Shown here one piece after another: positions 1 through 64,000 of a stretch of 64,000 nucleotides of DNA. The number at the start of each line of letters is the position of its first letter. Within the stretch, counting starts at the first letter, position 1. The notes beneath the pieces are model-generated. The model was not told where the DNA came from and did not search any database. It was given only the letters and a program-made list of their open reading frames with translations. A program made the translations under genes and the position numbers. The stretch is from Candidatus Moraniibacteriota bacterium (GTDB lineage Bacteria > Patescibacteriota > Minisyncoccia > Moranbacterales > GWC2-37-73), in the NCBI GenBank assembly GCA_036845785.1, contig DAIUDF010000002.1, forward strand, positions 4,552-68,551. The letters are read 5' to 3'.

Positions 1-160
1 AACAAAACCCCCGTCTATAGGGGGAATAGCCTATCCTCGCGGAGACCCGCCATACGGACGGTGTTCGGCTACTGTTTGACTCTATTATAATGCATGCAAT
101 AATTTTGTCAATAGTTACTACAGAAGGAGTTACATTTTTCTTTCAGTTTTTTATGGTAGT

Positions 161-679
161 ATGATTATGAAAAATATTGAAGTAAAAGTTTGTATTAATA
201 GCTTTAATGATGTGATTCATAGATTGGAAAAAATAGGAGCTAAATATAAAGGGGAATTGCATCAAGTCGACAGGTATTATAATTGCAGAACCGGAAGATT
301 GAAATTGCGTGAGATTGATAAGAAAAATCTAGAGTTGATATTTTATTCAAGACCTGATAAAAAAAGTGCCAAAGTCTCTGATTATGAGATTTTGGAGGTT
401 CCAGAAAATTTAAAACAAAAAACCGAAAAAACCTTTAAAAAAGCTTTTGGCGAGAAAGTAATTGTAAAAAAAGATAGAAAATTGTGGATGTATAAAAATA
501 CAAGAATTCATTTAGATAAAGTTGCAAAACTTGGTTATTTTTTGGAATTGGAAACCTTGGTTAAAAAGAATATGAAGAAATCAAAAGAAGAATATAAAGA
601 AATTTTTTCTTTCTTAGATCTTGATAAATATAAAAAATATAAAAAATCCTACAGTGATATGCTGCTGGCAAAAATATAG
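161..679 (+). CDS. CYTH-domain protein (class IV adenylyl cyclase / thiamine-triphosphatase-like)
   Basis: N-terminal 'EVKV' beta-strand motif and R-x-R ... LxLK pattern typical of CYTH; 172 aa. Start could be 161 or 167. Confidence 0.5.
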   Translation: MIMKNIEVKVCINSFNDVIHRLEKIGAKYKGELHQVDRYYNCRTGRLKLREIDKKNLELIFYSRPDKKSAKVSDYEILEVPENLKQKTEKTFKKAFGEKVIVKKDRKLWMYKNTRIHLDKVAKLGYFLELETLVKKNMKKSKEEYKEIFSFLDLDKYKKYKKSYSDMLLAKI

Positions 680-808
680 CATATAGATGGTACTGGCTTC
701 TGACGCCGGCAAGGGAAGCAGGTTTATTGTGGAAGTGCCACTGAATGCAGGGGGTTAATTAATTTTGAATTTATAATTTAGAATTTCGAATGAATTTTTA
801 ATGAAAAA

Positions 809-1174
809 ATGACTGAAACAAAAAGCAAAAATAAATATGATCTAGAAGAAAGAACTTCTAAATTTGGAGAGAACACAATATTATTCTGCAGAAAAATACG
901 TCAAGATACGATTACTAAGCCATTAATTTCTCAGTTAGTACGTTCTGCTACAAGTGTCGGAGCAAATTATGTGGAAGCCAATGGCGCAAGTTCGAAAAAA
1001 GATTTTAAAAACAAAATACATATTTGCAAAAAGGAGGCTCAAGAAAGCAAGCACTGGTTTAATATGCTTGCAATTGCTTATCCTGAAAGCATAAATGACG
1101 CAGAAAGATTACAAAAAGAAACGCAAGAACTAATTTTGATTTTTGGAAAAATTATTTCAACATTAAGAAATTAG
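809..1174 (+). CDS. four-helix-bundle protein (23S rRNA intervening-sequence protein family, TIGR02436-like)
   Basis: Family-typical motifs 'SVGANYVEA', 'KKDF', 'ICKKEAQESKHW'; ~120 aa. Confidence 0.6.
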   Translation: MTETKSKNKYDLEERTSKFGENTILFCRKIRQDTITKPLISQLVRSATSVGANYVEANGASSKKDFKNKIHICKKEAQESKHWFNMLAIAYPESINDAERLQKETQELILIFGKIISTLRN

Positions 1175-1221
1175 GATTTTAATCAAAATTCAAAATTAGA
1201 AATTAAAAATTAAGCTCGAAA

Positions 1222-1250
1222 AGCAACCATAAGAAGGTTGTTTTTTGTTT
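1222..1250 (+). terminator. rho-independent terminator (CAACC-loop-GGTTG + T-run)
   Basis: 5-bp stem 1224-1228/1236-1240 followed by TTTTTTGTTTG, directly after the four-helix-bundle gene. Confidence 0.45.
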
Positions 1251-1332
1251 GTAAAAATAATGCTTTTCTTCAGGCGGTATTTATTGTACAATTAAGAAGT
1301 AGGGGATTAATTTTAATTGCGGAATAAAAAAT

Positions 1333-2496
1333 ATGCGGATTTTGTTTTTCAATCACCAATTTTTGCCATCAACCAATGAAGCAGACGATATCACGCATCG
1401 TCTTCTTTCTGAGTTTGCCAAAAATCCTGAGATCCATGCCGATCTCGTAACTTTTTCCATTGATGGAAAAGAGCGCGTTTTGAAGATGGGAGGGAACATA
1501 ACCATTCATGAAATTCCGAACAAAAACAAAAACAGCGATTCAAACAGCGGAATTTTGAAACAGGGCTGGCAGATGTATAAATATGCCAAAAAACTTGCAA
1601 AAATGAACAGCTATGACCTGATCCATTCTTTTTCTTTGGTTCCTTTCGGTTTTGCTTGCCGGCGCCTGGGAAAAAAAATAAATGTCCCATTCATAATTTC
1701 TCTTCGCGCTTCTGATGTTATTGCAAATCAAGCCAGACCGGGATTTTTGCACAATACTGTTGCCAAAAAAATAATAGAAGCTTGGGAAAGCGCCAGTTTT
1801 ATTGTTGCCAGCAGCCAGTGGCTGGCCAGCGTTGAGCTGAAAAGCAAGCCTTTGAGAAAAATAAGCATAATTTACAATGGCGTTGATACGAAATATTTTT
1901 CTCCTAATCCCGACAAAAAAAAGGCTGACGATGTGTTTACAGTTGTCTGTTCACTGCCTTTTGAATCGGAAAACGGCATTCGCTTTTTAATTCAAGCTTT
2001 TAATATCCTGATAAGGCGCTATGAAAATCTGCGTTTAGTCATAATGGGCGACGGACGGGAAAGAGCTTCTTTGGAACAACTGGCAATGGGATTGAATCTG
2101 GATAAAAAAGTTATTTTTACCGGAATAATTCCGCAAGAGAAAATGTTGGAATATTATCAGTCAGCCAGTATTTTTGTTTCACCTTCTCTAAGGGAAAATT
2201 TTGAGAAATCCATTGTTGAAGCTTTGGCTTGTGGCTTGCCGGTGGTCGCAACTGATGTTGGGGCAGCCAGAGAATTTGTGGAAGACACAGAGAATGGCTT
2301 TATTGTTGAACCAAGAAACTCATACCAGATGGCTGAAAATATTGAAAAATTTCTGCTGGATAGCAAATTGGCAGAAAAAATGGGGGAAAAGAGCAGGGAA
2401 TTTTCAGAAAAGATAGACTGGGAAAGGGTGGCTGGCAAATATTTTGATTTATACAAAAAAACAGCAGATGTTTCCAGAATCGAAAAAGAAGAATAG
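1333..2496 (+). CDS. glycosyltransferase family 4 (Glycos_transf_1)
   Basis: C-terminal E-x7-E motif 'EKSIVEALACGLPVVATDVGAAREFVEDTENGFIV'. N-terminus is paralogous to ORF 7562..8734. Confidence 0.75.
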   Translation: MRILFFNHQFLPSTNEADDITHRLLSEFAKNPEIHADLVTFSIDGKERVLKMGGNITIHEIPNKNKNSDSNSGILKQGWQMYKYAKKLAKMNSYDLIHSFSLVPFGFACRRLGKKINVPFIISLRASDVIANQARPGFLHNTVAKKIIEAWESASFIVASSQWLASVELKSKPLRKISIIYNGVDTKYFSPNPDKKKADDVFTVVCSLPFESENGIRFLIQAFNILIRRYENLRLVIMGDGRERASLEQLAMGLNLDKKVIFTGIIPQEKMLEYYQSASIFVSPSLRENFEKSIVEALACGLPVVATDVGAAREFVEDTENGFIVEPRNSYQMAENIEKFLLDSKLAEKMGEKSREFSEKIDWERVAGKYFDLYKKTADVSRIEKEE

Positions 2497-2682
2497 CAGG
2501 AAACATTTTTATATTTGAAATTACATCTTAAAACAGGAAAGATGGCCACTATTTGCCCCAAAACGACATTTCTTATATAATAAGAAAGGAGTTTTTTAGC
2601 CTAATTTTAACAAAAAATTCCTTAGGAAGCGAAATAATAATTAATCAAAAGTAAGCTTGGAGTCCTTAATAATAGGGGCCCA

Positions 2683-2710
2683 ATCTTATTTAACAGGGTC
2701 AATGGAAAAG
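2683..2710 (+). repeat. copy 1 of the 'AATCTTATTTAACAGGGTNAATGGAAAA' motif, overlapping the GT2 start codon
   Basis: Same motif as on the minus strand at 30294-30320 (one mismatch over 28 nt); core TTATTTAACAGGG also at 30346 and 30484. Confidence 0.7.
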
Positions 2711-3637
2711 CCCTATTTATCAGTGGTTGTTCCTCTTTATAATGAAGAAGGAAACGTCAAAGAGTTGCACAAGCAAATTTTAGCCGCTTGTCAGGCACTG
2801 GGAAAATCTTTTGAAATAGTGTTTGTTGATGACGGCTCAAGTGACGGAACTATTAAGGATTGCGAAAATCTTTCACCGCTAACCTTGGTAAAATTCAGAA
2901 AGAATTTTGGCCAAACTGCCGCTTTTGACGCCGGAATCAAGCAGGCCAAGGGAGAGATTATCATCACAATGGACGGCGATTTGCAAAATGACCCCAAGGA
3001 CATCGGTCTTTTGCTGGAAAAAATGAATGAAGGATTTGATGTGGTTTCCGGATGGAGATTTGAAAGAAAAGACACTTTTATGAAAAAGTTTTTTTCCAGA
3101 GGCGCCAATCTCCTCAGGAAATTTTTAGTGGAAGATAATATTCATGACAGCGGCTGCAGCTTGAAGGCTTACAAAAAAGAATGTTTTGAAAATGTCGATC
3201 TTTTCGGAGAAATGCACCGCTTTATGCCGGCCATTTTGCAGTTTGACGGATATAGGGTCGGAGAAGTTAAAGTTTCTCATCATCCGCGAATTCATGGCAA
3301 AACGAAATATAATTGGCGAAGAGCCATCAAGGGTTTTGTGGATATGATTTCTATTTGGTTTTGGAGGAAATATTCCAACAGGCCGCTCCATTTATTCGGA
3401 GCCACAGGCATTATTTTTTCGCTTGTCGGTTTTGCCATCCTTGCTTGGATGGGCGTGGAAAAGATATTTTTTGGAATGTCGATTGCGGAACGAAACTGGC
3501 CGTTGATCGGAGTATTTTTTGTGCTTGTTGGAATCCAACTTTTTGTGTTCGGACTTCTGGCTGACATTTTGCTCAAGATATATTACAAAAACCGAAACGC
3601 GATGAATTATAATATAAAAGAAACAATTAATCGATAG
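2702..3637 (+). CDS. GT2 polyprenyl-phosphate sugar transferase (GtrB/ArnC/DPM1-like, C-terminal TM helices)
   Basis: 'LSVVVPLYNEE', 'VFVDDGSSDGT', 'DGDLQND' motifs plus two C-terminal TM helices. The track ORF starts at a TTG (2657); the ATG at 2702 (MEKPYLSVVVP) is the likely start. Confidence 0.75.
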   Translation: MEKPYLSVVVPLYNEEGNVKELHKQILAACQALGKSFEIVFVDDGSSDGTIKDCENLSPLTLVKFRKNFGQTAAFDAGIKQAKGEIIITMDGDLQNDPKDIGLLLEKMNEGFDVVSGWRFERKDTFMKKFFSRGANLLRKFLVEDNIHDSGCSLKAYKKECFENVDLFGEMHRFMPAILQFDGYRVGEVKVSHHPRIHGKTKYNWRRAIKGFVDMISIWFWRKYSNRPLHLFGATGIIFSLVGFAILAWMGVEKIFFGMSIAERNWPLIGVFFVLVGIQLFVFGLLADILLKIYYKNRNAMNYNIKETINR

Positions 3638-3711
3638 CAAGTTCATAAAGCTCATAAAGTAAAATTTTTTAATGAACTCTATGAACTTTTGACTTGAAAA
3701 ACTAAAACTAT

Positions 3712-5040
3712 ATGAAGATTGCAGTCATTGGAACAGGTTATGTGGGTTCAGTTACCGGTGCATGTTTTGCCGAAATGGGCAATAATGTGGTTTGTGTCGA
3801 CAAAGATCAAAAAAAAGTGGATCAATTTGCCAGCGGCAAAGTTCCTTTGCATGAAAACGGCTTGGATGAAATTGTTGAACGCAACTTGAAGAATAAAAAC
3901 CTTTCCTTCACTACAAATTTGGAGGAAGCGATCAAGGAAAATGACATTATTTTTATTGCAGTTGGAACTCCTCCAAATGAAGATGGTAGTGCAGATCTCA
4001 GCCATGTTTTGGATGTTGCAAAATCAATCGGGCAAACAATGGACCACCCTTTGATTATCATTGACAAATCTACGGTTCCAGTCGGTACGGCTGAGTTAGT
4101 CAGGAAAACTATCTCTGGTGAACTTGAAAAGCGTGGCGAAAAAATCGAATTCAATGTTGTCAGCAATCCAGAATTTTTGGCGCAAGGAACAGCCGTCAAG
4201 GATTTTTTAGAGCCAAGCCGGATTGTTGTCGGATCAGATAATGCTGAAACCATAAAAATATTGCAGGATATGTATGCTCCGTTTACCCGCCGAGAGGGCA
4301 GGTTTTTTGCCATGGATCAAAAAACAGCTGAAATTGTTAAATATGCTTCCAATTGTTTCTTGGCGGCCAAAATTTCTGTCAATAATGAACTGGCAAACAT
4401 CTGCGCCAAGGCTGGGGCTGATTTTGACAATGTCCGCAAAGCCATGGGCGCAGATCCAAGAATCGGAGAACCTTTTATGTATGCCGGTCCTGGATTTGGA
4501 GGCTCATGCTTTCCAAAAGACGTAAAAGCTCTAATAAAAACTGCTAAAGATCTAGGATATGATGCTGAAATGTTCAGGCAAACATTAGTTACAAATGAAA
4601 AACAAAAATTCGTTTTGTCTCAAATGGTTATTGATAAATTTGGAGAAGATCTGAAAGGCAAAACATTCTCTGTTTGGGGGCTGGCTTTCAAGGCAGGCAC
4701 GGATGATATGCGCGAATCTTCAGCGCTGACAATCATTAACGAACTTATTAAGCACGGCGCTAAGATCCAGGCTTATGATCCGGAAGCTATGCATATGGCC
4801 AAGTGGCCGGAATATTTTGGCGATAATCCAAACATAACCTATCTTGAAGACAAATATAGCGTGCTAAAAGATGCCGATGCCTTGCTTGTTGTGACTGAAT
4901 GGAAAGATTTCAGGGCGCCTGATTTTGAAGAAATTAAAAAACTTTTGCATCGTCCCGTGATTTTTGACGGTCGTCTGCTTTATGATCCGAAAAAAATGAA
5001 AGAACTCGGGTTTGAGTATAAATCGATAGGAAGAGGGTAG
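3712..5040 (+). CDS. ugd: UDP-glucose 6-dehydrogenase
   Basis: N-terminal 'IAVIGTGYVGSVTGACFAEMG' Rossmann motif and the catalytic 'GFGGSCFPKD' signature of the UDP-glucose/GDP-mannose dehydrogenase family; 442 aa. Confidence 0.8.
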   Translation: MKIAVIGTGYVGSVTGACFAEMGNNVVCVDKDQKKVDQFASGKVPLHENGLDEIVERNLKNKNLSFTTNLEEAIKENDIIFIAVGTPPNEDGSADLSHVLDVAKSIGQTMDHPLIIIDKSTVPVGTAELVRKTISGELEKRGEKIEFNVVSNPEFLAQGTAVKDFLEPSRIVVGSDNAETIKILQDMYAPFTRREGRFFAMDQKTAEIVKYASNCFLAAKISVNNELANICAKAGADFDNVRKAMGADPRIGEPFMYAGPGFGGSCFPKDVKALIKTAKDLGYDAEMFRQTLVTNEKQKFVLSQMVIDKFGEDLKGKTFSVWGLAFKAGTDDMRESSALTIINELIKHGAKIQAYDPEAMHMAKWPEYFGDNPNITYLEDKYSVLKDADALLVVTEWKDFRAPDFEEIKKLLHRPVIFDGRLLYDPKKMKELGFEYKSIGRG

Positions 5041-5052
5041 GATTATGTAGCT

Positions 5053-5841
5053 ATGAGATATGTATTAATATTATTAATATCACTTTTTATTTTTGTCTTG
5101 GAATTTTCGTATTCACAAGCTTTTAGTTTGGGGATAATTACGGATATTCATGCTGGCGGTTCAAAAGATGTTGAAAGATCGGAGAAAAACATTATGTACC
5201 CAAGTCGATATTGCATCAATCTCGAGAGAATAAAAAAATCAGGGGTTGATTATATATTGTCTTTAGGGGATAACACTTTGAATGGGAAAGAATCAGAAGC
5301 CAAGAAGGCGCTAAAATGCATGAAGGGTTATGACGTTTTATGGGTGAAGGGAAACCATGACAAAGAAGTTGCCTGGCAATTTTTTAGAACTCCCAATTAT
5401 TACAGCAAGCAAATTGAAAATTGGAAGATAATAGTTTTGGATTCTTCAAAAATTGATCCCAGTAGTTCAGGCGGTTTTCGAGATGATCAGCTAGAATGGC
5501 TGAAAAAAGAGTTAAATGAAAATGATTCAAATGATATTGAAAATATATTTATAGCGATGCATCACAATGTTTTTGAAAAATTTGCCCTTTTTCCCAGTCC
5601 CGGATTCCTCAACATTCTTTTTCCTCAATTTTCCGAACCGATCCAGCTGGAACGGATAAATCTTGTATATAAAAAATTTATAGAAATAATAGAATCAAAC
5701 AATAAAGTCAGGTATGTCTATTCCGGGCACCTTCATTTGAATAATAGGTGTCTCCAGATGGGTAACATAGAATATTGTTCTGTTCCGTCTGTTTCTACGA
5801 TGAATTACGAAGGCTACTTCAAGGAGCTGTCATTAGAATAA
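5053..5841 (+). CDS. secreted calcineurin-like metallophosphoesterase
   Basis: Signal peptide, then 'DIHAGG', 'GDN', 'GNHD' and 'GHLH' metallophosphatase motifs. Confidence 0.65.
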   Translation: MRYVLILLISLFIFVLEFSYSQAFSLGIITDIHAGGSKDVERSEKNIMYPSRYCINLERIKKSGVDYILSLGDNTLNGKESEAKKALKCMKGYDVLWVKGNHDKEVAWQFFRTPNYYSKQIENWKIIVLDSSKIDPSSSGGFRDDQLEWLKKELNENDSNDIENIFIAMHHNVFEKFALFPSPGFLNILFPQFSEPIQLERINLVYKKFIEIIESNNKVRYVYSGHLHLNNRCLQMGNIEYCSVPSVSTMNYEGYFKELSLE

Positions 5842-5856
5842 ATAAAATAACATAAA

Positions 5857-7491
5857 ATGAAAAAATTTTTTGATAAAGTTAAAGAAAAAAAATTCTTCTG
5901 GTTTTTATTTGCTTGTATTTTAATACTAGGGATATTTCTAAGAACATATAATTTTCATGACTGGCTAAGATTCAGCATGGATCAATCGAGAGATGCCCTT
6001 ATAATAAGCAAAGCAATTAGTGGGGAAGAAAAGCTCCCCCTTTTGGGACCGCTTGCAGGAGGAACAGACTTTCACCTGGGTCCTGCCTATTATTATTTTT
6101 CCTATTTGTCCGCTAAGATTTTTGGAAACGAGCCTGACAAAATGGCGTTTCCCAGCCTGTTTTTTTCGATTCTTGCGATGCCTCTTCTGTTTGTCTTCTT
6201 GAGAGAATATTTTGACAGGAAAATTTCTCTCATTTTAATGGCAATCATGAGCATTTCGTATTTTTCCATTGTTTATTCAAGATTTTCTTCAAATCCGAAC
6301 ATTACACCATTTTTTGTTTTACTTTTGCTGTATACTTTTTTAAAGGTGCTCAATAGGAAAAAAGATAATGATTGGCTGTGGTTTTCTTTAATGGGAATGG
6401 CATTGGGAATTGGAATCCAGCTTCACACGACTCTTCTGGTTATTTTACCGTTTGCCACTCTAGCTGTCTTTGCTTACTTATTTAAGAAATACGGTGGGAA
6501 AATGATTAAAGGCTTTTTTGTTGTTCTGGCTTTTGCATTAATCCTTAATTCGGGGCAGATCGCCAATGAAATTAAAACAGATGGAGCAAACACCAAAGCT
6601 TTCTTTAAAGGCATTGAAAAAAAGAGCGGAGGAGAGTCTTTCACAAAGAGACTTCTCCTGATCTCATCTTGTCAAGCAAGGGCTAATTCAAATATAATCT
6701 CTTCCTTGCCTACAATTGAAAATTGCTCTAAGAATTACGATTTGTCAAAACCAGCCCCAAAAGAACAGCTGGGAGATATGATAAGCAGCAGATATCCAAG
6801 GAGGGCGGTTTTTTGGTCGGGAATAGTTTTTTCAATACTGTTTTCCTTGTTTGGGTATGCGTTGCTTGTTTTTTATTTTTTGAAAGAGAAGGAAGAAAAA
6901 GCTAAAAATTTTTTGGGAACCGTTCTGCTTTTCAATTCCATCTCGCTGGTTTTTCTTTTTCCTATAACCTTATATATTTCGATAAATTATTTCATATTTT
7001 TATTTTTCGTTCCCTTTGTTCTTCTCGGGCTTTTTTATAAGTTTCTGACAGAGAAATTTGGGAATCTAGGCAGGAATGTCTTTTTTGCCGTTATCTTTAT
7101 CCTGCTCTGCTCCTCTTTTATGGTGGACAGGAATGCTTATCGTAAATATGCGAATGGTCTTAATAATAATGTGGGCAACAGCGACCTGGAAGAAGTGGAA
7201 GAGATTTTTTCTTATATGCTGGAGAAATCATCAAAAAATCCGGTGCTGCTCAGCGGAAGGATAGGATATGTTGAAAGATTTTCAGAGCCACTTGTTTATT
7301 TCTTTTCGGTCTCAGGTAAAGAAATTTTAGAACTTAAGTCAAACAGCATAAGCAATCTGGAAGTTTCAGAAGTTTTTTATATACAAAAAAAAGGATCCGA
7401 AGACATAAAAAAAGATAAAATTGTTGACGGTTTTTCGGTGACCGACGGCAAAAGATTCAAGGCTGTGGACGTGTATTTCATAAAAAAATAA
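5857..7491 (+). CDS. GT-C fold membrane glycosyltransferase, ArnT/PMT-like (GT39/GT83 family), paralog A
   Basis: Multi-TM N-terminal half with the conserved loop 'RTYNFHDWLRFSMDQSRDA' and 'RFSSNPN'. Strongly paralogous to 11672, 13449 and 15176. Confidence 0.55.
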   Translation: MKKFFDKVKEKKFFWFLFACILILGIFLRTYNFHDWLRFSMDQSRDALIISKAISGEEKLPLLGPLAGGTDFHLGPAYYYFSYLSAKIFGNEPDKMAFPSLFFSILAMPLLFVFLREYFDRKISLILMAIMSISYFSIVYSRFSSNPNITPFFVLLLLYTFLKVLNRKKDNDWLWFSLMGMALGIGIQLHTTLLVILPFATLAVFAYLFKKYGGKMIKGFFVVLAFALILNSGQIANEIKTDGANTKAFFKGIEKKSGGESFTKRLLLISSCQARANSNIISSLPTIENCSKNYDLSKPAPKEQLGDMISSRYPRRAVFWSGIVFSILFSLFGYALLVFYFLKEKEEKAKNFLGTVLLFNSISLVFLFPITLYISINYFIFLFFVPFVLLGLFYKFLTEKFGNLGRNVFFAVIFILLCSSFMVDRNAYRKYANGLNNNVGNSDLEEVEEIFSYMLEKSSKNPVLLSGRIGYVERFSEPLVYFFSVSGKEILELKSNSISNLEVSEVFYIQKKGSEDIKKDKIVDGFSVTDGKRFKAVDVYFIKK

Positions 7492-7561
7492 CTTTTTGAT
7501 TTAATCATCCAAAAATGGTATAAATAATTCTATAAGTCTTTAATTTTTCTAAAACATCAAT

Positions 7562-8734
7562 ATGAAGATAATCTTTTTTAATTATGAATTTCCGCCACTG
7601 GGCGGTGGAGCTGGCAACGCTTCCTTCTATATGTTACGTGAATATACCAAGAATCCTGATATTCAGGTAGATTTCGTCACGTCTTCCATAGATGAAAAAC
7701 AGCATCTGGAAAAAATGGGCAGCAACATTGCAATTCACCGATTGCCAATTGGGAAAAATCCCGACAATATCCACTATCAATCCCAAAAAGAACTTTTGAA
7801 ATACACTTGGGAAGCTTATAAATTTTCAAAGAAGTTAGCTAAAGAAAATAAATATGATTTAACTCACTCTTTTTTTTCGGTGCCATGTGGCGTGATCTCA
7901 TTGCTTTTAAAAAGAAAATTCGGAATTCCTTATATTATATCGCTGCGAGGTTCGGACGTTCCGGGCTATAGTGAAAGATTCACGGCTTTATATAAAGTCA
8001 TTACTCCGATCATAAAAAAAATATGGAAAGAAGCTTATTTTGTGATAGCCAATAGCCAAGGTTTAGCTGAGCTTGCCCTGAAATCCAAGCCAGAAAAAGA
8101 AATCGGCATAATTCCCAACGGCATTGATACTAAAGAATTTTTTCCAGCTCCTGAAAAAAATGAGGCGGATAAGTTTACGATTATCTGTGTTTCACGCGTC
8201 ACCCCGCGCAAAGGAATACGTTTCTTAATTCAGGCTTTTAATATTTTGTCTAAACGCTATGATTATCTCCGCTTGATTATTGTCGGAGATGGAAATGAAC
8301 GTGCATCACTCGAAGATTTAGTGCAGACCTTGGGACTCAAAGAAAAAGTTTTATTTACAGGACCTGTTTTGCATGAAAAAGTTTTGGAATATTATCAAAA
8401 AGCCAATATTTTTGCTTTGCCATCAATGAACGAAGGTATGAGCAACACCATGTTGGAAGCCCTGGCTTGCGGTTTGCCCCTGATTGCAACTAATACAGGG
8501 GGGACAAAAGAATTGATTGAGGAGGGACAAAATGGCTTTATTGTAAAAATGAAAGAAGCTAATGATTTGGCGGAAAAAATTGAAAAATTCTTGTTGGACA
8601 AAAATTTGGAAGCCAGAATGGGTCAAGCTAGTCGGGAACTAGCAGAGAAACTCGATTGGTCGGTGGTAGCTAATGAATATTTTGCTTTATATCAAAAAAC
8701 AGTTAATTTGCCAAAGATAAAGCAAGGAGAATAA
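7562..8734 (+). CDS. glycosyltransferase family 4
   Basis: 'MLEALACGLPLIATNTGGTKELIEEGQNGFIV'; paralog of 1333..2496. Confidence 0.75.
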   Translation: MKIIFFNYEFPPLGGGAGNASFYMLREYTKNPDIQVDFVTSSIDEKQHLEKMGSNIAIHRLPIGKNPDNIHYQSQKELLKYTWEAYKFSKKLAKENKYDLTHSFFSVPCGVISLLLKRKFGIPYIISLRGSDVPGYSERFTALYKVITPIIKKIWKEAYFVIANSQGLAELALKSKPEKEIGIIPNGIDTKEFFPAPEKNEADKFTIICVSRVTPRKGIRFLIQAFNILSKRYDYLRLIIVGDGNERASLEDLVQTLGLKEKVLFTGPVLHEKVLEYYQKANIFALPSMNEGMSNTMLEALACGLPLIATNTGGTKELIEEGQNGFIVKMKEANDLAEKIEKFLLDKNLEARMGQASRELAEKLDWSVVANEYFALYQKTVNLPKIKQGE

Positions 8735-8740
8735 AATAAA

Positions 8741-9673
8741 ATGCTAAATATTAAAAAATGGCTTAAATTTATTTTGAAATTAATTGTCAGTCTGGCTTTT
8801 GTTGCTTGGCTTATTTTTAAGGTTGATTGGCAGGAAGTTCTTTTTTATTTTGAAAAAATTTCGCTTTGGCAAACTCTCTTGTATATAGCAGTGGTTATCC
8901 TGAGTATTACGGTGTCTTCTTATAAATGGAAAATTTTAGTCGAATTTAAAAAATTCAATGTGCCACTTGAAAAAGCTTTTCAATTGTATCTGGCCGGAAT
9001 TTTTATCAATAATTTCATGCCGTCTTTCATTGGCGGAGATACTTACAAAGCCTATCAGCTAGGTAAAGAAAAGAAAGAATATGTTTCAGCTGCTACTAGC
9101 GTTGTTATGGATAGAATAACCGGGCTTTTGGGAGCTATGTTACTCTCAGTTTTTTTTGCTCTTTTTAACTGGGGCGTTGTTTCAAAATACCAAGTTTTGA
9201 TTATTATTTTAGGTATAATAATTGCGTCTTTGGTGGCCGTAATTATTTTATTAATCGCAGCCAGGCTTTCTTTTTGGGAAAAAATTTCCAAATATATACC
9301 GGAAAAAGTGCTTAGAATCATTAGAGACTTGCTGCATTATGTGAGCGATAGAAAAATGATGTTCAAAATATTGGTTTTGTCGCTGATTTTTAACTTTATT
9401 GGTCTGGCGGTTGCCAACTATGTTTTGTTTTGGGGCTTGGGAATAGAAATTGATATGCTAAACTATTTGACAGTTATATTTTTAATCAGCATCGTTTCTT
9501 CAATTCCGATTAGCATAAATAACATAGGCATTAAAGAATGGGCCTACGTTACATTTTTTGGTTTTTTCGGAGTGGCTTCTTCGGGAGTGGTGGCGGTGGC
9601 ACTTCTTAGCCGGGTGATCCAAATGGTTATCAGTTTCGCAGCAGTTCCGTTTTATTTGAAAAACAAAAAATGA
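8741..9673 (+). CDS. flippase-like / lysylphosphatidylglycerol-synthase-TM-domain family membrane protein (TIGR00374-like)
   Basis: ~8 TM helices and a 'SFIGGDTYKAYQLGK' loop. Strong SD (AAGGAGA) before the ATG. Confidence 0.45.
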   Translation: MLNIKKWLKFILKLIVSLAFVAWLIFKVDWQEVLFYFEKISLWQTLLYIAVVILSITVSSYKWKILVEFKKFNVPLEKAFQLYLAGIFINNFMPSFIGGDTYKAYQLGKEKKEYVSAATSVVMDRITGLLGAMLLSVFFALFNWGVVSKYQVLIIILGIIIASLVAVIILLIAARLSFWEKISKYIPEKVLRIIRDLLHYVSDRKMMFKILVLSLIFNFIGLAVANYVLFWGLGIEIDMLNYLTVIFLISIVSSIPISINNIGIKEWAYVTFFGFFGVASSGVVAVALLSRVIQMVISFAAVPFYLKNKK

Positions 9674-9695
9674 CAATTTGCAAATTAAAAATTAA

Positions 9696-9722
9696 AAAAC
9701 GCTCTTACTCGGGCGTTTTTTG
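9696..9722. terminator. bidirectional hairpin terminator between convergent genes
   Basis: AACGCtC ... GgGCGTT stem with a T-run. Lies between 8741..9673(+) and 9743..11575(-). Confidence 0.4.
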
Positions 9723-9742
9723 TTAGAAATATTTTAAAGAAA

Positions 9743-11575
9743 TTATTTGTAAAGCATGTTCGCCGGAACTATTTTAACATAGTTTTCTTCTCGTCCGCCT
9801 ATGATAACTTTCTTTATATAGTTTTCGGTTAGATATGCTTCCTTAAGATCAATGATGCTGTCAACGCCTGGAGCAAGTTTAAATGTCTTGGATTTTCTTC
9901 CGGAAGAAGCAATGACATAGTCGAAATGATAGGATTTAAGATCCTTTTTGCTGTATCCAATTACACATTTTCCCACAAATTCTGCGCAGACAGCGCCTTT
10001 GTCCGACCATATAACAATACTCCTGGCATCGGGCAGGGAATTCAGATATCTGGCTGTTTCATAGCTTCCATCACCCATATCTTTGTAATTTAGGAGGTAT
10101 TTTTGAGGAAGAAGAGGAGAAGCGAAAGCAAAATAGAAAGGACGAATTGAAAAAATTCCAATCAGTGAAATTGTAAAAACTATAATAATCGCAAGAATTC
10201 GTGAAACATACTTTCTGATTTTTTCTAGAGAAATTATTTGTGATAACCCAATGGCACTAATTATAAGGGCCAGAGGATAGAGCGTAATTTGATATCGGAC
10301 AGTTGCCGCAACGTTATTAACCGAAGAAGCAAAATAATAGAAAAGGATAAAAATTGAAAAATATAAAATTATACAGGCTTCCAAATTGTAAGTAGCTTTT
10401 CTTCTCAGGTTTTTATACAGAGCAAAAATCAAAGCAATCAGAGCCAGAGGACATATTCCAAAAATCAAGCTGTATGTGTCAGCAAGAATTGCTCCAACGT
10501 AAGAATTGAAAATATTTGATGCGCCAATGCCTTTCGGAGAAGAAAGAATTGAAACAAAGTCAAAAGGTTTCATTCCTAGATATGTGTCCAATATCGCAAA
10601 AATTATCACAAAAAGAAAAATTGCCGAAACAATTTGGACAAAATAGTGCCTGTATCTGGAGAAAAAATTCAGGATAAATTGCATCACTTTATTTTTTAAA
10701 GCAAAAATATCAAAAACTATAAAGGCAAAAACGCCCACAAAAAGCGGCCAAGTTGTTTTAAATGCCTGGCTCAAGAAAGTTCCTTTTAAAAGCACATTAA
10801 AATTAACCCAAGTTGCTGGATAGAAGACAAAAAAGATGGCAACAGAAACACCAACTATTATCAGATAATTTATAAAAGATTTTTTAAGATATTTTTGAAG
10901 CGGGGGTTTTTCTTCAGAAAAAATGTATTCGAGAAATGGAAGCATAAAGAAAAAAATGTACAGAATATTTGCGACATACTTAGTAAGAAGCGCCAATCCC
11001 ATAAAAAATCCGCTCAAAATAAGATAGGATTTTTTTTCTTCTTTTTTGAAAACAAAATAGCTTAAAAGAGAGAGTGGCAGGAAAATCCATAGCAGTGAAT
11101 CAGGATTTATTATAAGGGAAACCCCAAAGATGATAGGAGAAAAACTAATGAGAATAAATCCAAAAAGAGCGATAGTATTTCCGAAAAGTTTCTTCAGAAA
11201 AAAATAAAAAACTAAAAGCATCATTGTGCAAAACAAGAAAATTGGCAAGCGAAAATAAAAATTTATAGCTCTTATATGCCCAAGTTGTTCATCTGTTTTT
11301 TGCTCATCACGCAGATATTTATATTGCATCGGATCGTATTTCAAAAGACCAAAGCCGGACAAAATTGCCACGGTTATCCCGGGTTTATCATTCACACTTG
11401 TAGATTTCCATTTATAATTTTTGACTGCATTCCAAAATTTTGAAGTTCTCCCATATGTCCAATAGGGCTCGTCTACAGCAGAATATATTCCCAATCTTGA
11501 AAAACCTAAAAATAAATTTATGGCTAAAATAAGAGCTATTATTATTGGTGCAACTATTTTTTTGAGCATGTTCAT
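9743..11575 (-). CDS. GT-C fold glycosyltransferase, ArnT/PMT_2-like (GT39/83) with a 'DE' motif
   Basis: 610 aa polytopic. The first extracytoplasmic loop carries 'VDEPYWTY', the DE motif of PMT/ArnT enzymes. Confidence 0.6.
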   Translation of the reverse strand: MNMLKKIVAPIIIALILAINLFLGFSRLGIYSAVDEPYWTYGRTSKFWNAVKNYKWKSTSVNDKPGITVAILSGFGLLKYDPMQYKYLRDEQKTDEQLGHIRAINFYFRLPIFLFCTMMLLVFYFFLKKLFGNTIALFGFILISFSPIIFGVSLIINPDSLLWIFLPLSLLSYFVFKKEEKKSYLILSGFFMGLALLTKYVANILYIFFFMLPFLEYIFSEEKPPLQKYLKKSFINYLIIVGVSVAIFFVFYPATWVNFNVLLKGTFLSQAFKTTWPLFVGVFAFIVFDIFALKNKVMQFILNFFSRYRHYFVQIVSAIFLFVIIFAILDTYLGMKPFDFVSILSSPKGIGASNIFNSYVGAILADTYSLIFGICPLALIALIFALYKNLRRKATYNLEACIILYFSIFILFYYFASSVNNVAATVRYQITLYPLALIISAIGLSQIISLEKIRKYVSRILAIIIVFTISLIGIFSIRPFYFAFASPLLPQKYLLNYKDMGDGSYETARYLNSLPDARSIVIWSDKGAVCAEFVGKCVIGYSKKDLKSYHFDYVIASSGRKSKTFKLAPGVDSIIDLKEAYLTENYIKKVIIGGREENYVKIVPANMLYK

Positions 11576-11639
11576 TTTATATTATTATGTGACAATTCTA
11601 ACATAATTTAAGCCTTTTTTACAAGCTATAAACATCTTT

Positions 11640-11671
11640 TACAAAAAGATTTTTTCTGCTATTATTTACTT
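11640..11671 (+). promoter_or_regulatory. putative sigma70 promoter for GT-C paralog B
   Basis: TTTACA - 16/17 bp - TATTAT immediately upstream of the ATG at 11672. Confidence 0.35.
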
Positions 11672-13405
11672 ATGATAAAGAGCACAAAAAAATGGACAGT
11701 GGTTGCCTTATTTATTGTTATTGTTGGGGCAATATTTGTTAGAACCTACAATTTCAATGACTGGCTCTATTTTAAGATGGATCAATCAAGAGATGCATTT
11801 TTAATCGACAACATAGCTGAGAATGGACCGGGGTATCTGCCTCTTTTAGGAGCTAGAGCCGGAGCAACTGAAGTAGAAAAAGGCTTTTTGCGACTGGGAC
11901 CTATTTTCTATTATTTTCAATATATTTCAACCCAGATCTTTCATTCAACTGAACCGGCTGTCATGGCTTATCCCGATTTATTTTTTTCGGTAGCGGCAAT
12001 TATTCTCTTATATTTTTTTGCCAGGCTTTATTTTTCTCGCAAATATTCACTGATGATTATGGCGATGTATGCTTTTTCGTTCATTATCATCCAATATTCG
12101 CGTTTTGCTTGGAATCCAAATTCGTTGCAGTTTTTTCTTCTGCTTAGCTTCTATGGGATGCTGAGATTTTTCAGGGAACAAAATGAGATAAAAAAATATC
12201 TTTGGCTCGGGCTTTGGATCTTGGGTATAGTGGTCGGTTCACAATTGCATTTTTTCGGTTTTTTTGGGCTAGTTGGAATTTCCGGACTCTTTACATTGTT
12301 TAAATTGGAAGTATGGAAAAAGGAAAAAATTTGTTCATATTTCAGAAAAAAAACAATTCTCGAATTTTCCAAATATGCAGTGTTAGCACTTCTTATTTTT
12401 GTAGTTCTTTACTCGCCAGTTATAATTAGTGATATAAAAGAAGGGGGACAAAATTCAAGAAATTTTGTTTCAGCTTTAAGTTCAAAAGCAGAAAAGAAGC
12501 CGTTTACTAAAAAAATTACAAAAAACATTTCTGAAAATCTCAATTATTATTGCCTTATCACAACCTCGCAATGCTATGGAGAAGAAAATAATAAGGAAAA
12601 ATTTGCCATGATAATCACAGCCATAATTATTTTAGGCGGAATTATGGTGATTGTGCGTGCTTTCAGGAAGGAGGGTGATCCGGATAGGAAAAATTTTTTG
12701 GCGCTTATGCTCATTTGGATGGTGGTCTATTTTATTCTGATGATTCCGGTTTCATTCCAACTCCGTCCAAGGTTTTTTATTGTGGTCTTTGCAGTCCCAT
12801 TTATTTTACTCGGAATTATTTATGAATATTTAGCGGAAAAAATTAATCACAAAAGAGCAATTCAAATCAGTGTTTTAATCTCTATTTTGATAATCGCATG
12901 GAATTCTTATGGAACATATGCTTGGTTTTCTGAGCAAGCAAATTCACAAAAAGAAACAACGGAAATAAAAAGATCTCTCATTTTGAAATCCAAAGATGGG
13001 GTTTTGCTTTGGCATCTCCAAAATGCTGCTGATTGGATGTATTCTCAGCATGAACAAGGAAAAACTCTTTACTATTACGTTAAACCCGAACATGTACGTC
13101 CGATTGACTACTTGCTTTTCGAAAAACGTGACCCGAATTTGGTTTATGAAACAATGCAAATAAATGAAGATCCAAATGCGCAGTATTTTGCTATCACTCC
13201 TGCAAAAAACGGAATTGACCCAGTAGTTAAAAAATTTAACGAAAATGACATTTATCTTGTTCAGCAGAAACAGTTCGGACAAATTTTAGTTTCAGAGATA
13301 AATGTTAGCAATAGAAAAGTGTCTGCAACTTTTAAGTTTAACCGTCCAAAAACCAAGACAGATAGACTTTTTTGGAAAGATGTCTTTGGTAATAATAAAG
13401 AATAA
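11672..13405 (+). CDS. GT-C fold ArnT/PMT-like glycosyltransferase, paralog B
   Basis: 'VRTYNFNDWLYFKMDQSRDAFLI' and 'RFAWNPN' conserved with A, C and D; divergent C-terminal soluble domain. Confidence 0.55.
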   Translation: MIKSTKKWTVVALFIVIVGAIFVRTYNFNDWLYFKMDQSRDAFLIDNIAENGPGYLPLLGARAGATEVEKGFLRLGPIFYYFQYISTQIFHSTEPAVMAYPDLFFSVAAIILLYFFARLYFSRKYSLMIMAMYAFSFIIIQYSRFAWNPNSLQFFLLLSFYGMLRFFREQNEIKKYLWLGLWILGIVVGSQLHFFGFFGLVGISGLFTLFKLEVWKKEKICSYFRKKTILEFSKYAVLALLIFVVLYSPVIISDIKEGGQNSRNFVSALSSKAEKKPFTKKITKNISENLNYYCLITTSQCYGEENNKEKFAMIITAIIILGGIMVIVRAFRKEGDPDRKNFLALMLIWMVVYFILMIPVSFQLRPRFFIVVFAVPFILLGIIYEYLAEKINHKRAIQISVLISILIIAWNSYGTYAWFSEQANSQKETTEIKRSLILKSKDGVLLWHLQNAADWMYSQHEQGKTLYYYVKPEHVRPIDYLLFEKRDPNLVYETMQINEDPNAQYFAITPAKNGIDPVVKKFNENDIYLVQQKQFGQILVSEINVSNRKVSATFKFNRPKTKTDRLFWKDVFGNNKE

Positions 13406-13448
13406 GATAGTAAACTTAAAAATATAACAGGAGAGGAATAGGAAAAAT

Positions 13449-15158
13449 ATGCATAAAAAAATCATAAATTATTTCAAATTAGTTCCTAGACATGTCTGGG
13501 TTTTGGTTTTTATTATTGCCGTAGGAATATTTTTCCGTACCTACAATTTTCATGATTGGCTCCATTTTAAAGGCGACTCTTTTCGCGATGCAATTCTTGT
13601 TTCTCATTCCATCATAGACGGGCCAGCATTTCTTCCGCTTTTGGGTCCTCGTGCAGGAGGGACACAACTTCATCTTGGACCCATATTTTATTATTTCCAA
13701 TATATCTCAGGAACAATTTTTCAAAGCACCAGCCCTGTTGTGCTGGCTTTTCCGGATCTGTTCCTGTCTATTATGGCAATTCCTCTTTTCTTTTTAATGT
13801 TGCGAAGATATTTTTCTAAAAAAATTTCTTTGATTCTTACCGCCATGCTGGCAACTTGTTATATGGCTGTAGAATATGGAAGATTTGCCTGGAATCCAAA
13901 TTCAACCCCATTTTTTACGATATTATTTTTATATTCCTTGCTTAAGGCTTATGATTCTGAAAACAATCGTCAATATGCCTGGTTGGCAATTTCAGGGGGT
14001 GCACTAGCTATAGCCTCACAGCTTCATTTTAGCGCTTTCCTGGGTCTTCCAATTATATTTATCTTATTTGTTATTCTTAATTGGAAAAAATCTAAAAAAA
14101 TTATATTTTCCTGGAGATCTTTGCTGATATTTTTTGGAACCATCTTTGTCTTTTATATCCCGGTGATTATTTTTGAAGTTGTAACTCACGGAAAAAATAC
14201 ATTCTTGTTTTTCGATGCAGTCAATGGAAAGAGTTCAAACAGGGGATTGTGGAAAAATATAGTTCAAGAAACAAAAATGTTTTCAAAATATTTCTTATGG
14301 ATCGGGGCCGGAGTTTTTGAGGGCAAATGGTGGCAGGAGCTAGCAAGTAAATTTCTTGTTTTTGCCGGAATAGCCGCAAATCTTTTTCTTTTTAAGAAAG
14401 AAACAGATGAAAAGAAAAAAAGATTTCTTTTGCTGACTTTTATTTTTATGCTTGTCTATTTAGTCTTATATTTTCTTTTGGCTTTTGAAATAGAAAAATC
14501 TCGCTTCTTTCTTCCTTTAATAATCATGCCTTTTATTTTGGTAGGCTATCTTGCTTTACTTGCGGGCAAAACAAAATTTAAAAAAACATCCAATTTTTTT
14601 ATCGGAATTTTTATTATAGCGCTTATTTTTGGAAACGCTAGGTCAATAATGACTTGGTTTTCAGAAATGAAAGAATCAGAAACCGAGAGAGAGACTTCTT
14701 ATAAAGTATTGACAGAAAAGGATAAAAGTTTCTGGTGGACATGGGGGCGTTTCGAAAAAGCTGCAGACTATATGGATGAAAGTTGCCAAAAAAATGCCGT
14801 TTTCTTTTTGATGTCTAAAAAAACAAAAGACTATGACCATTCAATCGAGTATGCTTTGATTCAGAGAAACAGGAATCTCGCCATAGAATTGAAAGACAAA
14901 TTTAAAGAAAAATATGAAAATTATGATAGATGCTATTTTTATATTTCACTTGCAAAGGAAATATTACCTGATTTTGTCCAGCAGAAAAAGCATGACGAGC
15001 CTTTTTTTCTAGGAGACATGAAAATCACTCAGTGGTATCCAGAAAATGCGCTGCTGTCAGTTTCTCCGGCAAACAAAGATCCAGAAGAGCGAGATTCACT
15101 TGAAAAAATTATAGCATCCAAATATCCACGCTTGCAGTGGGGAGATTTATTTCAATAA
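13449..15158 (+). CDS. GT-C fold ArnT/PMT-like glycosyltransferase, paralog C
   Basis: 'FRTYNFHDWLHFKGDSFRDAILV', 'RFAWNPN'; divergent C-terminus. Confidence 0.55.
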   Translation: MHKKIINYFKLVPRHVWVLVFIIAVGIFFRTYNFHDWLHFKGDSFRDAILVSHSIIDGPAFLPLLGPRAGGTQLHLGPIFYYFQYISGTIFQSTSPVVLAFPDLFLSIMAIPLFFLMLRRYFSKKISLILTAMLATCYMAVEYGRFAWNPNSTPFFTILFLYSLLKAYDSENNRQYAWLAISGGALAIASQLHFSAFLGLPIIFILFVILNWKKSKKIIFSWRSLLIFFGTIFVFYIPVIIFEVVTHGKNTFLFFDAVNGKSSNRGLWKNIVQETKMFSKYFLWIGAGVFEGKWWQELASKFLVFAGIAANLFLFKKETDEKKKRFLLLTFIFMLVYLVLYFLLAFEIEKSRFFLPLIIMPFILVGYLALLAGKTKFKKTSNFFIGIFIIALIFGNARSIMTWFSEMKESETERETSYKVLTEKDKSFWWTWGRFEKAADYMDESCQKNAVFFLMSKKTKDYDHSIEYALIQRNRNLAIELKDKFKEKYENYDRCYFYISLAKEILPDFVQQKKHDEPFFLGDMKITQWYPENALLSVSPANKDPEERDSLEKIIASKYPRLQWGDLFQ

Positions 15159-15175
15159 TTATTAATACATAAAGC

Positions 15176-16825
15176 ATGTCTCTGAAAGATTTTCTAAAAA
15201 AAAGAGAACCTCAGATATTTGCAATAGCATTTGCCTTAATTTTGTTGCTGGGTATTTTTCTGAGGACCTACAACCATCATGATTGGCTCAGGTTTAATGC
15301 CGATCAGTCTAGGGATGCTCTGCTTGTGAATAATTTTCTTGAAGGAAAAATAGATTTGCCACTTTTAGGGCCAAAGGCCGGAGGAACATTTTTTAGTCTT
15401 GGGCCGATGTTCTATTATCTCCAAATTGCGTCAGCAAAAATATTCGGGACAACTCCTGACAAAATAGCGTATCCTGATCTTTTGTTTTCAATATTGGCAA
15501 TTCCTTTGCTGTATTTTTTAATGAGGATATATTTCAATAGATACGTTTCTTTTTCTTTAACAGGGCTTTTTAGTGTTTCAATGTTTGTGGTGCAATATTC
15601 TCGTTTTGCTTGGAATCCGAATGCCAGCCCATTTTTTGTTTTTCTTTTTCTATATTCACTCTTGATGCTGGCAAGCCTGGAAACAAAAAAGAAAATGTTT
15701 TGGGCATCTGTCGCAGGGATAGCTTTTGGAGCAGGGGTCCAACTCCATACGTTGCTGCTTATAATTATGCCGGCTATCGCAGTTTTATTTCTTGGATATT
15801 TTTGGAAAAAAAAGCTGATTTCAATAAAAAATTGCATTGCAATTTTTCTTATTGCTCTTGCGCTTAATACTCCGCAAATAATAAGTGAAATAAAAACAGA
15901 AGGACAGAATGTGCGCACATTTTTTGCAGGAACAATCAAGAAAACAGACGGGAAAGAGACTGTTTTAGAAAACCTTGCAAGTGATGCGGCATGCCAGATA
16001 CAGGCAAATTCATACATTATTTCTTCCTACGGCAACAGTGATAATTGCGGTGTGGATGTTATTTCAAGTTCTCTTAAAAAAGTAAAACATTTCGATAAAA
16101 AATTTTTGATAATCCTGGAACTTTTGCTTGGCACAATTTTTTCAATTGGAGGATTTTTGCTGTGGGGAAGAGCAGTTAAAAAAGAAAAAAATCAAGATAA
16201 AAAAATATTCCTTGTTTTACTGGGGACATATTTGTTAGCGGTTTTTGTTTTGCTTATACCGCTTGCTAATGAAATTTCACTCAGATTTTATCTTGCTTTA
16301 GAATTTGTTCCATTTATGCTTCTTGGCTTTTGGATTGTGGCAATCATCGAATGGACAAAAGAAAAATACAGAAAACATGTTGTTGTATTTCTAATCGTGG
16401 TGCTTCTCTTTTTGGCAGGCTGTAATATTTTTTCTGTGCAGGAATCTTTTGCAGCAGTTTCTGTTGAAGAAAAAATGGAAGATGCTGAATCTTTTATAAC
16501 ACTAGGAGAAACAGAGTTTATTTCCCGATATATTATTTCTCATTCAGGAGCGCAAAAAACAGTCTATGTTGAAGGGAAACAAATATATCTTTTTAAGTAT
16601 CTAAAGTCTATTGAATATTTCACAAGCCAAAGCGGAGTCAGCGTTAGACAAAAGTTAAAAGAAGAAGCTATTCCAGAAGGCGCAACTATTTTTATAATCG
16701 ATGACGCAAAATGGAAAGGAAATCTTAAAAAATCAATGCAAGAAACATACGAATCTTATGATGTAGAAGCATATGGACGCTTTTCGATAGCGATGATGCA
16801 GAAGAAAGAAATTATCAAAAATTAA
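15176..16825 (+). CDS. GT-C fold ArnT/PMT-like glycosyltransferase, paralog D
   Basis: 'LRTYNHHDWLRFNADQSRDALLV', 'RFAWNPN'. Shares an extra Cys-containing segment with paralog A. Confidence 0.55.
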   Translation: MSLKDFLKKREPQIFAIAFALILLLGIFLRTYNHHDWLRFNADQSRDALLVNNFLEGKIDLPLLGPKAGGTFFSLGPMFYYLQIASAKIFGTTPDKIAYPDLLFSILAIPLLYFLMRIYFNRYVSFSLTGLFSVSMFVVQYSRFAWNPNASPFFVFLFLYSLLMLASLETKKKMFWASVAGIAFGAGVQLHTLLLIIMPAIAVLFLGYFWKKKLISIKNCIAIFLIALALNTPQIISEIKTEGQNVRTFFAGTIKKTDGKETVLENLASDAACQIQANSYIISSYGNSDNCGVDVISSSLKKVKHFDKKFLIILELLLGTIFSIGGFLLWGRAVKKEKNQDKKIFLVLLGTYLLAVFVLLIPLANEISLRFYLALEFVPFMLLGFWIVAIIEWTKEKYRKHVVVFLIVVLLFLAGCNIFSVQESFAAVSVEEKMEDAESFITLGETEFISRYIISHSGAQKTVYVEGKQIYLFKYLKSIEYFTSQSGVSVRQKLKEEAIPEGATIFIIDDAKWKGNLKKSMQETYESYDVEAYGRFSIAMMQKKEIIKN

Positions 16826-16839
16826 TATTTTTTACATAA

Positions 16840-16866
16840 TAAAAACGCTCCGTAGGAGCGTTTTAA
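16840..16866. terminator. bidirectional terminator
   Basis: Perfect 8-bp stem AACGCTCC/GGAGCGTT with loop gta, flanked by A-run and T-run, between convergent genes. Confidence 0.55.
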
Positions 16867-16884
16867 AATATTTCTCAGAACTTT

Positions 16885-18414
16885 TTATGCTGCTGGTTCG
16901 TTGCCGGAAAGTTCTTCCTGAATTTCAACTTTCCTTTTCTTTTTAGCAATTATATGTTTGATATATTCCAGATCGTTCTTAGTGATTTCGCCCAAAACAT
17001 ATAAGATTAGCAGATATCCGGCAAATAGTATTACTGACCAAGCTATGAAAATAAATTCTCCTTTGGAAAAAAAGAGTGAAGCAGTAAACATCAGTCCGCC
17101 GGAAAAAATTATTTTCAGCAGGCTTTTAAGTTCGAGAATAACTCCGAAATCGCGTCTGACGTAGTGCAGGATTGCCAGCATAACCACAAAAGAAGTGATT
17201 GTGGTGGCGATTGCCGAACCGGCAATGCCATATTTATTGATCAGAATATAATTCAGAATTGTGTTGACAATGACTCCGAAAATGGAAATAAACATTGGAA
17301 TCTTGGTTTTGCCGGCGCCGTTCAAAACAAAACTCATGACATAAAAAATTGTCAGAAAACCGACGCCGTAGGCTAGAATTGACATCGGGAAAGCGGCGGC
17401 TAAATATTTGTGTCCGTAAAAAATTTGGATAATCGGTTCGGCAAATTGCGACATCAAAATTACCGAGGGCACCAGCAGGATCGTCATCAGCCGCATTGAT
17501 TGGCTGATAATTTTGTTGGTTTCGTCATGATTTTTTTCCGCCGTAGTTTTGGAAACGACAGGCAGCAGCATGATGGTCAGGGCGTAGAAAATATAGTAGG
17601 GAATGCGGCCGACAGTCAAAGCGCCATTATAGACTCCGGTTAAATAATCGTCATGCAAAATACCTTTGACCAAATATAAATCGATGCTGATTAAAAGTTC
17701 ATAAGCCAGAAAAAACAGGATAATCTGCCAGGCGTAGTTTATGAGTTTTTTGGTCTCAAATTGGCTCTCAAGGGCCAAATTTTGCGTTTTGGCGGCTTTT
17801 TTAAGCTCCTTGGTGTACTTGAGCTGGTCAAGCGCAAAAGCGATTAAAAAGACCAGAAATGCGGCCAAGGCATAACCCACGATCGAGCCTGGAACACGGA
17901 AAGCATAGGCCAGGCCGACAATGGCCGCTACCTTGAAAACAGAGCGCAGTGTCTTTAAAACTGACTGGACATTGAATTTGTGGAGGCCGGTGTAGAAAGA
18001 AAAGTAGAATGAGGCCATGGCAAAAGCCGGAATGATCAAAGTTGAAATTCTGAAAAGGGGAGTGAGACTTGGGTCGCCCAAAACATGGGAGATGAGAGGG
18101 GCTGAAAGAAAAAATATAATTGTAATTGCACCGATTAAAATCGTTTGCAAAACAATTGTTTTCTTTTTGATGGCCAGCACCAAGCGCGGGTTGGCTTCAA
18201 AAATCTCGCTGATATATTTGGCCATGGCGGTTGGGATGCCGTTGCCGATGAGAATGATGACCATGGTAGTCAAGGTCACAACTAGGCCATATCTGCCGTA
18301 ATCGGCAGGACCCAAAATCCTGCCCACCAAAGAGTGGATTACATAGCCGGAAAGATTGAAAATTATTTCCGAAACGACGAGCCAAAAAGTTGATCTAGCT
18401 AGGTTGGTTGACAT
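16885..18414 (-). CDS. polysaccharide biosynthesis / oligosaccharide flippase (Wzx, MOP superfamily)
   Basis: 509 aa with ~14 TM helices and the typical Polysacc_synt N-terminus 'ARSTFWLVVSEIIFNLSGYVIHSLVGRILGPADYG'. Confidence 0.6.
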   Translation of the reverse strand: MSTNLARSTFWLVVSEIIFNLSGYVIHSLVGRILGPADYGRYGLVVTLTTMVIILIGNGIPTAMAKYISEIFEANPRLVLAIKKKTIVLQTILIGAITIIFFLSAPLISHVLGDPSLTPLFRISTLIIPAFAMASFYFSFYTGLHKFNVQSVLKTLRSVFKVAAIVGLAYAFRVPGSIVGYALAAFLVFLIAFALDQLKYTKELKKAAKTQNLALESQFETKKLINYAWQIILFFLAYELLISIDLYLVKGILHDDYLTGVYNGALTVGRIPYYIFYALTIMLLPVVSKTTAEKNHDETNKIISQSMRLMTILLVPSVILMSQFAEPIIQIFYGHKYLAAAFPMSILAYGVGFLTIFYVMSFVLNGAGKTKIPMFISIFGVIVNTILNYILINKYGIAGSAIATTITSFVVMLAILHYVRRDFGVILELKSLLKIIFSGGLMFTASLFFSKGEFIFIAWSVILFAGYLLILYVLGEITKNDLEYIKHIIAKKKRKVEIQEELSGNEPAA

Positions 18415-18478
18415 AAATTAAATGACATGCTATTATTTTAAATTAAAAATCAAAAATAAAAAATGGGGAGGGAATTTG

Positions 18479-18811
18479 ATGAATACTTTTTTAGTTCTTT
18501 TAAAAATTGTAGGAGTGGTTGGTCCGATTTTGTTTTCTGTTTTAATAGCTTACAAAATTGTAGTAACCATGGGCACATTTTGTCAAGAAAGTTGCGGTTA
18601 CTTTAGCTTGGTATCAGTTGTGGCGGGCATAATGTATGCCGAACAGCTTTTATTGGTGGCTAAGCTAATGGAGAAACCTTTCTATGCTGGCGGACTTTTG
18701 TGCGGAATGATTATTTCAGTGACAATTTTTGCATGGCTAATGCATGCTTTGCTGAAAGATAATTTTTCCAGCGGACTTCATTTGTTATCTTTACGTGGAT
18801 TGATAATATAA
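18479..18811 (+). CDS. small multi-TM membrane protein (hypothetical)
   Basis: GGGGAGGG SD before the ATG at 18479. The track ORF from 18422 abuts the divergent neighbour and is less likely. Confidence 0.4.
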   Translation: MNTFLVLLKIVGVVGPILFSVLIAYKIVVTMGTFCQESCGYFSLVSVVAGIMYAEQLLLVAKLMEKPFYAGGLLCGMIISVTIFAWLMHALLKDNFSSGLHLLSLRGLII

Positions 18812-18843
18812 AAAAATTTAAAGGATAAAGGAGGAAAATATTT

Positions 18844-19176
18844 ATGTCGTTGTTTAAAAACATGAATCTGGAAAAGAGGAAGCTTCTTTTGGAAATTGCC
18901 AAAGAAGCAGAGGAAGAAACCCGCGAGCTTTTAGCGCATTTTAATAGCAAGGAACTCAGAGAAAGATGCCCTGACAGTACTGAAAGATTGAAAGCAAGCT
19001 GTCCCGAAAAGTTTATGGGAGGACCCATTTTTACAATGCGTTCCGCTCTCAAACTCAGAAAGGATGTCCTCACGGTTATTTTAAGAGGCTTTCTTAATGG
19101 AAAACACGACGATGAGGCTAAATTGCTGGATGAAAAATTATGCGCAGGAGTGAGAGGGCTTCTTGCCAGTCATTGA
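18844..19176 (+). CDS. hypothetical protein
   Basis: AAGGAGG SD 8 nt upstream; 110 aa; no recognisable domain. Confidence 0.4.
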   Translation: MSLFKNMNLEKRKLLLEIAKEAEEETRELLAHFNSKELRERCPDSTERLKASCPEKFMGGPIFTMRSALKLRKDVLTVILRGFLNGKHDDEAKLLDEKLCAGVRGLLASH

Positions 19177-19184
19177 TTTTTTAG

Positions 19185-19235
19185 CAAAATTCGCAAAAAC
19201 GCTTTCGGGTTTATAAAACCGGAAGCGCTTTTTTC
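19185..19235. terminator. bidirectional hairpin terminator overlapping the 3' end of 19211..19813
   Basis: GCGCTTTCGGGTTT ... AACCGGAAGCGC imperfect stem with T-runs on both sides. Confidence 0.35.
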
Positions 19236-19813
19236 ATTTCCTCAAAAATTTCTTCTTTATTTCTATTACCGTCAATGATTTTTAAATTCCAAACTGATGC
19301 CGCAGTGTCGTAGAGTTCTTTTTTCTTTTGCAAATAGGCAAGACCCTGATCAGGCTTTCTTTCTCTTCGCATAATAACTTCCGGATCAGCCTGAAGATAG
19401 GCAGCAACATCCGGCAAGGGTATTTTTTTTATCATGTCGCTATTGATAGATGACTTTCGGAAATTATCGGTTTTGCCTTGCAAATAAAGTAAATTTATCA
19501 GGTTATCATAAAAATATCTGTCGCTGATGAGATATTCAAAGCCATCTCTCTCTAATTTTTTTAAAAGCTTCTTGAATCTTAACAGATCGATGGGCAAAAA
19601 AATTCCTCGCAAAAATATCTGAAAAGAGTTTGCTTTCGTGACGCTCTTAGCCATTCCGCTTTTATTTTTTTTAAAAATCCGGTTAGCTAAACCGAAATGA
19701 ACAGCATGAAAATAAAAAACTTTCTTGCTCTGCGATTCAAGGTAATCTATAAGAAGTTTTATCTGGGTTGATTTTCCGGATCCATCCAGGCCGGAAATGG
19801 TAATGATTTTCAT
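19211..19813 (-). CDS. thymidylate-kinase-like P-loop nucleotide kinase
   Basis: P-loop 'ISGLDGSGKSTQ' and a 'DRY' motif (LISDRYFYD) as in dTMP kinases, but no REPGG motif, so possibly a divergent Tmk or another (d)NMP/substrate kinase. Confidence 0.45.
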   Translation of the reverse strand: MKIITISGLDGSGKSTQIKLLIDYLESQSKKVFYFHAVHFGLANRIFKKNKSGMAKSVTKANSFQIFLRGIFLPIDLLRFKKLLKKLERDGFEYLISDRYFYDNLINLLYLQGKTDNFRKSSINSDMIKKIPLPDVAAYLQADPEVIMRRERKPDQGLAYLQKKKELYDTAASVWNLKIIDGNRNKEEIFEEMKKALPVL

Positions 19814-19818
19814 ATAAA

Positions 19819-20910
19819 TTATTTTTTTACATTGATAGTCGTATACTTTCCATTCGTCAGATAATTTAAATTGACATCCACTCTGCCTTCTTTGACATTA
19901 ATAATGCCAAAAGCTCCTGGGTATTTTGGATTTTTATAAACTCCGGGGAGAGAAAAATATTGAACCCCGTCATCCTTTTCATAGTAAAGATTCTCGATGT
20001 GTCCGCTAAAAACGGCTAAAACATCATGTTTAGCAAAGATTTTTCTAAGTTCATCGGCATTGTCAAGAAAATTGAATTTTGATTCAAAACCAACATCTAG
20101 AAGGGGGGTATGGTGAATAAAAATGATAGTTTTTTTCTTTGTGTTTTTTAATTCTTTTTCTAGCCATCTGAGTTCTTCACTTGAAACATGACCGCGAGTA
20201 TAACCGTTTCCGTTAGTCACATTTTTATCTTTAGATGTGAAGTTGCTGTCTAAAATTATTATTTTATAATTCCTTAATTCGAATGATTTTCTGAGATAAT
20301 TTATGCCTAAAGCATTTTGCCATTGTTGTTTTGTAACCGAACGCAAATCATGGTTGCCTAAAACCCAATATTTTTGTATTTTTGATAAATTAAAAATATT
20401 TTTAACCAATTGCAGTTGTTTCAGGCCCGTATTGGCCGGTATTTTTGTTCCTTCAATAACATCGCCGTTTATTAAGATGAAATCAGGGACAATTTCATTA
20501 TTCATTTTTTTAACAAAATGATAAATTCTATTTGTAAACGGCCCAGCAAGCGTATTGGTTGAAGAGCCGTTAAATACATGCAGATCGGTAATAAAACCAA
20601 TCGCTAATTCGTCAGAACTTCTTGCAATGGGAACATAGTCGGGCAACTGGGAAGACAAATCCGTCTCATTTTCATCTGTCTTTGCGTCGGTTTTTGTTTC
20701 CTCAGTTTCTTCTTGCGCGGCAAGTTCTTCCATATCATTTTCAAGAATCTTAGACGCTTTCGCTGTCATATTTTCTGCTACTGGATTATAAGTAGCGCTT
20801 TTTTGCAAAGCATCAATATAACTTCTCATGTTTAAAAAAACAAAAAAAGCCATAAACGCAATTGCTATAAAAAAAATAGACAAATAAATAAGATTATTTT
20901 TTTTCTGCAT
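19819..20910 (-). CDS. membrane-anchored calcineurin-like metallophosphoesterase
   Basis: N-terminal TM anchor and acidic linker, then 'DLHVFNGS', 'GDVIEG', 'GNHD', 'GHIEN' metallophosphatase motifs. 5-nt gaps to both neighbours indicate an operon. Confidence 0.6.
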   Translation of the reverse strand: MQKKNNLIYLSIFFIAIAFMAFFVFLNMRSYIDALQKSATYNPVAENMTAKASKILENDMEELAAQEETEETKTDAKTDENETDLSSQLPDYVPIARSSDELAIGFITDLHVFNGSSTNTLAGPFTNRIYHFVKKMNNEIVPDFILINGDVIEGTKIPANTGLKQLQLVKNIFNLSKIQKYWVLGNHDLRSVTKQQWQNALGINYLRKSFELRNYKIIILDSNFTSKDKNVTNGNGYTRGHVSSEELRWLEKELKNTKKKTIIFIHHTPLLDVGFESKFNFLDNADELRKIFAKHDVLAVFSGHIENLYYEKDDGVQYFSLPGVYKNPKYPGAFGIINVKEGRVDVNLNYLTNGKYTTINVKK

Positions 20911-20915
20911 ATTTA

Positions 20916-23546
20916 TTAGTACATCAAAACCGCGACCGGTTCCATTTTGGCCACAACATTGATTATATTGTTTTCTTCCAAACCGCTTATAACTTTTTCT
21001 ACATCTTTATAATACGAACTATCCTGCAAAATCACGCCTTTGGAGGCAGCGTTATATAATTTCACCTTGCTTTGCTGCATTTTTTGGAAGAGTTCTTTTT
21101 TGTTCTTGGCGGCATTTTCTTGGTGGTGTTTGCGGCGTCCGGTGCCATGCGGAGCTGAAAAAAATGTTGATTCATTGTTGTCCGTGCCAACACCGATGTA
21201 GGCAGCAGTGCTCATGGAAGAGGGAATAAAGACCGGTTCGCCGGTTTCTTTGAAAAGCGGATGATCTTGCATGCGGGCGGGTCCGAAGGCGCGCACACTG
21301 CCGTTCCGGTGCACCCACACATTCTGGCCGAAATGATTTTCTTTTTCGATAGAAATATGGGTTGTGTCATACAGAAGATCAAGTTCGACTTGCTTACCGA
21401 AAACTTTTTCCAAAGCATTGTCTAAATGATGGGTTATAACAATTCTGTTGGCAAACCCAAAATTGGCAGCAGCACGATGTGCGTTCCAAAACATCCGTCC
21501 TTCCATAGAATCATCTTCGTAACCGAAAAATTCCTCCTTGTTTTTATAAGCTTCAATTTTTTTGGCCAAGCGCTGATAAACTTTTTTCATCTGGCTGCCG
21601 AAAAAAGTGGTGCCGATTTTCAAAACAATCTGCTGGCTCAGGTGTTCTTTCTTTTTGGGGGTGTACATATAGGAAGCATATTGGCCCATTAGGCCGCTGC
21701 CGGTGTGGATCAAAAAAACATACTGGCCGGTTTTGAGGCCGAATTTTTCAGCAATTTCCGGATTTTTAATTTCCGATATTTTCATGAGATCCAGAAAATG
21801 ATTGCCGGCTGCGCCTAAAATTCCCAGGCGGTAGCTGCCAATTTTTATGAAAAGTTCCGGCACAGAATCCAGAATGTCGCGGCAGCCAGCTGCTTCATCC
21901 CGGAAAAAATTTCCATTGGCAAAAGCGTTTGTAATTTCGTTTTTTGTGCGGATCTTGAAATGATCTAGCAAAGGAGCAGCGCCCGCAAAACATATATTCA
22001 AGGCTGTGCGGTAGGGCACCGGAGTGCCTATGTATTTTTTAGTCGGAACGACTTTAACTAATTCCTGAAAAAGCCGGTCAATACTTTCTGAAGTAACTTC
22101 ATTGTCAAACAAATTAGTTTTGACAAGCCTCATGCCGCAGTTGGGAGCAGTGTCGTTGATTTGCGGCAAGAAAAATTTTTCAGTTGCGACCACGCTGCCG
22201 GTGGGAACTTTGCGTCCTTTTTTGGAATGGACATCGCTCATTTCGGCGACGTGATGGAAAAGGCGCTGGTCTCCCGCCAAGGATTCAATTTCAGAAAGCG
22301 TTTTATCACTGGGCAACAAATCATCAGAAACATGCAAAACGGCCGGAATTTTCATTTTTTCGGTTCGGAGTTCTTTTTTATTGGCGCTCAGGGAATTGAG
22401 TTTATAGGCGGATTCCATAATATTATCTTTCAAAAATTTGTTATAAATATTTTTGTATTGTTCGGCCACATTTTTAATGTCAAAATTGTTCTGCACGAAC
22501 TCGCGGGCGTTTTTGCCAAGGGCAGTTCTTTTTTCCGGATTACTATAGAGATCTAAAATAGCTTCATTTAATTTTTGCACGCTGCCTTTTTCGATTCTAA
22601 CAGAGTTTTCTTCTTTTGCGAACTCCCGAAGAAGCGGCAAATCGGAAATGATGACCGGTTTTTCACAAGCCATAGCTTCAATGACAGCCAAGGGCACATC
22701 AAATTTTCCCTGCATGTTTTTGACCGGAAAAATGCTGATGTCAGCCATATTGTAAAGTTCAAAGACATCATAGAGCCCGTCATCATGAAAGGCTACACGA
22801 TTTAACAGATTATTTTGTTTGAAAATTTCAAAAACTTCTTTTTTCTTGGCTGCATCTTTCTTGTTTTTTATTCTGACAGCCAGAGAAAGCTTGGCTTCCG
22901 GAATCAACTTGGCAATTTCCAGAAAACTTTGCACCACAGTATCCATGGCATCGTTCCGGATATACTCGCCGGTGAAATTGATGATAAAATCACGGGGAGC
23001 AAAAGAATATTTTTGAAGATACTCCGGATTTTTGCCGGTGTTTTTATAAATATCAAGGTCGATGCCGGGATAGATCCTTTCCACATTGCGAAAACCCATT
23101 GCCAGCAGCTTTTTTTTGGTGTAATCGGAATAGGTTATAAGCATGTCTCCAAAAAGCATTTTCTTGATTTCGGCTTCGGAAAAAAGGTCTTCTCGCAAAG
23201 TGGCGATTGTTTGGATTGTATGAAAACGGTCTTTTTTATTTTTAATGAAATTTTTAACCAGGAATGAATTTTGCTTGGTCGGCGTGAAGAGAAAATGCAA
23301 AATGTTGAATTCTTTTTTGAAAGTTCTAAGTTTCAATATTAGCCGGACTTTTTGCCACCAGGAAAAATCGCTTTGAGTATAAATCGGTTTTTGAAGGACA
23401 GAGTCTGGCATATAGGAAAGTTCGCCTTTGGTTAAGAGGCCGATTTTAAAATCAGAAATATTTTTAGCCAGAAAAAAGGCAAAGTTTTTCGAGCCTTCAT
23501 CCCAAGGGGGAGTGATAGGGCGAGTAACAAGTAGGATTTTCTTCAT
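20916..23546 (-). CDS. fusion protein: N-terminal GT4 glycosyltransferase domain + C-terminal RtcB-like RNA-ligase domain
   Basis: Residues ~1-400 are GT4 ('FDVPLAVIEAMACEKPVIISD'). Residues ~400-886 carry RtcB hallmarks in order: 'MSDVHSKKG..PTGSV', 'NCGMRL', 'HTGSGLMGQ', 'FGFANR', 'HRNGS', 'IPSSMSTAAY', 'HGTGRR'. Single uninterrupted 886-aa frame. The track start at 23576 is TTG; the ATG at 23546 is likely. Confidence 0.55.
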   Translation of the reverse strand: MKKILLVTRPITPPWDEGSKNFAFFLAKNISDFKIGLLTKGELSYMPDSVLQKPIYTQSDFSWWQKVRLILKLRTFKKEFNILHFLFTPTKQNSFLVKNFIKNKKDRFHTIQTIATLREDLFSEAEIKKMLFGDMLITYSDYTKKKLLAMGFRNVERIYPGIDLDIYKNTGKNPEYLQKYSFAPRDFIINFTGEYIRNDAMDTVVQSFLEIAKLIPEAKLSLAVRIKNKKDAAKKKEVFEIFKQNNLLNRVAFHDDGLYDVFELYNMADISIFPVKNMQGKFDVPLAVIEAMACEKPVIISDLPLLREFAKEENSVRIEKGSVQKLNEAILDLYSNPEKRTALGKNAREFVQNNFDIKNVAEQYKNIYNKFLKDNIMESAYKLNSLSANKKELRTEKMKIPAVLHVSDDLLPSDKTLSEIESLAGDQRLFHHVAEMSDVHSKKGRKVPTGSVVATEKFFLPQINDTAPNCGMRLVKTNLFDNEVTSESIDRLFQELVKVVPTKKYIGTPVPYRTALNICFAGAAPLLDHFKIRTKNEITNAFANGNFFRDEAAGCRDILDSVPELFIKIGSYRLGILGAAGNHFLDLMKISEIKNPEIAEKFGLKTGQYVFLIHTGSGLMGQYASYMYTPKKKEHLSQQIVLKIGTTFFGSQMKKVYQRLAKKIEAYKNKEEFFGYEDDSMEGRMFWNAHRAAANFGFANRIVITHHLDNALEKVFGKQVELDLLYDTTHISIEKENHFGQNVWVHRNGSVRAFGPARMQDHPLFKETGEPVFIPSSMSTAAYIGVGTDNNESTFFSAPHGTGRRKHHQENAAKNKKELFQKMQQSKVKLYNAASKGVILQDSSYYKDVEKVISGLEENNIINVVAKMEPVAVLMY

Positions 23547-23682
23547 AATATTCAGAAAATAATTTTTAATTTCCAATTTTTAATTTTTAATCAATTTCCA
23601 ATGTTTTAGTTTAAAAATCAAATTGCTGGCGTGCTTTTTTTGGCTTATATTAGGTATTATTTATGATTTTATGTTTAAAGCA

Positions 23683-23711
23683 TTGACAAATTTTTTTAGA
23701 TATGCTACAAT
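23683..23711 (+). promoter_or_regulatory. perfect-consensus sigma70 promoter (TTGACA-17 bp-TACAAT) with no downstream ORF
   Basis: TTGACA 23683-23688, 17-bp spacer, TACAAT 23706-23711. Confidence 0.6.
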
Positions 23712-23717
23712 ATACAC

Positions 23718-23890
23718 TTGAAAGTGATGGTGTGTGTTCTTTAAAAGAGTTTAAGGATTTTTTCTCACACCACAAAAATATAAAGGTGGTCTACCGAAGA
23801 ATGCGGGAGTAGCGTGTTGGATACAGCATAACACGTGAAGCATGTCAAAGGAGATTAGAAAAATCCCACATCATCATTTTCTTTTTTATT
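23718..23890 (+). ncRNA. candidate small structured RNA (~170 nt; 6S-like or unknown)
   Basis: No ORF on either strand. The 5' segment GAAAGUGAUGGUGUG pairs (two G-U wobbles) with the 3' segment CACAUCAUCAUUUUC, which is immediately followed by a U-run. Internal hairpins are also present. Confidence 0.35.
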
Positions 23891-23891
23891 T

Positions 23892-23966
23892 AGGCGCTTA
23901 TACTCGAATCTCTTGTGTCCCAGAGTGGACATATATAAAGAGTAATAGAGGAAGCGCCTTTTTTCT
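23892..23966 (+). terminator. second hairpin + T-run (AGGCGCTT ... AAGCGCCT, TTTTTTCTTTT)
   Basis: Perfect 8-bp closing stem enclosing a GUGUCC/GGACAU inner stem; T-run on the + strand only. Confidence 0.45.
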
Positions 23967-24004
23967 TTTATGAAAAAACTTTTTTTATATTAATTCTATA
24001 AAAT

Positions 24005-24367
24005 TTACAAATTCTTATATATCTCTTTTTTATTATCGCCGGCAGTTACTGTTATGGTAATTTTTCTATCGGAGAAATCCACAGTATCTTTTGGAACAGG
24101 AACGGTTTTTGTCTCACCCGATGGAACAGACAAATTGCTTTCTATGACTACTTTTTTATCAATCAATATTTCATAACGGAAATCGGAATTTTTACTGTGA
24201 TTTTCAACGGCAAAGTCCAGTGAATCGCTTTTGGGATCAGTAAAATACAGCATCCAGACATTGCTGTTGTCGAGGTTGGTATTTCTGGATTCAACAATAG
24301 TCAAAAAAACAAAACTTAGAAATAAAAAGAATATTGTTGAGAAAATTATTAATTTATCGGTTTTCAT
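24005..24367 (-). CDS. small exported or membrane-anchored hypothetical protein
   Basis: N-terminal hydrophobic segment; 120 aa. Confidence 0.4.
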   Translation of the reverse strand: MKTDKLIIFSTIFFLFLSFVFLTIVESRNTNLDNSNVWMLYFTDPKSDSLDFAVENHSKNSDFRYEILIDKKVVIESNLSVPSGETKTVPVPKDTVDFSDRKITITVTAGDNKKEIYKNL

Positions 24368-24477
24368 TTTTCTTCAGATTTATGAAATTATAAATGTCCC
24401 CACTAATTTACCAATCAAGTACTAATATACTAATGCTGGCAATAATTTTATTTGCATATTAGTAAAATTATTAATAA

Positions 24478-26400
24478 TTAGCTGGACTTATAAAATACTC
24501 CAACTTCGTCTCCTGCATAAATCTGCCAGAAATTGCCAAGTCTTTGGAACTGTGAGCTGTCGATTTTTGGATTGAGCATAATAAAATTTGTCTTTGTTCC
24601 TGTAAAACATTTTTGAGCTTCCGGGCTGCTGGGGAGTGAAATCATCTTATTTGTGCATTGCTCGCGCGGCTTGGTTTCATCCTCGTAGCGTTTGAAATAA
24701 CCCCGAGAGAGCGGATAGTTATAGCCGCGCATAAAGAACAATTTTATCCAGGAATCTCCGGAAAGATAGTTGTGATCCTTGAGAACAATATCGCTCTCGG
24801 ACAAATGCTGAGCCAAATATTTTGAAGCCGCATAGGTTTGAATGGATTTTCCGGCACTGCTGTCAAAGTCGAGCGACTGCGAATTGTCACGCAATCCGTC
24901 CGCCGCAATGAAAATCATGAATGTAAAAAATAAAAGCAAGACGAAGAACGGTTTTATATAATTTTTATTTCTTTCTTCAGCTTTCAATAGAGCAAAGAGG
25001 CGGACAAGCGCATAGGCTGCCACAATAGCAACGGGGAAAACCACATAGCTGGCAATTCTGGTTGAGGGAATGTCAATAAAAAGCAAATCTGGTTTTAGTG
25101 ACATTAAAACCAGGATACCCAGCCATCCCAACAAAAACGCCTGATTGTATTTTCCGATTTTGCGCGCAAAGAAAAGCAAAATAAATCCTAAAAAGGCAAA
25201 AGCAAAGCGGGCTTCTCCGGCAGTGGTTTTGAGCTGCGTCAATGTAATGCCGGCGCGGGAAGCTTTGCTGGGCGTGCCGACGGCCGTATCAATAGCCGAT
25301 GAATTAAGATAAGTCGGAACGCATATAAAAAATATGAAAGCCGCGCCCAGAATTATAATTGAAATTACTGAAGGAGAAAGAAACATTTTCAGCCACTCCT
25401 TCGCTTCGAATTTTATGGTTCGGAAATTTAAAACAATAAAAAATATGAGAGCAAAGATAGCTGCGAAAATAAACACAAAAGTGCTGAGATGATGCGTGTA
25501 GACGAGTCCTAGGGTTGTGAAAATAGCCAAAGAAAGCAAATACGCTTTCTTTTTTGAGAAGGCTTTGATGTAAAAAAGCATGGCTAATGGAATAAAAAGA
25601 TTGCCAATAGCGTTGCCGATAACGCCGCCGCTCACGAATTTTGCCTGCGGGGAAGCCAAAGCATAGAGCGGTCCAATAAGGAAAAGAGCCATGATAGCAA
25701 TCATGTCTTGGCGCTTTGCTCCCCCAAAAATTTCACGAGTTAAAATAAAAATTGCTAAAATCGACATTATTTGAATAAGAAAAAGGACTAATGATGGAAA
25801 TGAAGAAATAAAATCCTGACCAGAAATAAGAGCAATAGCAGCAAAGATTAAGTGTTCTCCAATTATGAAATCGGCAATTGGCGCAGGACTTTCAATTGTA
25901 TAGTCACTGCCGATGTCAGCTTTTTCGTAGACAGGCAAATGGCCGGTGGTTGTGATTACTTTTGACCAATACATATGATGTCCAAGGTCAGTCGAAGTTG
26001 GCGGAATTGTATCCTGAAAGTAGATAGTTTTAATAAAAATTGTCAGAAAAAGCAGAATTAATACCAAAACGACTGATTTTTTGGAAAATTCTTCCTGTTG
26101 GGGCTCTGCCTGAATTTTTTCTTTGGATTTAAAGTAAAAATAGATTGCAGAACAAATTAAGGAAAAAATGATTATGGCTGCCAAAATTGACAAAGAAGTT
26201 ATTTTAATTCCGGTTTTACCCAGAATTATTATCAAAAAATCAGAAACAACTATGCTCAATCCGAGGGATATTATAAAAATCTCCAAAGCAGAAAAATGAT
26301 TTTTCCTTCTCGTCGCCAAAAGCAGAAAATAACCGGGAACAAAAAGAACCAGTGCAATGGCGATGTAAAATAATAGTTGTGATGTTATGAATTGAAACAT
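24478..26400 (-). CDS. large polytopic membrane protein, putative GT-C-like glycosyltransferase
   Basis: 640 aa with >12 TM helices, extracytoplasmic loops and a C-terminal soluble domain. In an operon with the GtrB-like GT2 and a GT4. Confidence 0.35.
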   Translation of the reverse strand: MFQFITSQLLFYIAIALVLFVPGYFLLLATRRKNHFSALEIFIISLGLSIVVSDFLIIILGKTGIKITSLSILAAIIIFSLICSAIYFYFKSKEKIQAEPQQEEFSKKSVVLVLILLFLTIFIKTIYFQDTIPPTSTDLGHHMYWSKVITTTGHLPVYEKADIGSDYTIESPAPIADFIIGEHLIFAAIALISGQDFISSFPSLVLFLIQIMSILAIFILTREIFGGAKRQDMIAIMALFLIGPLYALASPQAKFVSGGVIGNAIGNLFIPLAMLFYIKAFSKKKAYLLSLAIFTTLGLVYTHHLSTFVFIFAAIFALIFFIVLNFRTIKFEAKEWLKMFLSPSVISIIILGAAFIFFICVPTYLNSSAIDTAVGTPSKASRAGITLTQLKTTAGEARFAFAFLGFILLFFARKIGKYNQAFLLGWLGILVLMSLKPDLLFIDIPSTRIASYVVFPVAIVAAYALVRLFALLKAEERNKNYIKPFFVLLLFFTFMIFIAADGLRDNSQSLDFDSSAGKSIQTYAASKYLAQHLSESDIVLKDHNYLSGDSWIKLFFMRGYNYPLSRGYFKRYEDETKPREQCTNKMISLPSSPEAQKCFTGTKTNFIMLNPKIDSSQFQRLGNFWQIYAGDEVGVFYKSS

Positions 26401-26475
26401 AATTTATTATTTTTTAAATTTCCAATTTCCAATGACAAATGTCAAATCAAATCCAAAATCCAAATGACAAAAGAT

Positions 26476-27600
26476 TTATTTCGAATTCGATATTTGGCCT
26501 TTATTTGACATTGGGAATTTGTCATTTGTCATTACAGCTTTTATTTCTTCCAAATATCTTTGCGAAATATGTTCCCAACTGTAATTGTCAATTATGAATT
26601 GGCGTGTTTTTTCTCCAAAAATTTCCCGTGGACTGCCTACTGCAAAAAGTTCGTTTATTTTTGAAACATATGCATTAGCATTACCGGATTCAACCAAGAA
26701 ACCATTTTGCCCGTCCTTGATTGCGTCTTTTAGCCCTTCCAGAGATGAAGCCAAGACAGGCAAACGGCAAGCACCGGCCTCAATGACAGAAATTCCAAAG
26801 CCCTCCATATCTCCGGGAATTTTGATATTCGGCTGGACAAAAAGATCAGCCGTATTAAGTAGAGCATTTCTGACTGAATCAGTGATATAGCCAAGCACGT
26901 GCACCCGGCTGTATAAATTATTTTTTTTGATCATATCAAAAATATTCTGTTTGTCCGGACCATCTCCGGCGATTATATAGATAAAATCGCTGTCCAATTT
27001 TGGCATGACATTATCAATAAACCAGGCCACACCTTTTCTTTTGGCCAAGCGTCCGGAAGTGAGCAGAATTTTTTTGCCAGCCACTGTTTGTTTGATGATT
27101 TTTTCCAGATTTTCACGGCAAGAATCAACCAGATGTTTTTCAGTATCAACGCCATTGGGAATAAAAACAATCTTATTTTCCGAAATTCCTTTTTCTTTGG
27201 CAGTTTTTATGGTCTCATTGCCAACAGCAATAAATTTGTCAATTTTTTTCATAAAAATTCCTACCCATATTTTTTGATAGATAGGATTTTTCCAAGTCAG
27301 ATCCAAACCGTGAGCAATTGCTACAACTGGTTTTTTGCTGCCAAAAAGTTTTAGCCTCCAGGCGACATTAGCCAAGATGCAACTGCCCAAAACAACCACA
27401 TCATATTTTCGAGACGATAAAACAGCGCGGATAGTGGTGTACGCCAAAAAAAATGGAATCAGCCATCTTTTTTTGTTAGCGATCAATTTCACTTCCGTTT
27501 GTTTAGAAAGCCACGTTGAAAGCTCAAAATTGTGCGTTTCAACCCCGCCCACAATTGGTGGAAATGTGTGGGAAATAAACAAAATTCTTGGTTTGTCCAT
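26476..27600 (-). CDS. glycosyltransferase family 4
   Basis: 'ISVIEAGACRLPVLASSLEGLKDAIKDGQNGFLV' and the N-terminal 'ILFISHTFPPIVGGVE'. Confidence 0.7.
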   Translation of the reverse strand: MDKPRILFISHTFPPIVGGVETHNFELSTWLSKQTEVKLIANKKRWLIPFFLAYTTIRAVLSSRKYDVVVLGSCILANVAWRLKLFGSKKPVVAIAHGLDLTWKNPIYQKIWVGIFMKKIDKFIAVGNETIKTAKEKGISENKIVFIPNGVDTEKHLVDSCRENLEKIIKQTVAGKKILLTSGRLAKRKGVAWFIDNVMPKLDSDFIYIIAGDGPDKQNIFDMIKKNNLYSRVHVLGYITDSVRNALLNTADLFVQPNIKIPGDMEGFGISVIEAGACRLPVLASSLEGLKDAIKDGQNGFLVESGNANAYVSKINELFAVGSPREIFGEKTRQFIIDNYSWEHISQRYLEEIKAVMTNDKFPMSNKGQISNSK

Positions 27601-27679
27601 GCCTAAATTATAACTTATTATTAGATTTATTTCAAGAAAAAAGCCGCCAGAAAATTGGCGGCTTAAAACGTGTATAAAA

Positions 27680-28633
27680 CTATTTCTTGTATTTTTCCAC
27701 TTTGAAAAGATACATTTGTTCCTCGGTCAGTTTGCGGTTGGATTTGATCATATCGGCTATGAGGGCAAAAATAGCCAGCTGGATGCCGAAGAAAATGCTG
27801 ATGGAAGAAAATATTATGTAATTTTGGTATGGCCTGATTTTAAAATCCTGAAAATAATGGAAAGCAAAAATGCTCATTCCAATAAGGCCGATAAATATAA
27901 AAAACAATCCCGGCCAGCCGAAAAACTTAAGCGGACGGACATCGCGAATAGCTTTCAAAATTATCTTGAATGAATTGCCGACAAATTTCCAGATTGATTT
28001 GGTAATTTTAGCTTCTCGATTGTCAAAATAAAAAATCGTGATTGGCATCCAAACCAATTTCAGATCTTTTCCGATTGCATCAATAATGGTTTCCTGCGTG
28101 TAGGTAAAATGCGTGTTGACCAGATTGAGCCTGAGCATGGTTTCCCGATTATGTGCCCTGAATCCACAAGTCAGATCATTTGTTTCATGTCCCAGAAAAA
28201 ATCCGATAACATTGGCAGCAAATTTATTGAGACTTTTTCTAATCCAGGGAATATTTTTAGCTTTAATTTCTCCGAACCTATTGCCAATAACCATATCTGC
28301 TTTTCCTTCCAGAATAGGCTTCAAAAGTTTTGGTATTTCATTGGCGTCAAATTGTCCGTCAGCGTCAATATTGACCATGATATCTGCGCCATTTTCCAGC
28401 GAATTTTCAATAGCTCTTTTGAAGGAATAAGCTAAACGCCGGTTAGGCTTGTAGGAAACTATCAAGTCAGCACCGGCTTCTTTGGCTTTTTCTGCGGTTT
28501 TGTCTGTTGAGCCGTCATCGACAACCTGAATAAGCACTTCATCAATGCCTGCAAATTGGCGGGGGATTTTTTTTATTGTTTCGGCTATTATTTTTTCTTC
28601 GTTATAAGCCGGAATGTTGACGATTAATTTCAT
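27680..28633 (-). CDS. GT2 polyprenyl-phosphate sugar transferase (GtrB/DPM1-like, C-terminal TM helices)
   Basis: 'MKLIVNIPAYNEE', 'VVDDGSTDKT', 'DADGQFD', two C-terminal TM helices. The ATG at 28633 is preferred over the track start at 28693. Confidence 0.7.
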   Translation of the reverse strand: MKLIVNIPAYNEEKIIAETIKKIPRQFAGIDEVLIQVVDDGSTDKTAEKAKEAGADLIVSYKPNRRLAYSFKRAIENSLENGADIMVNIDADGQFDANEIPKLLKPILEGKADMVIGNRFGEIKAKNIPWIRKSLNKFAANVIGFFLGHETNDLTCGFRAHNRETMLRLNLVNTHFTYTQETIIDAIGKDLKLVWMPITIFYFDNREAKITKSIWKFVGNSFKIILKAIRDVRPLKFFGWPGLFFIFIGLIGMSIFAFHYFQDFKIRPYQNYIIFSSISIFFGIQLAIFALIADMIKSNRKLTEEQMYLFKVEKYKK

Positions 28634-28637
28634 ATTG

Positions 28638-28868
28638 CTACTGTTTTTTAATAATAAGTTTTGGATCCAAGCAGTTGAAATCACACTTGGCATTTTTGGT
28701 TCCTTGTTCTATTAGTTCTTTGGAACATTGGTTGAGTCTTTCCTGGCAAGCCGCTTTGCTTTCATTGAAATAATTCATATTAACCTCATAGCCAAAATAT
28801 TGCAAGACAAAAAATCCAACCACAGCAATGCCCACAAGCCAAACAATAAATTTTATGAGATGAAACAT
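28638..28868 (-). CDS. small single-TM protein with a 4-Cys C-terminal segment
   Basis: 76 aa. Its stop lies 4 nt before the GT2 ATG (translational coupling). Contains 'CQERLNQC...CDFNC'. Confidence 0.4.
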   Translation of the reverse strand: MFHLIKFIVWLVGIAVVGFFVLQYFGYEVNMNYFNESKAACQERLNQCSKELIEQGTKNAKCDFNCLDPKLIIKKQ

Positions 28869-29013
28869 AAATTTTTTGAAATTCGAAATTCGAATCTCGA
28901 AATTCTAAACAAATTATAATTTTTAAAATTATAAATTCAAAATGTTTCGAATTTTTGTCATTTGAATTTTGATATTGTTTAGGATTTCGGATTTTGTGCT
29001 TCGAATTTTTATT

Positions 29014-30294
29014 CTAGTGTCCTATTCCTTTATACAGTATACCATGTTTTTCTATTTCTTCCTTATTGAGCGCGTTCATGCCATCGACAAGCACTTTGAT
29101 GCCGTGTTTCTTGAAGAGGACCGGATCAGTTTCCAAAAATTCTTTGTGGTTGGTGGCTAAAATCAATGCGTCTGATTTTTCCAATAGTTCTTCTAGGGTT
29201 GCCACAGTTGAATGTTCTTTGGTGTACGGATCAAAAACAAGAACATTAGCCTCGTGGCGCTTCAAATGCTTAATTATTTTAATTACCGGTGATTCGCGAA
29301 GATCAGCAATGTTAGCCTTGTATGAAATTCCCAAAATTCCAATGTTTGTTCCATTGAGCGGCATTTTAACTTTATTGAGAGCGTCCTGCAAAATTTCCAC
29401 CGTATATTCCGGCATAGAATTATTGACTTTGCGGGCAATTTTCAAAAATTCATGGTCAAAACCGGAAGCTTTGGCTCTTTCAATGAGATAATATGGGTCA
29501 ACCGGGATGCAGTGTCCGCCCACTCCGCGGCTTGGCCAATGGGGCATGAAAGCAAAGGGTTTGGTTGAAGCACCTTTGATCACATCTACAATATCAATAT
29601 CCAGTATATCAAAAGATTTTGCCAGTTCATTCACAAAAGCCAGGTTTACATCGCGGAAGGAATTTTCCATGATTTTGACGGCTTCAGCTTCGCGGATGGA
29701 TTTCATCGGCATAATTTGTCCGTCAATAACTTTTTCATAAAATTCTACGGCTTGATCCAAGCCCTTCTTTGTGAAAGAACCGACAACGCGGGGAATGTTA
29801 GTGACATTCCATTTTGGATCGCCAGGATTGATTCTTTCCGGGCAATGCGCCAACTCATAATCTTTGCCAATTTCATAGCCGGCTTCATCAAACATTGGTT
29901 TAATGACTTCTTCACAAACACCGGGGTTGATGGTGGATTCAATGATAATTAATTGTCCGGGTTTTAGATTTTTCACAATCGCTTCGTTGGCAACTTTTAC
30001 CGGCGCGAGATCGGGAAAATAATTTTCATCAATCGGAGTCGGTACGCACATAATGACAATGTCGCATTTCTTGATTATAGACGGATCATCGGTAGCGGTA
30101 ATTTTTACTTTTGGCAGGTTTTCATTCAGAAATTCTTCATTAATGGTGGTTTTTCCGGCATTAATCAGGTCATTTTTTTTGGTGTCGTTTTCGAGTCCAT
30201 AAACTTCATAGCCCTTGAGGGCGCATTGAACAGCCAGTGGAAGACCGACATAACCCAAGCCGATGATGCAGACTTTTTTAGATTTGTTTTCCAT
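29014..30294 (-). CDS. nucleotide-sugar dehydrogenase (UDP-N-acetyl-mannosamine/glucosamine 6-dehydrogenase family)
   Basis: 'VCIIGLGYVGLPLAV' Rossmann motif and the catalytic Cys region 'GVGGHCIPVDP'; 426 aa. Confidence 0.7.
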   Translation of the reverse strand: MENKSKKVCIIGLGYVGLPLAVQCALKGYEVYGLENDTKKNDLINAGKTTINEEFLNENLPKVKITATDDPSIIKKCDIVIMCVPTPIDENYFPDLAPVKVANEAIVKNLKPGQLIIIESTINPGVCEEVIKPMFDEAGYEIGKDYELAHCPERINPGDPKWNVTNIPRVVGSFTKKGLDQAVEFYEKVIDGQIMPMKSIREAEAVKIMENSFRDVNLAFVNELAKSFDILDIDIVDVIKGASTKPFAFMPHWPSRGVGGHCIPVDPYYLIERAKASGFDHEFLKIARKVNNSMPEYTVEILQDALNKVKMPLNGTNIGILGISYKANIADLRESPVIKIIKHLKRHEANVLVFDPYTKEHSTVATLEELLEKSDALILATNHKEFLETDPVLFKKHGIKVLVDGMNALNKEEIEKHGILYKGIGH

Positions 30295-30295
30295 T

Positions 30296-30500
30296 TACCC
30301 TGTTAAATAAGATTTGTTACTCTTTAGGCTTAAATCTTTTTAGTTATTTAACAGGGTGAATCCCGTTAAATAAGATTTGTGCCTCTCCTTTAGGAACAAC
30401 TTATTTTTAATTAATTTTTCTAAATTTACTCGCCCCGTCATTTTAGTAATAAAATCTTAATTTTAATTTCTCAGAAATTAAAATTATTTAACAGGGTGAA
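30296..30500. repeat. cluster of four copies of the TTATTTAACAGGG core motif in both orientations
   Basis: Copies at 30298-30320 (-), 30343-30360 (+), 30362-30385 (-, variant AACGGG) and 30481-30499 (+). Also a 15-16 nt direct repeat TTAAATAAGATTTGT at 30303 and 30366. Confidence 0.7.
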
Positions 30501-30602
30501 TATTGTTGTTTATAAATTACCTTTCATATAATAAAGCATTTTTAAAGTTTATACAAGATTAAGAGATTGTGTCCTTTTCGTTTTGGCTGAAATGGGATAT
30601 AA

Positions 30603-31787
30603 TTGTCATATATGCGAATCGGAATTAATGCGTCGTTTGCGCGCAAACAAAATACGGGGATAGGGCAGGTAACTGCTAACTTTTTAAAAAAGTTAGCAGA
30701 ATTTTCAATTTCCAATTCTCAATTTTCAAACAATAAGAATAAATACTTTATATATCTGGAGGAAAAGTTGCCGAAGGGCTTTAAATTGCCGAAAAATTTC
30801 AAACAAAGAGTTTTTTTGCCAAAATATAAACGTGATGATATTTTTCGTGCAATTTGGTGGCAAAAATTTCTCTTGCCAAAAAAAGTTCAAGACGACAAAT
30901 GTGATGTTTTTTTAAGCATGTTTCAATGTGCAACCGTTATGCCAAAGAACATAAAGCATTTAATGATTGTGCATGATATTATTCTCAACATTTTTCCTAA
31001 ATATTTGAATAATTGGAGAAAAAAATATTTTTGGAGTCTAAGTAAAAAAGCTATTAGAAAAGCGGACAAGATTATTGCGGTTTCACATCGGACAGAAAAA
31101 GACTTGATTCAACATCTAGGCATCGATGCTGCCAAAATAAGCGTGGCTTATATCGATGTTGATGAAATTTATAAAAAAGAAATTTCAGAAGAAGAAAGCC
31201 AGCGTGTGCTGAAAAAATACAAATTAAAACCGGGATATATTTTAGCTGGTGGGGGATTGGAAGTGCGTAAAAACATCGAAGGCGCACTCAAGGCGTATAA
31301 AATATTGCAAGATAAATATGGTCAATCCGGTTGGGTGCCACCGCTCGTTGTTTATGGCAAATTGATGCCGGAGCTCAAGCCTTTGGTGACAGACGCGGAA
31401 AAAGTGGCGGAAGAATTGGAAATCAAAAAGCAGGTAAAATTTTTGGGTTGTGTTTCGCAAGCAGATTTGCCCTATCTCTATCGCAATGCCAGTGTGTTTG
31501 TTTATCCTTCTCTCTACGAAGGTTTTGGCATGCCGATTCTGGAAGCTATGAATCAAGGCACGCCGGTCGTGACGTCTAAAGTTTCTTCACTACCGGAAGT
31601 GGGGAGTGACGCAGTTTTATATTGCGATCCGGAAAGACCGGAAGATATCGCGATGGTGGTTAAGAATATTTTAAATAACAATCATTTGAAAGCCGCACTT
31701 TCTATGAAAGGTAGGGAAAGAGCCACGCATTTCTCGTGGGAGAAGTTTGTGGGGAAAGTAATTAATATACTGAAAGATATAAATTAA
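30603..31787 (+). CDS. glycosyltransferase family 4
   Basis: 'YPSLYEGFGMPILEAMNQGTPVVTS'; paralog of 33998..35149. Confidence 0.75.
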   Translation: MSYMRIGINASFARKQNTGIGQVTANFLKKLAEFSISNSQFSNNKNKYFIYLEEKLPKGFKLPKNFKQRVFLPKYKRDDIFRAIWWQKFLLPKKVQDDKCDVFLSMFQCATVMPKNIKHLMIVHDIILNIFPKYLNNWRKKYFWSLSKKAIRKADKIIAVSHRTEKDLIQHLGIDAAKISVAYIDVDEIYKKEISEEESQRVLKKYKLKPGYILAGGGLEVRKNIEGALKAYKILQDKYGQSGWVPPLVVYGKLMPELKPLVTDAEKVAEELEIKKQVKFLGCVSQADLPYLYRNASVFVYPSLYEGFGMPILEAMNQGTPVVTSKVSSLPEVGSDAVLYCDPERPEDIAMVVKNILNNNHLKAALSMKGRERATHFSWEKFVGKVINILKDIN

Positions 31788-31811
31788 TATGGAAGGAGAT
31801 TAAAAATAAAA

Positions 31812-31857
31812 ACGCCCATACTGTATTACTTAACAATCAAGTAATAAAATAGGGCGT
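31812..31857. terminator. bidirectional terminator (nested hairpin)
   Basis: Outer stem ACGCCC/GGGCGT enclosing the perfect 8-bp palindrome TATTACTT-aacaatc-AAGTAATA; between convergent genes. Confidence 0.5.
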
Positions 31858-31872
31858 CTGGTGACTGGTAAA

Positions 31873-32226
31873 TTATTTTTTGGAAAGATTTATAATTGTC
31901 GCTAACATACTTACTTGAAAGACTGTTGCCGCTGTACTGATTTTGGGTATTTCTTCCCTCATTTTTTCTAGTTTTGTTGTAGTTAAAACTTTTTCTTCCA
32001 GTGAAATAATATTAGCAGCAGACATGTGATCAATTAGAAAACACAAAGTTAATACAATATTACAAACAATTTTTTGATCAAAAGGAGTAAGATTACCAAA
32101 TATTGATGTAAATTGTTCCATTAAATTAATAATCAGCCCCAGAAGATTCTTTTCTCCGCTGGTTTGCTTCAGCTCATCTAAAAGAGTAATGATAGCAAAA
32201 CCCCCCATCGAATTCAGATTGTTCAT
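31873..32226 (-). CDS. hypothetical protein
   Basis: 117 aa; no recognisable domain. Confidence 0.35.
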   Translation of the reverse strand: MNNLNSMGGFAIITLLDELKQTSGEKNLLGLIINLMEQFTSIFGNLTPFDQKIVCNIVLTLCFLIDHMSAANIISLEEKVLTTTKLEKMREEIPKISTAATVFQVSMLATIINLSKK

Positions 32227-32284
32227 TTTTAAAGTACCATCCTTTCTTTTTATTTTTTATTGTGTAAAATTTGTTTAATAGGTT

Positions 32285-33970
32285 ATGTTAGAATATTTTC
32301 AACAATTTGTCAATAGTTTGCAAGGTAAAACGACCAAAATTTACCTTATTTTAGCCAATATAATTCTGGTCATTTTTGCTATTTGGTTTTCCAATATCGG
32401 ACTTTTGCCATTTGTGAACTTCAGTGATTTTTTGATTTTTGCCGGTCTGGTTTTGCTTTTGGCTATCTATCGTCCGGGCTGGGCATTTGTGCTTTTTGTC
32501 GGATCTTTAGTTTTGGAAAATGTAAATTTGGCGCCGAAAATTTTAGGTTTTGCCCTCCGCCCCTATCAATTTCTGGCGTTGGCTTTGGTCATAGCTTTAG
32601 TTGTCAGAGGAGTGAGCAAGCGCTTGCCATTGCCGCCCAAAGAATTTTTTCCCAAATTCAAATGGTTTGACACATTGCCAATCATTTTTGCCGCAAGCGG
32701 ATTTTTGAGCAGTTTGATTTCACATGCCGGTTTCAAACAGGCAATTGTGGCTTTGTCTTTTGTAGTTCTCTATTTTCTCGCTAGAATTTATGTGCAAAAC
32801 ATGAATGATCTCAAGCGCATTCTGCCGTTCTTTCTGAGCAGTGGAATCATAGTTGCGCTATACGGAATATTGCAAAACATTCTTTTCATAAATGGAAGAA
32901 ATTCTTTTGAAGTCATGCCAGGAAGGCCGAATGCAACATTCTCGGAACCAGACTGGATGGGGATATATCTTGTTTTTTTACTTGCGGTTATATATACGAT
33001 TATATATAAAATTAGTATCGCAATAACCAATGACCAAGAAACAAATTCCAAACAAATTCCAATATACAATATACAAAATACAAAATTGGGTTATAAATTT
33101 TTTGATCGTTTAAAATTTGGTGATTGGATATTGTTTGTTTCTTGTTTCTTGTTTCTTGTGATTTCTTACATTACTCTAATTTTAACAGTAAGTCGCAGTG
33201 CGTGGCTGGGAGCGGTTTTTGTGACGATTGGATTTTTAAAGATTATGTTGACCAACGGTTCTTGGAAAATGTCGCAATGGGATTGGAAAAAATTCGTGTG
33301 CTCATTGGGAAGTATTGTTGCGGTTGTAATTATTAGCATAGGAATTGTGTATGTTTTCAATCTTTCACGCTTCCAAATTTTTAATCGAGCTGCCAGCACC
33401 GGAGGGCTCCAAAAAATCACCATTGCTTGCGAAGAGAATACATATAAAAAAGACTTGGCTCCTGATAAAATAAATAATGTTTCAGAATTGGAACAATATG
33501 GCTGTCGGCATATTAATTTGGAAGAAATTGAAAAGGAAAAAGCTGCGGGATTTGCAATAAAAGAAATTTATCGCAATGATCCAAATGTAAATATCCGAGC
33601 GGAAATATACAAGAAATCTTGGGAACAAATCAAGGCTCATCCAATTTTCGGAATCGGGTGGGGAAGCATCAGCCGAATCTTAGGCACTGATGAACGTGGG
33701 GCAGGGCTTAATGCCAGCAACATATTTCTGGAAACATGGCTGGGATCAGGATTAATTGGAATTTTATCTTTTATAATCTTATTGGTATATATTTTTGCCA
33801 AAAGCGTGAAAATATTTTTGAGTAAAAGTATAATTGACAAATCAGTTGCAGTCTTTATTCTTTTAGGATGGACAGCTATCATAATTCCAAATCTTTTTAA
33901 TTCGGGAATATTTTTAGGATTTTTATGGGTATATTTGGCAGCAACTCTCGGGTTAATGGAAGAAGTTTAA
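32285..33970 (+). CDS. O-antigen ligase / polymerase family membrane protein (Wzy_C-like)
   Basis: Multi-TM, with the 'VSRSAWLGAVFV' motif typical of the O-antigen ligase domain and an inserted soluble domain. Confidence 0.5.
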   Translation: MLEYFQQFVNSLQGKTTKIYLILANIILVIFAIWFSNIGLLPFVNFSDFLIFAGLVLLLAIYRPGWAFVLFVGSLVLENVNLAPKILGFALRPYQFLALALVIALVVRGVSKRLPLPPKEFFPKFKWFDTLPIIFAASGFLSSLISHAGFKQAIVALSFVVLYFLARIYVQNMNDLKRILPFFLSSGIIVALYGILQNILFINGRNSFEVMPGRPNATFSEPDWMGIYLVFLLAVIYTIIYKISIAITNDQETNSKQIPIYNIQNTKLGYKFFDRLKFGDWILFVSCFLFLVISYITLILTVSRSAWLGAVFVTIGFLKIMLTNGSWKMSQWDWKKFVCSLGSIVAVVIISIGIVYVFNLSRFQIFNRAASTGGLQKITIACEENTYKKDLAPDKINNVSELEQYGCRHINLEEIEKEKAAGFAIKEIYRNDPNVNIRAEIYKKSWEQIKAHPIFGIGWGSISRILGTDERGAGLNASNIFLETWLGSGLIGILSFIILLVYIFAKSVKIFLSKSIIDKSVAVFILLGWTAIIIPNLFNSGIFLGFLWVYLAATLGLMEEV

Positions 33971-33997
33971 AGGCTGAAACAATCATCTTTCAATCTT

Positions 33998-35149
33998 ATG
34001 CGTATAGGCATCGATATCAGATTAATCGGTAAAAAAAGAACCGGCGATGAAGCGGTTGTTTTTAATCTGGTCAAAAATTTGGCTAAAATTGACCAGACTA
34101 ATGAATATTTCCTATTCACCGATGTTGTTGATGAAGAACAGTTGAATGTAATATCAACACAAATTGATATATCAGATAAAAACAATTTCAAAATAATTTC
34201 TTTGCCGAACAGAAATAAATTTACTTGGAATTTTTGGACATTGCCGAAATATCTTCGCCGAAATCCAGTGGACGTTTTCCACACGCAATATATTACGCCC
34301 TGGTTCGTGCCAAAAATCATTAAGATTGTGACGATTGTTCACGACATTTCTTTTAATTCTTTTCCGCAGCTCATCAAATTTTCCGATTTATTTTTCCTGA
34401 AAACCTTGATTCCGCTGAGCCTCAGGAGAGCTAACAAAATCATCGGCGTTTCACAATTTACCCGCAATGAAATAATAAAATTTTACAAGATTAAGCCGGA
34501 AAAAGTTGATTACATTTATGATTCAGTTAGTGATGATTTCCTGAATTCGCAATCCGGGGAAGAAATTCCAGAAACTAAAAAAGAAGAAATCAGAAAAAAA
34601 TACAATCTGCCGGAAAAATTTATTTTATACATGGGAACTTTGCAACCGAGAAAAAACATCCCGCAGCTTGTTGAAGCTTATGCGGCGGTTGAAAATAAAC
34701 TTGGCGGAATTAAACTGGTTATTTGCGGAAATCGCCAAGCGCATAATTTTGACAGGAAGATCGACAAGGCAATTGCGAAAAATAAACTGGAAGAAAACGT
34801 GATTTTCCCAGGATTTATTGAAGAAGAAGACAAAAAAACCATTTTTCAGATGGCTTACGCTTTCGTGTTCCCATCGCTCTATGAGGGATTCGGAATCCCG
34901 GTTTTGGAAGCCATGAGCCAAAAAGTTCCGGTTTTAGCTTCAGACATCCCCAGTTTGAAAGAAATCGCCCAGGATGGCGCATTATATTTTGATGCAACAT
35001 CCATTGCTGATTTTTCGCAGAAGTTGTATGATGTTTGTGTTAATGATAGCCTCAGAGCAGAGCTGATCCAATCAGGCGTGGCAAGAATCGGCTTTTTTTC
35101 TTGGAAAAATTCAGCCCAAAAGATGCTTGCAATTTATCAGGAATTGTAG
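33998..35149 (+). CDS. glycosyltransferase family 4
   Basis: 'FPSLYEGFGIPVLEAMSQKVPVLASD'. Confidence 0.75.
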   Translation: MRIGIDIRLIGKKRTGDEAVVFNLVKNLAKIDQTNEYFLFTDVVDEEQLNVISTQIDISDKNNFKIISLPNRNKFTWNFWTLPKYLRRNPVDVFHTQYITPWFVPKIIKIVTIVHDISFNSFPQLIKFSDLFFLKTLIPLSLRRANKIIGVSQFTRNEIIKFYKIKPEKVDYIYDSVSDDFLNSQSGEEIPETKKEEIRKKYNLPEKFILYMGTLQPRKNIPQLVEAYAAVENKLGGIKLVICGNRQAHNFDRKIDKAIAKNKLEENVIFPGFIEEEDKKTIFQMAYAFVFPSLYEGFGIPVLEAMSQKVPVLASDIPSLKEIAQDGALYFDATSIADFSQKLYDVCVNDSLRAELIQSGVARIGFFSWKNSAQKMLAIYQEL

Positions 35150-35195
35150 CATAATCATAAAGACTGTTTTTAATTAATAATAAATAAATTAATAA

Positions 35196-36416
35196 ATGTT
35201 TATGGAAAGTTACCAGCGGGATTCAAAAAGTCCTATTGTGCAAAAAAAGAAAAGAAGATGGCTGGTGCCATTTTTGGTTATTGTGGCAATAATTTTGGGT
35301 ATTGCAGGCTTTTTTGCCTGGAAAGCCGGTTTTACTTTGAGTAAGATTTCAACTGAAGGAGGAAGCGGATTATTGCAGAGCTTAACCCGCGTTATTCCGG
35401 GAGTTGAAAACAAGGTAAAAGGCGAAGAAGCAGGCCGCATTAATATTGCTCTTTTGGGAATGCGCGGCGAAAACATTCCTGGCGGAGGAACATTGGCGGA
35501 TACCATCATGGTTCTCAGCATTGAGCCTCAGGCCAACAGGGCGGCGCTTGTTTCGGTGCCTAGAGATTTGTGGGTGAAAAATCCGGGAAGCGAAACTTAC
35601 AGCAAAATAAACGCAGTCCATGCTTATGGTGAAGAAAACGGAAAACAGCAGGGACTTTCACAAATGGAAAAAGTTTTAGAAGATGTTTTAGGTATGCCGA
35701 TTCATTATGCCGTAAAAATTGACTTCAAGGGATTCAAGGAACTGATTGATGTAATCGGCGGTGTTCAAATCACGCTGGACAAGCCTTTTGAGGAAGGCGT
35801 GCAATTTAATAAACCCCATGTTTGCGATTCCTTTTTCACTGTTCCAACAGGAGAATATGAAAATAAAACAGTAAAATATTTCAGTGAATTTTCACGTACT
35901 TATAAAACACGGGTGGTTGAAAGTTATCCTTTATGCACGGCGCCACCTGATACATTAGAATGTGGAGGAAACTTCAAGCTAGCTGCTGGTACACAAACCT
36001 TGAATGGCAATCAAGCTTTGTGTTTTGCACGTTCTCGTGAGACATCCAGTGACTTCGAAAGAGCCAAGCGCCAGCAGATAATTATTCAGAAAATCCAGGA
36101 AAAAATTATAAGTCTTGGCACAATGAGCGATTTTGGCAAAGTGAATGCCATGCTAGACACTTTGGGCAATAATGTTAAAACTGATTTACAAGCTTGGGAA
36201 ATGAAAAGATTGTATGATTTGTATAAAGGTATGCAGAATATTCAGGTGACCAGACGCGTCCTTGAAGCTTCAGAAGAAGGATTGCTTTATTTTCCGGAAA
36301 CAACCCCGGAAAAAGGTTCAATTTTATCCCCAATCGGAGATAATTATGACAAAATAAGGGAAATGTTTAAAAATATCTTCACGTTGCCAGAACAATCTGA
36401 TATTAACCCAAAATAA
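35196..36416 (+). CDS. LCP family (LytR-CpsA-Psr) cell-envelope glycopolymer phosphotransferase
   Basis: N-terminal TM anchor, then 'INIALLGMRGEN', 'DTIMVLSI', 'VSVPRD', 'CFARSRE' LCP motifs. Confidence 0.7.
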   Translation: MFMESYQRDSKSPIVQKKKRRWLVPFLVIVAIILGIAGFFAWKAGFTLSKISTEGGSGLLQSLTRVIPGVENKVKGEEAGRINIALLGMRGENIPGGGTLADTIMVLSIEPQANRAALVSVPRDLWVKNPGSETYSKINAVHAYGEENGKQQGLSQMEKVLEDVLGMPIHYAVKIDFKGFKELIDVIGGVQITLDKPFEEGVQFNKPHVCDSFFTVPTGEYENKTVKYFSEFSRTYKTRVVESYPLCTAPPDTLECGGNFKLAAGTQTLNGNQALCFARSRETSSDFERAKRQQIIIQKIQEKIISLGTMSDFGKVNAMLDTLGNNVKTDLQAWEMKRLYDLYKGMQNIQVTRRVLEASEEGLLYFPETTPEKGSILSPIGDNYDKIREMFKNIFTLPEQSDINPK

Positions 36417-36438
36417 GTAAAAATTATTTTCTTTTTCA

Positions 36439-37248
36439 ATGGAACTTTCTATAATCGTTACGAATTATAAGAATTCAGAGCTTTTGAAATTGTGCCTGAA
36501 TTCAATAAAAAAAAGCACGATCAATGTCGCGTATGAGTTAATTGTTACTGATAGCGAAACACAGGAAGATATGGAAATGATGATGCGGGAAGAGTATAGC
36601 GATGTAAAATTTTTTCCGGACAAGAAAAACATAGGTTTCATGGCTTGTGCAGAAAAAGGAATTAAATATAGTAAAGGGGATTATATCTTAATTTTAAATG
36701 GCGACCTTATAGTTGAGCCGGATTCTATTCAAAAAATGCTGGAATTTTTAAAAAGCGATCCTCTAATCGGAATGGTTGGTCCTAAGCTTTTGAATTTTAA
36801 CGGAACGTTGCAATATTCATGTTTTAGATTTTATAAACCACAGACCATAGTTTATCGCAGGACATTTTTAGGTCGCTTATCATTTGCCAAAAAACATCTG
36901 GATCGGTTTCAAATGAAGGATTATGATCACGCTTCGCCAAAAGAAGTTGATTGGCTGATGGGAAGCGCGCTGATGATTTCTCGCAAAGCTTTGGAAAAAG
37001 TTGGTTTCATGGACAAGCAATATTTCATGTATATGGAGGATGTTGATTGGTGCAGGAGATTTTGGGAAAATGAATATAAAGTTATGTATTATCCGCTGGT
37101 AATGATGCATCATTATCATGGCAGAGGCAGCGCCAAGGGTGGAGTCATCAGGTCACTTATTTCTAGCCGTCTAACTTGGATTCATATTTTCAGTGCTATA
37201 AAATATTTCAAAAAATTCTGGGGAAAAGCTGTTCCGGAACATAATTAA
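36439..37248 (+). CDS. glycosyltransferase family 2
   Basis: 'LSIIVTNYKNSELL' and a DxD-type 'ILNGDLIVE'. Confidence 0.65.
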   Translation: MELSIIVTNYKNSELLKLCLNSIKKSTINVAYELIVTDSETQEDMEMMMREEYSDVKFFPDKKNIGFMACAEKGIKYSKGDYILILNGDLIVEPDSIQKMLEFLKSDPLIGMVGPKLLNFNGTLQYSCFRFYKPQTIVYRRTFLGRLSFAKKHLDRFQMKDYDHASPKEVDWLMGSALMISRKALEKVGFMDKQYFMYMEDVDWCRRFWENEYKVMYYPLVMMHHYHGRGSAKGGVIRSLISSRLTWIHIFSAIKYFKKFWGKAVPEHN

Positions 37249-37269
37249 AAAACTTAATTTAAAAATGAT

Positions 37270-38568
37270 ATGCAGGAAGAAGGCAGTGAAATCCAAGAGA
37301 AAACCGGATTGAATGATGAAAATAATTCTTTCAAAAAAAAGCTTGTCAGCAACTATTTGAAATTGGTGATGCTGGTTGTTTTTTGTGCACTTTTTTTCTG
37401 GATAGGTTTTGAAAAAGGAAAAGAAAACCAGATTTCTCAGCCGGCAGTAGAAATGCAGGAAGCTGTTTTTAAAAACAAGGAAAAAACCAATGAAAAAAGC
37501 ATTGATTTCTCCTTGTTTTGGGACGCCTGGGATTTGGTAAAAAATAAATATATCGATTCGGACAAGCTTGATGCCAATGATCTTTTCTACGGGGCGATAA
37601 AAGGCATGATGCAAGCAACAGGAGACCCTTATACAAATTTCTTCACTGCTGAAGAAAATAAAAAATTCAACGAAGACATCACCGGTGTTTTTGAAGGAAT
37701 TGGAGCTGAATTGGGAATTAAAAATGAGATTCTTACGGTAATTGCTCCGTTGCCGGGAACCCCGGCAGAAAAAGCCGGACTTCGCAGCGGAGACAAGATT
37801 ATAAAAATTAATGGCAAAATGGCAGCGGAAATGAGCATTGAAGAAGCGATTGATAATATCCGGGGACCAAAAGGAACTTCGGTGGTGCTGACGATTTTCC
37901 GAAACGGAGACCAGGATACCCGTGATGTGACAATTGAAAAAGACAAAATAAACGTGAAAAGCGTGACTTTGGAATGGAAAGAGGGGAATGTTGCATATAT
38001 AAACATAACTCGTTTTGGCGAAGATACCAGCAATTTGTTTTCTGATATTATCAATTCTGTCAAGGAAAAAAATGCAGCCGGAATAATCCTGGATCTGCGC
38101 AATAACCCGGGCGGATATTTAGGAACATCTATTGATGTTGCCAGTCGCTTGTTACCTAAAGGAAAAATTGTGGTTATTGAAGAAACGGGCGATAAAAGCC
38201 GCAAAAATATGGAAACTTATGGCGGTGATATTGCCAGCGGCATTGAAACGGTAGTTTTGATCAATGAAGGAAGTGCGAGCGCTTCGGAAATTGTGGCAGG
38301 CGCTCTCAGAGATAATCGTGAAAATGTCACGCTTGTCGGGGAAAAATCTTTCGGCAAAGGGTCTGTTCAGGAATTTATTGAAATGCCCAGGGGAACAGCG
38401 GCTAAAATAACAGTTGCCAGGTGGCTGACTCCCAAAGGTGTTCAGATAAATGAGCAGGGAATCAGTCCGGATAAAGAAGTAAAAAATACTTTAGATGATT
38501 ACAATAATAACAAGGATCCGCAACTAGATGCAGCGTTGGAAATATTGAAGGAAAAAATTAAAAAATAA
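37270..38568 (+). CDS. ctpA: carboxyl-terminal processing protease (S41, with PDZ domain)
   Basis: PDZ 'GTPAEKAGLRSGDKIIKINGK' and S41 'GIILDLRNNPGGYL' / 'LINEGSASASE'. Confidence 0.8.
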   Translation: MQEEGSEIQEKTGLNDENNSFKKKLVSNYLKLVMLVVFCALFFWIGFEKGKENQISQPAVEMQEAVFKNKEKTNEKSIDFSLFWDAWDLVKNKYIDSDKLDANDLFYGAIKGMMQATGDPYTNFFTAEENKKFNEDITGVFEGIGAELGIKNEILTVIAPLPGTPAEKAGLRSGDKIIKINGKMAAEMSIEEAIDNIRGPKGTSVVLTIFRNGDQDTRDVTIEKDKINVKSVTLEWKEGNVAYINITRFGEDTSNLFSDIINSVKEKNAAGIILDLRNNPGGYLGTSIDVASRLLPKGKIVVIEETGDKSRKNMETYGGDIASGIETVVLINEGSASASEIVAGALRDNRENVTLVGEKSFGKGSVQEFIEMPRGTAAKITVARWLTPKGVQINEQGISPDKEVKNTLDDYNNNKDPQLDAALEILKEKIKK

Positions 38569-38612
38569 ACCAAAATTTATACATTTGCTTGCCAATTTTT
38601 TGTAGAAAACAA

Positions 38613-38645
38613 AAACCGCCATTTTTTTGAAACGCGGTTTTTTTG
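38613..38645. terminator. bidirectional terminator
   Basis: AAACCGC ... GCGGTTT 7-bp stem with T-run between convergent genes. Confidence 0.45.
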
Positions 38646-38650
38646 TAAAA

Positions 38651-39478
38651 TTATTTTGTCAGCTGATATCCATTTTCTTCCCATTTTGGCATAGCGCCCT
38701 TAAGGACAAAGGGCGAAACCAGTAGCATATCATACATTTGGACAGAAGCTTGAAATTCCTGAAGCTCGCTGATTCCGACTACCACAACTCTTTTTTCAGT
38801 TATTTCTTTGCGTCTTTTTTCAACTTCTAAAAAGGGGATGTTAATAGCTCCCGGAATGTGATTCTTGGAATATTCTTCCTGAGTCCGGACATCAATGATA
38901 AATGTCGGAACGCCTTCTTTAATGGCATTGCTCAAATCCTTACTTTCAACATAAGAAACCTTCAACTGGTCTTCAAAAGAATTAGGGTTGCCATAAGTGA
39001 CAGAGACGCCAACTGTTTGTTTCCACCCATTCATGCCGTCAGCCAAAACCAAAAAATTTTCAAAATTTTCTTTTTTAAGCTGGTCTACGGCTTTTTTAAT
39101 ATTTTCATCTTCTGCACTTTCAGCAACAACAACCACTTGTTTATTGATATCTATTTTATTTTTCAAAGGGAACTCTTCGGGAGTTATGTTTACTGCGTCT
39201 GCAATATGTTCAGTGGCGTATGTTTCAAACGGCCGTATGTCCAAAAGCACAGGCAACTCATTTTCCTTGGCTAAAAGAATTTTCTTATACAAATCTTTGG
39301 CGTTTATAGTTTTATATTCCAAGCCATTTTCTTCTTTAACGAGCGAAACATCGTCTTGTTCTTTGAAAAGATTGCTGCGGAAAAGGGTAATCACAATAAC
39401 GACCATAATCAGAACAAAACCAATCATAATGGCTATCTGATCTTTTTTGTCTTTTGTTTTTTGAATTTTATCGTCCAT
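38651..39478 (-). CDS. membrane-anchored tandem rhodanese-domain protein
   Basis: TM anchor, then two rhodanese-like modules ('LLDIRPFETYATEHIADAVNI', 'FIIDVRTQEEYSKNHIPGAINI'). Confidence 0.55.
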   Translation of the reverse strand: MDDKIQKTKDKKDQIAIMIGFVLIMVVIVITLFRSNLFKEQDDVSLVKEENGLEYKTINAKDLYKKILLAKENELPVLLDIRPFETYATEHIADAVNITPEEFPLKNKIDINKQVVVVAESAEDENIKKAVDQLKKENFENFLVLADGMNGWKQTVGVSVTYGNPNSFEDQLKVSYVESKDLSNAIKEGVPTFIIDVRTQEEYSKNHIPGAINIPFLEVEKRRKEITEKRVVVVGISELQEFQASVQMYDMLLVSPFVLKGAMPKWEENGYQLTK

Positions 39479-39504
39479 TTTTTTAGTATTTTGAAAATTA
39501 AACT

Positions 39505-40473
39505 TTATACTAAAACACTACCAATAAAATCAGCATGGCCGTTGATAAATTCCCTTACATTTATAGGCATTTTTCCTTCCTGTTGGATTTCTTTCAGAAT
39601 TATTATTCCATTTCCGGTTTGCACTCCGATTTCATCAGCAATTTCAAAAACTTCTCCCTCAATGTGTTTTTGCTGAGGATTAATGCTTTGTTTTTCTATG
39701 GAAACTAATTTCAGTCGGAGTCTCTCATTGTCTTTTTTCCAATAGCAAAATATTCCCGGCCAGGGAGCAAGCGCGCGATAGCGGTTATGGATATCTTCCG
39801 AATCATCCGTCCAATTTACATATCCGTCATTGCGTTCAATGAGCTGACACATTGTAGCTTTTGAATTATCCTGGGGTTGTGGCTGGATTTTTCTTTCAAT
39901 CCAAAGCGGAATTGTTTCCAAAAGCATTTCAGCTCCGACTTCTGAAAGCTTATTAAGAAGAGCGAGATTGTCGTCTCCAGGTTCAATTAAAACGGTTTTT
40001 TGAGCTAAAATATCTCCAGTATCAATACCTTTGTCCATCAACATAATGGTGATTCCGGTTTCCTTTTCTCCATTTATAAGAGCATTTTGAATCGGTGATG
40101 GCCCGCGATATTTCGGAAGTAGGGAAGCGTGTACGTTGATGCAGCCAAAACCCGGAATGTTCAGGACTGCTGGCGAAAGGATTTTCCCATAAGCAGCTAC
40201 AATAATCAAATCCGCTTTCAAATCCTTGATTTGTTCAACAGCTGCTTCATCTATTTTTTCAGGCTGAAAAACAGGAATATTTTTTTCTTGGGCTATTTTT
40301 TTAACCAAGGGTTCGCTAATTTCTTGTTTGCGGCCTATTTTTTTATCTGGTTTGGTAAAAACTCCCACAATATTATATTTTTTTTCTATAAGCGCTTTTA
40401 AGACGACTGCAGATAATTCAGATGTTCCCATAAAAACAATCGGGATTTTTATTTGTTTTTCTTCTTTAAACAT
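39505..40473 (-). CDS. fmt: methionyl-tRNA formyltransferase
   Basis: 'INVHASLLPKYRGPSPIQ' formyltransferase signature; 322 aa. Sits immediately upstream of def (def-fmt pair). Confidence 0.85.
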   Translation of the reverse strand: MFKEEKQIKIPIVFMGTSELSAVVLKALIEKKYNIVGVFTKPDKKIGRKQEISEPLVKKIAQEKNIPVFQPEKIDEAAVEQIKDLKADLIIVAAYGKILSPAVLNIPGFGCINVHASLLPKYRGPSPIQNALINGEKETGITIMLMDKGIDTGDILAQKTVLIEPGDDNLALLNKLSEVGAEMLLETIPLWIERKIQPQPQDNSKATMCQLIERNDGYVNWTDDSEDIHNRYRALAPWPGIFCYWKKDNERLRLKLVSIEKQSINPQQKHIEGEVFEIADEIGVQTGNGIIILKEIQQEGKMPINVREFINGHADFIGSVLV

Positions 40474-40492
40474 AAATAATTATTTTATTTGA

Positions 40493-40960
40493 TTATCTAT
40501 TTAATATTTTTTGCAGTTTTTTTGTTTTTGAGATAAAAAGGATTCCGTCAAGATGGTCAATCTCATGTTGCATTGCTCTGGCTAAGAGTCCCTGCGTCTT
40601 CACTTTTGCTGGCTGACCTTTTTCATCAGTATATCTGACTTGCACTTCACTGTAACGGGAAACAGGGTAGAATTCACCAGGAAAACTGAGACAACCCTCA
40701 TCACAAACCTCCTTTTGTCTGGATTTGGCAGTAATTTTCGGATTAATCAAGATATAGCGAATATCTTCCAATTCAATAATGCAAAGCCGGACACTGACGC
40801 CAACTTGCGGTGCAGCTAAACCCACGCCATTTTTATTAGCGTGCAAAGTTTCAGTCATGTTTTCTATAAGTTCCTGAACCTCTTTATTCAAGGGATCTTT
40901 GATTTTGGCTGCTTTCTGCGACAAAACCGGATCAGGATATTTTCTGATTTTGAGTTTCAT
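40493..40960 (-). CDS. def: peptide deformylase
   Basis: 'GLAAPQVG', 'EGCLSFPG', 'HEIDHLDG' motifs. Confidence 0.85.
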   Translation of the reverse strand: MKLKIRKYPDPVLSQKAAKIKDPLNKEVQELIENMTETLHANKNGVGLAAPQVGVSVRLCIIELEDIRYILINPKITAKSRQKEVCDEGCLSFPGEFYPVSRYSEVQVRYTDEKGQPAKVKTQGLLARAMQHEIDHLDGILFISKTKKLQKILNR

Positions 40961-41017
40961 AATTATCTTAATTTTAGCACAAAAAACGTTTTTCTGTACA
41001 GTTTTTAATGTTAAATT

Positions 41018-41311
41018 TCAATTTTTATTGATAATCTTGAAAAAATAGCGCCATTTTTCACCGCTCTTGCAAAGTTCCTTAGTGTCATTCAGGGCTTTTT
41101 CCACGATAGTTTTGTTATATTTTTTGCACATTTGGAAGACAGAACTGCGCTTATTGTTTGGTATACTTAATTCACTTATAATTTTTAGCGCCAAATCTTG
41201 CCATTCATAAGCCGGCGGTTTTTTGGCTATCCGAGTATTTAATATATCTTTGAATGATTTGGGCTGCATATATTTATGTTTTAATTGTAGCAGGTTAGAG
41301 TTTACGCGCAA
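41018..41311 (-). CDS. hypothetical protein
   Basis: 97 aa, basic, no recognisable domain. The start may be the internal ATG (MQPKSF). Confidence 0.3.
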   Translation of the reverse strand: MRVNSNLLQLKHKYMQPKSFKDILNTRIAKKPPAYEWQDLALKIISELSIPNNKRSSVFQMCKKYNKTIVEKALNDTKELCKSGEKWRYFFKIINKN

Positions 41312-41375
41312 ATTGTAATTATAATAAAAAAATGTTATCCTAACTCTATAAAAAGGCTTTTAATGGGAAAATATT

Positions 41376-41915
41376 ATGCAAAAAAAGAAGATATTTATTG
41401 AAATAGCTGTCCCGCAACAGATTAAAAAGCGGATAATGCAAAAGATTGCTCCTTGGGCTGATTTACCAATCAAGTGGGTCAAAGAAGAAAGTCTTCATAT
41501 AACCGTGTCTTTTGTTGGCTATGTCGATGAGAGCGTTGTGCCTGACATTTGTTTCAAGGTTAAAGAAACTGTGGCTAAAATTGAATCTTTTGAAATTACT
41601 TTTGATCGCATCGGGCTTGCTCCGGATGCTGAAAATCCAAAATCAATTGCTCTCATTGGAAAACCATTGAAAGAGTTGGGAGAATTGAATGAGAAAATTG
41701 AAGAAGCGTTAGATATGTATCCGCAAAAACATAAACAATTCTCTCCACATGTGACTTTGGGTAGAATCAAAAAACTAAAATGGGATGAACTTTCCAAGAA
41801 ACCGCTTATTGAAGAAAAATGCAATATTGGCATGACAGCGGAAGCGGTTTTGGTGATGGAAAGCCGTGGCGGAGAAGGATCATATTCTGTTTTGGAACAA
41901 TGCAACTTAGTTTAG
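41376..41915 (+). CDS. thpR: RNA 2',3'-cyclic phosphodiesterase / 2'-5' RNA ligase (2H phosphoesterase)
   Basis: Two H-x-T/S-x motifs, 'HITVSF' and 'HVTLGR'; 179 aa. Confidence 0.7.
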   Translation: MQKKKIFIEIAVPQQIKKRIMQKIAPWADLPIKWVKEESLHITVSFVGYVDESVVPDICFKVKETVAKIESFEITFDRIGLAPDAENPKSIALIGKPLKELGELNEKIEEALDMYPQKHKQFSPHVTLGRIKKLKWDELSKKPLIEEKCNIGMTAEAVLVMESRGGEGSYSVLEQCNLV

Positions 41916-41935
41916 TTTGCTAGAATTTATATTTT

Positions 41936-42637
41936 ATGGAAATACTTGGCGTACGAATCGATAATTTTTCCAAACAAGAGATTCTGAAAAAAATAGAATC
42001 CTTTTTAGCTGATGGCAAATTTCATCAGATTGCGACAGTTAACGCGGAGTTTATTTTGCAAGCCCAAAAAGATAATGATTTTAAAAATATTTTGAATACT
42101 TGTGATTTGAATGTAGCGGATACAATCAGCATCCGATATGCGTTTTTGCGTTACGGAAAATGGTTGAAAGCCAGAATTGCCGGCGCAGATCTCATGCATG
42201 AAATTTTAAAAATTGCCAATGAAAAAAAATTTTCTGTTTTTCTAGCCGTCAGCAAAAACGGTTTGAGTTCCTACGAAGAAATAAAAAATAAGTTATCGCA
42301 AATATACCCAAATGTAAATTTTTCTGGTGCTGATATTGATAATCAAAATTTTTCTTCATACCAAATGCCATATGCCATATGCCAGATACTATTTTGCAAC
42401 TTCGGCGCCCCGCGTCAAGAAAAGTTTATTAATTGCGTAAAAAATGATATACTGGGAGTGGCCATGGGAATTGGCGGTTCTTTTGATTATATAACAGGAA
42501 AAATTAAAAGAGCGCCCAAAATAATGCGCTATTTTGGCTTAGAGTGGCTTTGGAGGCTGATTTTGCAGCCAAAAAGATGGAAAAGGATCTGGAATGCTGT
42601 AATTATTTTTCCAATTAGAATAATTTTTAATAAATAA
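41936..42637 (+). CDS. WecB/TagA/CpsF family glycosyltransferase (GT26)
   Basis: 'ILGVRIDNFSKQEIL', 'HQIATVNAEFI', C-terminal 'RAPKIMRYFGLEWLWRLILQPKRWKR'. Confidence 0.8.
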   Translation: MEILGVRIDNFSKQEILKKIESFLADGKFHQIATVNAEFILQAQKDNDFKNILNTCDLNVADTISIRYAFLRYGKWLKARIAGADLMHEILKIANEKKFSVFLAVSKNGLSSYEEIKNKLSQIYPNVNFSGADIDNQNFSSYQMPYAICQILFCNFGAPRQEKFINCVKNDILGVAMGIGGSFDYITGKIKRAPKIMRYFGLEWLWRLILQPKRWKRIWNAVIIFPIRIIFNK

Positions 42638-42695
42638 ATTTACCCTGCCAAATTTCGCCAAAGGCGGAACAACAGAGTTAAATTCAACAAGACAT

Positions 42696-43100
42696 ATGAC
42701 ATCTAAAACAAAATTAATAAAAACAGTCTATCTTTATCTGATAGCGGCAGTCAGCTTGATTTTTGTAGCCGTAGGAATCGGAAGAATTTTGAATACAGGA
42801 ATGAAATATTATCTTTTTCCGGAAGCTGAGAAAAAAAGTTATTATGAGTGCAATAATCAACCCCCAGTAGCTGCAGTTATTTCCAAGGAAGGGGCTACAA
42901 CAGAACAAAAAGTCCAGATAGACGAACTGCTGGCTGACTATCAGAACTGGAAAGAAAATCAAACTGGCGACAAATGTATAGTCCCGGCTAGACAAAACAA
43001 CATCGTAGATGCGATGACTATGGTTATAATTGCCGTTCCGATTTGCTGGATTCACTGGATGTTTATTCGCAGAAGCAAAAAAGAAGAGAATGAAGAATAA
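42696..43100 (+). CDS. hypothetical membrane protein
   Basis: Two TM segments; 134 aa. Confidence 0.35.
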   Translation: MTSKTKLIKTVYLYLIAAVSLIFVAVGIGRILNTGMKYYLFPEAEKKSYYECNNQPPVAAVISKEGATTEQKVQIDELLADYQNWKENQTGDKCIVPARQNNIVDAMTMVIIAVPICWIHWMFIRRSKKEENEE

Positions 43101-43188
43101 TTTTTTATGATTATATTGATAATTATCATTGCTGTGGTTTTATTCATTGCGGGAGCAGTTTGGGTAATTTCTAGCAAAGATTAAAATT

Positions 43189-44712
43189 ATGGAAAAAGTC
43201 AGAGTCAGATTTGCGCCATCACCGACAGGCTATTTGCATGTAGGCGGACTTCGTACCGCTCTTTATGATTATTTGTTTGCCCAAAAAAATGGAGGGACTT
43301 TTATTTTGAAAATTGAGGATACAGATCAAAAAAGATATGTCGATGGTGCAGTTGAAAATTTGATAAAGTCTTTAGGCTGGGCTGGATTAGAATGGGATGA
43401 GGGAGTTTTTACAAAGACAGACAAGAAGTCTATAAAATCAAAAACATATGCAGATATTTCGGAAGTTGGCAAATATGGTCCATATGTGCAATCTGAAAAA
43501 CTGGATATTTACAAAAAATATGCTGAGCAACTAGTTAAAGATGGCCATGCCTATTATTGTTTTTGCACCTCGGAATGTCTTGAAAAAATGCGCAAAGAGC
43601 AAGCAGCTCAAAAGCAAGCCCCCATGTATGACAAGCGTTGCCAGAAGCTTTCTGAAGAAGAAACTGAAAAAAGAATTAAACAGGGAGAAAAATATGTTAT
43701 CCGACAAAAAATAGATGCCGAAGGTTTTACCGAATACGAGGATCTGGTTCGCGGAAAAGTAAAATTCGAAAATAAACTGCTCGACGATCAGGTACTGATG
43801 AAATCAGACGGCTATCCGACATATCACCTGGCCAGTGTTGTTGATGACCATGAAATGGGCATAACCCATGTCATTCGTGGAGAAGAGTGGCTTCCAAGCC
43901 TTCCGAAACACATCTTGCTCTATAGGAATTTTGGCTGGAAACCGCCGCAATTTGCACATCTTCCGCTTTTAATAAATCCTGACAAAACCAAGCTTTCCAA
44001 ACGCCAAGGCGATGTGTCAGTGGAGGACTATATTAAAAAAGGCTATTTGAAAGAAGCCATTATTAATTTCGTGGCTCTTTTAGGCTGGAATCCTGGCGAG
44101 GGAAGTACTCAGGAAATATTTTCTCTGGAAGAGTTGATAGAAAAATTTGATTTTGCCCATGTGCACAAAGCGGGCGCTGTTTTTGATCTCAAGAAATTAG
44201 ACTGGCTGAATGCCCAGTATATCAAAAAAATGAGCCCAGAAGATATATATCAAAATGCATTAATATATTTAGAACAGAAAGAATTTTACAAAACCTGGAG
44301 CAAGGAGCATGCAACGGGGGAGAGGGAAGAGTTTGTCAAGAAAGTTTTGACGATTGAAAAAGAACGGCTGACAAAATTTTCCGATGTCGGCGAAGAAAAT
44401 AAATTTTTCTTTCAGGATGTTTCTTGTGAAAAAGAATTACTGCGCTGGAAAAAAAATACTGACGAAGAGACGAAAAAATCATTAGAAATAGCCAGCAAAG
44501 TGTTGACCGAAATTGCTGAGGCAGATTGGGAACTTAAAAATCTGGAAAATAAATTATTGGAAGCCGCGGGGGAAAAACGAGGAGATTTGCTGTGGCCGCT
44601 TAGAGCTGCTCTTACAGGACTTCAAAAATCGCCATCGCCATTCGAAGTGGCTTGGGTTTTGGGCAAAAAAGAATCACTAAAACGCATTGAAAAAGCTTTG
44701 GAATTGTTATAA
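43189..44712 (+). CDS. gltX: glutamyl-tRNA synthetase
   Basis: 'RFAPSPTGYLHVGGLRTAL' HIGH region and 'KLSKR' KMSKS motif. Confidence 0.9.
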   Translation: MEKVRVRFAPSPTGYLHVGGLRTALYDYLFAQKNGGTFILKIEDTDQKRYVDGAVENLIKSLGWAGLEWDEGVFTKTDKKSIKSKTYADISEVGKYGPYVQSEKLDIYKKYAEQLVKDGHAYYCFCTSECLEKMRKEQAAQKQAPMYDKRCQKLSEEETEKRIKQGEKYVIRQKIDAEGFTEYEDLVRGKVKFENKLLDDQVLMKSDGYPTYHLASVVDDHEMGITHVIRGEEWLPSLPKHILLYRNFGWKPPQFAHLPLLINPDKTKLSKRQGDVSVEDYIKKGYLKEAIINFVALLGWNPGEGSTQEIFSLEELIEKFDFAHVHKAGAVFDLKKLDWLNAQYIKKMSPEDIYQNALIYLEQKEFYKTWSKEHATGEREEFVKKVLTIEKERLTKFSDVGEENKFFFQDVSCEKELLRWKKNTDEETKKSLEIASKVLTEIAEADWELKNLENKLLEAAGEKRGDLLWPLRAALTGLQKSPSPFEVAWVLGKKESLKRIEKALELL

Positions 44713-44721
44713 TTTCAAAAA

Positions 44722-46053
44722 ATGAATATAAAAAGAAAAAACAATTTATTCTCAAATAAGATTAAATTTACAATGAGCATGGCAATATTCCTTGCGCTGT
44801 TTTTGGTTTTTTATGAAGTCAAGGCTGACAGCATAAGTGATCTTTATGAAACTTCGCTTTCCGATAAGGACCAGGAAAAATATGAGGAATTGGCAAAAAA
44901 AGCTGAGATTTACAGGCAAATAATTGAAATTAAAGAAAAGCAAGGTGAAACTTTGGAAAACCAGCTTTCCATAACCAATTCAAATATTGAAGAATTGCAA
45001 ACTCAGATCGACATAACTTCGCGCCAACTCACTGACTTGAATGAAAAAATTATCAGCCTGGAAAAACAAATAAAAGAAAGAAATAGTTTATTGAATTCTC
45101 AAAGAAAATTGCTGGCCGAGATTGTTCAAACTTATTATGAAACAAACAAGGCAGGCCTATTGGCTGCGTATCTTTCGGGTGAAAATATTGCATCATTCAT
45201 AGTAAAAAAAGACAGGATAGCGCAGACTGGCGATAAGATAAATGAATTGGTTAAATCAATTGCAAAAACAAGGGATGACTTGAAAGCACAAAGCGCTGAT
45301 TTGGATTCCAGGAAGAGCGATCTTGTTAAAAAGAATCAAGAATTAGCAGATCAGAATAGCAATCTAGAAACTGTTAAAAGGCAGCGGCAGAAATTATTGG
45401 TGGAAACTCAAGGTGATGAAGAACGCTACCGAAGCTTGCTTGCAAAAGTTGAAGCCCAGAAACAGGAACTTTTGGATATAGACCAATTTTTTGCTGCCAG
45501 TGGGCTAAGCGCTGATTCCTATCCCAAACCGGATTCAAAATATTTTGCTTCAACAGATTGGTTTTATTATCAATGGGATAAACGATGGGGAGATGAAAAT
45601 ATCGGAAATACGAGAACAAAAATGAAAAGCTATGGCTGTGCAGTTACCGCTGTTTCCATGGTTTTCACAAAAGAAGGGATTTCCATGACACCAGGAAAAC
45701 TTGCCAATGAGCCTATTTTTTCCGGAGACCTGATAAATTGGTATGATGCGAAAGATTGGGAAAAAAACTGGCCTGTTCCTGATTCCAAATACGGTTATGC
45801 ACATGGCAATATAAACTGGTCGTCTGTTGATAGTGAGCTTAAAAAAGGCAATCCGGTTATTGTTTATATAAAAAGAACAAAAGGCGGCGGACACTACGTT
45901 GTTATTCATAATAAAGATTCAAAAGGGAAGTATGTGGTTCATGATCCCTATTTTGGGGCTAATATATTTCTAGAGACATCACAAGCGCTAGTAGGTGCTT
46001 TAGGTTCATCCAGTGCAACCAGAGTTGACCAAATGGTGGTTTATAAAAAATAA
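44722..46053 (+). CDS. coiled-coil protein with a C-terminal peptidase C39-like (papain-fold) domain
   Basis: N-terminal TM, long coiled coil (EnvC-like), C-terminal 'YGCAVTAVSMV' ... 'GGGHYVVI' Cys/His pair. Confidence 0.45.
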   Translation: MNIKRKNNLFSNKIKFTMSMAIFLALFLVFYEVKADSISDLYETSLSDKDQEKYEELAKKAEIYRQIIEIKEKQGETLENQLSITNSNIEELQTQIDITSRQLTDLNEKIISLEKQIKERNSLLNSQRKLLAEIVQTYYETNKAGLLAAYLSGENIASFIVKKDRIAQTGDKINELVKSIAKTRDDLKAQSADLDSRKSDLVKKNQELADQNSNLETVKRQRQKLLVETQGDEERYRSLLAKVEAQKQELLDIDQFFAASGLSADSYPKPDSKYFASTDWFYYQWDKRWGDENIGNTRTKMKSYGCAVTAVSMVFTKEGISMTPGKLANEPIFSGDLINWYDAKDWEKNWPVPDSKYGYAHGNINWSSVDSELKKGNPVIVYIKRTKGGGHYVVIHNKDSKGKYVVHDPYFGANIFLETSQALVGALGSSSATRVDQMVVYKK

Positions 46054-46750
46054 TATAAAATTTTCTATCGCAGGGGTTGTGCGACATTAGGCAGGTTTCT
46101 GTTTTTTTAAAAAAGGAAACTAAAAATCAAGAATCAAATTGCCCGAACCAACCATTTTTCAACTCTTCAGAAGCGGGATATTTAAAAATATAAATTCAGT
46201 GAAATTGCATAAATTCAAGTCTTTACAGATTTGAATTTTTTGTTTGAAAATTTTTCTTTTTTTAAAAAAATTTTTTAAATTCATTTTTTTATTTTTTATT
46301 CAATTATTTTTTTAAAAAATATCCTGAGCTGAGAGTCGGAATGATTTGAGGGGTTTCGGGGATAGGTAGATGTATGCTGAGGTCGGTTCATTTTTGCCAT
46401 AAGTCAAAATAGGGCATCTTTTTAGCAAATGAATGCTTTCAGGGATACATAGATGTATCTGGTTTGGGGAAAATTTGGGGCAAAAACTTCGGAAAAATTT
46501 TTTAATTTTTATTTATATATAAATTCAAAAATGAAATGCATTTTTTAAAAGATAGAACCGGAAAACTGAAATGAAAAAATAGAGGGATCTCAAACAAATG
46601 AGAATATGGGTTAAAAGTATTTAAAAGGGCCAAGAGGGTTTTAATAAGGCTGTATTTTAAATATAACGTCGCAAAAGATATATTGTGCGACATTATATCT
46701 ATAGAAAAAGAGCTACTTACCTACTAAAGCAAATAACTCTCTTTATTTTT
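46054..46750. other. 700-bp non-coding AT-rich island with internal and flanking direct repeats
   Basis: No credible ORF. The 13-bp direct repeat TTGTGCGACATTA sits at 46077 and 46683. Two ~22-nt imperfect repeats GGGATAsnTAGATGTATsCTG at 46352 and 46441. An extreme AT tract lies at 46240-46320. Confidence 0.5.
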
Positions 46751-47164
46751 TTACAACTCCATTTTAAAAACGCCTGTTTCGTAAATTTTAAATCCCATGC
46801 TTAGATATAATTTTCTGGCTGCTTCTCTTTTGGGATTGCTGGTAAGATTTATTCTGCGGGCTTTTTTATTTTTGGCTATGGCTATTAATTTTTCTGTTAT
46901 TTTTCTGCCATGTCCCTCCCCTCTCCGGGTAGAATCAACAATTACATCTTCTATTCTTGCCACGCATCCTTCGCAAGGGACTTGATGGATTATTAATGAT
47001 CCAAATCCGATCACCTGCCTTTTTTCTTCAAGAACAATGCAATTGCAGCCAGCATCTTTGATAAGTGTTTTTATATTAATCCTAGTTTCTTTTCCGGTAA
47101 GCTGAGACAAAAGATCTTCAACTTTTTTCTTGTCCTGATGTTTTAATTTTCTTAATTTTGCCAT
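46751..47164 (-). CDS. GNAT family N-acetyltransferase
   Basis: 'RRGEGHGRKI' acetyl-CoA binding motif; 137 aa. Confidence 0.6.
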   Translation of the reverse strand: MAKLRKLKHQDKKKVEDLLSQLTGKETRINIKTLIKDAGCNCIVLEEKRQVIGFGSLIIHQVPCEGCVARIEDVIVDSTRRGEGHGRKITEKLIAIAKNKKARRINLTSNPKREAARKLYLSMGFKIYETGVFKMEL

Positions 47165-47168
47165 TTTT

Positions 47169-47567
47169 TTATTTTAATAAATTATTTTTTTCTTTTTTAT
47201 AATTTTCAATAGCTTTACGCAAGGCGTCAGCGGCCAGATTGCTGCAGTGCATTTTGATGCTTGGCAGTCCGCCGAGTTCATCAGCGACCATTTTGTTGGT
47301 GATTTTCAAGGCTTCGTCCAAAGTTCTGCCTTTGGCCATATCAGTCGCTATTGATGATGTGGCGATAGCGGCGCCGCAGCCCAAGGTCTCAAACTTGATA
47401 TCCTCAATGATTTCTTCTTTTTGATTATTTTGGCCAACCTTGATATACATGCGCATGATGTCGCCGCATCTTGGATTGCCAACCAAACCAACACCGTCGG
47501 GATTTTTGATTTCGCCTTGGTTGTGGGGTTTAGTAAAATGTTCGATAACTTTTTTATTGTATTGCAT
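47169..47567 (-). CDS. NifU/IscU/SufU-like Fe-S cluster scaffold
   Basis: Three conserved Cys ('NPRCGD', 'LGCGAA', 'MHCSNL'). Confidence 0.75.
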   Translation of the reverse strand: MQYNKKVIEHFTKPHNQGEIKNPDGVGLVGNPRCGDIMRMYIKVGQNNQKEEIIEDIKFETLGCGAAIATSSIATDMAKGRTLDEALKITNKMVADELGGLPSIKMHCSNLAADALRKAIENYKKEKNNLLK

Positions 47568-47614
47568 AAATGTGATTAGATTTTTTGAATATTTATTATT
47601 TATTGGTATAGAAT

Positions 47615-48838
47615 TTATTTGAATTCTGAAAGCACATTACCTGAAATTTTTCTAAGGCGTTCGACTATTTCTTTGAGTTTTTTTATAAGAACGTTGATTT
47701 CTCCTTTAGTTGTATTTTTTCCCAGTGTAATTCTAAGGCTGCCATGGGCTTGTTCGTGCTTCAAGCCTAAAGACAAGAGAACATGCGAAGGTTCCAGTGT
47801 TCCGGAAGAACAAGCGCTGCCAGTTGAAGCAGCAATGCCTTCCATATCCAAAGAAAGAACAAGACCCTCCCCTTCCACATTATCAAAACGAAAATTAGCG
47901 TTGTTGGGTGAACGTTTTTCAGCTGATCCATTCAAATATGAATTGGGAATTTCTTCCAACACTTTTTTGATTAAATAATCCCTGAGTGCTTGTATTTTTT
48001 TGCTGATTTTCGGCTGCTGGTCATTGTTGATTGCTGAAATTGCTTCAGCCAAGCCGACGATTCCTGGCACGTTGTGAGTGCCGGCACGCAAACTAAATTC
48101 CTGTTCCCCGCCTTCCTGAATGCGTTTTATGGGTGTTCCTTTGCGGATATATAAAAGTCCGACGCCTTTTGGCCCGTAAATTTTATGTCCCGACATGGAC
48201 AATAGGTCAACAGCTAATTTGTTGACATTGCAATCGAAATAATTGACTGCTTGAGTGGCATCAGTATGAAAAAATATGCGGGTCAGATTCTTTTTAGCCC
48301 TTTCCGCATTTATTTTTTTAAGCATTTTTCCGATTTCTTCAATCGGCTGCACGGTTCCAATTTCATTATTAACATACATGACAGAAACAAGGATTGTGTT
48401 CGGTTGAATATTTTTTTCAATATCCTGGATTGAAATTATGCCTTCTTTGTCGGGAGCTATGTAGGAAACCTGTGCCCAACGGTCCTTCTCGACTGTTTTA
48501 CAGGCATTTAGCACGCAGTGATGTTCCAATTTAGTGGTAATTATATGTGGTCTCTCATTGTTTTTGTGAGCAACCGAATAATAGGCGCGAATGATTCCGT
48601 TGATAGTCAGATTATTGCTTTCTGTAGCGCCAGAAGTAAAAATTATTTCTGATGGGGATGCGCCGAAAAAGTCCGCAATTCTGGCGCGGGCATTGTCCAC
48701 TGCTTCCACAGCTTCTTGGCCAAAACTGTGCACTGACATCGGATTGCCAAACTTTTCTGAAAAATATGGAAGCATAGTTTTCAAAACTTTTGGTTCAAGC
48801 GGAGTTGTAGCGGCATGATCTAAATAAATTTTACTCAT
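47615..48838 (-). CDS. cysteine desulfurase (NifS/IscS family)
   Basis: 'YLDHAATTP', PLP-Lys 'SGHKIYGPKG', active-site 'SAC/SSGSAC'. Confidence 0.85.
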   Translation of the reverse strand: MSKIYLDHAATTPLEPKVLKTMLPYFSEKFGNPMSVHSFGQEAVEAVDNARARIADFFGASPSEIIFTSGATESNNLTINGIIRAYYSVAHKNNERPHIITTKLEHHCVLNACKTVEKDRWAQVSYIAPDKEGIISIQDIEKNIQPNTILVSVMYVNNEIGTVQPIEEIGKMLKKINAERAKKNLTRIFFHTDATQAVNYFDCNVNKLAVDLLSMSGHKIYGPKGVGLLYIRKGTPIKRIQEGGEQEFSLRAGTHNVPGIVGLAEAISAINNDQQPKISKKIQALRDYLIKKVLEEIPNSYLNGSAEKRSPNNANFRFDNVEGEGLVLSLDMEGIAASTGSACSSGTLEPSHVLLSLGLKHEQAHGSLRITLGKNTTKGEINVLIKKLKEIVERLRKISGNVLSEFK

Positions 48839-48843
48839 AAAAA

Positions 48844-49233
48844 TTATTTTATTAAATCACTTAATTTTATTGAATATAAGGTTTTTTTGATCTGCATTCC
48901 CAATTTATTCCACACTATGCTGGACGGGCAACTATGTTCAGCGGCGCAGAATTTTCCCACGCAACGCATCGGCGAAATGTCACCTTCCAGAATTTCAATG
49001 ATTTCACCCACAGGAATTTTTTTCGGATCGCGGGCAAGGATATAGCCGCCCGTTTTCCCCTTGGCGCTGTCCAATATGCCCTGATCTTTCAGTGTGCCCA
49101 ATAGACGCTCCAGATATTTTTGAGAAACATCTTCTTCGGCTGCAATTTTTTTGGCAGTTTTTTGTTTTGGAAAAACTCTCGCCAAATTAATCGCTGCTTT
49201 AAGTCCATATTCAGCTTTGGTTGAAAATCGCAT
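48844..49233 (-). CDS. Rrf2-family transcriptional regulator (IscR-like)
   Basis: 'MRFSTKAEYGLKAAINLA' wHTH and three Cys in the C-terminal half. Head of the Fe-S operon. Confidence 0.6.
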   Translation of the reverse strand: MRFSTKAEYGLKAAINLARVFPKQKTAKKIAAEEDVSQKYLERLLGTLKDQGILDSAKGKTGGYILARDPKKIPVGEIIEILEGDISPMRCVGKFCAAEHSCPSSIVWNKLGMQIKKTLYSIKLSDLIK

Positions 49234-49527
49234 CCGGTAGTAGAAATTCGAAAGGGCTTTGCCCAAAAGAATTTTATAATAATTGATGATTAACTAGATA
49301 AATTTTATTGCATGATAGATAATAAAATATGCCCATACATTCGAATTTTCACTACCGGATTAATACCTACCAATTTAGTATGCTTTCATATTAATGCCTT
49401 TGCCAAAAAGTGTCAAGGTTTTCAAAGTGATTGACTTTTTTCTAAAACATTGTAGACTGTTTTGAGGTTCCTAAGAGGTTTATAAAAATAAATCAACGTT
49501 TTAATTCAACGAGAAAGGAGTTTCGTT

Positions 49528-49926
49528 ATGGCAGATAGTTTTTTGGAAAATTCAGCAGAGGAAAGATTGTTAAGAGCAGTAAATCGTAAAATGTCAGAGA
49601 AACTTTCATTAACACTCTCTATACAAACAAAGGAAGATGCACGTATATTGAGAGGCGTAGTTGGCCCAACGGATGCGACGCGGGGCGCAACGATTCACTT
49701 TATCGCTGATCCCAGGCTGTTTCGGGTGAAGTTTGTTTTCGCAAAAAATATAAAAAATGTTTGCGAAAAACGCGAAATTGTTTGGCATAATTGCCACAAG
49801 TTTCTCGTTTCTAAAAGAGAAATGATAGATGGCAGAATTGAATACTTGGCTCAAGATATTGTGGAAGAAGTTGCTATTCTTTTGCAAGAATTTGTTAAAG
49901 TTGACATTAGTAAAAGCCAAGGTTAA
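49528..49926 (+). CDS. hypothetical protein
   Basis: AGGAG SD; 132 aa; no recognisable domain. TTGACT-16-TAGACT promoter upstream (~49432-49460). Confidence 0.4.
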   Translation: MADSFLENSAEERLLRAVNRKMSEKLSLTLSIQTKEDARILRGVVGPTDATRGATIHFIADPRLFRVKFVFAKNIKNVCEKREIVWHNCHKFLVSKREMIDGRIEYLAQDIVEEVAILLQEFVKVDISKSQG

Positions 49927-50054
49927 GCAAAAAAATTACTTTAATTTATAAAAGGGGCTGTTGCATTGACGCAGCCTCTTTTTGCTTGTCTTTTCCATAT
50001 TAATTTATTATATATATGCATACTTGATACAAAATACCCGATACATTATACTAT

Positions 50055-51191
50055 TTGTATATGCGTATTTCCTACTCAGCACTGGATACATACCAGAATT
50101 GCTCGCTGAAATATAAATTTCAAAATATCGACAAAATCAAAGAGCCCAAATCCAAGGAGGCGGTTTTTGGCACGCTGATTCACAGCACGCTTAAATTTAT
50201 CCACACTCCTTCCCTGCTCCAGCCCAAATTGGAAGAAGCTTTGGACTATTTTTCCAAAAATTGGAACGCAGATGTTTTTGAAAATGAAATGGAAGAACGT
50301 GCGGCTTTTTCCCAAGGTGTGCAAATAATCCAAAATTATTACAAAAAAAACGATCCTGTGGCTGCTAGTATTGTTGATTTGGAAAGCCGTTTTGCAATTG
50401 AAATTGCCGATCCGCAAGAATCAGCCACCCATATTATTTCCGGGATAATTGACCGCATCGACAAAACCGAAGACGGCTATGAAATTATTGATTATAAAAC
50501 AACCAAAAAAATGCCGTCCCAGGAAAAAGTGGACAATGATTTGCAGCTTTCGGTCTATCTTAACGCTTTCCTCTCGCGCTATCCGAAAGAAGCGGCAAAT
50601 TTGGATAAAATTACGGTCAGCCTCTATTATCTCAAACATGGTGTCAAACTAAGTTCTACCCGCACCAAGAAACAACTGGAAAACGCCAAAAAGATATTTT
50701 TAGATGTGGTTGCAGCAATTGAAGCAGAAAAATTCGAACCGAACGTGACGCCGCTTTGCGACTGGTGCGGCTATCAGAAATTTTGTCCGATGTGGAAGCA
50801 TAAATTCAAGGAACAAAGAAAAATTGACACAGAAGAAGTCAGCGGCGCCATTGAAGAATATATCAATCTGAAATCAGCAGTTAATTCAACCAAAACTAGA
50901 ATCATGGAACTCCAGGAAAAAATTATGGACTATATGGAGCAAGAAGGCGTGGAGCGGGTTTTCAGTGATGGAGGAATTGTGGCGCAATCAGTCAGGAAAA
51001 CTTTTAAATACGACGAAAAAAAGCTCCGTAAAATTTTGGAGCCTCTGGATAAATGGGAAGCAGTTTTGAAAGTGGATGGCATTGCTCTCAAAAGTATTTT
51101 GGCTGTTCTTCCCTCGCCTGCTAAGAAAGAAATTGAAAACGCTAAAGTTTTAGACAAAGAAACCAAAAGTTTGACAGTCAAGAAAAAATAA
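50055..51191 (+). CDS. Cas4-like PD-(D/E)xK nuclease with a 4-Cys Fe-S cluster and a C-terminal coiled-coil extension
   Basis: 'YSALDTYQNCSLKY' (N-terminal Cys), 'GTLIH', 'DRID...YEIIDYKT' (D..E-x-K), 'QLSVYL', C-terminal 'CDWCGYQKFC'. Confidence 0.6.
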   Translation: MYMRISYSALDTYQNCSLKYKFQNIDKIKEPKSKEAVFGTLIHSTLKFIHTPSLLQPKLEEALDYFSKNWNADVFENEMEERAAFSQGVQIIQNYYKKNDPVAASIVDLESRFAIEIADPQESATHIISGIIDRIDKTEDGYEIIDYKTTKKMPSQEKVDNDLQLSVYLNAFLSRYPKEAANLDKITVSLYYLKHGVKLSSTRTKKQLENAKKIFLDVVAAIEAEKFEPNVTPLCDWCGYQKFCPMWKHKFKEQRKIDTEEVSGAIEEYINLKSAVNSTKTRIMELQEKIMDYMEQEGVERVFSDGGIVAQSVRKTFKYDEKKLRKILEPLDKWEAVLKVDGIALKSILAVLPSPAKKEIENAKVLDKETKSLTVKKK

Positions 51192-51242
51192 ATTAATATA
51201 CAAAATTCTTTAAAAACAAAATATTTTAAGAGGAGGTTTACT

Positions 51243-51446
51243 ATGCGAATCATTATAGATATAGATGGAAAAGGAGCGACAGTTAGCGAAGAAGTTGAGT
51301 TTACAAGCAGGACCACAATATATGAAGGAAAAGAAAATATTGAAGCCTATGAGAAAGATCGTGATGGAAAAATAGTACTAAAATCACGTAAAGCAGTTAT
51401 TGAAAAAGTGGAACATCTTTTAAAAAATACACTTCTTGCAAAATGA
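51243..51446 (+). CDS. small hypothetical protein (67 aa)
   Basis: Strong SD AAGAGGAGG 7 nt upstream. Confidence 0.4.
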   Translation: MRIIIDIDGKGATVSEEVEFTSRTTIYEGKENIEAYEKDRDGKIVLKSRKAVIEKVEHLLKNTLLAK

Positions 51447-51453
51447 TTAGGAT

Positions 51454-51490
51454 ACTTTGAAAATTAAAAAAGTCGGACATTATTTAATGT
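51454..51490. terminator. bidirectional terminator
   Basis: AAAAGUCGGACA-loop-UGUUCGGCUUUU stem (with G-U pairs) between convergent genes. Confidence 0.4.
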
Positions 51491-51497
51491 TCGGCTT

Positions 51498-52205
51498 TTA
51501 AAATTTCACAAATTTTTTCCAGCGGTCGTACAATTCTTTTGTGGCGATCAAATCCCCGGCGTTATATTTGGCAATTTCCATAAATTTCTTTTCTTTGAAA
51601 AGCCCGCCGACGTCATCGCCTGTGACACCGCCAGCTTTGGGACTTTCAATGCCAAAAGCGCGTGACCAAAGATGCAAATTGCCTTTTCTTCGGACTGATC
51701 CATAGAAAGTAAACTGGTCCAAAAGATCAATATGTCTGGCATTTTTCGGCTGGCTGGAAAGGTAGCGGTTGGCCATTAGGTTTTTGGAGGGCTTGATTTT
51801 GTGGATGGCGCTTCTCACCATAAGGAATGGCACGTCAAAGGCGCGCCCATTAAAACTGACAAATTCGTCATATTTTTGCGCCAGATTCCAGAACTGTTGT
51901 AACATTTCTTTTTCTCTTAAAACCCTGAATTTCATATTGTCTTCTTCAGAATCTCCAATTTTTTCGTCTTGCGATTCAAAATAGACCGCGCCTTTGTCTT
52001 TTTCCGTGTCATAAACTCCGATGGCCACAATTTGTCCGGTTAGCGGAGAAAAACCCAAACCGTTTTTTAGGTCAGCCAAAGATTTTTCATATTCCTCCTT
52101 GGTATCCGCTTCTTTTTTGATCCAACGCGTCAGCACTGCCTTGGTCGTTTTGTCTAAGGCGTCAAAATCTTCGCCGATTGTTTCAATGTCAAAAACTAAT
52201 GCCAT
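51498..52205 (-). CDS. 3'-5' exonuclease of the RNase H-like fold (PolB-exonuclease-like, COG3298-type)
   Basis: Exo I 'FDIETIG', Exo II 'SFNGRAFDVPFL', Exo III 'YNAGDLIATKELY'. Confidence 0.55.
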   Translation of the reverse strand: MALVFDIETIGEDFDALDKTTKAVLTRWIKKEADTKEEYEKSLADLKNGLGFSPLTGQIVAIGVYDTEKDKGAVYFESQDEKIGDSEEDNMKFRVLREKEMLQQFWNLAQKYDEFVSFNGRAFDVPFLMVRSAIHKIKPSKNLMANRYLSSQPKNARHIDLLDQFTFYGSVRRKGNLHLWSRAFGIESPKAGGVTGDDVGGLFKEKKFMEIAKYNAGDLIATKELYDRWKKFVKF

Positions 52206-52220
52206 AGTTTAAAATCATTT

Positions 52221-54044
52221 TTACTGGTTATCTTTAGAGGTTGTCTTGAAAAGCTTTAAGCCCTTTGACTCTAAATACTCTAAAAAATTCTTTGCTGCAT
52301 TTTCTGAATCATCGTATGATTTTGCCATATAAATTTCTGAAAAATCAGATGGGATACTTTCCGTTTTCTGAAAAACTGCAGGTTGTCCAAGATATAATCC
52401 AAGTTGTGCGGGCGCATAAGGCTTTATGTGTTCAATAATTTTTTGCAATGTTGCGCCAGTACGTACATCGTCTTCTACTACCAAAACTTTTTTATTTTTC
52501 AATACAGATAAATCATCAAATGAAGTAAGGGTACGAGTTTCATTTTCTTTGCTTTCAGGGATATTAATTGCTAATGTTGGTAATCCTAAATCAATAAAAT
52601 ACGGCTCATATGCGAAGCCTTCTGGACCAACTATAAGAGCTACATCAAATTCTTTTTTTACTGCCTCACGAGCGGCTTCAAAAGCAGTCAATGGATAACT
52701 TGGAATGTGGATATTTTCTACGCCTCTTTTTTCGGATTCTTCTTGGGCCTGTTTTTCATAACGCGCTTCAATCAACTCCCTTTCGAAATTATTGGGTAGT
52801 GGCCGTGTATTAGAAAGCATTTTTTTAAAATTATCCATTACTCTTGGAAAATCATATAAATTACTTTCAGGAAGGTTTGAGTCATCCTGGGGGTTTACCT
52901 TTGAATAATTGCTGTGTTCTTTAAATATTGAGTTTGTTCTTAATAGAATATGCTCACGAATCCGTGAAACACCCGGTAAATACGGATTAAGCGAATCAAA
53001 CATCTTAAGTTGCTCCGATATGAATTTTTCTAATGCTTTAGAAAGATCTGGGTATCGCTCTTTTATTCTTTGAGCCTCATTCATAAATAACTGTTCAACT
53101 TTTCGACGACGTCCATACAATGTATCTAATTTTTCATGAGCTTCAATATAAACATCCCCTGCTTTTTGCATTGGTGCATTATTGGGACAAAAAATTTTAA
53201 GTTCTTTTGGTAAATTCTCTGTGTGCGTATATACACCGCCCGATTCAATAGTATTGTGTGTAAAATATATGCCGACACTAGCCGGTTTAAATTTCGAAAG
53301 CATTTTAATAGTTTTTCGTACAGAAGCACCTGTTAAAGCATCTTTGTCAAAAAGCAACACTCGCTTGCCTTCAAAATCTTTTTTTGAAACATTGTCTACC
53401 CATTTTCCTCTTGATATTTTTCTGTTATGTGCAGAAATATCTACGGTCTTAGTTGGCATGTCCCATAAATTTGCAATAGCGCCTTGATATAATCCACCTC
53501 GTGCAATAGGAACAGCAATATCATATTGTTTTGCCAGATTATGAATAGCTATAATATCAACTCCTTCATTAATCATGCCTGTTGCTATTGGTGTTCCATT
53601 TTTATTTAAAAATTTTTTTACATAATCAAATAAAGGATATATTAAAGGTTCCATCGGCTTTGCATAGCCATTATTTTTAAATAGTGTCTCGTTATTATTT
53701 AGTAAATTACGAATACTCTCATGATCTTCAAGATTAAGAAGTGCTACCGGTAAATTATAAGCACTTGTTACTGGTTGCTCAAGAAGAAGCTGATCTGCTA
53801 TTTTTCGCATCATATTAAAATCTTGTAATACTTCAGAAATATCCAATGCTCTAGTTTTATTTTTTTCAATTTCTAAAAAATAATAACCAAGTTCTGCAAG
53901 ACGCTCTCGTTCTTGAAATGATAAATTGTCTGCCTTACCAGAAGCATGAGATAATAACTTATGATATTCATCATTATTATGTCTCTTTTGGTATTCACTA
54001 ATTTCAGGTTTTTGATCTGAGTTATTGCCTGGTTTTTCAAACAT
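52221..54044 (-). CDS. protein with two type I phosphoribosyltransferase (PRTase) domains
   Basis: Two PRPP-binding loops: 'VLLFDKDALTGASV' (degenerate) and 'VLVVEDDVRTGATL' (canonical); 607 aa with long linkers. Confidence 0.5.
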   Translation of the reverse strand: MFEKPGNNSDQKPEISEYQKRHNNDEYHKLLSHASGKADNLSFQERERLAELGYYFLEIEKNKTRALDISEVLQDFNMMRKIADQLLLEQPVTSAYNLPVALLNLEDHESIRNLLNNNETLFKNNGYAKPMEPLIYPLFDYVKKFLNKNGTPIATGMINEGVDIIAIHNLAKQYDIAVPIARGGLYQGAIANLWDMPTKTVDISAHNRKISRGKWVDNVSKKDFEGKRVLLFDKDALTGASVRKTIKMLSKFKPASVGIYFTHNTIESGGVYTHTENLPKELKIFCPNNAPMQKAGDVYIEAHEKLDTLYGRRRKVEQLFMNEAQRIKERYPDLSKALEKFISEQLKMFDSLNPYLPGVSRIREHILLRTNSIFKEHSNYSKVNPQDDSNLPESNLYDFPRVMDNFKKMLSNTRPLPNNFERELIEARYEKQAQEESEKRGVENIHIPSYPLTAFEAAREAVKKEFDVALIVGPEGFAYEPYFIDLGLPTLAINIPESKENETRTLTSFDDLSVLKNKKVLVVEDDVRTGATLQKIIEHIKPYAPAQLGLYLGQPAVFQKTESIPSDFSEIYMAKSYDDSENAAKNFLEYLESKGLKLFKTTSKDNQ

Positions 54045-54095
54045 AAATTTTTTATAGTTTGTTTATATACCATTATTATAATTGATTCAACAATA

Positions 54096-54599
54096 TTGTC
54101 TATTTGGGTTGCCTATTTTCCAATAAAAAGTTATCCTATACCTATGACAATAACTTGGCAGAAGATCAAAAAAACTTTAAAGCATTTTTTTACTCTTGAA
54201 GATACGCCGCATAATATTGCGGCTGGTTTTGCTCTGGGGATTTTTTTGGGCATTATTCCGGGCGGAGGTCCTTTGACGACCTTAGTGATTGCGACTTTTT
54301 TTAATTGGAACCGGGCTTCGGCAACTATCGGCGTTCTGGCCAGCAATTTGTGGACCACTTTGCTTATTTTGCCAATGGCCGCGACTATTGGTGGTTTTCT
54401 TTTTAACGCAACCCCTACCTATCTAATGCGAGAATTTAACAGTACTTTTGATTTGGGCATCAAGTATTTTTTCAGTGAGATTGTTTTCTTCGACTTAGCC
54501 CTGCCTCTCTATGTCGGTTTTATTATTATCGGCGGAATCATTGCTTTTCTTTCTTATCTTTTTTTCTATCTTTTGTTGAAATATAAAAAACTTTCTTAA
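54096..54599 (+). CDS. DUF2062-family membrane protein
   Basis: 'HNIAAGFALGIFLGIIPGGG' motif. The start may be the ATG at 54144. Confidence 0.5.
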   Translation: MSIWVAYFPIKSYPIPMTITWQKIKKTLKHFFTLEDTPHNIAAGFALGIFLGIIPGGGPLTTLVIATFFNWNRASATIGVLASNLWTTLLILPMAATIGGFLFNATPTYLMREFNSTFDLGIKYFFSEIVFFDLALPLYVGFIIIGGIIAFLSYLFFYLLLKYKKLS

Positions 54600-54616
54600 C
54601 TTTTCTTTTTATGTAA

Positions 54617-54642
54617 AAACAACCAAAAATGGTTGTTTTTAT
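54617..54642. terminator. bidirectional terminator
   Basis: AAAAACAACCA-aaaa-TGGTTGTTTTT perfect hairpin between convergent genes. Confidence 0.6.
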
Positions 54643-54671
54643 ACATAATACATTATACTAAATACTTGCTA

Positions 54672-55367
54672 CTACTTAATGGTTGTTCCAATAAACTTTT
54701 TTCCATCCAGATATTTTTGAAAATTCGCCAGTTTTTTGCCATTCAAAATTGCCACTTCAATTTCTTCTTTGGCAGCTACTTTGGAAGCGACCGGATCAAA
54801 TGGCACATTGGAACCCGGATCCCATTTGTCGCCGACAATTTTCTGGAATTCCGGCCAGGAAATTTCTTTGATTTTTTTGGCATCTTTGAATTTTCTGGGA
54901 TCTTTGCTGTAGACATAATCGATATTGGAAAGATTGGCTACTTTTTTCACTTCAAAATGTTTAGCTAAAAGAATTGAAATATAGTCAGTTGAATTTCCGG
55001 GACGATAGCCGGCCGCCACTAGTATGGATTCTTTGGTTTTTAGAAAACTTTCCAAATCGTACGGGTTTGTATTGATTATAGGATGCGCGTAATCTCTAAA
55101 AACGGTCCTGATAAGATGAGCATTTAACCTGGAGGAATGTATGCCGATCCAATCCACATCATCGCTTTCAAGTTTGGTAACTTTCTTAGCAGCTGCCTGA
55201 TATTTTCTGCATGTTTTTCCGCCGCCGGTCACAATAATAAAACGACAGCCTTTTTTGATTTCCGTTTCAATTATTTTTTTAAATTGTTTAAGAAATTTCC
55301 AGTCAATTTCTTCCGGCACAATCAGAGAACCGCCCAGTGAAATCACGATCATTTTTTTATTCATCAT
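54672..55367 (-). CDS. pyrH: UMP kinase, archaeal-type
   Basis: 'ISLGGSL', 'IVTGGG', 'SRLNAHL', 'GNSTD', 'KDP' motifs and a length (231 aa) typical of archaeal UMP kinases, not the bacterial ~240-aa 'KLSGE' type. Confidence 0.6.
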   Translation of the reverse strand: MMNKKMIVISLGGSLIVPEEIDWKFLKQFKKIIETEIKKGCRFIIVTGGGKTCRKYQAAAKKVTKLESDDVDWIGIHSSRLNAHLIRTVFRDYAHPIINTNPYDLESFLKTKESILVAAGYRPGNSTDYISILLAKHFEVKKVANLSNIDYVYSKDPRKFKDAKKIKEISWPEFQKIVGDKWDPGSNVPFDPVASKVAAKEEIEVAILNGKKLANFQKYLDGKKFIGTTIK

Positions 55368-55464
55368 GTTATATTTTTTACCAGTTTTATCTATTATACT
55401 ATTTTCGAAAAGCTATGGCAACAGAATTTGTTGATTTTTTTGTTTGTTCTGTTAGTATTGGGAC

Positions 55465-55625
55465 ATATAAACAACTAGTTTTGCAGAGGAGATGAACACT
55501 TCTCACCGGGGAGTTTCCTAAATCGTCCTTTCGCCTCGGAACAAGTTAGGAAATTTGTCTCTGCAAGCTTTTTGTTACCCTAAGGGAGCCGTCGAAATCC
55601 GATGCGCTCCCGCTTTTATTTTTAT
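55465..55625 (+). ncRNA. candidate structured small RNA in the pyrH-upstream intergenic region
   Basis: Closing stem TTGCAGAG/CTCTGCAA, inner 10-bp stem AGUUUCCUAA/UUAGGAAAUU, then GGGAGC-loop-GCTCCC + TTTTATTTTT terminator. Weak TTGATT-16-TAGTAT promoter at 55431-55458. Confidence 0.25.
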
Positions 55626-55646
55626 TAATAGAATTTATACAAAATA

Positions 55647-56057
55647 CTAGTTCGTGCATTTGCTTTCTGTTCTTCCCTGCCCAATCGCTTCTTCGGCAGT
55701 TTTGAAACAGACTACATTTTCTGGCTTGATGCGTTTGGCATAGGAGCAGGTCGGCGGATAGAATTTATTGGAATTTTTGCTGCCAACAAAAGCACAACTT
55801 GCCATATTAGTCGAAACTGAAATATTGCTGCCCAAGACCTGTTTTTGCGTCTGAAGCGTTTCCTGAGCCTCAATTTCGGCCGTTTTGGCTTCTAGTGGTA
55901 TGTTTGCAGGCTTCTCGATAATAAGCGGTTCCTGCCGCCATTTTTGGCCTTGGAGAACCCCAAACCCGAAAGAAATGGCTGAAATAAGGCAAAAAGCGAC
56001 AATTAGCACCATTTTCTGCTCATTTTTGAGGAAAAAATCTTTGATTTTAGTTAGCAT
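55647..56057 (-). CDS. membrane-anchored hypothetical protein with a Cys-rich C-terminal domain
   Basis: TM anchor; C-terminal 'CAFVGSKNSNKFY..C..C....C'. Confidence 0.4.
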   Translation of the reverse strand: MLTKIKDFFLKNEQKMVLIVAFCLISAISFGFGVLQGQKWRQEPLIIEKPANIPLEAKTAEIEAQETLQTQKQVLGSNISVSTNMASCAFVGSKNSNKFYPPTCSYAKRIKPENVVCFKTAEEAIGQGRTESKCTN

Positions 56058-56063
56058 ATTGCG

Positions 56064-56138
56064 GTTGATCCCGCACTAACTTTAAACTTACTTACTAATT
56101 AGCGCTTCGCGCTTGTTTAAAGTTAGTGCGGGATTGAC
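56064..56138. repeat. palindromic repeat element, copy 1 (21-24 bp arms, 27-nt loop)
   Basis: GTTGATCCCGCACTAACTTTAAAC ... GTTTAAAGTTAGTGCGGGATTGAC. Related copy at 60841-60918. Confidence 0.7.
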
Positions 56139-56161
56139 ATATTCTATAAATTTTATATAAT
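56134..56161 (+). promoter_or_regulatory. rpmA promoter; the -35 TTGACA lies in the right arm of the palindromic element
   Basis: TTGACA 56134-56139, 16-bp spacer, TATAAT 56156-56161. Confidence 0.5.
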
Positions 56162-56315
56162 AAATTCTGTATAAGCTGACAAAAATATTTATATCCCGAT
56201 CAGATTTGCGCTGATCACGCCATTGGACATTTGTATTTATAAGCTTATATATCAAGGACTATTTTTTAAATTATAATACAAATAAGGAAAAATTTGAATT
56301 GAGTTATTAAGTATT

Positions 56316-56354
56316 TTTCACTTTTAACTTTTCACTTTTAACTTTTCATTTTTT
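56316..56354 (+). repeat. tandem 14-nt repeat (CACTTTTAACTTTT x2 + partial) forming the rpmA leader
   Basis: Direct repeats end at the rpmA ATG. No Shine-Dalgarno. Confidence 0.6.
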
Positions 56355-56813
56355 ATGGCACATCGTAAAGCAGGTGGATCTACTCAACTGGGTCGCGATT
56401 CCCGCGCCCAAAGGTTAGGAGTTAAAATTTTTGGAAATCAGAAAGTCAAAACCGGCAATATTATTGTCCGCCAACGCGGCACTAAATTCCATGCCGGTGC
56501 CAATGTCAAACGCTGCAATGATGACACTTTAATGGCAATGGTTGACGGCACAGTTAAATTTTTGACCAAAAAAGTCAGAAACTACACTGGCCAATTGGTT
56601 GTTCGCCAATTCGTAAGCGTGATTAAATCTGAAAAACCGGTAGAAATCAAATTCAAGAAAACCGGAGCCAAAAAAGCCGGTAAGAAGCTCAGAGTTAATC
56701 TTAAGACCAGAAAAGCCGGCAAGAAAAAAGGACCAAGAAAAGTCGGTGGCAAAGTTATCATTAACCGCAAGACCAGAAAACATCTCATGGCTGGCAAAGG
56801 AGTAATTAGGTAA
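56355..56813 (+). CDS. rpmA: 50S ribosomal protein L27 with a ~60-aa lysine-rich C-terminal extension
   Basis: '[24 protein letters not shown]...[10 protein letters not shown]' is canonical L27; 152 aa versus the usual ~85-95. Confidence 0.85.
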
Positions 56814-56856
56814 AATAGCTTTTAGCTTAATTAGCTTTATTAGCTTCTTAAATGAC

Positions 56857-56892
56857 ATAAAAAAGAAACCTCGCGAAAGGTTTCTTTTTTAT
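56857..56892. terminator. hairpin terminator GAAACCT-cgcgaa-AGGTTTC
   Basis: 7-bp stem flanked by AAAAA and TTTTTT. Near-identical to the hairpin at 57292-57327. Confidence 0.6.
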
Positions 56893-56914
56893 ATTTAATT
56901 ACCATACATTACAT

Positions 56915-56943
56915 TTGACAAAAAATAACTTTAATGCTATTAT
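56915..56943 (+). promoter_or_regulatory. near-consensus sigma70 promoter (TTGACA-17-TATTAT)
   Basis: TTGACA 56915-56920, 17-bp spacer, TATTAT 56938-56943. Confidence 0.55.
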
Positions 56944-56989
56944 ATTACGTTATTTTAGAAATTTGACAATCAAAAAAGAAAGGAGAAAA

Positions 56990-57151
56990 ATGATGAAAAA
57001 TTTGAACTTAGCAGATGTGGCAGGAATTGCTCTTTCATGGATTGGTGCCGGAATTATTGCATATATCGCAAAAGACGGAGTTGTTGCTGTTGTATGTGTT
57101 GCGGCTGCCTACTATCTTTCTAAATGGATTATACTGAAGGAAGAAAGTTGA
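56990..57151 (+). CDS. 53-aa hydrophobic Gly/Ala-rich peptide (bacteriocin-like or type-I-toxin-like)
   Basis: AAGGAG SD 5 nt upstream; 'MMKNLNLADVAG|IALSWIGAGIIAYIAKDGVVAVVCVAAAYYLSKWIILKEES'. Confidence 0.45.
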   Translation: MMKNLNLADVAGIALSWIGAGIIAYIAKDGVVAVVCVAAAYYLSKWIILKEES

Positions 57152-57182
57152 CAAATCTCAGTGCTGAAACATCATCTAGACA

Positions 57183-57222
57183 GGCTTCGTGAATATCACG
57201 GGGCCTTTTCTTTTTAGTAAAA
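57183..57222 (+). terminator. rho-independent terminator of the peptide gene
   Basis: GGCUUCGUGA-auau-UCACGGGGCC 10-bp stem (two G-U pairs) + UUUUCUUUUU. Confidence 0.55.
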
Positions 57223-57291
57223 AACAATAATACTACGTATTTTGTTTATATGTGAAATATTTTTATGAATCATGTAAAAATTAATTTGTAA

Positions 57292-57327
57292 AAAAGAAAC
57301 CTTTCGTGAGGTTTCTTTTTTTATATC
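57292..57327 (-). terminator. hairpin terminator GAAACCT-ttcgtg-AGGTTTC (terminates the Nudix gene)
   Basis: Same stem as 56857-56892 with a different loop; A/T runs on both sides. Confidence 0.55.
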
Positions 57328-57854
57328 CTGTTTTTTAAATATGTAATAGTTTCTATAAACCCTGCTTTTTTCTGAGCCCAAGACGATGAATTTTTTTGCA
57401 TTGAATTTGCAATCTCATTTTCAGTCATCCATTTTATCTCCTGTACTTCCCCGTCATTGAATTTTAATATGTTATTATTTTCTAGAAAATTATAATAAAA
57501 AACATGGCAGAACTCTCGGTTATTGCCACCATCATATTTTTTTATTTCTCCTTTTATTAAGCATTCTGATTTTAGTTCTATTCCTACTTCTTCTTTTATT
57601 TCACGAGCTGTTGCTTCTTCTATATTTTTTCCGGCATCAACATGTCCTCCAAAGCGCGTATCCCACTTATTAGGATCAAGATCTTTAAATGCTGATCTTA
57701 AATGCACAAGAATTTCAATGGCATTATTTTTTACTCTATAAAAATATATATGCACAGTTCTGTGCCACAATCCTTTTTCATGCACAACACTCCGCAGTTC
57801 TTTTTCTCCGGTCGGATTGCCATTTTCATCGACAATGTCTAAATATTCTTCCAT
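57321..57854 (-). CDS. Nudix hydrolase
   Basis: Nudix box 'GGHVDAGKNIEEATAREIKEEVGIEL'. Confidence 0.7.
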   Translation of the reverse strand: MEEYLDIVDENGNPTGEKELRSVVHEKGLWHRTVHIYFYRVKNNAIEILVHLRSAFKDLDPNKWDTRFGGHVDAGKNIEEATAREIKEEVGIELKSECLIKGEIKKYDGGNNREFCHVFYYNFLENNNILKFNDGEVQEIKWMTENEIANSMQKNSSSWAQKKAGFIETITYLKNRI

Positions 57855-57857
57855 AAA

Positions 57858-59501
57858 CTAAGAAGCTTGAGACCTATTTTTCGCCGCTTTTATAAATTCA
57901 AAGAAAAGCGGGTGTGATTTGAGCGGTGTGGATTTGAATTCTGGGTGGAATTGTGTGCCCAAAAAGAAAGGATGAACGGATTTTGGCAGTTCCGCAATTT
58001 CCATAAGTTTTCTGTCTGGCGATTCACCGGAAAATACCAACCCGGCTTTTTCCAATTTTTCAATATATTCAGGATTTACTTCCCAGCGATGGCGGTGCCG
58101 TTCGGAAATTTTATCTCCGCCGTAAGCTTCATGGGCTATTGTTCCCTTTTTGAGAATTGCCGGATAAGCTCCCAATCTCATTGTAGCGCCGTAATTTTTA
58201 TCTTCCAGGTTTTTCTTCTGTTCTGGCATGATGTCAATGACCGGATTTTTGGTTTCGCGATCAATTTCCGTAGTGTTGGCATCTTTGAGTCCCAAAACAT
58301 TTCTGGCGAATTCGATAGTTAAAATTTGCATGCCGTAGCATAATCCGAAATATGGAATTTTATTTTCCCGGCAAAATTCAACAGCTTTGATTTTACCTTC
58401 CACTCCCCGACTGCCAAAACCGCCTGGCACCAAAATGCCGTCATATTCAGCAAGAGTTTTGATTTTTTCCGGTTCTTTTTCAAAAATTTCACTGTTTATC
58501 CAATCCAGTTCTGTTTTGACATGATTCTTGAATCCGGCATGCTTGATAGCTTCAATCACACTGATGTAAGCATCGCTCAAAACAAAATCTCCAGTACCAA
58601 AATACTTTCCGACAATTCCAATTTTAACTTTTTCTTTGGATAATTCAATATTTTCCAGAAGATTTTCCCATTCTTTCAAATCTGATTTTTCGGATTTTAA
58701 TCCTAATTTTTCCAGAATAATTTTTCCAATATTTCCGCGCTCAAAATTATGCGGTACTTTATATAATGAATCGACATCTGGCGCGCTGATGATGCATTCT
58801 TCAGCTACATTGCAGAAAAGTGAGATTTTCTCTTTGCGTTTTTGATCAATTGGCGATTCGCTGCGGGCAATAATTATGTCTGGCTGGACGCCGGCGCTGT
58901 TAACTGTGCGCACAGCATGCTGGGTTGGCTTGGTTTTCATTTCTCCGGAAGCATGCGGAACCGGCAAATAGCTGACCATAACTGAAAGCACATCGTGCGG
59001 ATGCTTAATTTTCATAAGACGAATAGCTTCCAAGAACAAAATGTTTTCATATTCTCCAACTGTACCGCCGATTTCCACAATCGTTATGTCAGCTTTATTT
59101 TTGGTGGCCGCCCGCTTGATGCGATCAATGACTTCCAGTGGAATGTGTGGCACAACTTGGACACACTTGCCTTCATATTCCAAATTGCGTTCCCGGTGAA
59201 TCACAGATTCATAGACCCGGCCGGTAGTCATATAGTTATCGCGGGAAAGCGTGATCCCTATGAAGCGTTCATAATTACCCATGTCCTGATCGGTTTCATC
59301 TCCATCATCCAAAACAAACACTTCGCCGTGTTCTGTCGGGTTCATGGTGCCGGCATCAACATTAACATAAGGATCAATTTTAATGGCAGTGACATTGAAG
59401 CCGTATCCCTTAAGAATGGCTCCGATGGAAGCTGTTGTGATTCCTTTGCCTACTCCGCTCATAACTCCTCCCATGACGAAAATGTATTTTTTATCTGCCA
59501 T
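57858..59501 (-). CDS. pyrG: CTP synthase
   Basis: 'KYIFVMGGVMSGVGKGITTASIG' and a glutaminase domain with the catalytic 'GLCYGMQ' Cys motif. Confidence 0.9.
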   Translation of the reverse strand: MADKKYIFVMGGVMSGVGKGITTASIGAILKGYGFNVTAIKIDPYVNVDAGTMNPTEHGEVFVLDDGDETDQDMGNYERFIGITLSRDNYMTTGRVYESVIHRERNLEYEGKCVQVVPHIPLEVIDRIKRAATKNKADITIVEIGGTVGEYENILFLEAIRLMKIKHPHDVLSVMVSYLPVPHASGEMKTKPTQHAVRTVNSAGVQPDIIIARSESPIDQKRKEKISLFCNVAEECIISAPDVDSLYKVPHNFERGNIGKIILEKLGLKSEKSDLKEWENLLENIELSKEKVKIGIVGKYFGTGDFVLSDAYISVIEAIKHAGFKNHVKTELDWINSEIFEKEPEKIKTLAEYDGILVPGGFGSRGVEGKIKAVEFCRENKIPYFGLCYGMQILTIEFARNVLGLKDANTTEIDRETKNPVIDIMPEQKKNLEDKNYGATMRLGAYPAILKKGTIAHEAYGGDKISERHRHRWEVNPEYIEKLEKAGLVFSGESPDRKLMEIAELPKSVHPFFLGTQFHPEFKSTPLKSHPLFFEFIKAAKNRSQAS

Positions 59502-59616
59502 ATTTTTTGTCCCCTGAAAATTAGTTGGTTATATTTTTATATGCAAAAAGCCGCTTTGTTGCGACCCCTTTTAAATCAGAAGAAACTTCTCCTTTACAAT
59601 CATTATAAAGTATTTT

Positions 59617-60057
59617 CTAAATCTCTTCAAGTGCTATTATTATCTCGGTTTTAATGCCGAAATCAAAGTTTATTTCAATGCGTTTTTCGCCCAACTCTTT
59701 CAGGTGTTCTGCGTGGATTGATTTTTCCGTAACATCATATCCGCCCTTTTTAATTTCAGCTGCAATTTCTTTGGCTGTGATTGATCCGAAAAGCTTTCCG
59801 TCTTTGGCGCGGGTTTTTATGATAAATTTTTTGCCGCGAAGATCCTTAGCCATCTTTTGTATTTTTTGTTTTTCGTTTTTCAATTGCTCGGATTTTATTT
59901 CCTCGTCTTTTTTAACCTGGGCTACAATTTCCGGTGTTGCCGCAGCGGCTAATTTTTTGGCCAGCAAAAAATTGCGGGCATATCCGTCCGGAACGTTTTT
60001 TATCTGTCCCTTTTTTCCGACATTTTTTACGTCTTGGAGAAGTATTATTTCCATCAT
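59617..60057 (-). CDS. rplI: 50S ribosomal protein L9
   Basis: '[31 protein letters not shown]'. Confidence 0.85.
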
Positions 60058-60100
60058 TTTTTATTACCGTTTTCCAGTTTAACAGCTGCCGGCAATAAAA

Positions 60101-60793
60101 TCAAGCATCAAGAAGGCTTTTTTTTCGTCCGTTGATAAACATGAATATGAAAAGCGCCTGAGAAGCCAAAATCCTGAGCATTTCCAGATCTTCTATTTTT
60201 TGTCCCGGGGTCTTCTTTTTTATTATTATGCAAGCTTCTATATCATCTATATATTTTGGAGAAGTTATGACAAAAAAATCATCTGATTCCATGAATTGAG
60301 CGCTTCGCTCGATTTTTTTGTAGGAAAAACTGAATGCTTCGCTGGGAATACTTTTAATTTCTTTCAAAACTTCTTTGGTTCTGAAATTGGTAAAACGCAA
60401 AACAAAATTATCAGACTTGGCTATAACACCAATGGCTTGCATAGCTGAATTGTATATTTCTTTTTGTTCCTTAGTGGTTACGTGCAGGCTTTCCGGATAG
60501 CTGAGAGTTATTTTTTCCAGAATATCCAGTTTCCGGTTGACTTCGCCTATGTATGAATACGAATGGGTCAAATCCTTGCTTATTGTGTTCACTTTGCGCT
60601 GAATATCGGTTTTCTCCGCTATGTTTTTTTTCAATTTTTTTTCCTGAAAAAGAAAAGCCATAAAACCCAAAGAACCCAGAATGAGAATGGTAAATTCTTG
60701 GGTTTGGGCTTTGTCAAAGATATAGAAGCCGTGATGGATTGCGGTGGGGACAAAAACTATTAAAGTGAAGATTACCAAATATAACCAATACAT
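60101..60793 (-). CDS. hypothetical membrane protein
   Basis: Two N-terminal TM helices and a soluble C-terminal domain; 230 aa. Confidence 0.35.
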   Translation of the reverse strand: MYWLYLVIFTLIVFVPTAIHHGFYIFDKAQTQEFTILILGSLGFMAFLFQEKKLKKNIAEKTDIQRKVNTISKDLTHSYSYIGEVNRKLDILEKITLSYPESLHVTTKEQKEIYNSAMQAIGVIAKSDNFVLRFTNFRTKEVLKEIKSIPSEAFSFSYKKIERSAQFMESDDFFVITSPKYIDDIEACIIIKKKTPGQKIEDLEMLRILASQALFIFMFINGRKKSLLDA

Positions 60794-60840
60794 AGGCTAT
60801 TTTTAAAAAGGGCTTCTATTGTTTCACGGAATTTGAGATT

Positions 60841-60918
60841 TGTCAACCCTGCACTGACTTTTTTTTGGCTTTGCTAATTGGCGTTTTGCGCTTATAAAAA
60901 GTTAGTGCGGGGTCAACC
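60841..60918. repeat. palindromic repeat element, copy 2 (imperfect arms)
   Basis: TGTCAACCCTGCACTGACTTTTTT ... GCGCTTATAAAAAGTTAGTGCGGGGTCAACCC. Shares the ~30-nt block GCGyTTyGCGCTT..AAAGTTAGTGCGGG with copy 1. Confidence 0.6.
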
Positions 60919-60928
60919 CATACCTATA

Positions 60929-60953
60929 AAAATCCCGCCTTTTGAGCGGGATT
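60929..60953 (-). terminator. galU terminator
   Basis: AAATCCCGC-cttttga-GCGGGATTT 9-bp stem followed by a T-run on the minus strand. Confidence 0.55.
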
Positions 60954-60958
60954 TAAAT

Positions 60959-61825
60959 TTATTTGCAATGTAGCTTTTTTATATAATCATTTAAATCTTC
61001 TTTCAGATCATTCCTTTCCGAAGCGTATGCAAATGTTGCTTTAAGATAATTTAACGGATCGCCCGTGGTCAGCCATTCGCCATCTTCTATTTTTTTAGCC
61101 ATAAATTTCCCACCGTTTTTTACATATGTTTTTATAGCATCAACAACCCAAAGTTCATTGCCTTTTCCTAAAGCGGTTTTTTTGAGAATATTTATAAAAT
61201 CTTGATTGAGAATCATTCTTCCGAAGTCAGCCATGCATGAGGGAGCTTCTTCTATGGAAGGTTTTTCAACAATGTCTTCAATTTCCATTGTGCCTTCTTT
61301 CAATTTGACTATTCCATAACGATTTAAAACTTCTTTTGGCATTTCCTGCACCCCGATCATAAGATTCCCGTTTTTTTCAAAGTCTTCCACCATTTGTTTT
61401 GTAAAAGAAACTTTTGATTTTACAAGATCATCACCCCAAACAAAAACAAACGGTTCGTCGTCAACAAGACTGGCTGCTGACAAAATCGGAGTACCATTGC
61501 CGTAAGGCCCCTTTTGTCGTACGTATATAAAATTTGCCATTTCAGCAATGTTGCTTATTTTTTCAGCCAGTTCATTTTTCCCATTTTTTCTAAGGTCGTC
61601 TTCTAGGGCTTGGCTATGATCAAAATGGTCTTCAAGCGGTTTTTTGTCCCATCTTGTTACAAAAATAATATCTTCTATCCCAGCCTCCACAAGTTCTTCT
61701 ACCACTAATTGAATAATGGGTTTATCGACAATCGGCAGCATTTCTTTAGGCATGGATTTGGTCGCCGGAAGCAATCTGGTTCCGCTGCCAGCCACAGCAA
61801 CCACAGCTTTTTTTATTTTCGTCAT
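60959..61825 (-). CDS. galU: UTP--glucose-1-phosphate uridylyltransferase
   Basis: 'KAVVAVAGSGTRLLPATKSMPKEMLPIVDKPIIQ'. Confidence 0.8.
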   Translation of the reverse strand: MTKIKKAVVAVAGSGTRLLPATKSMPKEMLPIVDKPIIQLVVEELVEAGIEDIIFVTRWDKKPLEDHFDHSQALEDDLRKNGKNELAEKISNIAEMANFIYVRQKGPYGNGTPILSAASLVDDEPFVFVWGDDLVKSKVSFTKQMVEDFEKNGNLMIGVQEMPKEVLNRYGIVKLKEGTMEIEDIVEKPSIEEAPSCMADFGRMILNQDFINILKKTALGKGNELWVVDAIKTYVKNGGKFMAKKIEDGEWLTTGDPLNYLKATFAYASERNDLKEDLNDYIKKLHCK

Positions 61826-61848
61826 AATTGTTTTAATTAATTATTTAT

Positions 61849-62646
61849 TTATAATAATTTTTTCTTAGCTATAACTTTGAGTTCTTCGTTGAATTCTTCA
61901 ATAGCCTGGTTGATAATGGGATCGAATTTTTTGTATATTTCTTTATTTTTGACAATATTCCCGGCTTCCAAAAGAGAATCGAATGTTCCGGCATCCAACC
62001 ATTCCCCTTCTATTTTTTTAACAGACAATTCTCCCGCTTCAAGATATTTTTTATTGATGTCGGTTATTTCGATTTCGCCCCTGTCTGACGGGGCTAAATT
62101 TTTAGCAATCTCAATAACCATTCTGTCATAAACATATAGCCCAGTTATAGCATAATCACTGACAAATTCTTTAGGTTTTTCTACAACCTGTACGGCTTTG
62201 CCATTTTCATCAAATTTTACGACCCCGAATCTTTCCGGATCAGAAACTTTTTTGGCAAAAACCACTGCACCGGATTTGAAATTTCTAATTTTTTCGCTAA
62301 GATCATCTTCGAATATATTGTCTCCCAAAACCATAGCCACATCTTCATTATTTATAAATTTTTCGCCCACAATGAAAGCGTCCGCTAGCCCTCTGGGCGT
62401 TTTTTGCACCTCAAAAAAGATATTAATGCCGTGATTCTTGAAAATAGAGCCTAAAAGATTCAGAAATTGGCCGCTGTGTTCCGGCGCTACTATTATTAAA
62501 ATATCCTTAATTCCGGCTTTAACCAAAGTGTTGAGCGGATAGAAAATCATCTGCCGGTCATATATCGGCAAAAGTTGTTTTGATGTTGTCGCGGTCAGCG
62601 GAAAAAGTCTTGTGGCTGTTCCCCCTGATAAAATTATCCCCTTCAT
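61849..62646 (-). CDS. rmlA: glucose-1-phosphate thymidylyltransferase
   Basis: 'KGIILSGGTATRLFPLTATTSKQLLPIYDRQMIFYPL', 'GLADAFI', 'GDNIF', 'YAITGLY' closely parallel RmlA. Confidence 0.75.
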   Translation of the reverse strand: MKGIILSGGTATRLFPLTATTSKQLLPIYDRQMIFYPLNTLVKAGIKDILIIVAPEHSGQFLNLLGSIFKNHGINIFFEVQKTPRGLADAFIVGEKFINNEDVAMVLGDNIFEDDLSEKIRNFKSGAVVFAKKVSDPERFGVVKFDENGKAVQVVEKPKEFVSDYAITGLYVYDRMVIEIAKNLAPSDRGEIEITDINKKYLEAGELSVKKIEGEWLDAGTFDSLLEAGNIVKNKEIYKKFDPIINQAIEEFNEELKVIAKKKLL

Positions 62647-62726
62647 AATTTTGTATCAAGTATTATGTAGCATGTATCATGTATACAATGCATTTATACA
62701 TTATACAGGATTCATTATACATTCTA

Positions 62727-63968
62727 CTATTTTGTGTATATTGGAAACTTCTTACATAATTTAATTACTTCCTGGTGTAATTTTTTTAATAATTTCTCAT
62801 TCTTATGATTTTCAATCGCTTCTTTGATCCATTTGGAAATTATTTTTATTTCTTTTTCTTTCATTCCGCGCGTAGTCACCGCTGGAACACCGATGCGGAC
62901 TCCGCTTGGATCAAACGGGCTTCTTGGATCATCCGGAATCATATTTTTATTTAGAGTGATGCCGATTTTATCCAAAGCTTCTTCGGCTTCTTTGCCGGTC
63001 ACGCCCTTGGAACCGAAAACATCCACCAAAACCATATGGTTGTCTGTGCCGCCGAACATAAGTTTAAACCCGTGCTTTTTTAATTCTGTTTCTAAAACTT
63101 TAGCATTTTTTATTATTTGCCTAGCGTATTTTTTGAAAGAGGGTTTCAAAGCTTCGCCGAAAGCCACGGCTTTAGCGGCAATATTATTTTCATGCGGACC
63201 TCCCTGAAATCCCGGGAAAGCCGCTTTGTCGATCGCTTTGGCAAATTCTTTCTTGCACATAATCATGCCGCCTCTGGGGCCCCTGAGAGTTTTGTGCGTA
63301 GTTGTCGTCACAATGTCAAAATATGGAACCGGATTTGGCAAAGCTTTGCCGGCAATCAGTCCGGCGATGTGCGCTACATCAAACATGGAAATCGCTCCGA
63401 CTTTTTTGGCAATTTGTTGGAATTTTTTATAATCCAGCTGCCTGGTGTAGGCTGAAAATCCTGCTAAAATTATTTTTGGCTTATGTTTCAATGCCATTTT
63501 TTCCAATTCTTTGTAATCAATTTTTCCAGACTTGTCTGTTTTATATCTGACGAAATTGTAAACTTGAGCTGAAAGCGTGACCGGATGTCCGTGCGTCAGA
63601 TGTCCGCCATGCGAAAGATCCATGCCGAGAACTGTGTCGCCAGGTTTGAGAACTGCGCTATAAGCAATCATATTGGCTGGTGCACCAGAAAGCGGTTGCA
63701 CATTCACATGCTCAGCGCCAAAAAGTTTTTTAGCTCTTTCAATGGCCAGATTCTCAACAACATCAGTGTATGTTTGTCCGCCATAATATCGGTGTCCCGG
63801 ATATCCTTCAGAATATTTATTAGTAAAAACTGATCCCAGTGCTTCGAGAACTGCCTCAGAAACATAATTTTCGCTAGCAATGAGTTCCATGCCTTCCTGC
63901 TGGCGCTTAAGCTCGCCAAGCGTAGCCTTATAAACCTTCGAATCTTGTTTTTTGAGAATATTTTTCAT
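62727..63968 (-). CDS. glyA: serine hydroxymethyltransferase
   Basis: PLP-Lys region 'VTTTTHKTLRGPRGGMI', N-terminal 'ELIASENYVS'. Confidence 0.9.
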   Translation of the reverse strand: MKNILKKQDSKVYKATLGELKRQQEGMELIASENYVSEAVLEALGSVFTNKYSEGYPGHRYYGGQTYTDVVENLAIERAKKLFGAEHVNVQPLSGAPANMIAYSAVLKPGDTVLGMDLSHGGHLTHGHPVTLSAQVYNFVRYKTDKSGKIDYKELEKMALKHKPKIILAGFSAYTRQLDYKKFQQIAKKVGAISMFDVAHIAGLIAGKALPNPVPYFDIVTTTTHKTLRGPRGGMIMCKKEFAKAIDKAAFPGFQGGPHENNIAAKAVAFGEALKPSFKKYARQIIKNAKVLETELKKHGFKLMFGGTDNHMVLVDVFGSKGVTGKEAEEALDKIGITLNKNMIPDDPRSPFDPSGVRIGVPAVTTRGMKEKEIKIISKWIKEAIENHKNEKLLKKLHQEVIKLCKKFPIYTK

Positions 63969-64000
63969 AGTGGATGCTTATTAGTAATTAGTAAAGAATT

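Follow-up and report, generated by a model that had tools for sequence, protein, structure and literature searches.

Introduction

In mycobacteria, sets of paralogous GT-C glycosyltransferases (the tandemly encoded EmbC/EmbA/EmbB proteins, AftA-D, PimE and MptA/B/C) use decaprenyl-phosphate sugars to make arabinan and LM/LAM, and the logic of this pathway includes cytoplasmic GT4 enzymes, a polyprenyl-phosphate-sugar GT2 enzyme and a flippase step. Other well-known GT-C enzymes are ArnT (GT83), a protein with 13 transmembrane (TM) helices, and the PMTs (GT39), for which a DE motif is typical (D77/E78 in Pmt1). In three-component systems, a polyprenyl-phosphate-sugar synthase, a flippase and a GT-C enzyme are combined; O-antigen, arabinan and Gram-positive wall polymers are established cases of this logic (PMC11127046; PMC8035078). 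Examples are GtrA/GtrB/Gtr* of Shigella and Salmonella, GacI/J/K/L, CsbB/GtcA/YfhO, the lactococcal Csd systems and the GT136 pentofuranose system, which usually employ one GT-C enzyme each. In the Pgf pathway of Streptococcus mutans (PgfS, PgfM1, PgfE, and PgfM2), the transfer of a lipid-linked sugar takes place on the outside of the cell (PMC12041528). The Pgf pathway has two membrane glycosyltransferases only, and its acceptors are Ser/Thr-rich proteins.

The window studied here, a stretch of 64,000 nucleotides, stems from Candidatus Moranbacteria (Moraniibacteriota), monoderm bacteria of the candidate phyla radiation (CPR) with tiny genomes; to our knowledge, no Moranbacterium is in culture. 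A preliminary description of this window had reported four paralogous ArnT/PMT-like GT-C enzymes with a conserved N-terminal core and variable outward-facing C-terminal domains, plus a fifth, DE-motif-containing GT-C enzyme on the opposite strand, and had interpreted them as a paralog expansion that diversifies surface glycosylation. The data reported below uphold the GT-C class, the N-terminal position of the conserved core, the outward orientation of the C-terminal domain and the fifth enzyme, but not a recent or ongoing diversification.

Results

The GT-C genes are embedded in a conserved gene cluster for a cell-envelope sugar polymer, which houses four copies of the array family and a distant fifth GT-C gene. 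All five reading frames are genuine at the following coordinates, and we refer to each of the five by its first position.

2657 to 3637, plus strand: GT2 protein, candidate polyprenyl-phosphate sugar synthase, ArnC/GtrB/PgfS-like (Pfam Glycos_transf_2)
3712 to 5040, plus strand: UDP-glucose 6-dehydrogenase (Ugd), which gives UDP-glucuronic acid; TuaD/AglM-like (TIGR03026, 453 bits, above cut-off)
5053 to 5841, plus strand: metallophosphoesterase with an N-terminal signal or anchor (Pfam Metallophos; N-terminal hydrophobic segment)
5857 to 7491, plus strand: GT-C paralog 1, 544 aa, orthogroup J (PMT_2, E = 6e-14; family HMM, 424 bits)
7562 to 8734, plus strand: cytoplasmic GT4 glycosyltransferase (Glycos_transf_1, E = 3e-47)
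8741 to 9673, plus strand: flippase-like membrane protein, LPG_synthase_TM/TIGR00374 (PF03706, E = 6e-39; TIGR00374, 81 bits against a cut-off of 43.2)
9743 to 11575, minus strand: fifth GT-C enzyme, GT39/PMT-like, 610 aa (PMT_2 and PMT above cut-offs; VDEPYW)
11672 to 13405, plus strand: GT-C paralog 2, 577 aa, orthogroup B, conserved array head (PMT and PMT_2)
13449 to 15158, plus strand: GT-C paralog 3, 569 aa, orthogroup E, middle member (AF2 model; Foldseek GT-C matches; conserved Cys pair in the C-domain)
15176 to 16825, plus strand: GT-C paralog 4, 549 aa, orthogroup C, conserved array tail (PMT_2)
16842 to 16864, no strand: perfect 10-bp hairpin between convergent genes, terminator-like (consensus match only)
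16885 to 18414, minus strand: flippase of the Wzx/MurJ (MOP) superfamily (Pfam Polysacc_synt, MurJ, MatE)
19819 to 20910, minus strand: second metallophosphoesterase, with an N-terminal TM anchor, an acidic linker and an outward-facing catalytic domain (Pfam Metallophos, E = 3e-18; translation)

Genes 11672, 13449 and 15176 are direct tandem neighbors, 43 and 17 nt apart, and 5857 stands apart from this trio, immediately behind the first metallophosphoesterase gene. Transcription of 9743 diverges from the array head, and the wzx-like gene converges on the array tail; the hairpin between the two is likely a bidirectional terminator, judged from its consensus match. Elsewhere in the window, additional polysaccharide genes code for a Wzy_C/O-antigen-ligase-like protein, a LytR-CpsA-Psr (LCP) protein, further GT4 enzymes, a second GT2 protein and a second Ugd. 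A GtrA-type small flippase was looked for at the locus and not found, no ArnA/ArnB-type genes were present among the window ORFs scanned, and the window encodes no Ser/Thr-rich protein that would be a candidate acceptor.

The GT2 protein (2657 to 3637) ends in two hydrophobic TM helices, as seen in its translation. Its matches to ArnC (NF007986, an equivalog model, E = 3.6e-52) and PgfS (E = 2e-43) are full-length but stay below the cut-off of the respective model. This protein is a likely candidate for the enzyme that makes the lipid-linked donor. As in three-component systems, a predicted polyprenyl-phosphate sugar synthase is encoded together with GT-C enzymes. In a comparison set of 67 related loci from Moraniibacteriota, only 17 have a homolog of this ArnC-like protein no more than 10 kb away from the array. 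The GT4 and flippase-like genes always occur as a pair (17 of the 67 loci), homologs of 9743 are present in 45 loci, and the wzx-like gene, typically positioned right behind the tail paralog, in 33. The gene order GT4, flippase-like, 9743, head to tail, wzx is recurrent across the Moraniibacteriota, and the synteny of ugd (3712 to 5040) is shared with loci L001 and L049. In L001, L002, L004, L005, and L006, genes for homologs of the first metallophosphoesterase adjoin array genes or are flanked by them, and homologs of the second are encoded inside the arrays of L001, L002, and L004. The pair formed by the metallophosphoesterase and the 5857-type gene differs in location between genomes.

The four plus-strand proteins align along their whole transmembrane part with 32–38% identity and 80 invariant columns; within these columns lie the previously noted blocks, which read RTYN.(H/N)DWL.F..D..RDA, LPLLG..AG.T, LGP..YY and (S/G)RF..NPN. 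Chance or low complexity is ruled out as their origin, because 5857 and 11672, which are among the most distant pairs, match each other in BLASTP over about 400 aa with E = 3e-59, as true paralogs do. At the DNA level the blocks are just 61–77% identical between paralogs and therefore reflect constraint on the protein rather than recent gene conversion. All four proteins pass Pfam PMT_2 (PF13231; 52.9, 30.9, 35.0, and 45.2 bits, gathering threshold 26.1 bits), as does 9743 (52.8 bits), and 11672 and 9743 also pass PMT (PF02366). Public annotations label these proteins "GT39 family" or "ArnT-like". None of the five proteins reached an NCBIfam equivalog: with the ArnT model NF009784 the best score was 19.1 bits (5857) against a cut-off of 567, the others giving no match, and with the Agl23 model TIGR03663 the four paralogs scored 26–42 bits against a cut-off of 126.25 and 9743 gave no match. 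A search of solved structures returned no sequence relatives. The DE motif is missing from loop 1 of the four array paralogs, which carry a D-x3-D motif (D43...D47) instead, and MIR domains gave no match in any of the five proteins (E ≤ 0.01).

In 9743, VDEPYW occupies aa 34–39, after TM1, and in 43 orthologs none of its six residues varies. The gene is single-copy and highly conserved (orthologs 50–72% identical), and its relationship to the array family is remote only (60% by hhalign; BLASTP not significant). The 9743 protein stands as a GT39-like GT-C enzyme of its own, more conserved than the array family. Some of its orthologs are fused to a polygalacturonase-like domain, which hints at a polysaccharide substrate for this enzyme.

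We modeled one paralog, 13449, with AF2 (pLDDT 92.8, pTM 0.93); its transmembrane part can be aligned along its entire length with those of the other three. The model comprises 11 TM helices and an α/β C-domain. Foldseek matched it with a probability of 1.00 to AglB, STT3, PglB, ArnT (5ezm), ALG12/ALG9, Pmt1/2/4, and AftA/AftB (E down to 2e-8), and with a probability of 0.99 to EmbB (E about 0.1). Query-normalised TM-scores ranged from 0.30 to 0.52, with about 0.45–0.52 for full-length OST, ArnT and ALG matches; the best reciprocal scores were obtained with ArnT 5ezm (0.52/0.55) and chicken ALG12 (0.52/0.60). As modeled, the protein has the GT-C fold, its predicted TM helices falling in the range of 7–13 and its core superimposing on solved enzymes.

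The predicted topology is N-in, 11 TM, C-out. Lysine and arginine residues in the short loops number 18–24 inside versus 1–3 outside in the window proteins, with means of 19.1 versus 2.7 over 236 family members, and exactly two cysteines are conserved, either in the outer loop between TM7 and TM8 or in the C-domain. Topology, charge bias and cysteine pairs together bear out an outward-facing C-domain. Candidate catalytic residues (P13449 numbering) are retained almost without exception among the 236 members: D43 in 235, D47 in 234, H193 in 236, Q191 in 234 and R30 in 234, with R145 and N149 near-invariant as well. Acidic residues in the first extracytoplasmic loop after TM1 are conserved both in the array family (D43, D47) and in 9743 (D35, E36). 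All family copies look catalytically competent from their residues.

The variable part is shorter than the ~250 aa initially assigned to it. Residues from about 261 to 405 form TM8–TM11, where the paralogs are still 20–29% identical, and only the last 110–165 aa cannot be aligned pairwise. This C-domain is the least conserved region between paralogs (11–21% identity), but it had been wrongly taken as unrelated in sequence: profile–profile comparison of the orthogroup alignments (hhalign) reveals divergent but homologous domains, with 99.1% for the 11672 versus the 13449 type, 96.6% for 11672 versus 15176, 98.9% for 15176 versus 5857 and 88% for 11672 versus 5857. The 13449 and 15176 types are matched directly at only 64%, but each is joined to a third group at 96–99.6%. 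Among orthologs of the 11672 type the C-domain is 58–74% identical. When modeled in isolation (pLDDT 83.7), the domain had no PDB match at E ≤ 0.001, the top ones being generic α/β folds with TM-scores ≤ 0.32; given this lack of a significant structural match, we purely infer its role in acceptor recognition.

Comparison of copy number with relatives revealed arrays of 1–8 tandem copies among the 67 loci, in which a variable middle is usually flanked by a conserved head (11672 type) and a conserved tail (15176 type). The four paralogs fall into four separate orthogroups, each represented in 8–37 other Moraniibacteriota loci. The 11672 type (B; 37 loci) is usually first and the 15176 type (C; 33 loci) usually last, ahead of the convergent wzx-like gene; the 13449 type (E) occurs in 13 loci and the 5857 type (J) in eight. 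Identity is 43–54% inside orthogroups versus 28–35% across them, and the order 11672-13449-15176 is also found in L049, L025, and L050. Genomes differ in which and how many middle members stand between head and tail. Another orthogroup, A, is present as two to three adjoining copies in some genomes. On this comparative evidence, in which every one of the four paralogs is matched by orthologs that conserve its C-domain, we regard the duplications as old, fixed and sub-functionalised, and not as rapidly diversifying.

Discussion

We consider it probable, at roughly 60%, that the four plus-strand proteins constitute a sub-functionalised, Moraniibacteriota-specific subfamily of GT-C enzymes that would use polyprenyl-phosphate sugars to lengthen or decorate a glycan of the envelope on the outer side of the membrane, with 9743 as a distinct GT39-like GT-C enzyme. 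The locus resembles three-component systems in its GT2 protein, whose C-terminal TM helices recall Und-P-sugar synthases, its candidate flippases, GT-C enzymes whose predicted active site faces outward, its location in a polysaccharide cluster and its general logic (PMC11127046). It departs from them in having four plus one GT-C enzymes (up to eight in tandem in relatives) where theirs is usually a single one, in LPG_synthase_TM-like and Wzx-like proteins in place of a GtrA-type flippase, and in the outward-facing metallophosphoesterases interleaved with array genes. With the mycobacterial sets it shares several paralogous GT-C enzymes, some in tandem, that are proposed to act on one envelope glycan, and a TM core structurally like that of AftA/AftB (E = 4e-4 to 6e-3), the similarity to EmbB being non-significant (E about 0.1). 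However, sequence identity is just 8–11%, the host is a monoderm CPR bacterium, and the proteins, with 11 TM helices and about 550 aa, differ from Emb/AftD (about 1,000–1,400 aa); the C-terminal carbohydrate-binding module of the latter was not found, its place being taken by the α/β C-domain.

As in ArnT, the N-terminus is inside, a soluble C-terminal domain faces outward, an ArnC-like GT2 protein and Ugd are encoded near the array, and 5ezm is among the two best reciprocal structural matches; PMT_2 is shared by all five proteins. Unlike ArnT, the array family has 11 rather than 13 TM helices, stays at 19 bits against the equivalog cut-off of 567 and lacks accompanying ArnA/ArnB-type genes among the scanned ORFs, and unlike PMTs it has neither DE motif nor MIR domains. 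The proximity of a PgfS-like GT2 gene to genes for several GT-C-type membrane proteins within a single locus is reminiscent of Pgf, but Ser/Thr-rich acceptors are not evident in this window.

It is rather unlikely that the paralogs are protein O-glycosyltransferases, each specific for a particular group of secreted or surface-exposed proteins (pilins, S-layer proteins, Ser/Thr-rich linkers) recognised by its C-domain, with actinobacterial Pmt as well as PgfM1 and PgtC2 of streptococci as the models. The PMT_2 matches, the PF02366 matches of 11672 and 9743, the PMT-typical DE motif of 9743 and the sub-cut-off similarity of the local GT2 protein to PgfS agree with this. In streptococci, PMT_2-type and YfhO-type GT-C enzymes glycosylate Ser/Thr-rich regions in many membrane-associated proteins (PMC12041528), so that a protein acceptor has to be kept in mind. 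Against it, the neighbors (Wzx, Wzy_C-like, LCP, GT4s, Ugd) are of the polysaccharide type, the window encodes no Ser/Thr-rich candidate acceptor, and some 9743 orthologs carry the polygalacturonase-like fusion. The D-x3-D motif of the array paralogs points in the same direction, as does the absence of MIR domains from all five proteins, although this excludes the eukaryotic PMT type only, since bacterial Pmts also lack them.

A recently expanding family whose variable outward domains would create variable surface decoration of an arms-race type, within or between strains, is improbable. The low identity of C-domains between paralogs, the genome-dependent array make-up and copy number, the adjoining copies of orthogroup A and the differing position of the metallophosphoesterase/5857-type pair among genomes would fit such a process; yet every window paralog has orthologs in many genomes, with C-domains conserved up to 74%, identity is higher within than between orthogroups, the head-13449-tail order is common to three other loci, and the DNA identity of the paralogs in the window is low and indicates neither gene conversion nor a recent duplication. 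Obligate hetero-oligomers like Pmt1-Pmt2 or EmbA-EmbB, with some subunits catalytic and the rest serving as scaffold or holding the acceptor, would suit the co-transcribed tandem genes (gaps of 17–43 nt), the joint presence of head and tail in many loci and the structural matches to Pmt1-Pmt2 (6p25) and the EmbB complex, both of them heteromeric, but have little to commend them because the candidate catalytic residues, retained in essentially every member, give no sign of dead subunits, and arrays of one to eight members better fit independent enzymes.

Returning to an envelope-glycan subfamily, we infer the donor, the identity of the flippase, the acceptor and the division of labor among the paralogs as follows. 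The cytoplasmic ArnC/GtrB-type GT2 protein (2657 to 3637) would transfer a sugar from its nucleotide form to polyprenyl phosphate; this sugar may derive from UDP-glucuronic acid, because ugd adjoins the GT2 gene. A flippase would then bring the lipid-linked sugar to the outer leaflet, the candidates being the LPG_synthase_TM-like protein (8741 to 9673), for a lipid-linked sugar or a glycolipid, and the Wzx-like protein (16885 to 18414). The GT-C active site would lie at the first outward loop (D43 and D47, together with R30, Q191, H193, R145, and N149), and an envelope glycoconjugate would receive the sugar at a different position from each GT-C enzyme, whose choice of acceptor would be aided by the small, orthogroup-specific α/β C-domain. 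By analogy with mycobacterial LM/LAM/arabinan and the Gram-positive three-component systems, this acceptor would most likely be a wall-linked or lipid-anchored polysaccharide.

The four paralogs are a lineage-specific branch of a well-known enzyme class and not a new kind of system. Within it, steps common to the lineage would fall to the enzymes of the array head (11672 type) and the array tail (15176 type), and the middle members, 13449 as well as 5857 with its metallophosphoesterase, would provide lineage-specific linkages.

GT-C Paralogs in the Window

The window carries five GT-C genes, which we name by their start coordinates:

5857-7491, plus strand, GT-C paralog, 544 aa
11672-13405, plus strand, GT-C paralog, 577 aa
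13449-15158, plus strand, GT-C paralog, 569 aa
15176-16825, plus strand, GT-C paralog, 549 aa
9743-11575, minus strand, fifth GT-C, 610 aa

Alignment of the four plus-strand proteins yielded 32-38% identity and 80 invariant columns. Among these columns fall the blocks that a preliminary description, made from the sequence alone, had quoted as common to the four ORFs; since even a distant pair of paralogs is linked by BLASTP with E=3e-59, these blocks are not chance or low-complexity coincidences. At the DNA level they are only 61-77% identical, and the similarity therefore reflects protein-level constraint acting on old duplicates; the same value speaks against recent duplication or gene conversion as its source. 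As had been described, 11672, 13449 and 15176 are directly tandem, with intergenic gaps of only 43 and 17 nt. The convergent genes 15176-16825 and 16885-18414 are separated by a hairpin with a perfect 10-bp stem (16842-16864; AAAACGCTCC-TAC-GGAGCGTTTT), which has A and T runs on its two sides and is plausibly a bidirectional terminator.

All five proteins exceed the gathering score of the Pfam model PMT_2, and 11672 and 9743 also exceed that of PMT, while no NCBIfam model was reached (ArnT, 19 bits vs. a cut-off of 567; Agl23, 26-42 vs. 126). The AlphaFold2 model of the 13449 protein, computed from an input of 97 sequences (pLDDT 92.8, pTM 0.93), contains 11 transmembrane helices, two long loops (32-100 and 246-293) in which short helices occur, and, from about residue 413 to 569, an alpha/beta domain at the C terminus. 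Its top Foldseek matches in the PDB are all GT-C enzymes (AglB, STT3, PglB, ArnT, ALG12/ALG9, Pmt1/2/4, AftA/AftB), with probabilities of 0.99-1.00, identities of 8-16% and query-normalised TM-scores of 0.30 to 0.52, those of the full-length OST/ArnT/ALG matches lying at about 0.45-0.52; EmbB is a lower, non-significant match (E about 0.1). The assignment to the GT-C class was thus right. A search of PDB sequences with the family profile found no relative, its sole match being a spurious one to bacteriorhodopsin (E=0.6).

Topology and the C-Terminal Domain

Simple Kyte-Doolittle calling of transmembrane segments was too noisy, and we instead counted lysine and arginine residues in the short loops delimited by the helices of the AlphaFold2 model. 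The window proteins have 18-24 such residues on the predicted cytoplasmic side and 1-3 outside, and, averaged over 236 family members, the counts are 19.1 and 2.7, respectively; the topology is therefore N-in, C-out. Candidate catalytic residues are conserved in all copies. Invariant throughout the family are R30, D43, D47, Q191, H193, G66 and G77 (numbering of the 13449 protein), all of which lie on the outward side, either in loops or where transmembrane helices end (R30 at the end of TM1); R145 (arginine in 223 of the 236 members, otherwise histidine) and N149 (219/236) are near-invariant and likewise outward. Most orthogroups have exactly two conserved cysteines in the outer loop between TM7 and TM8, whereas the 13449 type and three other groups have the pair in the C-terminal domain instead, a pattern expected of extracytoplasmic disulfides. 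Both the charge counts and the cysteine pairs thus place the variable domains outside the cytoplasm, as had been predicted.

The extent and the ancestry of these domains differ from the first reading, which took the C-terminal ~250 aa of the paralogs to be unrelated. Residues 261-405 or so form TM8-TM11, where the paralogs can still be aligned (20-29% identity), and only the last 110-165 aa are soluble. In this soluble portion no significant pairwise similarity was found among the paralogs, but profile-profile comparison of the orthogroup domains connects the 11672 type with the 13449 type (99.1%), the 15176 type (96.6%) and the 5857 type (88%), and the 15176 type with the 5857 type (98.9%); 13449 and 15176 reach only 64% directly, yet both reach a third group at 96-99.6%. 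These links point to a single diverged ancestral domain of about 110 aa, which in the 11672 and 13449 types carries an extension of about 50 aa. Among orthologs the domain is 58-74% identical in the 11672 type and 29-51% in the other types. Modelled alone (pLDDT 83.7), it matches no PDB structure significantly, and its best hits are generic alpha/beta folds with TM-scores of at most 0.32. Judged by this model, it is not a recognisable CBM, MIR or TPR module, and a carbohydrate-binding or other known function finds no structural match to support it.

Distribution and Architecture of the Array

The best homologs are labelled Candidatus Moranbacteria, Moraniibacteriota or Parcubacteria and are annotated as "glycosyltransferase family 39 protein" or "ArnT-like". 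Scanned for motifs, 185,579 species genomes yielded 392 related stretches; the 67 loci that we retrieved come nearly all from Moraniibacteriota MAGs, and one of them (L064) belongs to a complete genome, 1,048,819 bp in size. The family profile, run against a library of 1.84 billion representatives, recovered 588 proteins at E<=1e-30 and, at the looser limit of E<=1e-3, 4,339. By these counts the array family is a lineage-restricted branch of modest size within the large PMT_2 superfamily.

When every ORF of the 67 loci was searched with an HMM, one to eight family members per locus were found, most of them in head-to-tail tandem; among the 46 loci that are 15 kb or longer, the median is four. 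When the 236 full-length members were grouped by average-linkage clustering, each window paralog fell into an orthogroup of its own:

11672, orthogroup B, 37 loci
15176, orthogroup C, 33 loci
13449, orthogroup E, 13 loci
5857, orthogroup J, 8 loci

Conservation was gauged, in place of dN/dS on the conserved and variable halves, by amino-acid identity, which is 43-54% within these four groups and 28-35% between them; with paralogs at 32-38% and their closest orthologs at 55-67% protein identity, synonymous sites are saturated. A typical array begins with B, ends with C and varies in the middle (B-E-C, B-E-A-C-L, B-E-F-H-A-C, B..F-A-H-A-A-C), and the B-E-C order of the window recurs in the related loci L049, L025 and L050. 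This recurrence, together with a separate orthogroup with a conserved C-domain for every paralog, indicates that the duplications predate the divergence of these genomes. The copies have been kept as distinct enzymes, and it is in the content of their arrays that the lineages differ. The preliminary description had proposed a diversifying, variable decoration of the surface; the paralogs are instead old and sub-functionalised, and the locus is conserved, with a membership that differs from one lineage to another.

The Fifth GT-C and the Gene Neighborhood

The minus-strand gene 9743 was correctly recognised as a further GT-C, and its VDEPYW motif, located after TM1, is invariant in its orthologs. 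These are 50-72% identical, much more conserved than the array members. The gene belongs to a separate GT-C subfamily and is only a remote relative of the array members: BLASTP against the array family is not significant, and hhalign gives a probability of only 60% over about 105 columns of the TM2-TM6 core, where NPDS aligns with NPNS, so that membership in the array subfamily was rejected. Homologs of 9743 occur in 45 of the 67 loci, usually divergent from the array head. Two of them (P0219 and P0224, each 1060 aa) carry an additional polygalacturonase/pectate-lyase-like domain (PF00295, PF12708), which hints at a polysaccharide, possibly one containing uronic acid, as the substrate of the 9743-type enzyme.

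The syntenic order is (ArnC/GtrB-like GT2)-(Ugd)-GT4-flippase-like (LPG_synthase_TM)-9743(-)-head...tail, followed by Wzx-like(-), thymidylate-kinase-like(-), GT4 and RtcB(-), and DUF6541(-). The GT2 (2657-3637) aligns over its full length with ArnC (E=3.6e-52) and PgfS (E=2e-43) and ends in two hydrophobic helices, as do polyprenyl-phosphate sugar synthases; Ugd is a clear UDP-glucose 6-dehydrogenase. The companions of the array include:

5053-5841, plus strand, metallophosphoesterase (MPE) with an N-terminal signal or anchor, immediately upstream of 5857
19211-19813, minus strand, thymidylate-kinase-like protein, 200 aa (PF02223, E=8e-11), adjoining the Wzx-like gene in 28/67 loci
19819-20910, minus strand, second MPE, with a TM anchor followed by an acidic linker
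20916-23576, minus strand, a single 886-aa ORF joining a GT4 (aa about 1-385) to an RtcB RNA ligase (aa 437-884)
24478-26400, minus strand, DUF6541/DUF1616 polytopic membrane protein, 640 aa, syntenic with the array in 16/67 loci

In the related loci L001, L002 and L004 an MPE-J pair lies inside the array (B-MPE-J-MPE-C), whereas in L049, the closest relative of the window, it is absent between Ugd and GT4 and from all of the 21.6 kb retrieved; the pair therefore looks like a relocatable two-gene unit. L001 (9109-9972, 11645-12628), L002, L004, L005 and L006 have, between their GT-C paralogs, genes for MPEs that begin with a signal or anchor, and these N-terminal segments predict that the catalytic domains face outward. 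Interleaved with genes for putative lipid-phosphate-sugar transferases, the MPEs are companions worth following up. GT4 and RtcB, odd companions for glycan genes, are syntenic with the array in 24/67 loci; in related loci they are separate, adjacent ORFs (e.g., 17959-19086 and 16448-17956 in L001), so that the single ORF of the window reflects a genuine fusion, the loss of a stop codon or an error in sequencing. For the DUF6541 protein, hhalign gave a probability of 0.6%, which does not support a sixth family member. Upstream of the glycan locus lie an ORF of the "23S rRNA-intervening sequence protein" family (809-1174, plus strand) and a CYTH-domain ORF (161-679, plus strand) for which no homolog was found among the 67 loci. 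The window also contains a second envelope-glycan block (26476-36416):

26476, GT4
27680, AglJ/PpgS-like polyprenyl-P-sugar GT2
29014, second Ugd, UDP-glucose/GDP-mannose-type dehydrogenase
30603, GT4
32285-33970, Wzy_C/O-antigen-ligase-like protein
33998, GT4
35196-36416, LytR-CpsA-Psr

Possible Function and Significance

The most likely mechanism is a multi-component extracytoplasmic glycosylation pathway in which a polyprenyl-P-sugar synthase would supply the donor, a flippase would follow, and several GT-Cs would act on one envelope glycoconjugate, each forming a linkage of its own. What we infer here is the donor, the flippase, the acceptor and how the paralogs share the work. Pathways of this three-part type are established (PMC11127046; see also PMC8035078); the nearest parallels to a pathway with multiple GT-Cs come from mycobacteria, in the tandem EmbCAB, Aft and Mpt enzymes that make arabinan and LM/LAM. 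Protein O-glycosylation by the array enzymes is a serious rival, with a precedent in PgfM1 and PgtC2 of streptococci (PMC12041528), but a search of the window for Ser/Thr-rich candidate acceptor proteins returned shadow ORFs only. We favor a polysaccharide or lipoglycan acceptor because of this lack of a candidate protein encoded nearby, the polysaccharide-type gene neighborhood, and the polygalacturonase-like domain fused to some 9743 homologs.

A more specific proposal, to which we give a probability of roughly one in five, is that the array is a modular assembly line, unique to Moraniibacteriota, that builds a glycan outside the cytoplasm. A conserved GT-C of the 11672 type would start the glycan and one of the 15176 type, likewise conserved, would finish it, with a variable set of zero to six GT-Cs acting between them; membrane-anchored, outward-facing MPEs would serve as partners. 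The genes present in an array would then directly specify how a surface glycan, anchored to lipid or wall, is built; this glycan would be a lipoglycan like LM/LAM, with the neighbouring GT4 and flippase-like proteins priming it.

The observation that started this analysis is, as a whole, real. We found no paper in a literature search that links CPR or Moranbacteria with these GT-C enzymes or arrays, which are an uncharacterised, lineage-specific version of a known enzyme class with no sign of a new mechanism. Their enzymology is probably conventional GT-C chemistry, so that the value of the finding lies in annotating and prioritising the locus for CPR envelope biology, not in a new principle. 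D43, D47, H193, Q191, R30 and the near-invariant R145 are ready targets for mutagenesis, and the pattern of conserved head, variable middle and conserved tail is a concrete, testable handle worth following up: array content would predict how glycans differ between lineages.

CPR/Patescibacteria have tiny genomes of about 1 Mb, and their way of life is believed to depend on attaching to host cells; to our knowledge, essentially nothing is known about their surface chemistry. Our main result is that the entire class Moraniibacteriota retains a syntenic envelope-glycan locus with one to eight tandem GT-C enzymes, and this retention, together with the approximately 8.6 kb of the window devoted to five GT-C genes, marks the product as important. 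If the assembly-line proposal were true, the surface glycan would be a lineage-specific determinant of the interaction of these episymbiotic bacteria, with their genomes of about 1 Mb, with hosts or phages.

What the first reader, a model, noticed from the sequence alone, without database searches (positions are those of the whole stretch)
19211..23576. Tight three-gene operon: GT4-RtcB fusion, membrane-anchored calcineurin-like phosphoesterase, P-loop (Tmk-like) kinase
Intergenic gaps of 5 nt (20910/20916 and 19813/19819) indicate co-translation. A kinase, a calcineurin-type phosphatase and a ligase are the same three activities found in Pnkp-type RNA healing-and-sealing enzymes. Here they sit on separate proteins and use an RtcB-type ligase, not an ATP-dependent one. 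The phosphoesterase has an N-terminal TM anchor and an acidic linker, so it is probably extracytoplasmic, which argues against a purely cytoplasmic RNA-repair role. The kinase could equally be a genuine thymidylate kinase, since it has a DRY motif. The combination is unusual, and a 2H RNA phosphoesterase (thpR, 41376-41915) is also present elsewhere in the window.
Basis: inference. Interest (0 to 1): 0.55.

Follow-up and report, generated by a model that had tools for sequence, protein, structure and literature searches.

The report
RtcB-like ligase in glycan gene block
In this tiny-genome (Moranbacteria) bacterium, an enzyme that looks like an RNA-joining ligase and a thymidylate-kinase-like kinase are fixed parts of a cell-envelope sugar-polymer gene block, not of an RNA-repair kit. 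Its "fusion" to a sugar transferase comes from one extra T that removed a stop codon.

Summary
The three minus-strand ORFs, their 5-nt gaps and their domain assignments are all confirmed. The interpretation needs changing.

- **Fusion:** the GT4-RtcB fusion occurs only in this sequence. All 131 other distinct relatives have separate genes. Here a run of five T (22436-22432) reads TTT TTG A; with four T it would read TTT TGA, a stop exactly where relatives end.
- **Phosphoesterase:** it lies between RtcB and the kinase only in the closest relatives (RtcB at least 88% identical). It is membrane-anchored with an external Rv0805/GpdQ-like domain.
- **Conserved unit:** the unit is GT4 | RtcB-like | Tmk-like | MOP flippase, inside a block GT4-DUF6541-small protein-GT4-RtcB-TmkL-flippase. 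GT4 is adjacent upstream in 92 of 102 loci and TmkL downstream in 82 of 116. Relatives down to 33% identity still sit beside glycan genes.
- **RtcB-like clade:** it keeps the metal ligands and the histidine nucleophile. It lacks both guanine-specific contacts (Glu206 is Asp, Lys480 is absent) and the 5'-OH-strand arginines (Arg238, Arg190).

A split Pnkp-like RNA healing-and-sealing system is not supported. My best reading, inferred and untested, is that a repurposed RtcB-like nucleotidyl/phosphodiester-forming enzyme works with GT4 and an NMP-type kinase in envelope glycoconjugate synthesis.

The parts
22419..23546 (-). GT4 glycosyltransferase 'GT4(b)'. It is the N-terminal part of the fused ORF 20916-23576; its probable start is the ATG at 23546.
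   Evidence: Pfam Glycos_transf_1 E 1e-16. It is a separate 371-381 aa gene in every relative. It lies adjacent upstream of RtcB in 92 of 102 informative loci.
22431..22436 (-). Fusion junction: a T5 run (22436-22432) followed by G. It reads TTT TTG A where TTT TGA (a stop) would end GT4 at ...NKF*.
   Evidence: Sequence. Relatives end ...AKL-TAA or ...NKL-TAG, 3-6 nt before the RtcB ATG. L009, with 92% identical RtcB, has a spacer of about 90 nt containing stops.
20916..22418 (-). RtcB-like protein (500 aa from its own ATG at 22418), a member of a non-canonical RtcB clade.
   Evidence: PF01139 E 5e-72. Relatives are stand-alone 498-aa proteins at 51-92% identity.
19819..20910 (-). Membrane-anchored metallophosphoesterase: TM helix, acidic disordered linker, then an Rv0805/GpdQ-like domain. 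It is an accessory insertion at this position.
   Evidence: It is found between RtcB and TmkL only in L001-L004 and L008-L010/L089. More distant orthologues lie elsewhere.
19211..19813 (-). Tmk-like P-loop kinase (TmkL), a distinct family with a thymidylate-kinase fold.
   Evidence: It lies adjacent downstream of RtcB in 82 of 116 informative loci, plus 10 with an insertion.
18844..19176 (+). Conserved 110-aa gene on the opposite strand, between TmkL and the flippase. It ends the transcription unit in this lineage.
   Evidence: 82% identical to the gene at L003 4962-5288.
16885..18414 (-). MOP-family flippase (Wzx/SpoVB/MurJ-like), the last member of the conserved block.
   Evidence: Pfam and NCBIfam matches. 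It follows TmkL in most loci, often with overlapping stop and start.
24005..24367 (-). Small single-TM protein ('s120'), a member of the conserved block.
24478..26400 (-). DUF6541/DUF1616 polytopic membrane protein, a member of the conserved block.
26476..27600 (-). GT4 glycosyltransferase 'GT4(a)', the first member of the conserved block.
8741..9673 (+). LPG_synthase_TM (PF03706) membrane protein. In more distant lineages this family lies immediately upstream of the RtcB-like gene.
   Evidence: L095, L096/L097 and L098; L142 and L144.
5053..5841 (+). Second, shorter metallophosphoesterase with an N-terminal TM segment, next to a PMT_2 GT-C. It is a distant paralogue of the 19819-20910 gene.
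   Evidence: The same pairing occurs in L005/L006.

Best explanation
**Shown**
- The locus lies in the middle of a conserved envelope-glycoconjugate gene block of Moranbacteria (Patescibacteria): GT4(a) - DUF6541 - small TM protein - GT4(b) - RtcB-like - Tmk-like kinase - MOP flippase.
- GT4(b) and RtcB-like are normally separate, often overlapping, genes. Here the GT4 stop is lost and the two are read as one ORF. RtcB keeps its own ATG in an A/T-rich context like that of other genes in this genome, which has almost no Shine-Dalgarno motifs.
- The metallophosphoesterase is a roaming, membrane-anchored phosphodiesterase with an external catalytic domain. It landed between RtcB-like and TmkL only in this sub-lineage.

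**Inferred**
- The simplest route to the stop loss is one extra T in a T-run.
- The RtcB-like protein is not a classical GTP-dependent RNA 3'-P/5'-OH ligase. It keeps the two-metal site and the histidine that carries the nucleotide. It has lost both guanine-reading residues and the arginines that hold the 5'-OH RNA strand. Across clades down to 33% identity it stays next to glycosyltransferases.
- I therefore propose that it uses RtcB chemistry on a glycan or lipid intermediate. That chemistry is NMP transfer from histidine onto a phosphomonoester, then optionally attack by a hydroxyl to give a phosphodiester and release NMP.
- On this reading GT4(b) acts on the same intermediate. TmkL would act as a nucleotide-type kinase, either recycling the released NMP or making the phosphomonoester.
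- All three would act in the cytoplasm before export by the flippase. The ecto-phosphoesterase would act later, outside the cell.
For: **Anatomy**
- Domains and coordinates.
- The surrounding roughly 40 kb is a glycan island with PMT_2 x5, GT4, GT2, UDP-glucose dehydrogenase x2, Wzy_C, LCP and WecG.
- The fusion is unique. One search finds only P0001 at 886 aa. In one search, 1 of 132 distinct loci is fused, and that locus is identical to the window.
- Junction and T5 run.

**Synteny**
- 80 GTDB species representatives and 56 metagenome loci were analysed.
- GT4(b) is adjacent upstream in 92 of 102 loci. TmkL is adjacent downstream in 82 of 116, plus 10 with an insertion.
- Background: 0 of 269 ORFs downstream of the flippase hit the GT4 model.

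**Association survives rearrangement**
- L094 (RtcB 40% identical) keeps GT4|RtcB|TmkL with a 3-nt gap and an 8-nt overlap, but has different flanks.
- L095 and L098 (37%) have LPG_synthase_TM|RtcB, and L095 also carries TmkL, a radical-SAM gene and a GT4 alongside; TmkL was not detected in L098.
- L096, L097, L130 and L136 (34%) carry GT4, a methyltransferase, a B12 radical-SAM gene, LPG_synthase_TM|RtcB|a GT-C-like protein|a polysaccharide deacetylase.
- L154 (33%) has RtcB followed by a GT4 after 7 nt.

**Active site**
- Kept: Cys in 125 of 132, YD..H in 126, His404 motif in at least 125.
- Glu206 is Asp in 118 of 132. The C-terminus is [LI]M[YA] instead of ..KG in 116 of 132. HTGSG replaces H(S/T)GSRG in every sequence in which the motif was found (126 of 132). 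Arg190 is Ile.
- Almost all other RtcB clades examined keep Glu and the C-terminal KG.
- Roles of these residues come from papers: Lys480 and Glu206 read guanine (PMC9745838). Arg238, Arg190 and Gln194 hold the 5'-OH strand, and the equivalent EcoRtcB R189A mutation slows sealing 200-fold (PMC8051266).

**TmkL**
- All top 50 Foldseek hits are dTMP kinases, with TM about 0.7.
- It falls below the TIGR00041 cut-off, and the region that binds dTMP does not align.

**Phosphoesterase**
-.

**No sign of an RNA system or a defence system**
- There is no Rfam family and no tRNA in the window.
- There is no PADLOC match beyond weak P-loop hits to the kinase.
Against: - No biochemistry exists for any member of this clade. 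The function is inferred only from context and residue patterns.
- The catalytic core is intact, and Glu to Asp is conservative, so GTP-dependent RNA ligation is not excluded.
- Most loci come from one order-level lineage, so the counts are not independent events. Only seven out-group contexts could be read, some on short contigs. One of them (L092) shows a CofD/YvcK-like neighbour rather than a glycosyltransferase.
- Intergenic gaps are variable: the median is 24 nt for GT4|RtcB and 92 nt for RtcB|TmkL.
- The RtcB|TmkL junction tolerates insertions of unrelated genes on the opposite strand. Co-transcription is therefore not obligatory.
- RtcB-like is the most conserved gene of the block, at a median 63% identity. 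That also fits an essential housekeeping RNA enzyme.
- I could not determine whether these genomes hold a second, canonical RtcB or a canonical tmk.
Confidence: 0.55

Rival explanations
1. This is housekeeping co-location only. The RtcB-like protein is a genuine RNA 3'-P/5'-OH ligase for RNA repair or processing, and TmkL is the organism's divergent dTMP kinase. Both simply ride in a long-conserved, constitutively expressed envelope operon, with no shared pathway with the glycosyltransferases.
For: - There is a full-length PF01139 match, and all metal ligands and the His nucleophile are conserved.
- RtcB-like is the most conserved gene of the block.
- TmkL has the Tmk fold, P-loop and DRY motif.
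- No canonical tmk was seen in 1.2 Mb of sampled Moranbacteria DNA, although that sample is biased to this locus.
- Junctions are often loose and sometimes interrupted.
Against: - The association with GT4, TmkL and LPG_synthase_TM persists after rearrangement and down to 33-40% identity.
- Both guanine contacts and the 5'-OH-strand arginines are lost specifically in this clade.
- By general knowledge, bacterial tRNA introns are self-splicing, so bacteria have no known need for a splicing ligase.
- TmkL fails the dTMP-kinase equivalog cut-off, and its acceptor-binding region does not align with Tmk.
Confidence: 0.3
2. The kinase, the calcineurin-type phosphatase and RtcB form a split Pnkp-like RNA healing-and-sealing system.
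For: - The three activity classes are encoded next to each other with 5-nt gaps in this window and its nearest relatives.
- A 2H phosphoesterase lies elsewhere in the window.
Against: - The phosphoesterase is absent from this position in almost all relatives, and its distant orthologues are elsewhere.
- It is anchored in the membrane with its catalytic domain predicted outside. It resembles Rv0805, GpdQ and purple acid phosphatases, and no Pnkp structure appears in the top 50 hits.
- The kinase fold matches dTMP kinases only.
- By established knowledge, RtcB chemistry needs 3'-P and 5'-OH ends, which a 5' kinase and a 3' phosphatase would remove.
- No Hen1-like methyltransferase and no RNA element lie nearby.
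Confidence: 0.04
3. The GT4-RtcB 'fusion' is not biological. A homopolymer miscall (T4 read as T5) in the assembly removed the GT4 stop codon. In the cell the two are separate genes, as in all relatives.
For: - The junction is a T5 run. Removing one T restores TGA exactly at the C-terminus seen in relatives.
- No other lineage is fused.
- The second record is 100% identical over 4226 nt and may derive from the same population or reads.
Against: - Two assemblies carry it, and one is a MEGAHIT-style k141 contig, which implies short reads with a low homopolymer error rate for T5 (inference).
- The spacer after the run is stop-free and in frame.
- The gene pair is ancient and often overlaps (11 of 46 junctions), so a fusion would be tolerated.
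Confidence: 0.25

Closest known systems
RtcB 3'-phosphate/5'-hydroxyl RNA ligase (P. horikoshii, E. coli, human RTCB; Pfam PF01139)
   Same: - It has the same fold family over the full length.
- The Cys, His203, His234 and His329 metal ligands and Asn202 are kept.
- The His404 nucleophile is kept in an HG(T/A)G(R/K) motif.
   Different: - Glu206 is Asp, and the C-terminal ..KG (Lys480) is missing. Both are guanine-specific contacts.
- Arg238 (Eco Arg189) and Arg190, which hold the 5'-OH strand, are replaced by Gly and Ile.
- The metal-ligand Asp lies 5 residues before the Cys rather than 3.
- There is an insertion of about 26 residues after the HTGSG motif.
- It scores far below every NCBIfam RtcB equivalog cut-off.
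- Its neighbours are glycosyltransferases, a Tmk-like kinase and a flippase, not rtcA/rtcR, archease, PrfH or Ro.
Pnkp/Hen1 bacterial RNA repair (kinase + calcineurin-type phosphatase + ligase)
   Same: The same three broad activity classes are encoded side by side in this window.
   Different: - The proteins are separate.
- The ligase is RtcB-type, which needs no end healing.
- The kinase has a dTMP-kinase fold.
- The phosphoesterase is membrane-anchored and external.
- There is no Hen1.
- The triad is not conserved.
Thymidylate kinase (Tmk; PF02223 / TIGR00041)
   Same: - The P-loop is G-x-D-G-x-G-K-S-T.
- It has the DRY motif and a LID-like R-x-R-E-R segment.
- The predicted fold has TM about 0.7 to the Tmk enzymes of P. 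falciparum, T. thermophilus and S. tokodaii.
   Different: - It is 21-24% identical to these enzymes.
- It scores 39.5 bits against a cut-off of 83.25.
- The segment that binds dTMP in Tmk does not align. By my reading of the motifs, it has YFHA and I-x-L-R-K...D-I-x-R-F instead of R-E-P-G-G-T and F-x-A-x-R.
- It is fixed beside RtcB-like and a flippase rather than beside holB.
Class III phosphodiesterases / GpdQ (Rv0805, E. aerogenes glycerophosphodiesterase)
   Same: - It has a Metallophos fold with the D-x-H, G-D and G-N-H-D motifs and downstream His ligands.
- Its best structural matches are these enzymes (E 1e-14).
   Different: - It has an N-terminal signal-anchor and an acidic disordered linker of about 50 residues.
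- The last motif reads G-H-I-E rather than G-H-x-H.
- Its genomic position is variable, and its family is once fused to LPG_synthase_TM (P0333).
CofC/CofD step of coenzyme F420 synthesis. This is a chemical analogy only, from general knowledge.
   Same: The two-step logic matches RtcB steps 2 and 3. A phosphomonoester is guanylylated to X-P-P-G, then a hydroxyl attacks to give a phosphodiester and release GMP. A CofD/YvcK-family gene lies directly upstream of one clade member (L092).
   Different: The enzymes are unrelated folds, and no homology is implied. The L092 adjacency is a single short contig.

Membership tests
RtcB RNA ligase | Full-length match to PF01139 above the gathering score | tested here: met
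   244 bits against a threshold of 27, covering residues 437-884.
RtcB RNA ligase | Metal ligands Cys98, His203, His234 and His329, plus Asn202 | tested here: met
   Alignments to PhoRtcB. Census: NCGMR in 125 of 132, N-H in 123 of 132, HTGS in 126 of 132, YD..H in 126 of 132.
RtcB RNA ligase | Mn2 ligand Asp95, three residues before the Cys (G-x-D-I-N-C-G) | tested here: inconclusive
   The clade has D-T-A-P-N-C-G, with the Asp five residues before the Cys, in 123 of 132. Whether the loop places it equivalently cannot be read from sequence.
RtcB RNA ligase | His404 nucleophile that carries GMP | tested here: met
   HGTG(R/K), HGAG(K/R/V) or HE(I/L)GK in 125 of 132.
RtcB RNA ligase | Guanine-specific contacts Glu206 and Lys480 (PMC9745838) | tested here: not met
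   There is Asp at the Glu206 position in 118 of 132. The C-terminus is [LI]M[YA] in 116 of 132, instead of the ..KG found in other clades.
RtcB RNA ligase | 5'-OH-strand contacts Arg238 (Eco Arg189) and Arg190 (PMC8051266) | tested here: not met
   HTGSG(L/I/M) replaces H(S/T)GSRG in all members in which the motif was found. Ile is at the Arg190 position and Arg at the Gln194 position.
RtcB RNA ligase | NCBIfam equivalog score | tested here: not met
   PRK09588 scores 106.9 against a cut-off of 407, and TIGR03073 scores 70.9 against 271.8.
RtcB RNA ligase | RNA 3'-P/5'-OH sealing activity | not testable with these tools
   This needs an enzyme assay.
Pnkp/Hen1-type healing and sealing | Polynucleotide-kinase-type P-loop kinase | tested here: not met
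   All top 50 Foldseek hits of the TmkL model are dTMP kinases.
Pnkp/Hen1-type healing and sealing | Cytoplasmic phosphoesterase acting with the kinase | tested here: not met
   It has a single N-terminal TM segment (94 of 96 family members), an acidic disordered linker, and a catalytic domain predicted outside.
Pnkp/Hen1-type healing and sealing | Conserved co-occurrence of kinase, phosphatase and ligase | tested here: not met
   The phosphoesterase lies between RtcB and TmkL only in L001-L004, L008-L010 and L089.
Pnkp/Hen1-type healing and sealing | ATP-dependent ligase domain and a Hen1 methyltransferase partner | tested here: not met
   The ligase is RtcB-type. No methyltransferase appears among the neighbours annotated.
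dTMP kinase (Tmk) | Pfam PF02223 above the gathering score, with P-loop and DRY motif | tested here: met
   42.3 bits against 27. GLDGSGKST and SDRY are invariant in the family.
dTMP kinase (Tmk) | Equivalog score (TIGR00041) | tested here: not met
   39.5 bits against 83.25. NCBI annotates relatives as hypothetical.
dTMP kinase (Tmk) | Conserved dTMP-binding segment | tested here: inconclusive
   The profile-to-PDB alignment skips this segment for the T. maritima Tmk (3hjn) and covers it for the P. falciparum enzyme (2yof) without conserving the Tmk motifs. The motif reading rests on my own knowledge of Tmk.
dTMP kinase (Tmk) | Being the genome's only tmk | not testable with these tools
   Whole genomes could not be scanned. 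No canonical tmk was found in 1.2 Mb of locus-biased DNA.
Calcineurin-like metallophosphoesterase (class III PDE/GpdQ-like) | Metallophos domain with metal-binding motifs | tested here: met
   PF00149 E 3e-18. Invariant residues are D109, H111, G149-D150, G185-N186-H187-D188, H266 and G303-H304. Best folds are Rv0805 and GpdQ.

The most novel reading that the evidence does not exclude
A whole clade of RtcB-like enzymes has moved from RNA ligation to envelope-glycan chemistry.
- It would load a nucleotide, probably not GTP, on its histidine and transfer it to a phosphomonoester on a sugar or lipid-linked intermediate.
- It would then either stop there, making an NDP-activated donor for the adjacent GT4, or let a hydroxyl attack, making a phosphodiester-linked glycoconjugate.
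- The Tmk-like kinase would supply the phosphomonoester or recycle the released NMP.

This would be the first non-nucleic-acid substrate for the RtcB fold, and a new route to phosphodiester-linked or NDP-activated glycans in Patescibacteria.
Probability: 0.35. Interest if true: 0.9.

Novelty: new variant of a known kind. Interest (0 to 1): 0.65.

Why it matters
- This work finds a large clade, fixed inside envelope-glycan operons of an entire order-level group of candidate-phyla bacteria. It has lost the guanine-reading and RNA-strand-holding residues while keeping the catalytic core. That points to an unrecognised use of this chemistry, or at least to an RtcB with different nucleotide and substrate rules.
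- The idea is directly testable with one recombinant protein.
- It would also bear on how ultra-small, nucleotide-scavenging bacteria build their surface.
- On the cautionary side, the eye-catching "fusion" and the "kinase-phosphatase-ligase triad" are, respectively, a one-base event and a lineage-specific insertion.

Tried and rejected
- **Independent GT4-RtcB fusions.** I found none. The 885-aa P0412 has an unannotated N-terminal extension that is not GT4, and the other long hits carry inteins.
- **Independent confirmation of the fusion.** The only other record is DNA-identical to the window.
- **dTDP-sugar link for the kinase.** There are no rml genes in the window, and the sugar-nucleotide genes present are UDP-glucose dehydrogenases.
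- **Defence-system reading.** PADLOC gives only weak P-loop hits.
- **RNA elements.** There are no Rfam families and no tRNAs in the 64 kb.
- **Literature.** Searches combining RtcB with candidate phyla radiation, Patescibacteria, Parcubacteria, glycosyltransferase or polysaccharide biosynthesis returned nothing relevant. The Burroughs and Aravind 2016 survey of RNA-repair contexts is not held, so prior mention there cannot be excluded.
- **Promoter and terminator scan.** It gave nothing decisive inside the unit.

Full report
**Observation.** Three minus-strand ORFs occupy 20916-23576 (886 aa), 19819-20910 (363 aa) and 19211-19813 (200 aa). The junctions read TAA-TAAAT-ATG and TAA-TTTAT-ATG, so both gaps are exactly 5 nt.
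- The first ORF has a GT4 C-terminal domain (Glycos_transf_1, residues 185-359, E 1e-16) followed by a full RtcB domain (residues 437-884, E 5e-72).
- The second is a Metallophos protein (E 3e-18).
- The third matches Thymidylate_kin at 42 bits, above Pfam's threshold of 27 but well below NCBI's dTMP-kinase cut-off (39.5 against 83.25).
- Such small gaps are common in this 89%-coding window. Seven of 41 same-strand pairs have gaps of 10 nt or less, and the median is 43 nt. Tightness alone therefore says little.

**Setting.** The window has about 37% G+C and comes from a Moranbacteria-type Patescibacterium. Every close relative of the three proteins comes from such MAGs. From roughly 1 kb to 42 kb it is an envelope-glycan island. 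It holds five PMT_2/GT-C genes, several GT4 and GT2 genes, two UDP-glucose dehydrogenases, a Wzy_C/O-antigen-ligase-like protein, an LCP protein, WecG/TagA, an LPG_synthase_TM protein, a MOP flippase and a second metallophosphoesterase. There is no tRNA, no Rfam family and no PADLOC defence match beyond weak P-loop hits to the kinase.

**The fusion is a one-off.** A search of 5.8 billion proteins returned a single 886-aa protein, identical to the query. Every other relative listed, from 88% down to 61% identity, is a stand-alone RtcB of about 500 aa (493-526).
- The one other record of the fusion is a 4226-nt ENA contig that is 100% identical in DNA to window 19507-23732. It is not an independent lineage.
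- In relatives, GT4 ends ...NIYAKL-TAA or ...NIYNKL-TAG, 3-6 nt before the RtcB ATG. In the species representative with 92% identical RtcB, a spacer of about 90 nt with several stops separates the two genes.
- In the window the minus strand reads AAC AAA TTT TTG AAA GAT AAT ATT ATG, with a T5 run at 22436-22432. With four T it would read AAC AAA TTT TGA, that is ...NKF-stop at exactly the homologous C-terminus, 11 nt before the ATG.
- The simplest account is one extra T that both abolishes the stop and puts GT4 in frame with RtcB. This is an inference from the sequence. Whether it is a real variant or a homopolymer miscall needs read-level data.
- Only 4 of 46 genes in the window have a Shine-Dalgarno-like motif, and the RtcB ATG has the usual A/T-rich upstream context. 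Free RtcB could therefore still be made.
- Across 132 distinct loci examined later, no other stop-to-stop ORF contains both domains.

**What is conserved.** I fetched 80 species-representative loci from GTDB genomes, with RtcB 51-92% identical, and 56 metagenome loci using a profile of more distant members. I then searched their ORFs with HMMs built from the window's proteins.
- A same-strand block recurs: GT4(a) - DUF6541 - small TM protein - GT4(b) - RtcB-like - TmkL - MOP flippase.
- GT4(b) is adjacent upstream of RtcB in 92 of 102 informative loci.
- TmkL is adjacent downstream in 82 of 116, and in 10 more it follows after an insertion.
- As background, none of 269 ORFs of at least 150 aa downstream of the flippase hits the GT4 model.
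- Junctions are overlapping or 10 nt or less in about a quarter to a third of cases, but range up to hundreds of nt.
- Where RtcB and TmkL are separated, the inserts in the six longest cases examined (2.1-6.6 kb) are mostly unrelated genes on the opposite strand, such as Nudix, BRO-like, esterase and integrase genes.
- Median identity to the window is RtcB 63%, flippase 61%, TmkL 52%, GT4(b) 51%, DUF6541 44% and the small protein 38%.

**The phosphoesterase is not part of that core.** It lies between RtcB and TmkL only in the window, in the contigs carrying the 88%-identical RtcB (L001-L004), and in L009 and L010/L089.
- In the 78%-identical relatives, RtcB is followed directly by TmkL.
- Its orthologues at 40-47% identity lie beside a cation ATPase, or beside Sua5 and an ABC transporter.
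- Weaker Metallophos paralogues recur near the block: after the flippase in L141, L142 and L144, next to PMT_2 in L005 and in the window at 5053-5841, and once fused to LPG_synthase_TM (P0333).
- 94 of 96 full-length family members have one N-terminal TM segment.
- The AF2 model (pLDDT 80) shows a long N-terminal helix, a disordered acidic linker (residues 38-86) and a domain whose best structural matches are Rv0805, GpdQ, Lmo2642, purple acid phosphatases and acid sphingomyelinase.
- It is best described as a membrane-anchored phosphodiesterase with an external catalytic domain. GT4-RtcB and TmkL have no TM segment.

**The kinase.** TmkL forms its own family, with 785 hits that are essentially all from Moranbacteria. 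JGI calls them thymidylate kinase and NCBI calls them hypothetical.
- Invariant motifs are ISGLDGSGKSTQ, YFHA, SDRYFYD and R-x-R-E-R-x-P-D-Q-G.
- A family profile finds Tmk structures at E about 1e-11. The segment that binds dTMP is skipped in the alignment to the T. maritima enzyme and is aligned to the P. falciparum enzyme without conserved Tmk motifs.
- The AF2 model (pLDDT 85.5) matches only dTMP kinases in the top 50, at TM about 0.7 and 16-25% identity.
- It is therefore a nucleotide-kinase-fold enzyme with an undetermined acceptor, not a polynucleotide kinase. Whether it is the only tmk-like gene of the genome could not be tested.

**The RtcB-like protein is non-canonical.**
- Alignment to PhoRtcB and a census of 132 sequences show that the Cys, Asn202/His203, His234, His329 and the His404 nucleophile are conserved.
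- Glu206 is Asp in 118 of 132, and the protein ends [LI]M[YA] in 116 of 132. Almost all other RtcB clades examined, including E. coli (sequence from memory) and archaeal- and eukaryote-like representatives, keep GNHF-x-E and a C-terminal ..KG.
- Glu206 and Lys480 are the two base-specific contacts to guanine (PMC9745838).
- The clade has HTGSG instead of H(S/T)GSRG, and Ile at the Arg190 position.
- Arg238 and Arg190 bind the first phosphodiesters of the 5'-OH strand. The equivalent EcoRtcB R189A mutation slows sealing 200-fold (PMC8051266).
- The metal-ligand Asp lies five, not three, residues before the Cys in 123 of 132.
- A sister group (P0347, P0349 and others) has further changes: Asn202 to Ser, and His404 in N-H-E-I-G-K. 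One member has Tyr in place of the histidine.

**The glycan association reaches far beyond Moranbacteria-level similarity.** An exhaustive HMMER search gave 1958 RtcB-like representatives. A rough NJ tree places the window's clade with P0351, and P0355/P0357 as the neighbouring branch, apart from the canonical enzymes.

| Relative | RtcB identity | Context |
|---|---|---|
| P0347 | 48% | The full block |
| P0349 | 40% | GT4\|RtcB\|TmkL with a 3-nt gap and an 8-nt overlap; new flanks (sulfotransferase, LPG_synthase_TM, epimerase) |
| P0351 | 37% | LPG_synthase_TM\|RtcB; in L095 also TmkL, a B12 radical-SAM gene and a GT4(b)-type gene next door |
| P0355 | 34% | GT4, methyltransferase, B12 radical-SAM, LPG_synthase_TM\|RtcB\|GT-C-like membrane protein\|polysaccharide deacetylase\|HAD-like, in three contigs plus a divergent fourth |
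| P0356 | 33% | RtcB followed after 7 nt by a GT4 |
| P0348 | 45% | CofD/YvcK-family gene upstream, on a 2.9-kb contig |

**Interpretation.** The Pnkp-like healing-and-sealing idea fails on several counts.
- Conservation: the phosphoesterase is not a fixed partner.
- Topology: the phosphoesterase faces outside the cell.
- Kinase fold: it matches dTMP kinases, not polynucleotide kinases.
- Chemistry (established knowledge): RtcB needs the very ends that a 5' kinase and a 3' phosphatase would remove.

The conserved functional unit is GT4(b) + RtcB-like + TmkL, inside an export-coupled glycan pathway. I think the most likely explanation (about 0.55) is that this clade applies RtcB chemistry to a glycan or lipid phosphomonoester. 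That chemistry is histidine-NMP formation, transfer to a phosphomonoester, and optionally attack by a hydroxyl to give a phosphodiester. Nucleotide specificity would be altered. TmkL would serve as a nucleotide-type kinase, either recycling the released NMP or making the phosphomonoester. This mechanism is inferred and none of it has been shown.

The main rival (about 0.3) is that RtcB-like is still an RNA ligase and TmkL a divergent dTMP kinase, both carried in a long-lived operon. The intact catalytic core, the high conservation and the loose or interrupted junctions are compatible with that view.

**Novelty and limits.** I found no description of this association in the searchable literature. 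The key comparative survey of RNA-repair neighbourhoods is not held. Most loci come from one lineage, so the counts are not independent events. The out-group evidence rests on seven look-ups. I rate the finding a new variant of a known kind. If the glycan function were proven, it would be a categorically new use of the RtcB fold.

Noticed in passing
window 41376-41915 (+) and 41936-42637 (+): A LigT/ThpR 2H phosphoesterase lies 20 nt upstream of a WecG/TagA-family glycosyltransferase. This is a second 'RNA-type' phosphoesterase directly beside a glycan gene.
   Followed up: no
window 5053-5841 (+), next to 5857-7491: A second, shorter metallophosphoesterase with an N-terminal TM segment (29% identical to the 19819-20910 protein) lies 15 nt upstream of a PMT_2 GT-C. 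The same pairing occurs in L005/L006 at 15388-16344.
   Followed up: partly
P0333 (protein): A 629-aa natural fusion of this metallophosphoesterase family with an LPG_synthase_TM (PF03706) membrane domain. It ties the phosphoesterase to the membrane and lipid side of the cluster.
   Followed up: no
L092 298-1302 (+), upstream of RtcB-like at 1328-2827: A CofD/YvcK-family gene (E 4e-80) lies directly upstream of a 45%-identical RtcB-like gene. By general knowledge, CofD chemistry transfers a phospho-group from a GDP-activated donor and releases GMP, which mirrors RtcB step 3. This is a single short contig.
   Followed up: no
P0347, P0349, P0350, P0353, P0354, P0352: A sister group of RtcB-like proteins has Asn202 to Ser, Glu206 to Ser/Thr, and the nucleophile motif changed to N-H-E-(I/L)-G-K. 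P0352 has Tyr instead of the histidine and lacks the N-H pair, so it may be inactive. At least two members (P0347, P0349) still keep the GT4|RtcB|TmkL context.
   Followed up: partly
L011, L016, L038, L044, L064, L069 between RtcB and TmkL: The RtcB|TmkL junction is a hot spot for insertions of 2-6.5 kb, mostly of opposite-strand genes (Nudix hydrolases, a BRO-like protein, an esterase), plus a plus-strand tyrosine integrase in L069.
   Followed up: partly
window 809-1174 (+); L002 2388-2753, L003 144-509, L089 3838-4203: Small 23S_rRNA_IVP-family four-helix proteins occur in the window. In close relatives they are inserted between the small TM protein and GT4(b) of the block.
   Followed up: no
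window 18844-19176 (+): A 110-aa ORF on the opposite strand between TmkL and the flippase is a real conserved gene (82% identical in L003). It has no family match and contains several Cys in a CP-x-x pattern.
   Followed up: partly
whole window: Only 4 of 46 genes have a Shine-Dalgarno-like motif. Starts are preceded by A/T-rich sequence, suggesting SD-independent initiation in this organism.
   Followed up: partly
P0412: An 885-aa RtcB-like protein whose 430-aa N-terminal half matches no Pfam family. It is the same length class as the window's fusion but is not GT4.
   Followed up: partly
window 161-679 (+): A CYTH-domain (triphosphate tunnel metalloenzyme) protein lies at the edge of the glycan island.
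   Followed up: no

Follow-up and report, generated by a model that had tools for sequence, protein, structure and literature searches.

A GT4 glycosyltransferase fused to a divergent RtcB in a Moranbacteria envelope-glycan locus

To our knowledge, RtcB is known solely as an enzyme that joins or caps nucleic-acid ends. In the Pyrococcus horikoshii enzyme (Pho numbering), the guanine is contacted by Glu206 (N1/N2) and Lys480 (O6) (PMC9745838), and the 5'-OH polynucleotide strand by Arg238, Arg190, Gln194 and His242 (PMC8051266); PMC3973293 is a further source for residue roles. Non-canonical RtcB paralogues are described in PMC10630183 as transferring NMP to other phosphomonoester ends and stopping at a "capped" pyrophosphate intermediate. 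Work cited there includes 5'-phosphate capping by M. xanthus RtcB3, DNA 3'pp5'G capping by E. coli RtcB and rRNA repair by RtcB2-PrfH. All substrates known to us for these paralogues are nucleic acids, and no gene links to glycosyltransferases, kinases or flippases are known for them.

Phosphate-linked sugars can also be built by a kinase and a nucleotidyl-transfer-type enzyme acting together. In a lasso-peptide pathway, the P-loop kinase PsmK makes a phosphomonoester and the NTase-type PsmN builds a phosphodiester-linked sugar from it, so that a hexose is installed on phospho-Ser (PMC9266682). The genes that we describe below would follow the same logic, but neither the folds of their proteins nor the kinase family nor the substrate (a peptide Ser in PsmK/PsmN) is shared, and the parallel is an analogy only.

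Here we analyze a 64-kb stretch of Moranbacteria DNA (the window) in which an RtcB is fused to a GT4 glycosyltransferase. Compared with canonical RtcBs (P. horikoshii PH1602, E. coli RtcB and human RTCB), the RtcB half shares full-length PF01139, the fold (TM ~0.8) and Cys98, His203, His234, His329, His404, Phe204 and Asn202. Unlike them, it is only ~27% identical, has lost the guanine and 5'-OH strand contacts, aligns at Asp95 only after a shift of two residues, lacks archease, RtcA and RtcR partners, and lies in an envelope-glycan locus. Other multi-domain RtcBs carry inteins (P0233, P0262 and P0272) or an N-terminal P-loop domain of 330-440 aa (P0251 and P0256), indicating that RtcB tolerates additions; all of them are without a glycosyltransferase, and we found the GT4-RtcB combination in this genotype alone.

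The fusion gene and its junction

The fusion gene (20916..23546, minus strand) encodes a complete GT-B glycosyltransferase of family GT4 and a full RtcB domain in one open frame, with a five-residue joint. An earlier note on this DNA had described a single frame of 886 aa, and the open frame does extend to a TTG at 23576; homologues favor the ATG at 23546 ("MKKILLVTRP"), which matches all GT4 orthologues and gives 876 aa, as in NCBI HPN54452.1. The glycan-assembly locus proposed in the same note corresponds to the ~37-kb envelope-glycan region within which the fusion sits. The author of that note knew of no covalent link between a glycosyltransferase and RtcB. Searching with each half, we met none in its 120 best word-indexed homologues, and an exhaustive scan that covered 1.84 billion representatives gave no dual-domain protein. 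The nearest 119 RtcB homologues (~498 aa) and the nearest 120 homologues of the GT4 half (~370 aa) all stand alone. Both halves are under purifying selection, with dN/dS of 0.05-0.12 overall (0.08-0.12 for the GT4 half, 0.05-0.07 for the RtcB half). The fused protein recurs without change in ENA ERZ27257431 (L005, 100% nucleotide identity), JGI 3300025871 (L008, 99.98%) and an NCBI MAG, three assemblies whose source samples may not be independent of one another. The fusion is not an assembly chimera.

At the junction (22419..22433, minus strand), a TTG (Leu) codon at 22431-22433 stands in place of the ancestral GT4 stop and is followed by Lys-Asp-Asn-Ile, formerly intergenic spacer and now in frame. 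In relatives, the GT4 gene ends in ...IY(E/A)KL*, with TAA or TAG as the stop codon, and is separated by 6 nt (~130 nt in L007) from the ATG of rtcB. Aligned across this point, relatives read "AAA CTT TAA AAATAT ATG" and the window reads "AAA TTT TTG AAA GAT AAT ATT ATG". Compared with its nearest relatives, the window has several substitutions here and 12 additional nucleotides, 6 of them in frame in the spacer and the others at the RtcB N-terminus, more than a single miscalled base could explain. Every relative has GT4 and rtcB as two genes, even where the RtcB is 92% identical; of 160 related loci, 0 read through, and L005 and L008, which served as positive controls, do. The fusion is not an evolved architecture: it is a local accident of a single species, not an established arrangement.

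We conclude that the fusion almost certainly originated by stop-codon loss, with read-through of two neighboring genes whose intact halves are under purifying selection. In the ancestor, the GT4 gene and an rtcB-family gene lay head to tail in the same frame with 6 nt between them. In one species the GT4 stop then became TTG, so that translation runs on across a linker of five residues (L-K-D-N-I) and yields GT4 and RtcB as a single polypeptide of 876 aa. Free GT4 is no longer producible from this gene. Internal initiation could still supply RtcB on its own, since the genome does not use Shine-Dalgarno sites (of 42 genes, just 4 have an SD-like site) and the A/T-rich leader ahead of the internal ATG is of the ordinary kind.

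The glycosyltransferase and RtcB halves

Profile searches bore out both domain identities named in the earlier note. The glycosyltransferase half, here GT4n (22419..23546, minus strand; residues 1-376 from the ATG), was classed as a GT-B, retaining-type GT4 from Pfam and AF2/Foldseek. It matches Glycos_transf_1 at E=1.3e-16 (61 bits against a cut-off of 26.4, residues 185-359) and also Glyco_trans_1_4 and Glyco_trans_1_2. Its N-terminal ~180 aa are without a Pfam match, yet they fall inside the modeled fold, a full two-lobed GT-B (pLDDT 90.8, pTM 0.89) that Foldseek places at TM 0.72-0.81 to HepE, BshA, PimB', GlgM and MshA over ~390 columns. With these enzymes GT4n shares the complete GT-B fold and the Glycos_transf_1 C-lobe, but it is only 15-20% identical to them, its N-lobe is missed by Pfam, and it differs in the segment where retaining GT4 enzymes usually have their E-x7-E motif. 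This segment reads "GKFDVPLAVIEAMACEKPV" in GT4n, that is, D283-x6-E290 with a first position that is not Glu, and both D283 and the second Glu (E290) are invariant in 30 orthologues. GT4n orthologues are stand-alone proteins of ~370 aa, and they form a distinct family that tracks with RtcB and with a kinase gene described below.

The RtcB half (20916..22418, minus strand; 500 aa plus stop, with the native rtcB ATG at 22416-22418) matches PF01139 at E=4.7e-72 (244 bits against a cut-off of 27) over residues 437-884 and profile positions 9-424 of 426. The NCBIfam RtcB equivalog models were matched only below cut-off (for example, 107 against 407). A phmmer comparison with PDB matched it to P. 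horikoshii PH1602 at 2.9e-42. Comparison of the AF2 model (pLDDT 80, pTM 0.85) with Pyrococcus RtcB confirmed the expected fold, at TM 0.78-0.83 and E=1e-31 to 1uc2, 4dwq and 4dwr, and all 16 significant Foldseek matches were RtcBs.

All of the RtcB motif strings quoted in the earlier note are in the translation, although the ordered signature that it read from them masks some real changes. The Cys and His metal ligands and the nucleotidyl-accepting His are there. In 886-aa numbering, Cys480, His593, His624, His740, His810 and Asp475 are retained; the first four align to the Pho metal ligands Cys98, His203, His234 and His329, and the nucleotidyl-accepting His404 is present in the HG.GR motif, which reads "PHGTGRR". 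Across 145 distinct sequences of the clade, the Cys, the four His and Asp89 are found in 145/145; the stacking Phe (Pho Phe204) is invariant and Asn202 is retained. The Asp95 metal-ligand column holds Ala, with an invariant Asp two residues upstream ("INDTAPNCG" versus "GYDINCG"), a D(-5) pattern shared by many RtcBs with otherwise canonical sites.

The substrate contacts, by contrast, have been replaced. At the position of Pho Glu206 (Asp596 here), the three commonest residues among the 145 are Asp (140), Ser (2) and Thr (1), and Glu never occurs; at that of Lys480 (Met885), the clade has Met in 139, Thr in 5 and Val in 1, never Lys, and its C-terminus reads "...VLMY" where the canonical one reads "...LKG". 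With Asp and Met here, the guanine contacts have disappeared. So have those to the 5'-OH strand, through the changes of Arg238 to Gly (Gly628; Gly 141, Ser 4, never Arg), Arg190 to Ile (Ile579; Ile, Val, Phe or Met in the clade) and His242 to Gln (Gln632; Gln 140, Arg 5), and the Gln194 position is an invariant Arg. In eight canonical RtcBs of the same alignment (PH1602 and seven database sequences), R190, Q194 and R238 are kept in 8/8 and H242 in 7/8, with Trp in the remaining one. The glycan-linked relatives P0134 and P0141 retain a canonical guanine pocket, so the change of pocket is not tied to the glycan association. Archease, RtcA, RtcR and PrfH were absent among the ~50 Pfam-scanned genes of the window and among the called genes of related loci.

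Gene neighborhood across lineages

The transcription unit containing the fusion probably starts within 26476..27664, where a promoter-like site (27607-27635) lies ahead of a second GT4, GT4b (26476-27600, minus strand; Pfam), and the gene upstream of GT4b has a strong terminator (27641-27664); both sites are consensus pattern matches only. Between GT4b and the fusion are genes for a DUF6541/DUF1616 polytopic membrane protein (24478-26400; Pfam) and a 120-aa membrane-anchored protein (24005-24367), both on the minus strand and conserved upstream in 61/67 and 42/45 loci. On the far side, also on the minus strand, are genes for a membrane-anchored metallophosphoesterase (19819..20910), a thymidylate-kinase-like P-loop kinase (TmkL; 19211..19813), which is the conserved downstream partner of rtcB, and a MOP-family flippase (Polysacc_synt/MurJ-like by Pfam; 16885..18414), near which there is a terminator-like hairpin (16842-16864). 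TmkL has the P-loop and DRY motifs and matches Pfam Thymidylate_kin (42 bits against a cut-off of 27), with TIGR00041 at 39.5 against a cut-off of 83.25; among PDB entries it is closest to T. maritima Tmk (E=1.5e-9), whose "REPGGT" segment has no counterpart in the alignment.

The earlier note had drawn attention to the metallophosphoesterase (Pfam Metallophos, E=3e-18), whose product has an N-terminal transmembrane helix. The 5-nt spacing from the fusion stop is as it described, but the gene offers no functional clue. Only the closest relatives (L001-L010 and L101) have it directly after rtcB, amounting to 2/74 genome and 0/62 metagenome loci, and such rarity makes it unusable for inferring function. 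The gene was inserted recently, and in this lineage only, between rtcB and TmkL and does not belong to the conserved module.

The other partners recur far more often. Of the genome loci, 67/72 have GT4n ≤700 nt upstream of rtcB and 56/74 have TmkL ≤700 nt downstream; the metagenome loci give 55/58 and 48/62, respectively. A flippase lies ≤3 kb downstream in 50/62 and 34/45 loci, and gaps are often -17 to +50 nt. The whole region of ~20 kb is syntenic within Moranbacteria, and adjacency there could be inertia; the argument for a module hinges on a few distant loci (L091, L092, L173, L174/175 and L089/90). In L091, whose RtcB is 40% identical, the trio GT4n-RtcB-TmkL is kept in a different neighborhood. 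In L173 and L174/175, the GT4n family is matched at E=1e-42 to 1e-45, compared with 1e-7 or worse to the window's other GT4s; L173 has a TmkL gene, both have LPG_synthase_TM, and the genes occur in other orders and orientations. The GT4n and TmkL families recur with this RtcB branch, in shuffled order, in lineages of 34-49% GC. In L092, a catalytically degenerate RtcB homologue (P0135) is kept beside a flippase. On the other side, the relative L177 lies outside a glycan context, and these genomes are rich in GT genes.

In Omnitrophota, TmkL::GT4n is a conserved fusion that occurs without RtcB. An unrelated nucleotidyltransferase (PF14907) follows it or is fused to it, ahead of LPG_synthase_TM and PMT_2, so that PF14907 occupies the place of the Moranbacteria RtcB. 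PsmN is a protein that we take to be a member of PF14907. Together, these neighborhoods make it reasonably probable that GT4n, the RtcB clade, TmkL and a flippase or LPG_synthase_TM-type membrane protein form a conserved module among GT-C (PMT_2/DUF6541) enzymes. The partnership of this RtcB clade with envelope-glycan genes is widely conserved and, it appears, undescribed so far, and the fusion may have been tolerated since GT4n and RtcB are module partners and not chance neighbors.

Proposed function and competing explanations

From gene context and residue patterns, the RtcB clade most likely acts on a non-RNA phosphomonoester in envelope-glycan synthesis. We propose that the domain would still perform Mn-dependent histidine nucleotidylylation, because its Cys/His metal ligands, nucleotidyl-accepting His and stacking Phe do not vary in the clade. 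With an NTP, perhaps one other than GTP, it would activate the phosphate of a sugar, glycerol or lipid, which TmkL could plausibly supply, as NMP-P-X. The activated group may then be joined to a hydroxyl, and the product would feed or modify a GT4n-built glycoconjugate exported by the flippase and GT-C enzymes. We offer this mechanism tentatively as a whole, with RtcB3 capping and the PsmK/PsmN pair as precedents. The earlier note had raised, as one possibility, that RtcB phosphoryl activation was recruited to an envelope polymer; this putative role gains independent support from the conserved, order-shuffled module and the residue losses. The broader view is also one that we rate as possible and short of probable: that this branch departed from RNA repair and, in Patescibacteria and further lineages, works in a conserved envelope module alongside TmkL, a GT4 dedicated to it and a flippase, where its His-NMP activates, and perhaps ligates, a kinase-made phosphomonoester that is not a nucleic acid. 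Against our explanation, the same genome has ordinary sugar-1-phosphate nucleotidyltransferases (60959-62646), and the Asp95 metal ligand needs the two-residue shift to align. Taking origin, module and mechanism together, we would give equal weight to its being right and its being wrong.

A competing explanation, somewhat doubtful in our judgment, is that the accident joined unrelated functions: RtcB would be a housekeeping RNA ligase (in tRNA/rRNA repair or splicing) that has remained, from the Moranbacteria ancestor onward, within a glycan region that rearranges slowly, and the stop loss would have no functional meaning. Its fold is complete, the catalytic core is present, purifying selection is strong, the entire surrounding region is syntenic in Moranbacteria, and only one species has the fusion. 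Compact Patescibacteria operons are, moreover, often of mixed function. RtcB paralogues that differ in residues still use nucleic acids (PMC10630183). Such a ligase is, however, hard to reconcile with the shuffled recurrence of the specific GT4n and TmkL families with this branch, with the equivalent Omnitrophota module and its different nucleotidyltransferase, with the loss of Arg238, Arg190, His242, Glu206 and Lys480 in 145/145 members, with the degenerate homologue retained in L092, or with the failure to find archease, RtcA or RtcR nearby.

It is very unlikely that an RNA-repair enzyme was deliberately tethered, with GT4 localizing the ligase, for example at the membrane or envelope machinery. 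The covalent link is real, both halves are conserved, and GT4s such as PimB', among the best PDB and fold matches, work at the membrane surface; but relatives of this one species make separate proteins, the RNA-strand contact residues are absent, and the intact GT-B fold with its invariant donor-site-region residues makes the GT4 half look like an enzyme and not a scaffold. This tether is the second possibility of the earlier note, and it gains no support. Least probable of all would be a sequencing or assembly artefact, in which a miscalled base erased the stop between truly separate genes. A single genotype is involved, and its three assemblies may share overlapping read sets; against this stand the extent of the junction changes, the same junction in MEGAHIT, JGI and NCBI-TPA assemblies, and the absence of a composition break.

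If the fusion joined unrelated functions, it would still be a neat and well-documented case in which a compact genome fused two genes by losing a stop codon. If instead our explanation is true, a whole clade would have kept the Mn/His-NMP engine, shed its RNA-strand and guanine contacts, and been linked up with kinase, glycosyltransferase and flippase partners, making it the first RtcB outside nucleic-acid metabolism. The GT4::RtcB and Omnitrophota TmkL::GT4 fusions would then be Rosetta-stone links of one pathway, and the fusion itself is a natural two-enzyme construct. In that case cell-envelope glycoconjugates, NDP-activated or phosphodiester-linked, would have a new route of synthesis, and the poorly understood Patescibacteria a new means of producing envelope polymers linked by phosphate.

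The GT4-RtcB fusion and its origin

An earlier note, made from sequence alone, proposed that a single reading frame joins a GT4 glycosyltransferase to RtcB, and we found that frame at 20916-23576 on the minus strand (886 aa counted from a TTG). An ATG at 23546 ("MKKILLVTRP") is the start in orthologues and in NCBI annotation HPN54452.1 (876 aa). Profile searches recovered both of the domains that had been named: Pfam RtcB (PF01139) matched residues 437-884 over nearly the entire profile (E=4.7e-72), and Pfam Glycos_transf_1 matched residues 185-359 (E=1.3e-16). Modelled with AlphaFold, the C-terminal 500 aa (pLDDT 80, pTM 0.85) gave TM scores of 0.72-0.83 when overlaid on RtcB from P. horikoshii, T. 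thermophilus and human, and superposed on no non-RtcB fold. For the N-terminal 376 aa, the model (pLDDT 90.8) shows an entire GT-B fold, including the N-lobe, which Pfam misses, and it reached TM 0.7-0.8 against the GT4 enzymes HepE, BshA, PimB', GlgM and MshA. The fusion is thus real at the sequence level. Compared with unfused relatives, dN/dS was 0.08-0.12 for the GT4 half and 0.05-0.07 for the RtcB half (dS 0.8-1.8), values that indicate strong purifying selection on each half.

The nearest relatives (RtcB 88-92% identical in amino acids, DNA 79-86%) share the gene order of the window, with GT4 and rtcB unfused. Their junction reads "...AAA CTT TAA AAATAT ATG CCA...", that is, a GT4 ending in "...KL*", six in-frame spacer nucleotides and the rtcB ATG. 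The window has "...AAA TTT TTG AAA GAT AAT ATT ATG GAA...", or "...KF-L-K-D-N-I-MESAYK...", and the peptide across the junction is "...NKFLKDNIMESAYK...". A Leu codon (TTG, window 22431-22433) now stands in place of the GT4 stop, and the spacer forms a five-residue linker, showing that the fusion is a recent, species-specific read-through of two intact adjoining genes. The same fused protein occurs in an ENA MEGAHIT contig (100% nucleotide identity), a JGI contig, with one nucleotide difference at the contig end outside the fusion frame, and an NCBI metagenome-assembled genome. We rejected an assembly chimera or base-calling error; an artefact is very unlikely because the fused sequence recurs identically in three assemblies, of samples that possibly overlap, and because the junction differs from that of the relatives at several nucleotides. 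An alternative genetic code was also rejected, since translation table 11 already gives an open frame and the relatives' GT4 ends in TAA, TAG or TGA.

A Shine-Dalgarno-like motif precedes only 4 of 42 gene starts in the window, where A/T-rich leaders are the rule, which implies initiation independent of such motifs in this organism. Since the genome is nearly without Shine-Dalgarno sites and the internal rtcB ATG has an ordinary A/T-rich leader, free RtcB may be made by internal initiation. Free GT4 can no longer be produced from the fusion gene.

The fusion appears to stand alone. The best 120 homologues of the RtcB half in a word-indexed search were stand-alone proteins of ~498 aa from Patescibacteria (Moranbacteria/Parcubacteria), the sole 886-aa entry being the query itself, and the best 120 of the GT4 half were all stand-alone proteins of ~370 aa, although this latter search missed the fused protein itself, which is in the database, so that absence there is not proof of absence. 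No protein matched both halves when 1.84 billion representatives were scanned exhaustively with phmmer (HMMER); long RtcB matches contained inteins or an unrelated N-terminal P-loop domain. None of 80 genome loci and none of 80 metagenome loci showed in-frame read-through, with both positive controls (the ENA and JGI contigs) detected. The search of related genomes that the earlier note had called for thus marks the fusion as a one-off within 160 loci. Separately, the divergent RtcBs P0251 and P0256, and that at L177:5758-8485, carry or are preceded by a P-loop domain of 330-440 aa, another kinase-RtcB pairing; the L177 P-loop gene weakly matches the HPr-kinase C-domain (E=0.003), and its precomputed annotation is ScmC-like.

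Genomic surroundings of RtcB

A single long envelope-polymer region occupies ~0.1 to 37 kb of the window, with several GT4 and GT2 genes, two UDP-glucose dehydrogenases, a DUF6541 membrane protein, a MOP flippase, an LPG_synthase_TM protein, a Wzy_C protein, an LCP ligase and six GT-C genes of PMT_2 type, of which four cluster at 9743-16825 (three in tandem on the plus strand, 11672-16825) and another lies at 5857-7491. Roughly two in three Moranbacteria loci also have PMT_2-type GT-C genes. The 64-kb window lacks archease, RtcA and RtcR genes, and Rfam gave no match within it. PADLOC matched neither the fusion, the phosphoesterase nor a 120-aa protein, and gave weak partial matches only (VakA, E=7e-7) for TmkL, the thymidylate-kinase-like P-loop kinase encoded at 19211-19813 on the minus strand.

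We compared this arrangement across 80 GTDB genome loci (RtcB 51-92% identical) and 80 metagenome loci (38-88%). GT4n, the GT4 family of the fusion's N-terminal half, lies within 700 nt upstream of rtcB on the same strand in 67/72 genome and 55/58 metagenome loci, usually with a gap of -17 to +50 nt. TmkL lies within 700 nt downstream in 56/74 and 48/62, a flippase within 3 kb downstream in 50/62 and 34/45, and DUF6541 upstream in 61/67 and 42/45, respectively. On their own, these counts carry little weight, since Moranbacteria share synteny over the whole ~20-kb region.

The earlier note had stressed the adjoining membrane-anchored metallophosphoesterase (window 19819-20910). We rejected it as a functional partner within the conserved system: such a gene lies directly 3' of rtcB in 2/74 genome and 0/62 metagenome loci, in the closest relatives only, and elsewhere TmkL directly follows rtcB with no phosphoesterase between them. 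It is a recent lineage-specific insertion between rtcB and TmkL and therefore says little about function. The window has another, shorter Metallophos gene (5053-5841), and a ~40%-identity sub-clade (L138, L147, L161, L162) has a metallophosphoesterase homologue 2-3.5 kb further downstream.

Several further features of the window were recorded. A LigT/2H-family phosphoesterase ("2'-5' RNA ligase" family) lies directly 5' of a WecG/TagA-family glycosyltransferase (41376-42637), the window's second "RNA-end" enzyme family adjoining a wall-polymer enzyme. Between TmkL and the flippase, a plus-strand ORF of 110 aa (18844-19176) has no Pfam match; relatives L003, L004, L006 and L007 have an ORF of 97-110 aa called at this position, and tblastn found it in 0/38 more distant Moranbacteria. 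The ~430-nt gap 5' of the fusion gene (23577-24004) holds no ORF of at least 80 aa, and two relatives fill this position with a 23S_rRNA_IVP (four-helix-bundle) gene (L002:2388-2753, L003:144-509).

Distant or rearranged loci, which are the more telling ones, place the same families in other surroundings. In L091 (RtcB 40% identical, 49% GC) a tight GT4n-RtcB-TmkL trio is surrounded by sulfotransferase, LPG_synthase_TM and epimerase genes. In L173, one strand carries LPG_synthase_TM-RtcB and the other GT4n, a B12-radical-SAM gene and TmkL, and L174/L175 have the order GT4n-methyltransferase-radical-SAM-LPG_synthase_TM-RtcB-...-deacetylase-...-GT2. The GT4s of the distant loci are full-length orthologues of the fusion's GT4 half (E=1e-42 to 1e-83), compared with E=1e-6 or worse against the window's three other GT4 paralogues. 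Three genes recur in loci whose RtcBs retain the canonical guanine pocket (L173:1439-2980, L174:2955-4451): LPG_synthase_TM immediately 5' of rtcB, an unannotated gene of 522-577 aa immediately 3', and a B12-binding radical-SAM gene.

A TmkL::GT4n fusion family is conserved in Omnitrophota (six clusters, 45-49% identity, contigs up to 811 kb). A PF14907 nucleotidyltransferase comes after it or is fused to it, with LPG_synthase_TM and PMT_2 next in line; no RtcB was found in these loci. Tmk-like::GT4n proteins of 570-576 aa (L089:540-3286, L090:3526-6272; P0273, P0395-P0400) precede the PF14907 NTP_transf_5 gene, P0396 combines all three (Tmk-like::GT4n::NTP_transf_5), and P0406 is NTP_transf_5::Tmk-like. 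Two independent "Rosetta-stone" fusions thus link kinase to GT4n and GT4n to RtcB, the module recurs with shuffled gene order, and RtcB's place in one lineage is taken by a different nucleotidyl-transfer enzyme in another. The L177 relative sits in a different, non-glycan context, and the L176 contig is too short to show one; among deep RtcB relatives, the glycan association is common, not universal.

Residues kept and lost in the RtcB clade

We aligned 145 distinct sequences of the clade, the window RtcB and its close relatives, with P. horikoshii numbering taken from a PDB alignment and residue roles from PMC9745838, PMC3973293 and PMC8051266. The Cys/His metal ligands and nucleotidyl-His, whose conservation the earlier note proposed to check, are invariant (Cys98, His203, His234, His329; acceptor His404). 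Base-stacking Phe204 is kept in 144/145 and Asn202, a 5'-OH contact, in 140/145. The column of metal ligand Asp95 is Ala, with an invariant Asp two residues upstream, as in many otherwise canonical RtcBs.

The residues that read guanine in RtcB, Glu206 (N1/N2) and Lys480 (O6) (PMC9745838), never occur in the clade, which has Asp, Ser or Thr at the former position and Met, Thr or Val ("...VLMY" versus "...LKG") at the latter. The 5'-OH-strand contacts Arg238, Arg190 and His242 (PMC8051266) are also replaced: Arg190 is hydrophobic, His242 is Gln or Arg, and Arg238, which contacts the first two phosphates of the strand, is Gly or Ser and never Arg. In E. coli RtcB, mutation of the equivalent residue (R189A) slows sealing 200-fold. 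By contrast, eight canonical RtcBs aligned alongside (PH1602 and seven database sequences) all keep R190, Q194 and R238, and seven keep H242, which is Trp in one. The glycan-linked RtcBs P0134 and P0141 have a canonical guanine pocket, yet lack Arg238 and Arg190. Isoelectric point, as a proxy for lost RNA binding, showed no difference. Judging from the alignment, the histidine-nucleotidylylation engine is conserved, and the hallmarks of a GTP-specific polynucleotide sealing enzyme are not.

In L092, a catalytically degenerate but full-length RtcB homologue (P0135, 800-2305, 34% identical) lies immediately 5' of a MOP flippase and adjoins PMT-type GT-C genes. Its SDVH has become SSIR, GNHFLD has become EEPVVY, and PHGTGR has become NYEIGK, and its location suggests a retained non-catalytic role.

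Possible roles of the clade

The main rival to a glycan-related role is that RtcB is this lineage's housekeeping RNA ligase, lying within a slowly rearranging region. The synteny that weakens the neighbor counts and the invariant catalytic residues fit this explanation; the distant loci with altered surroundings, the Omnitrophota fusions and the lost strand contacts fit it less well. It is still credible, and we give it substantial weight, somewhat short of an even chance. With moderate confidence, we favor instead that the kinase, the RtcB-type or other nucleotidyl-transfer enzyme, GT4n and the flippase form one functional module, and the fusion would be tolerated because GT4n and rtcB both belong to it.

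With lower confidence, we propose that the clade RtcB may act on a non-RNA phosphomonoester in envelope-glycoconjugate synthesis. TmkL could plausibly make this phosphomonoester, the RtcB His-NMP would convert it to an NMP-P-X intermediate, and this might then yield a phosphodiester. UDP-sugars are made by GalT via a His-UMP intermediate. Capping of 5'-phosphates by M. xanthus RtcB3 (cited in PMC10630183) is a precedent for the chemistry, and in lasso-peptide biosynthesis PsmK/PsmN, a kinase and an NTase-type enzyme, install a hexose on phospho-Ser (PMC9266682). By analogy with these precedents, the proposed chemistry is plausible.

Within the library searched, we found no paper tying RtcB to a glycosyltransferase, flippase, Tmk or polysaccharide, or treating RtcB in Patescibacteria. 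The GT4-RtcB fusion is itself a one-off and alone would count for little; its wider significance comes from the conservation of the module and from the particular residues that the clade has lost. Together, these make the function of this RtcB clade directly testable and potentially surprising.
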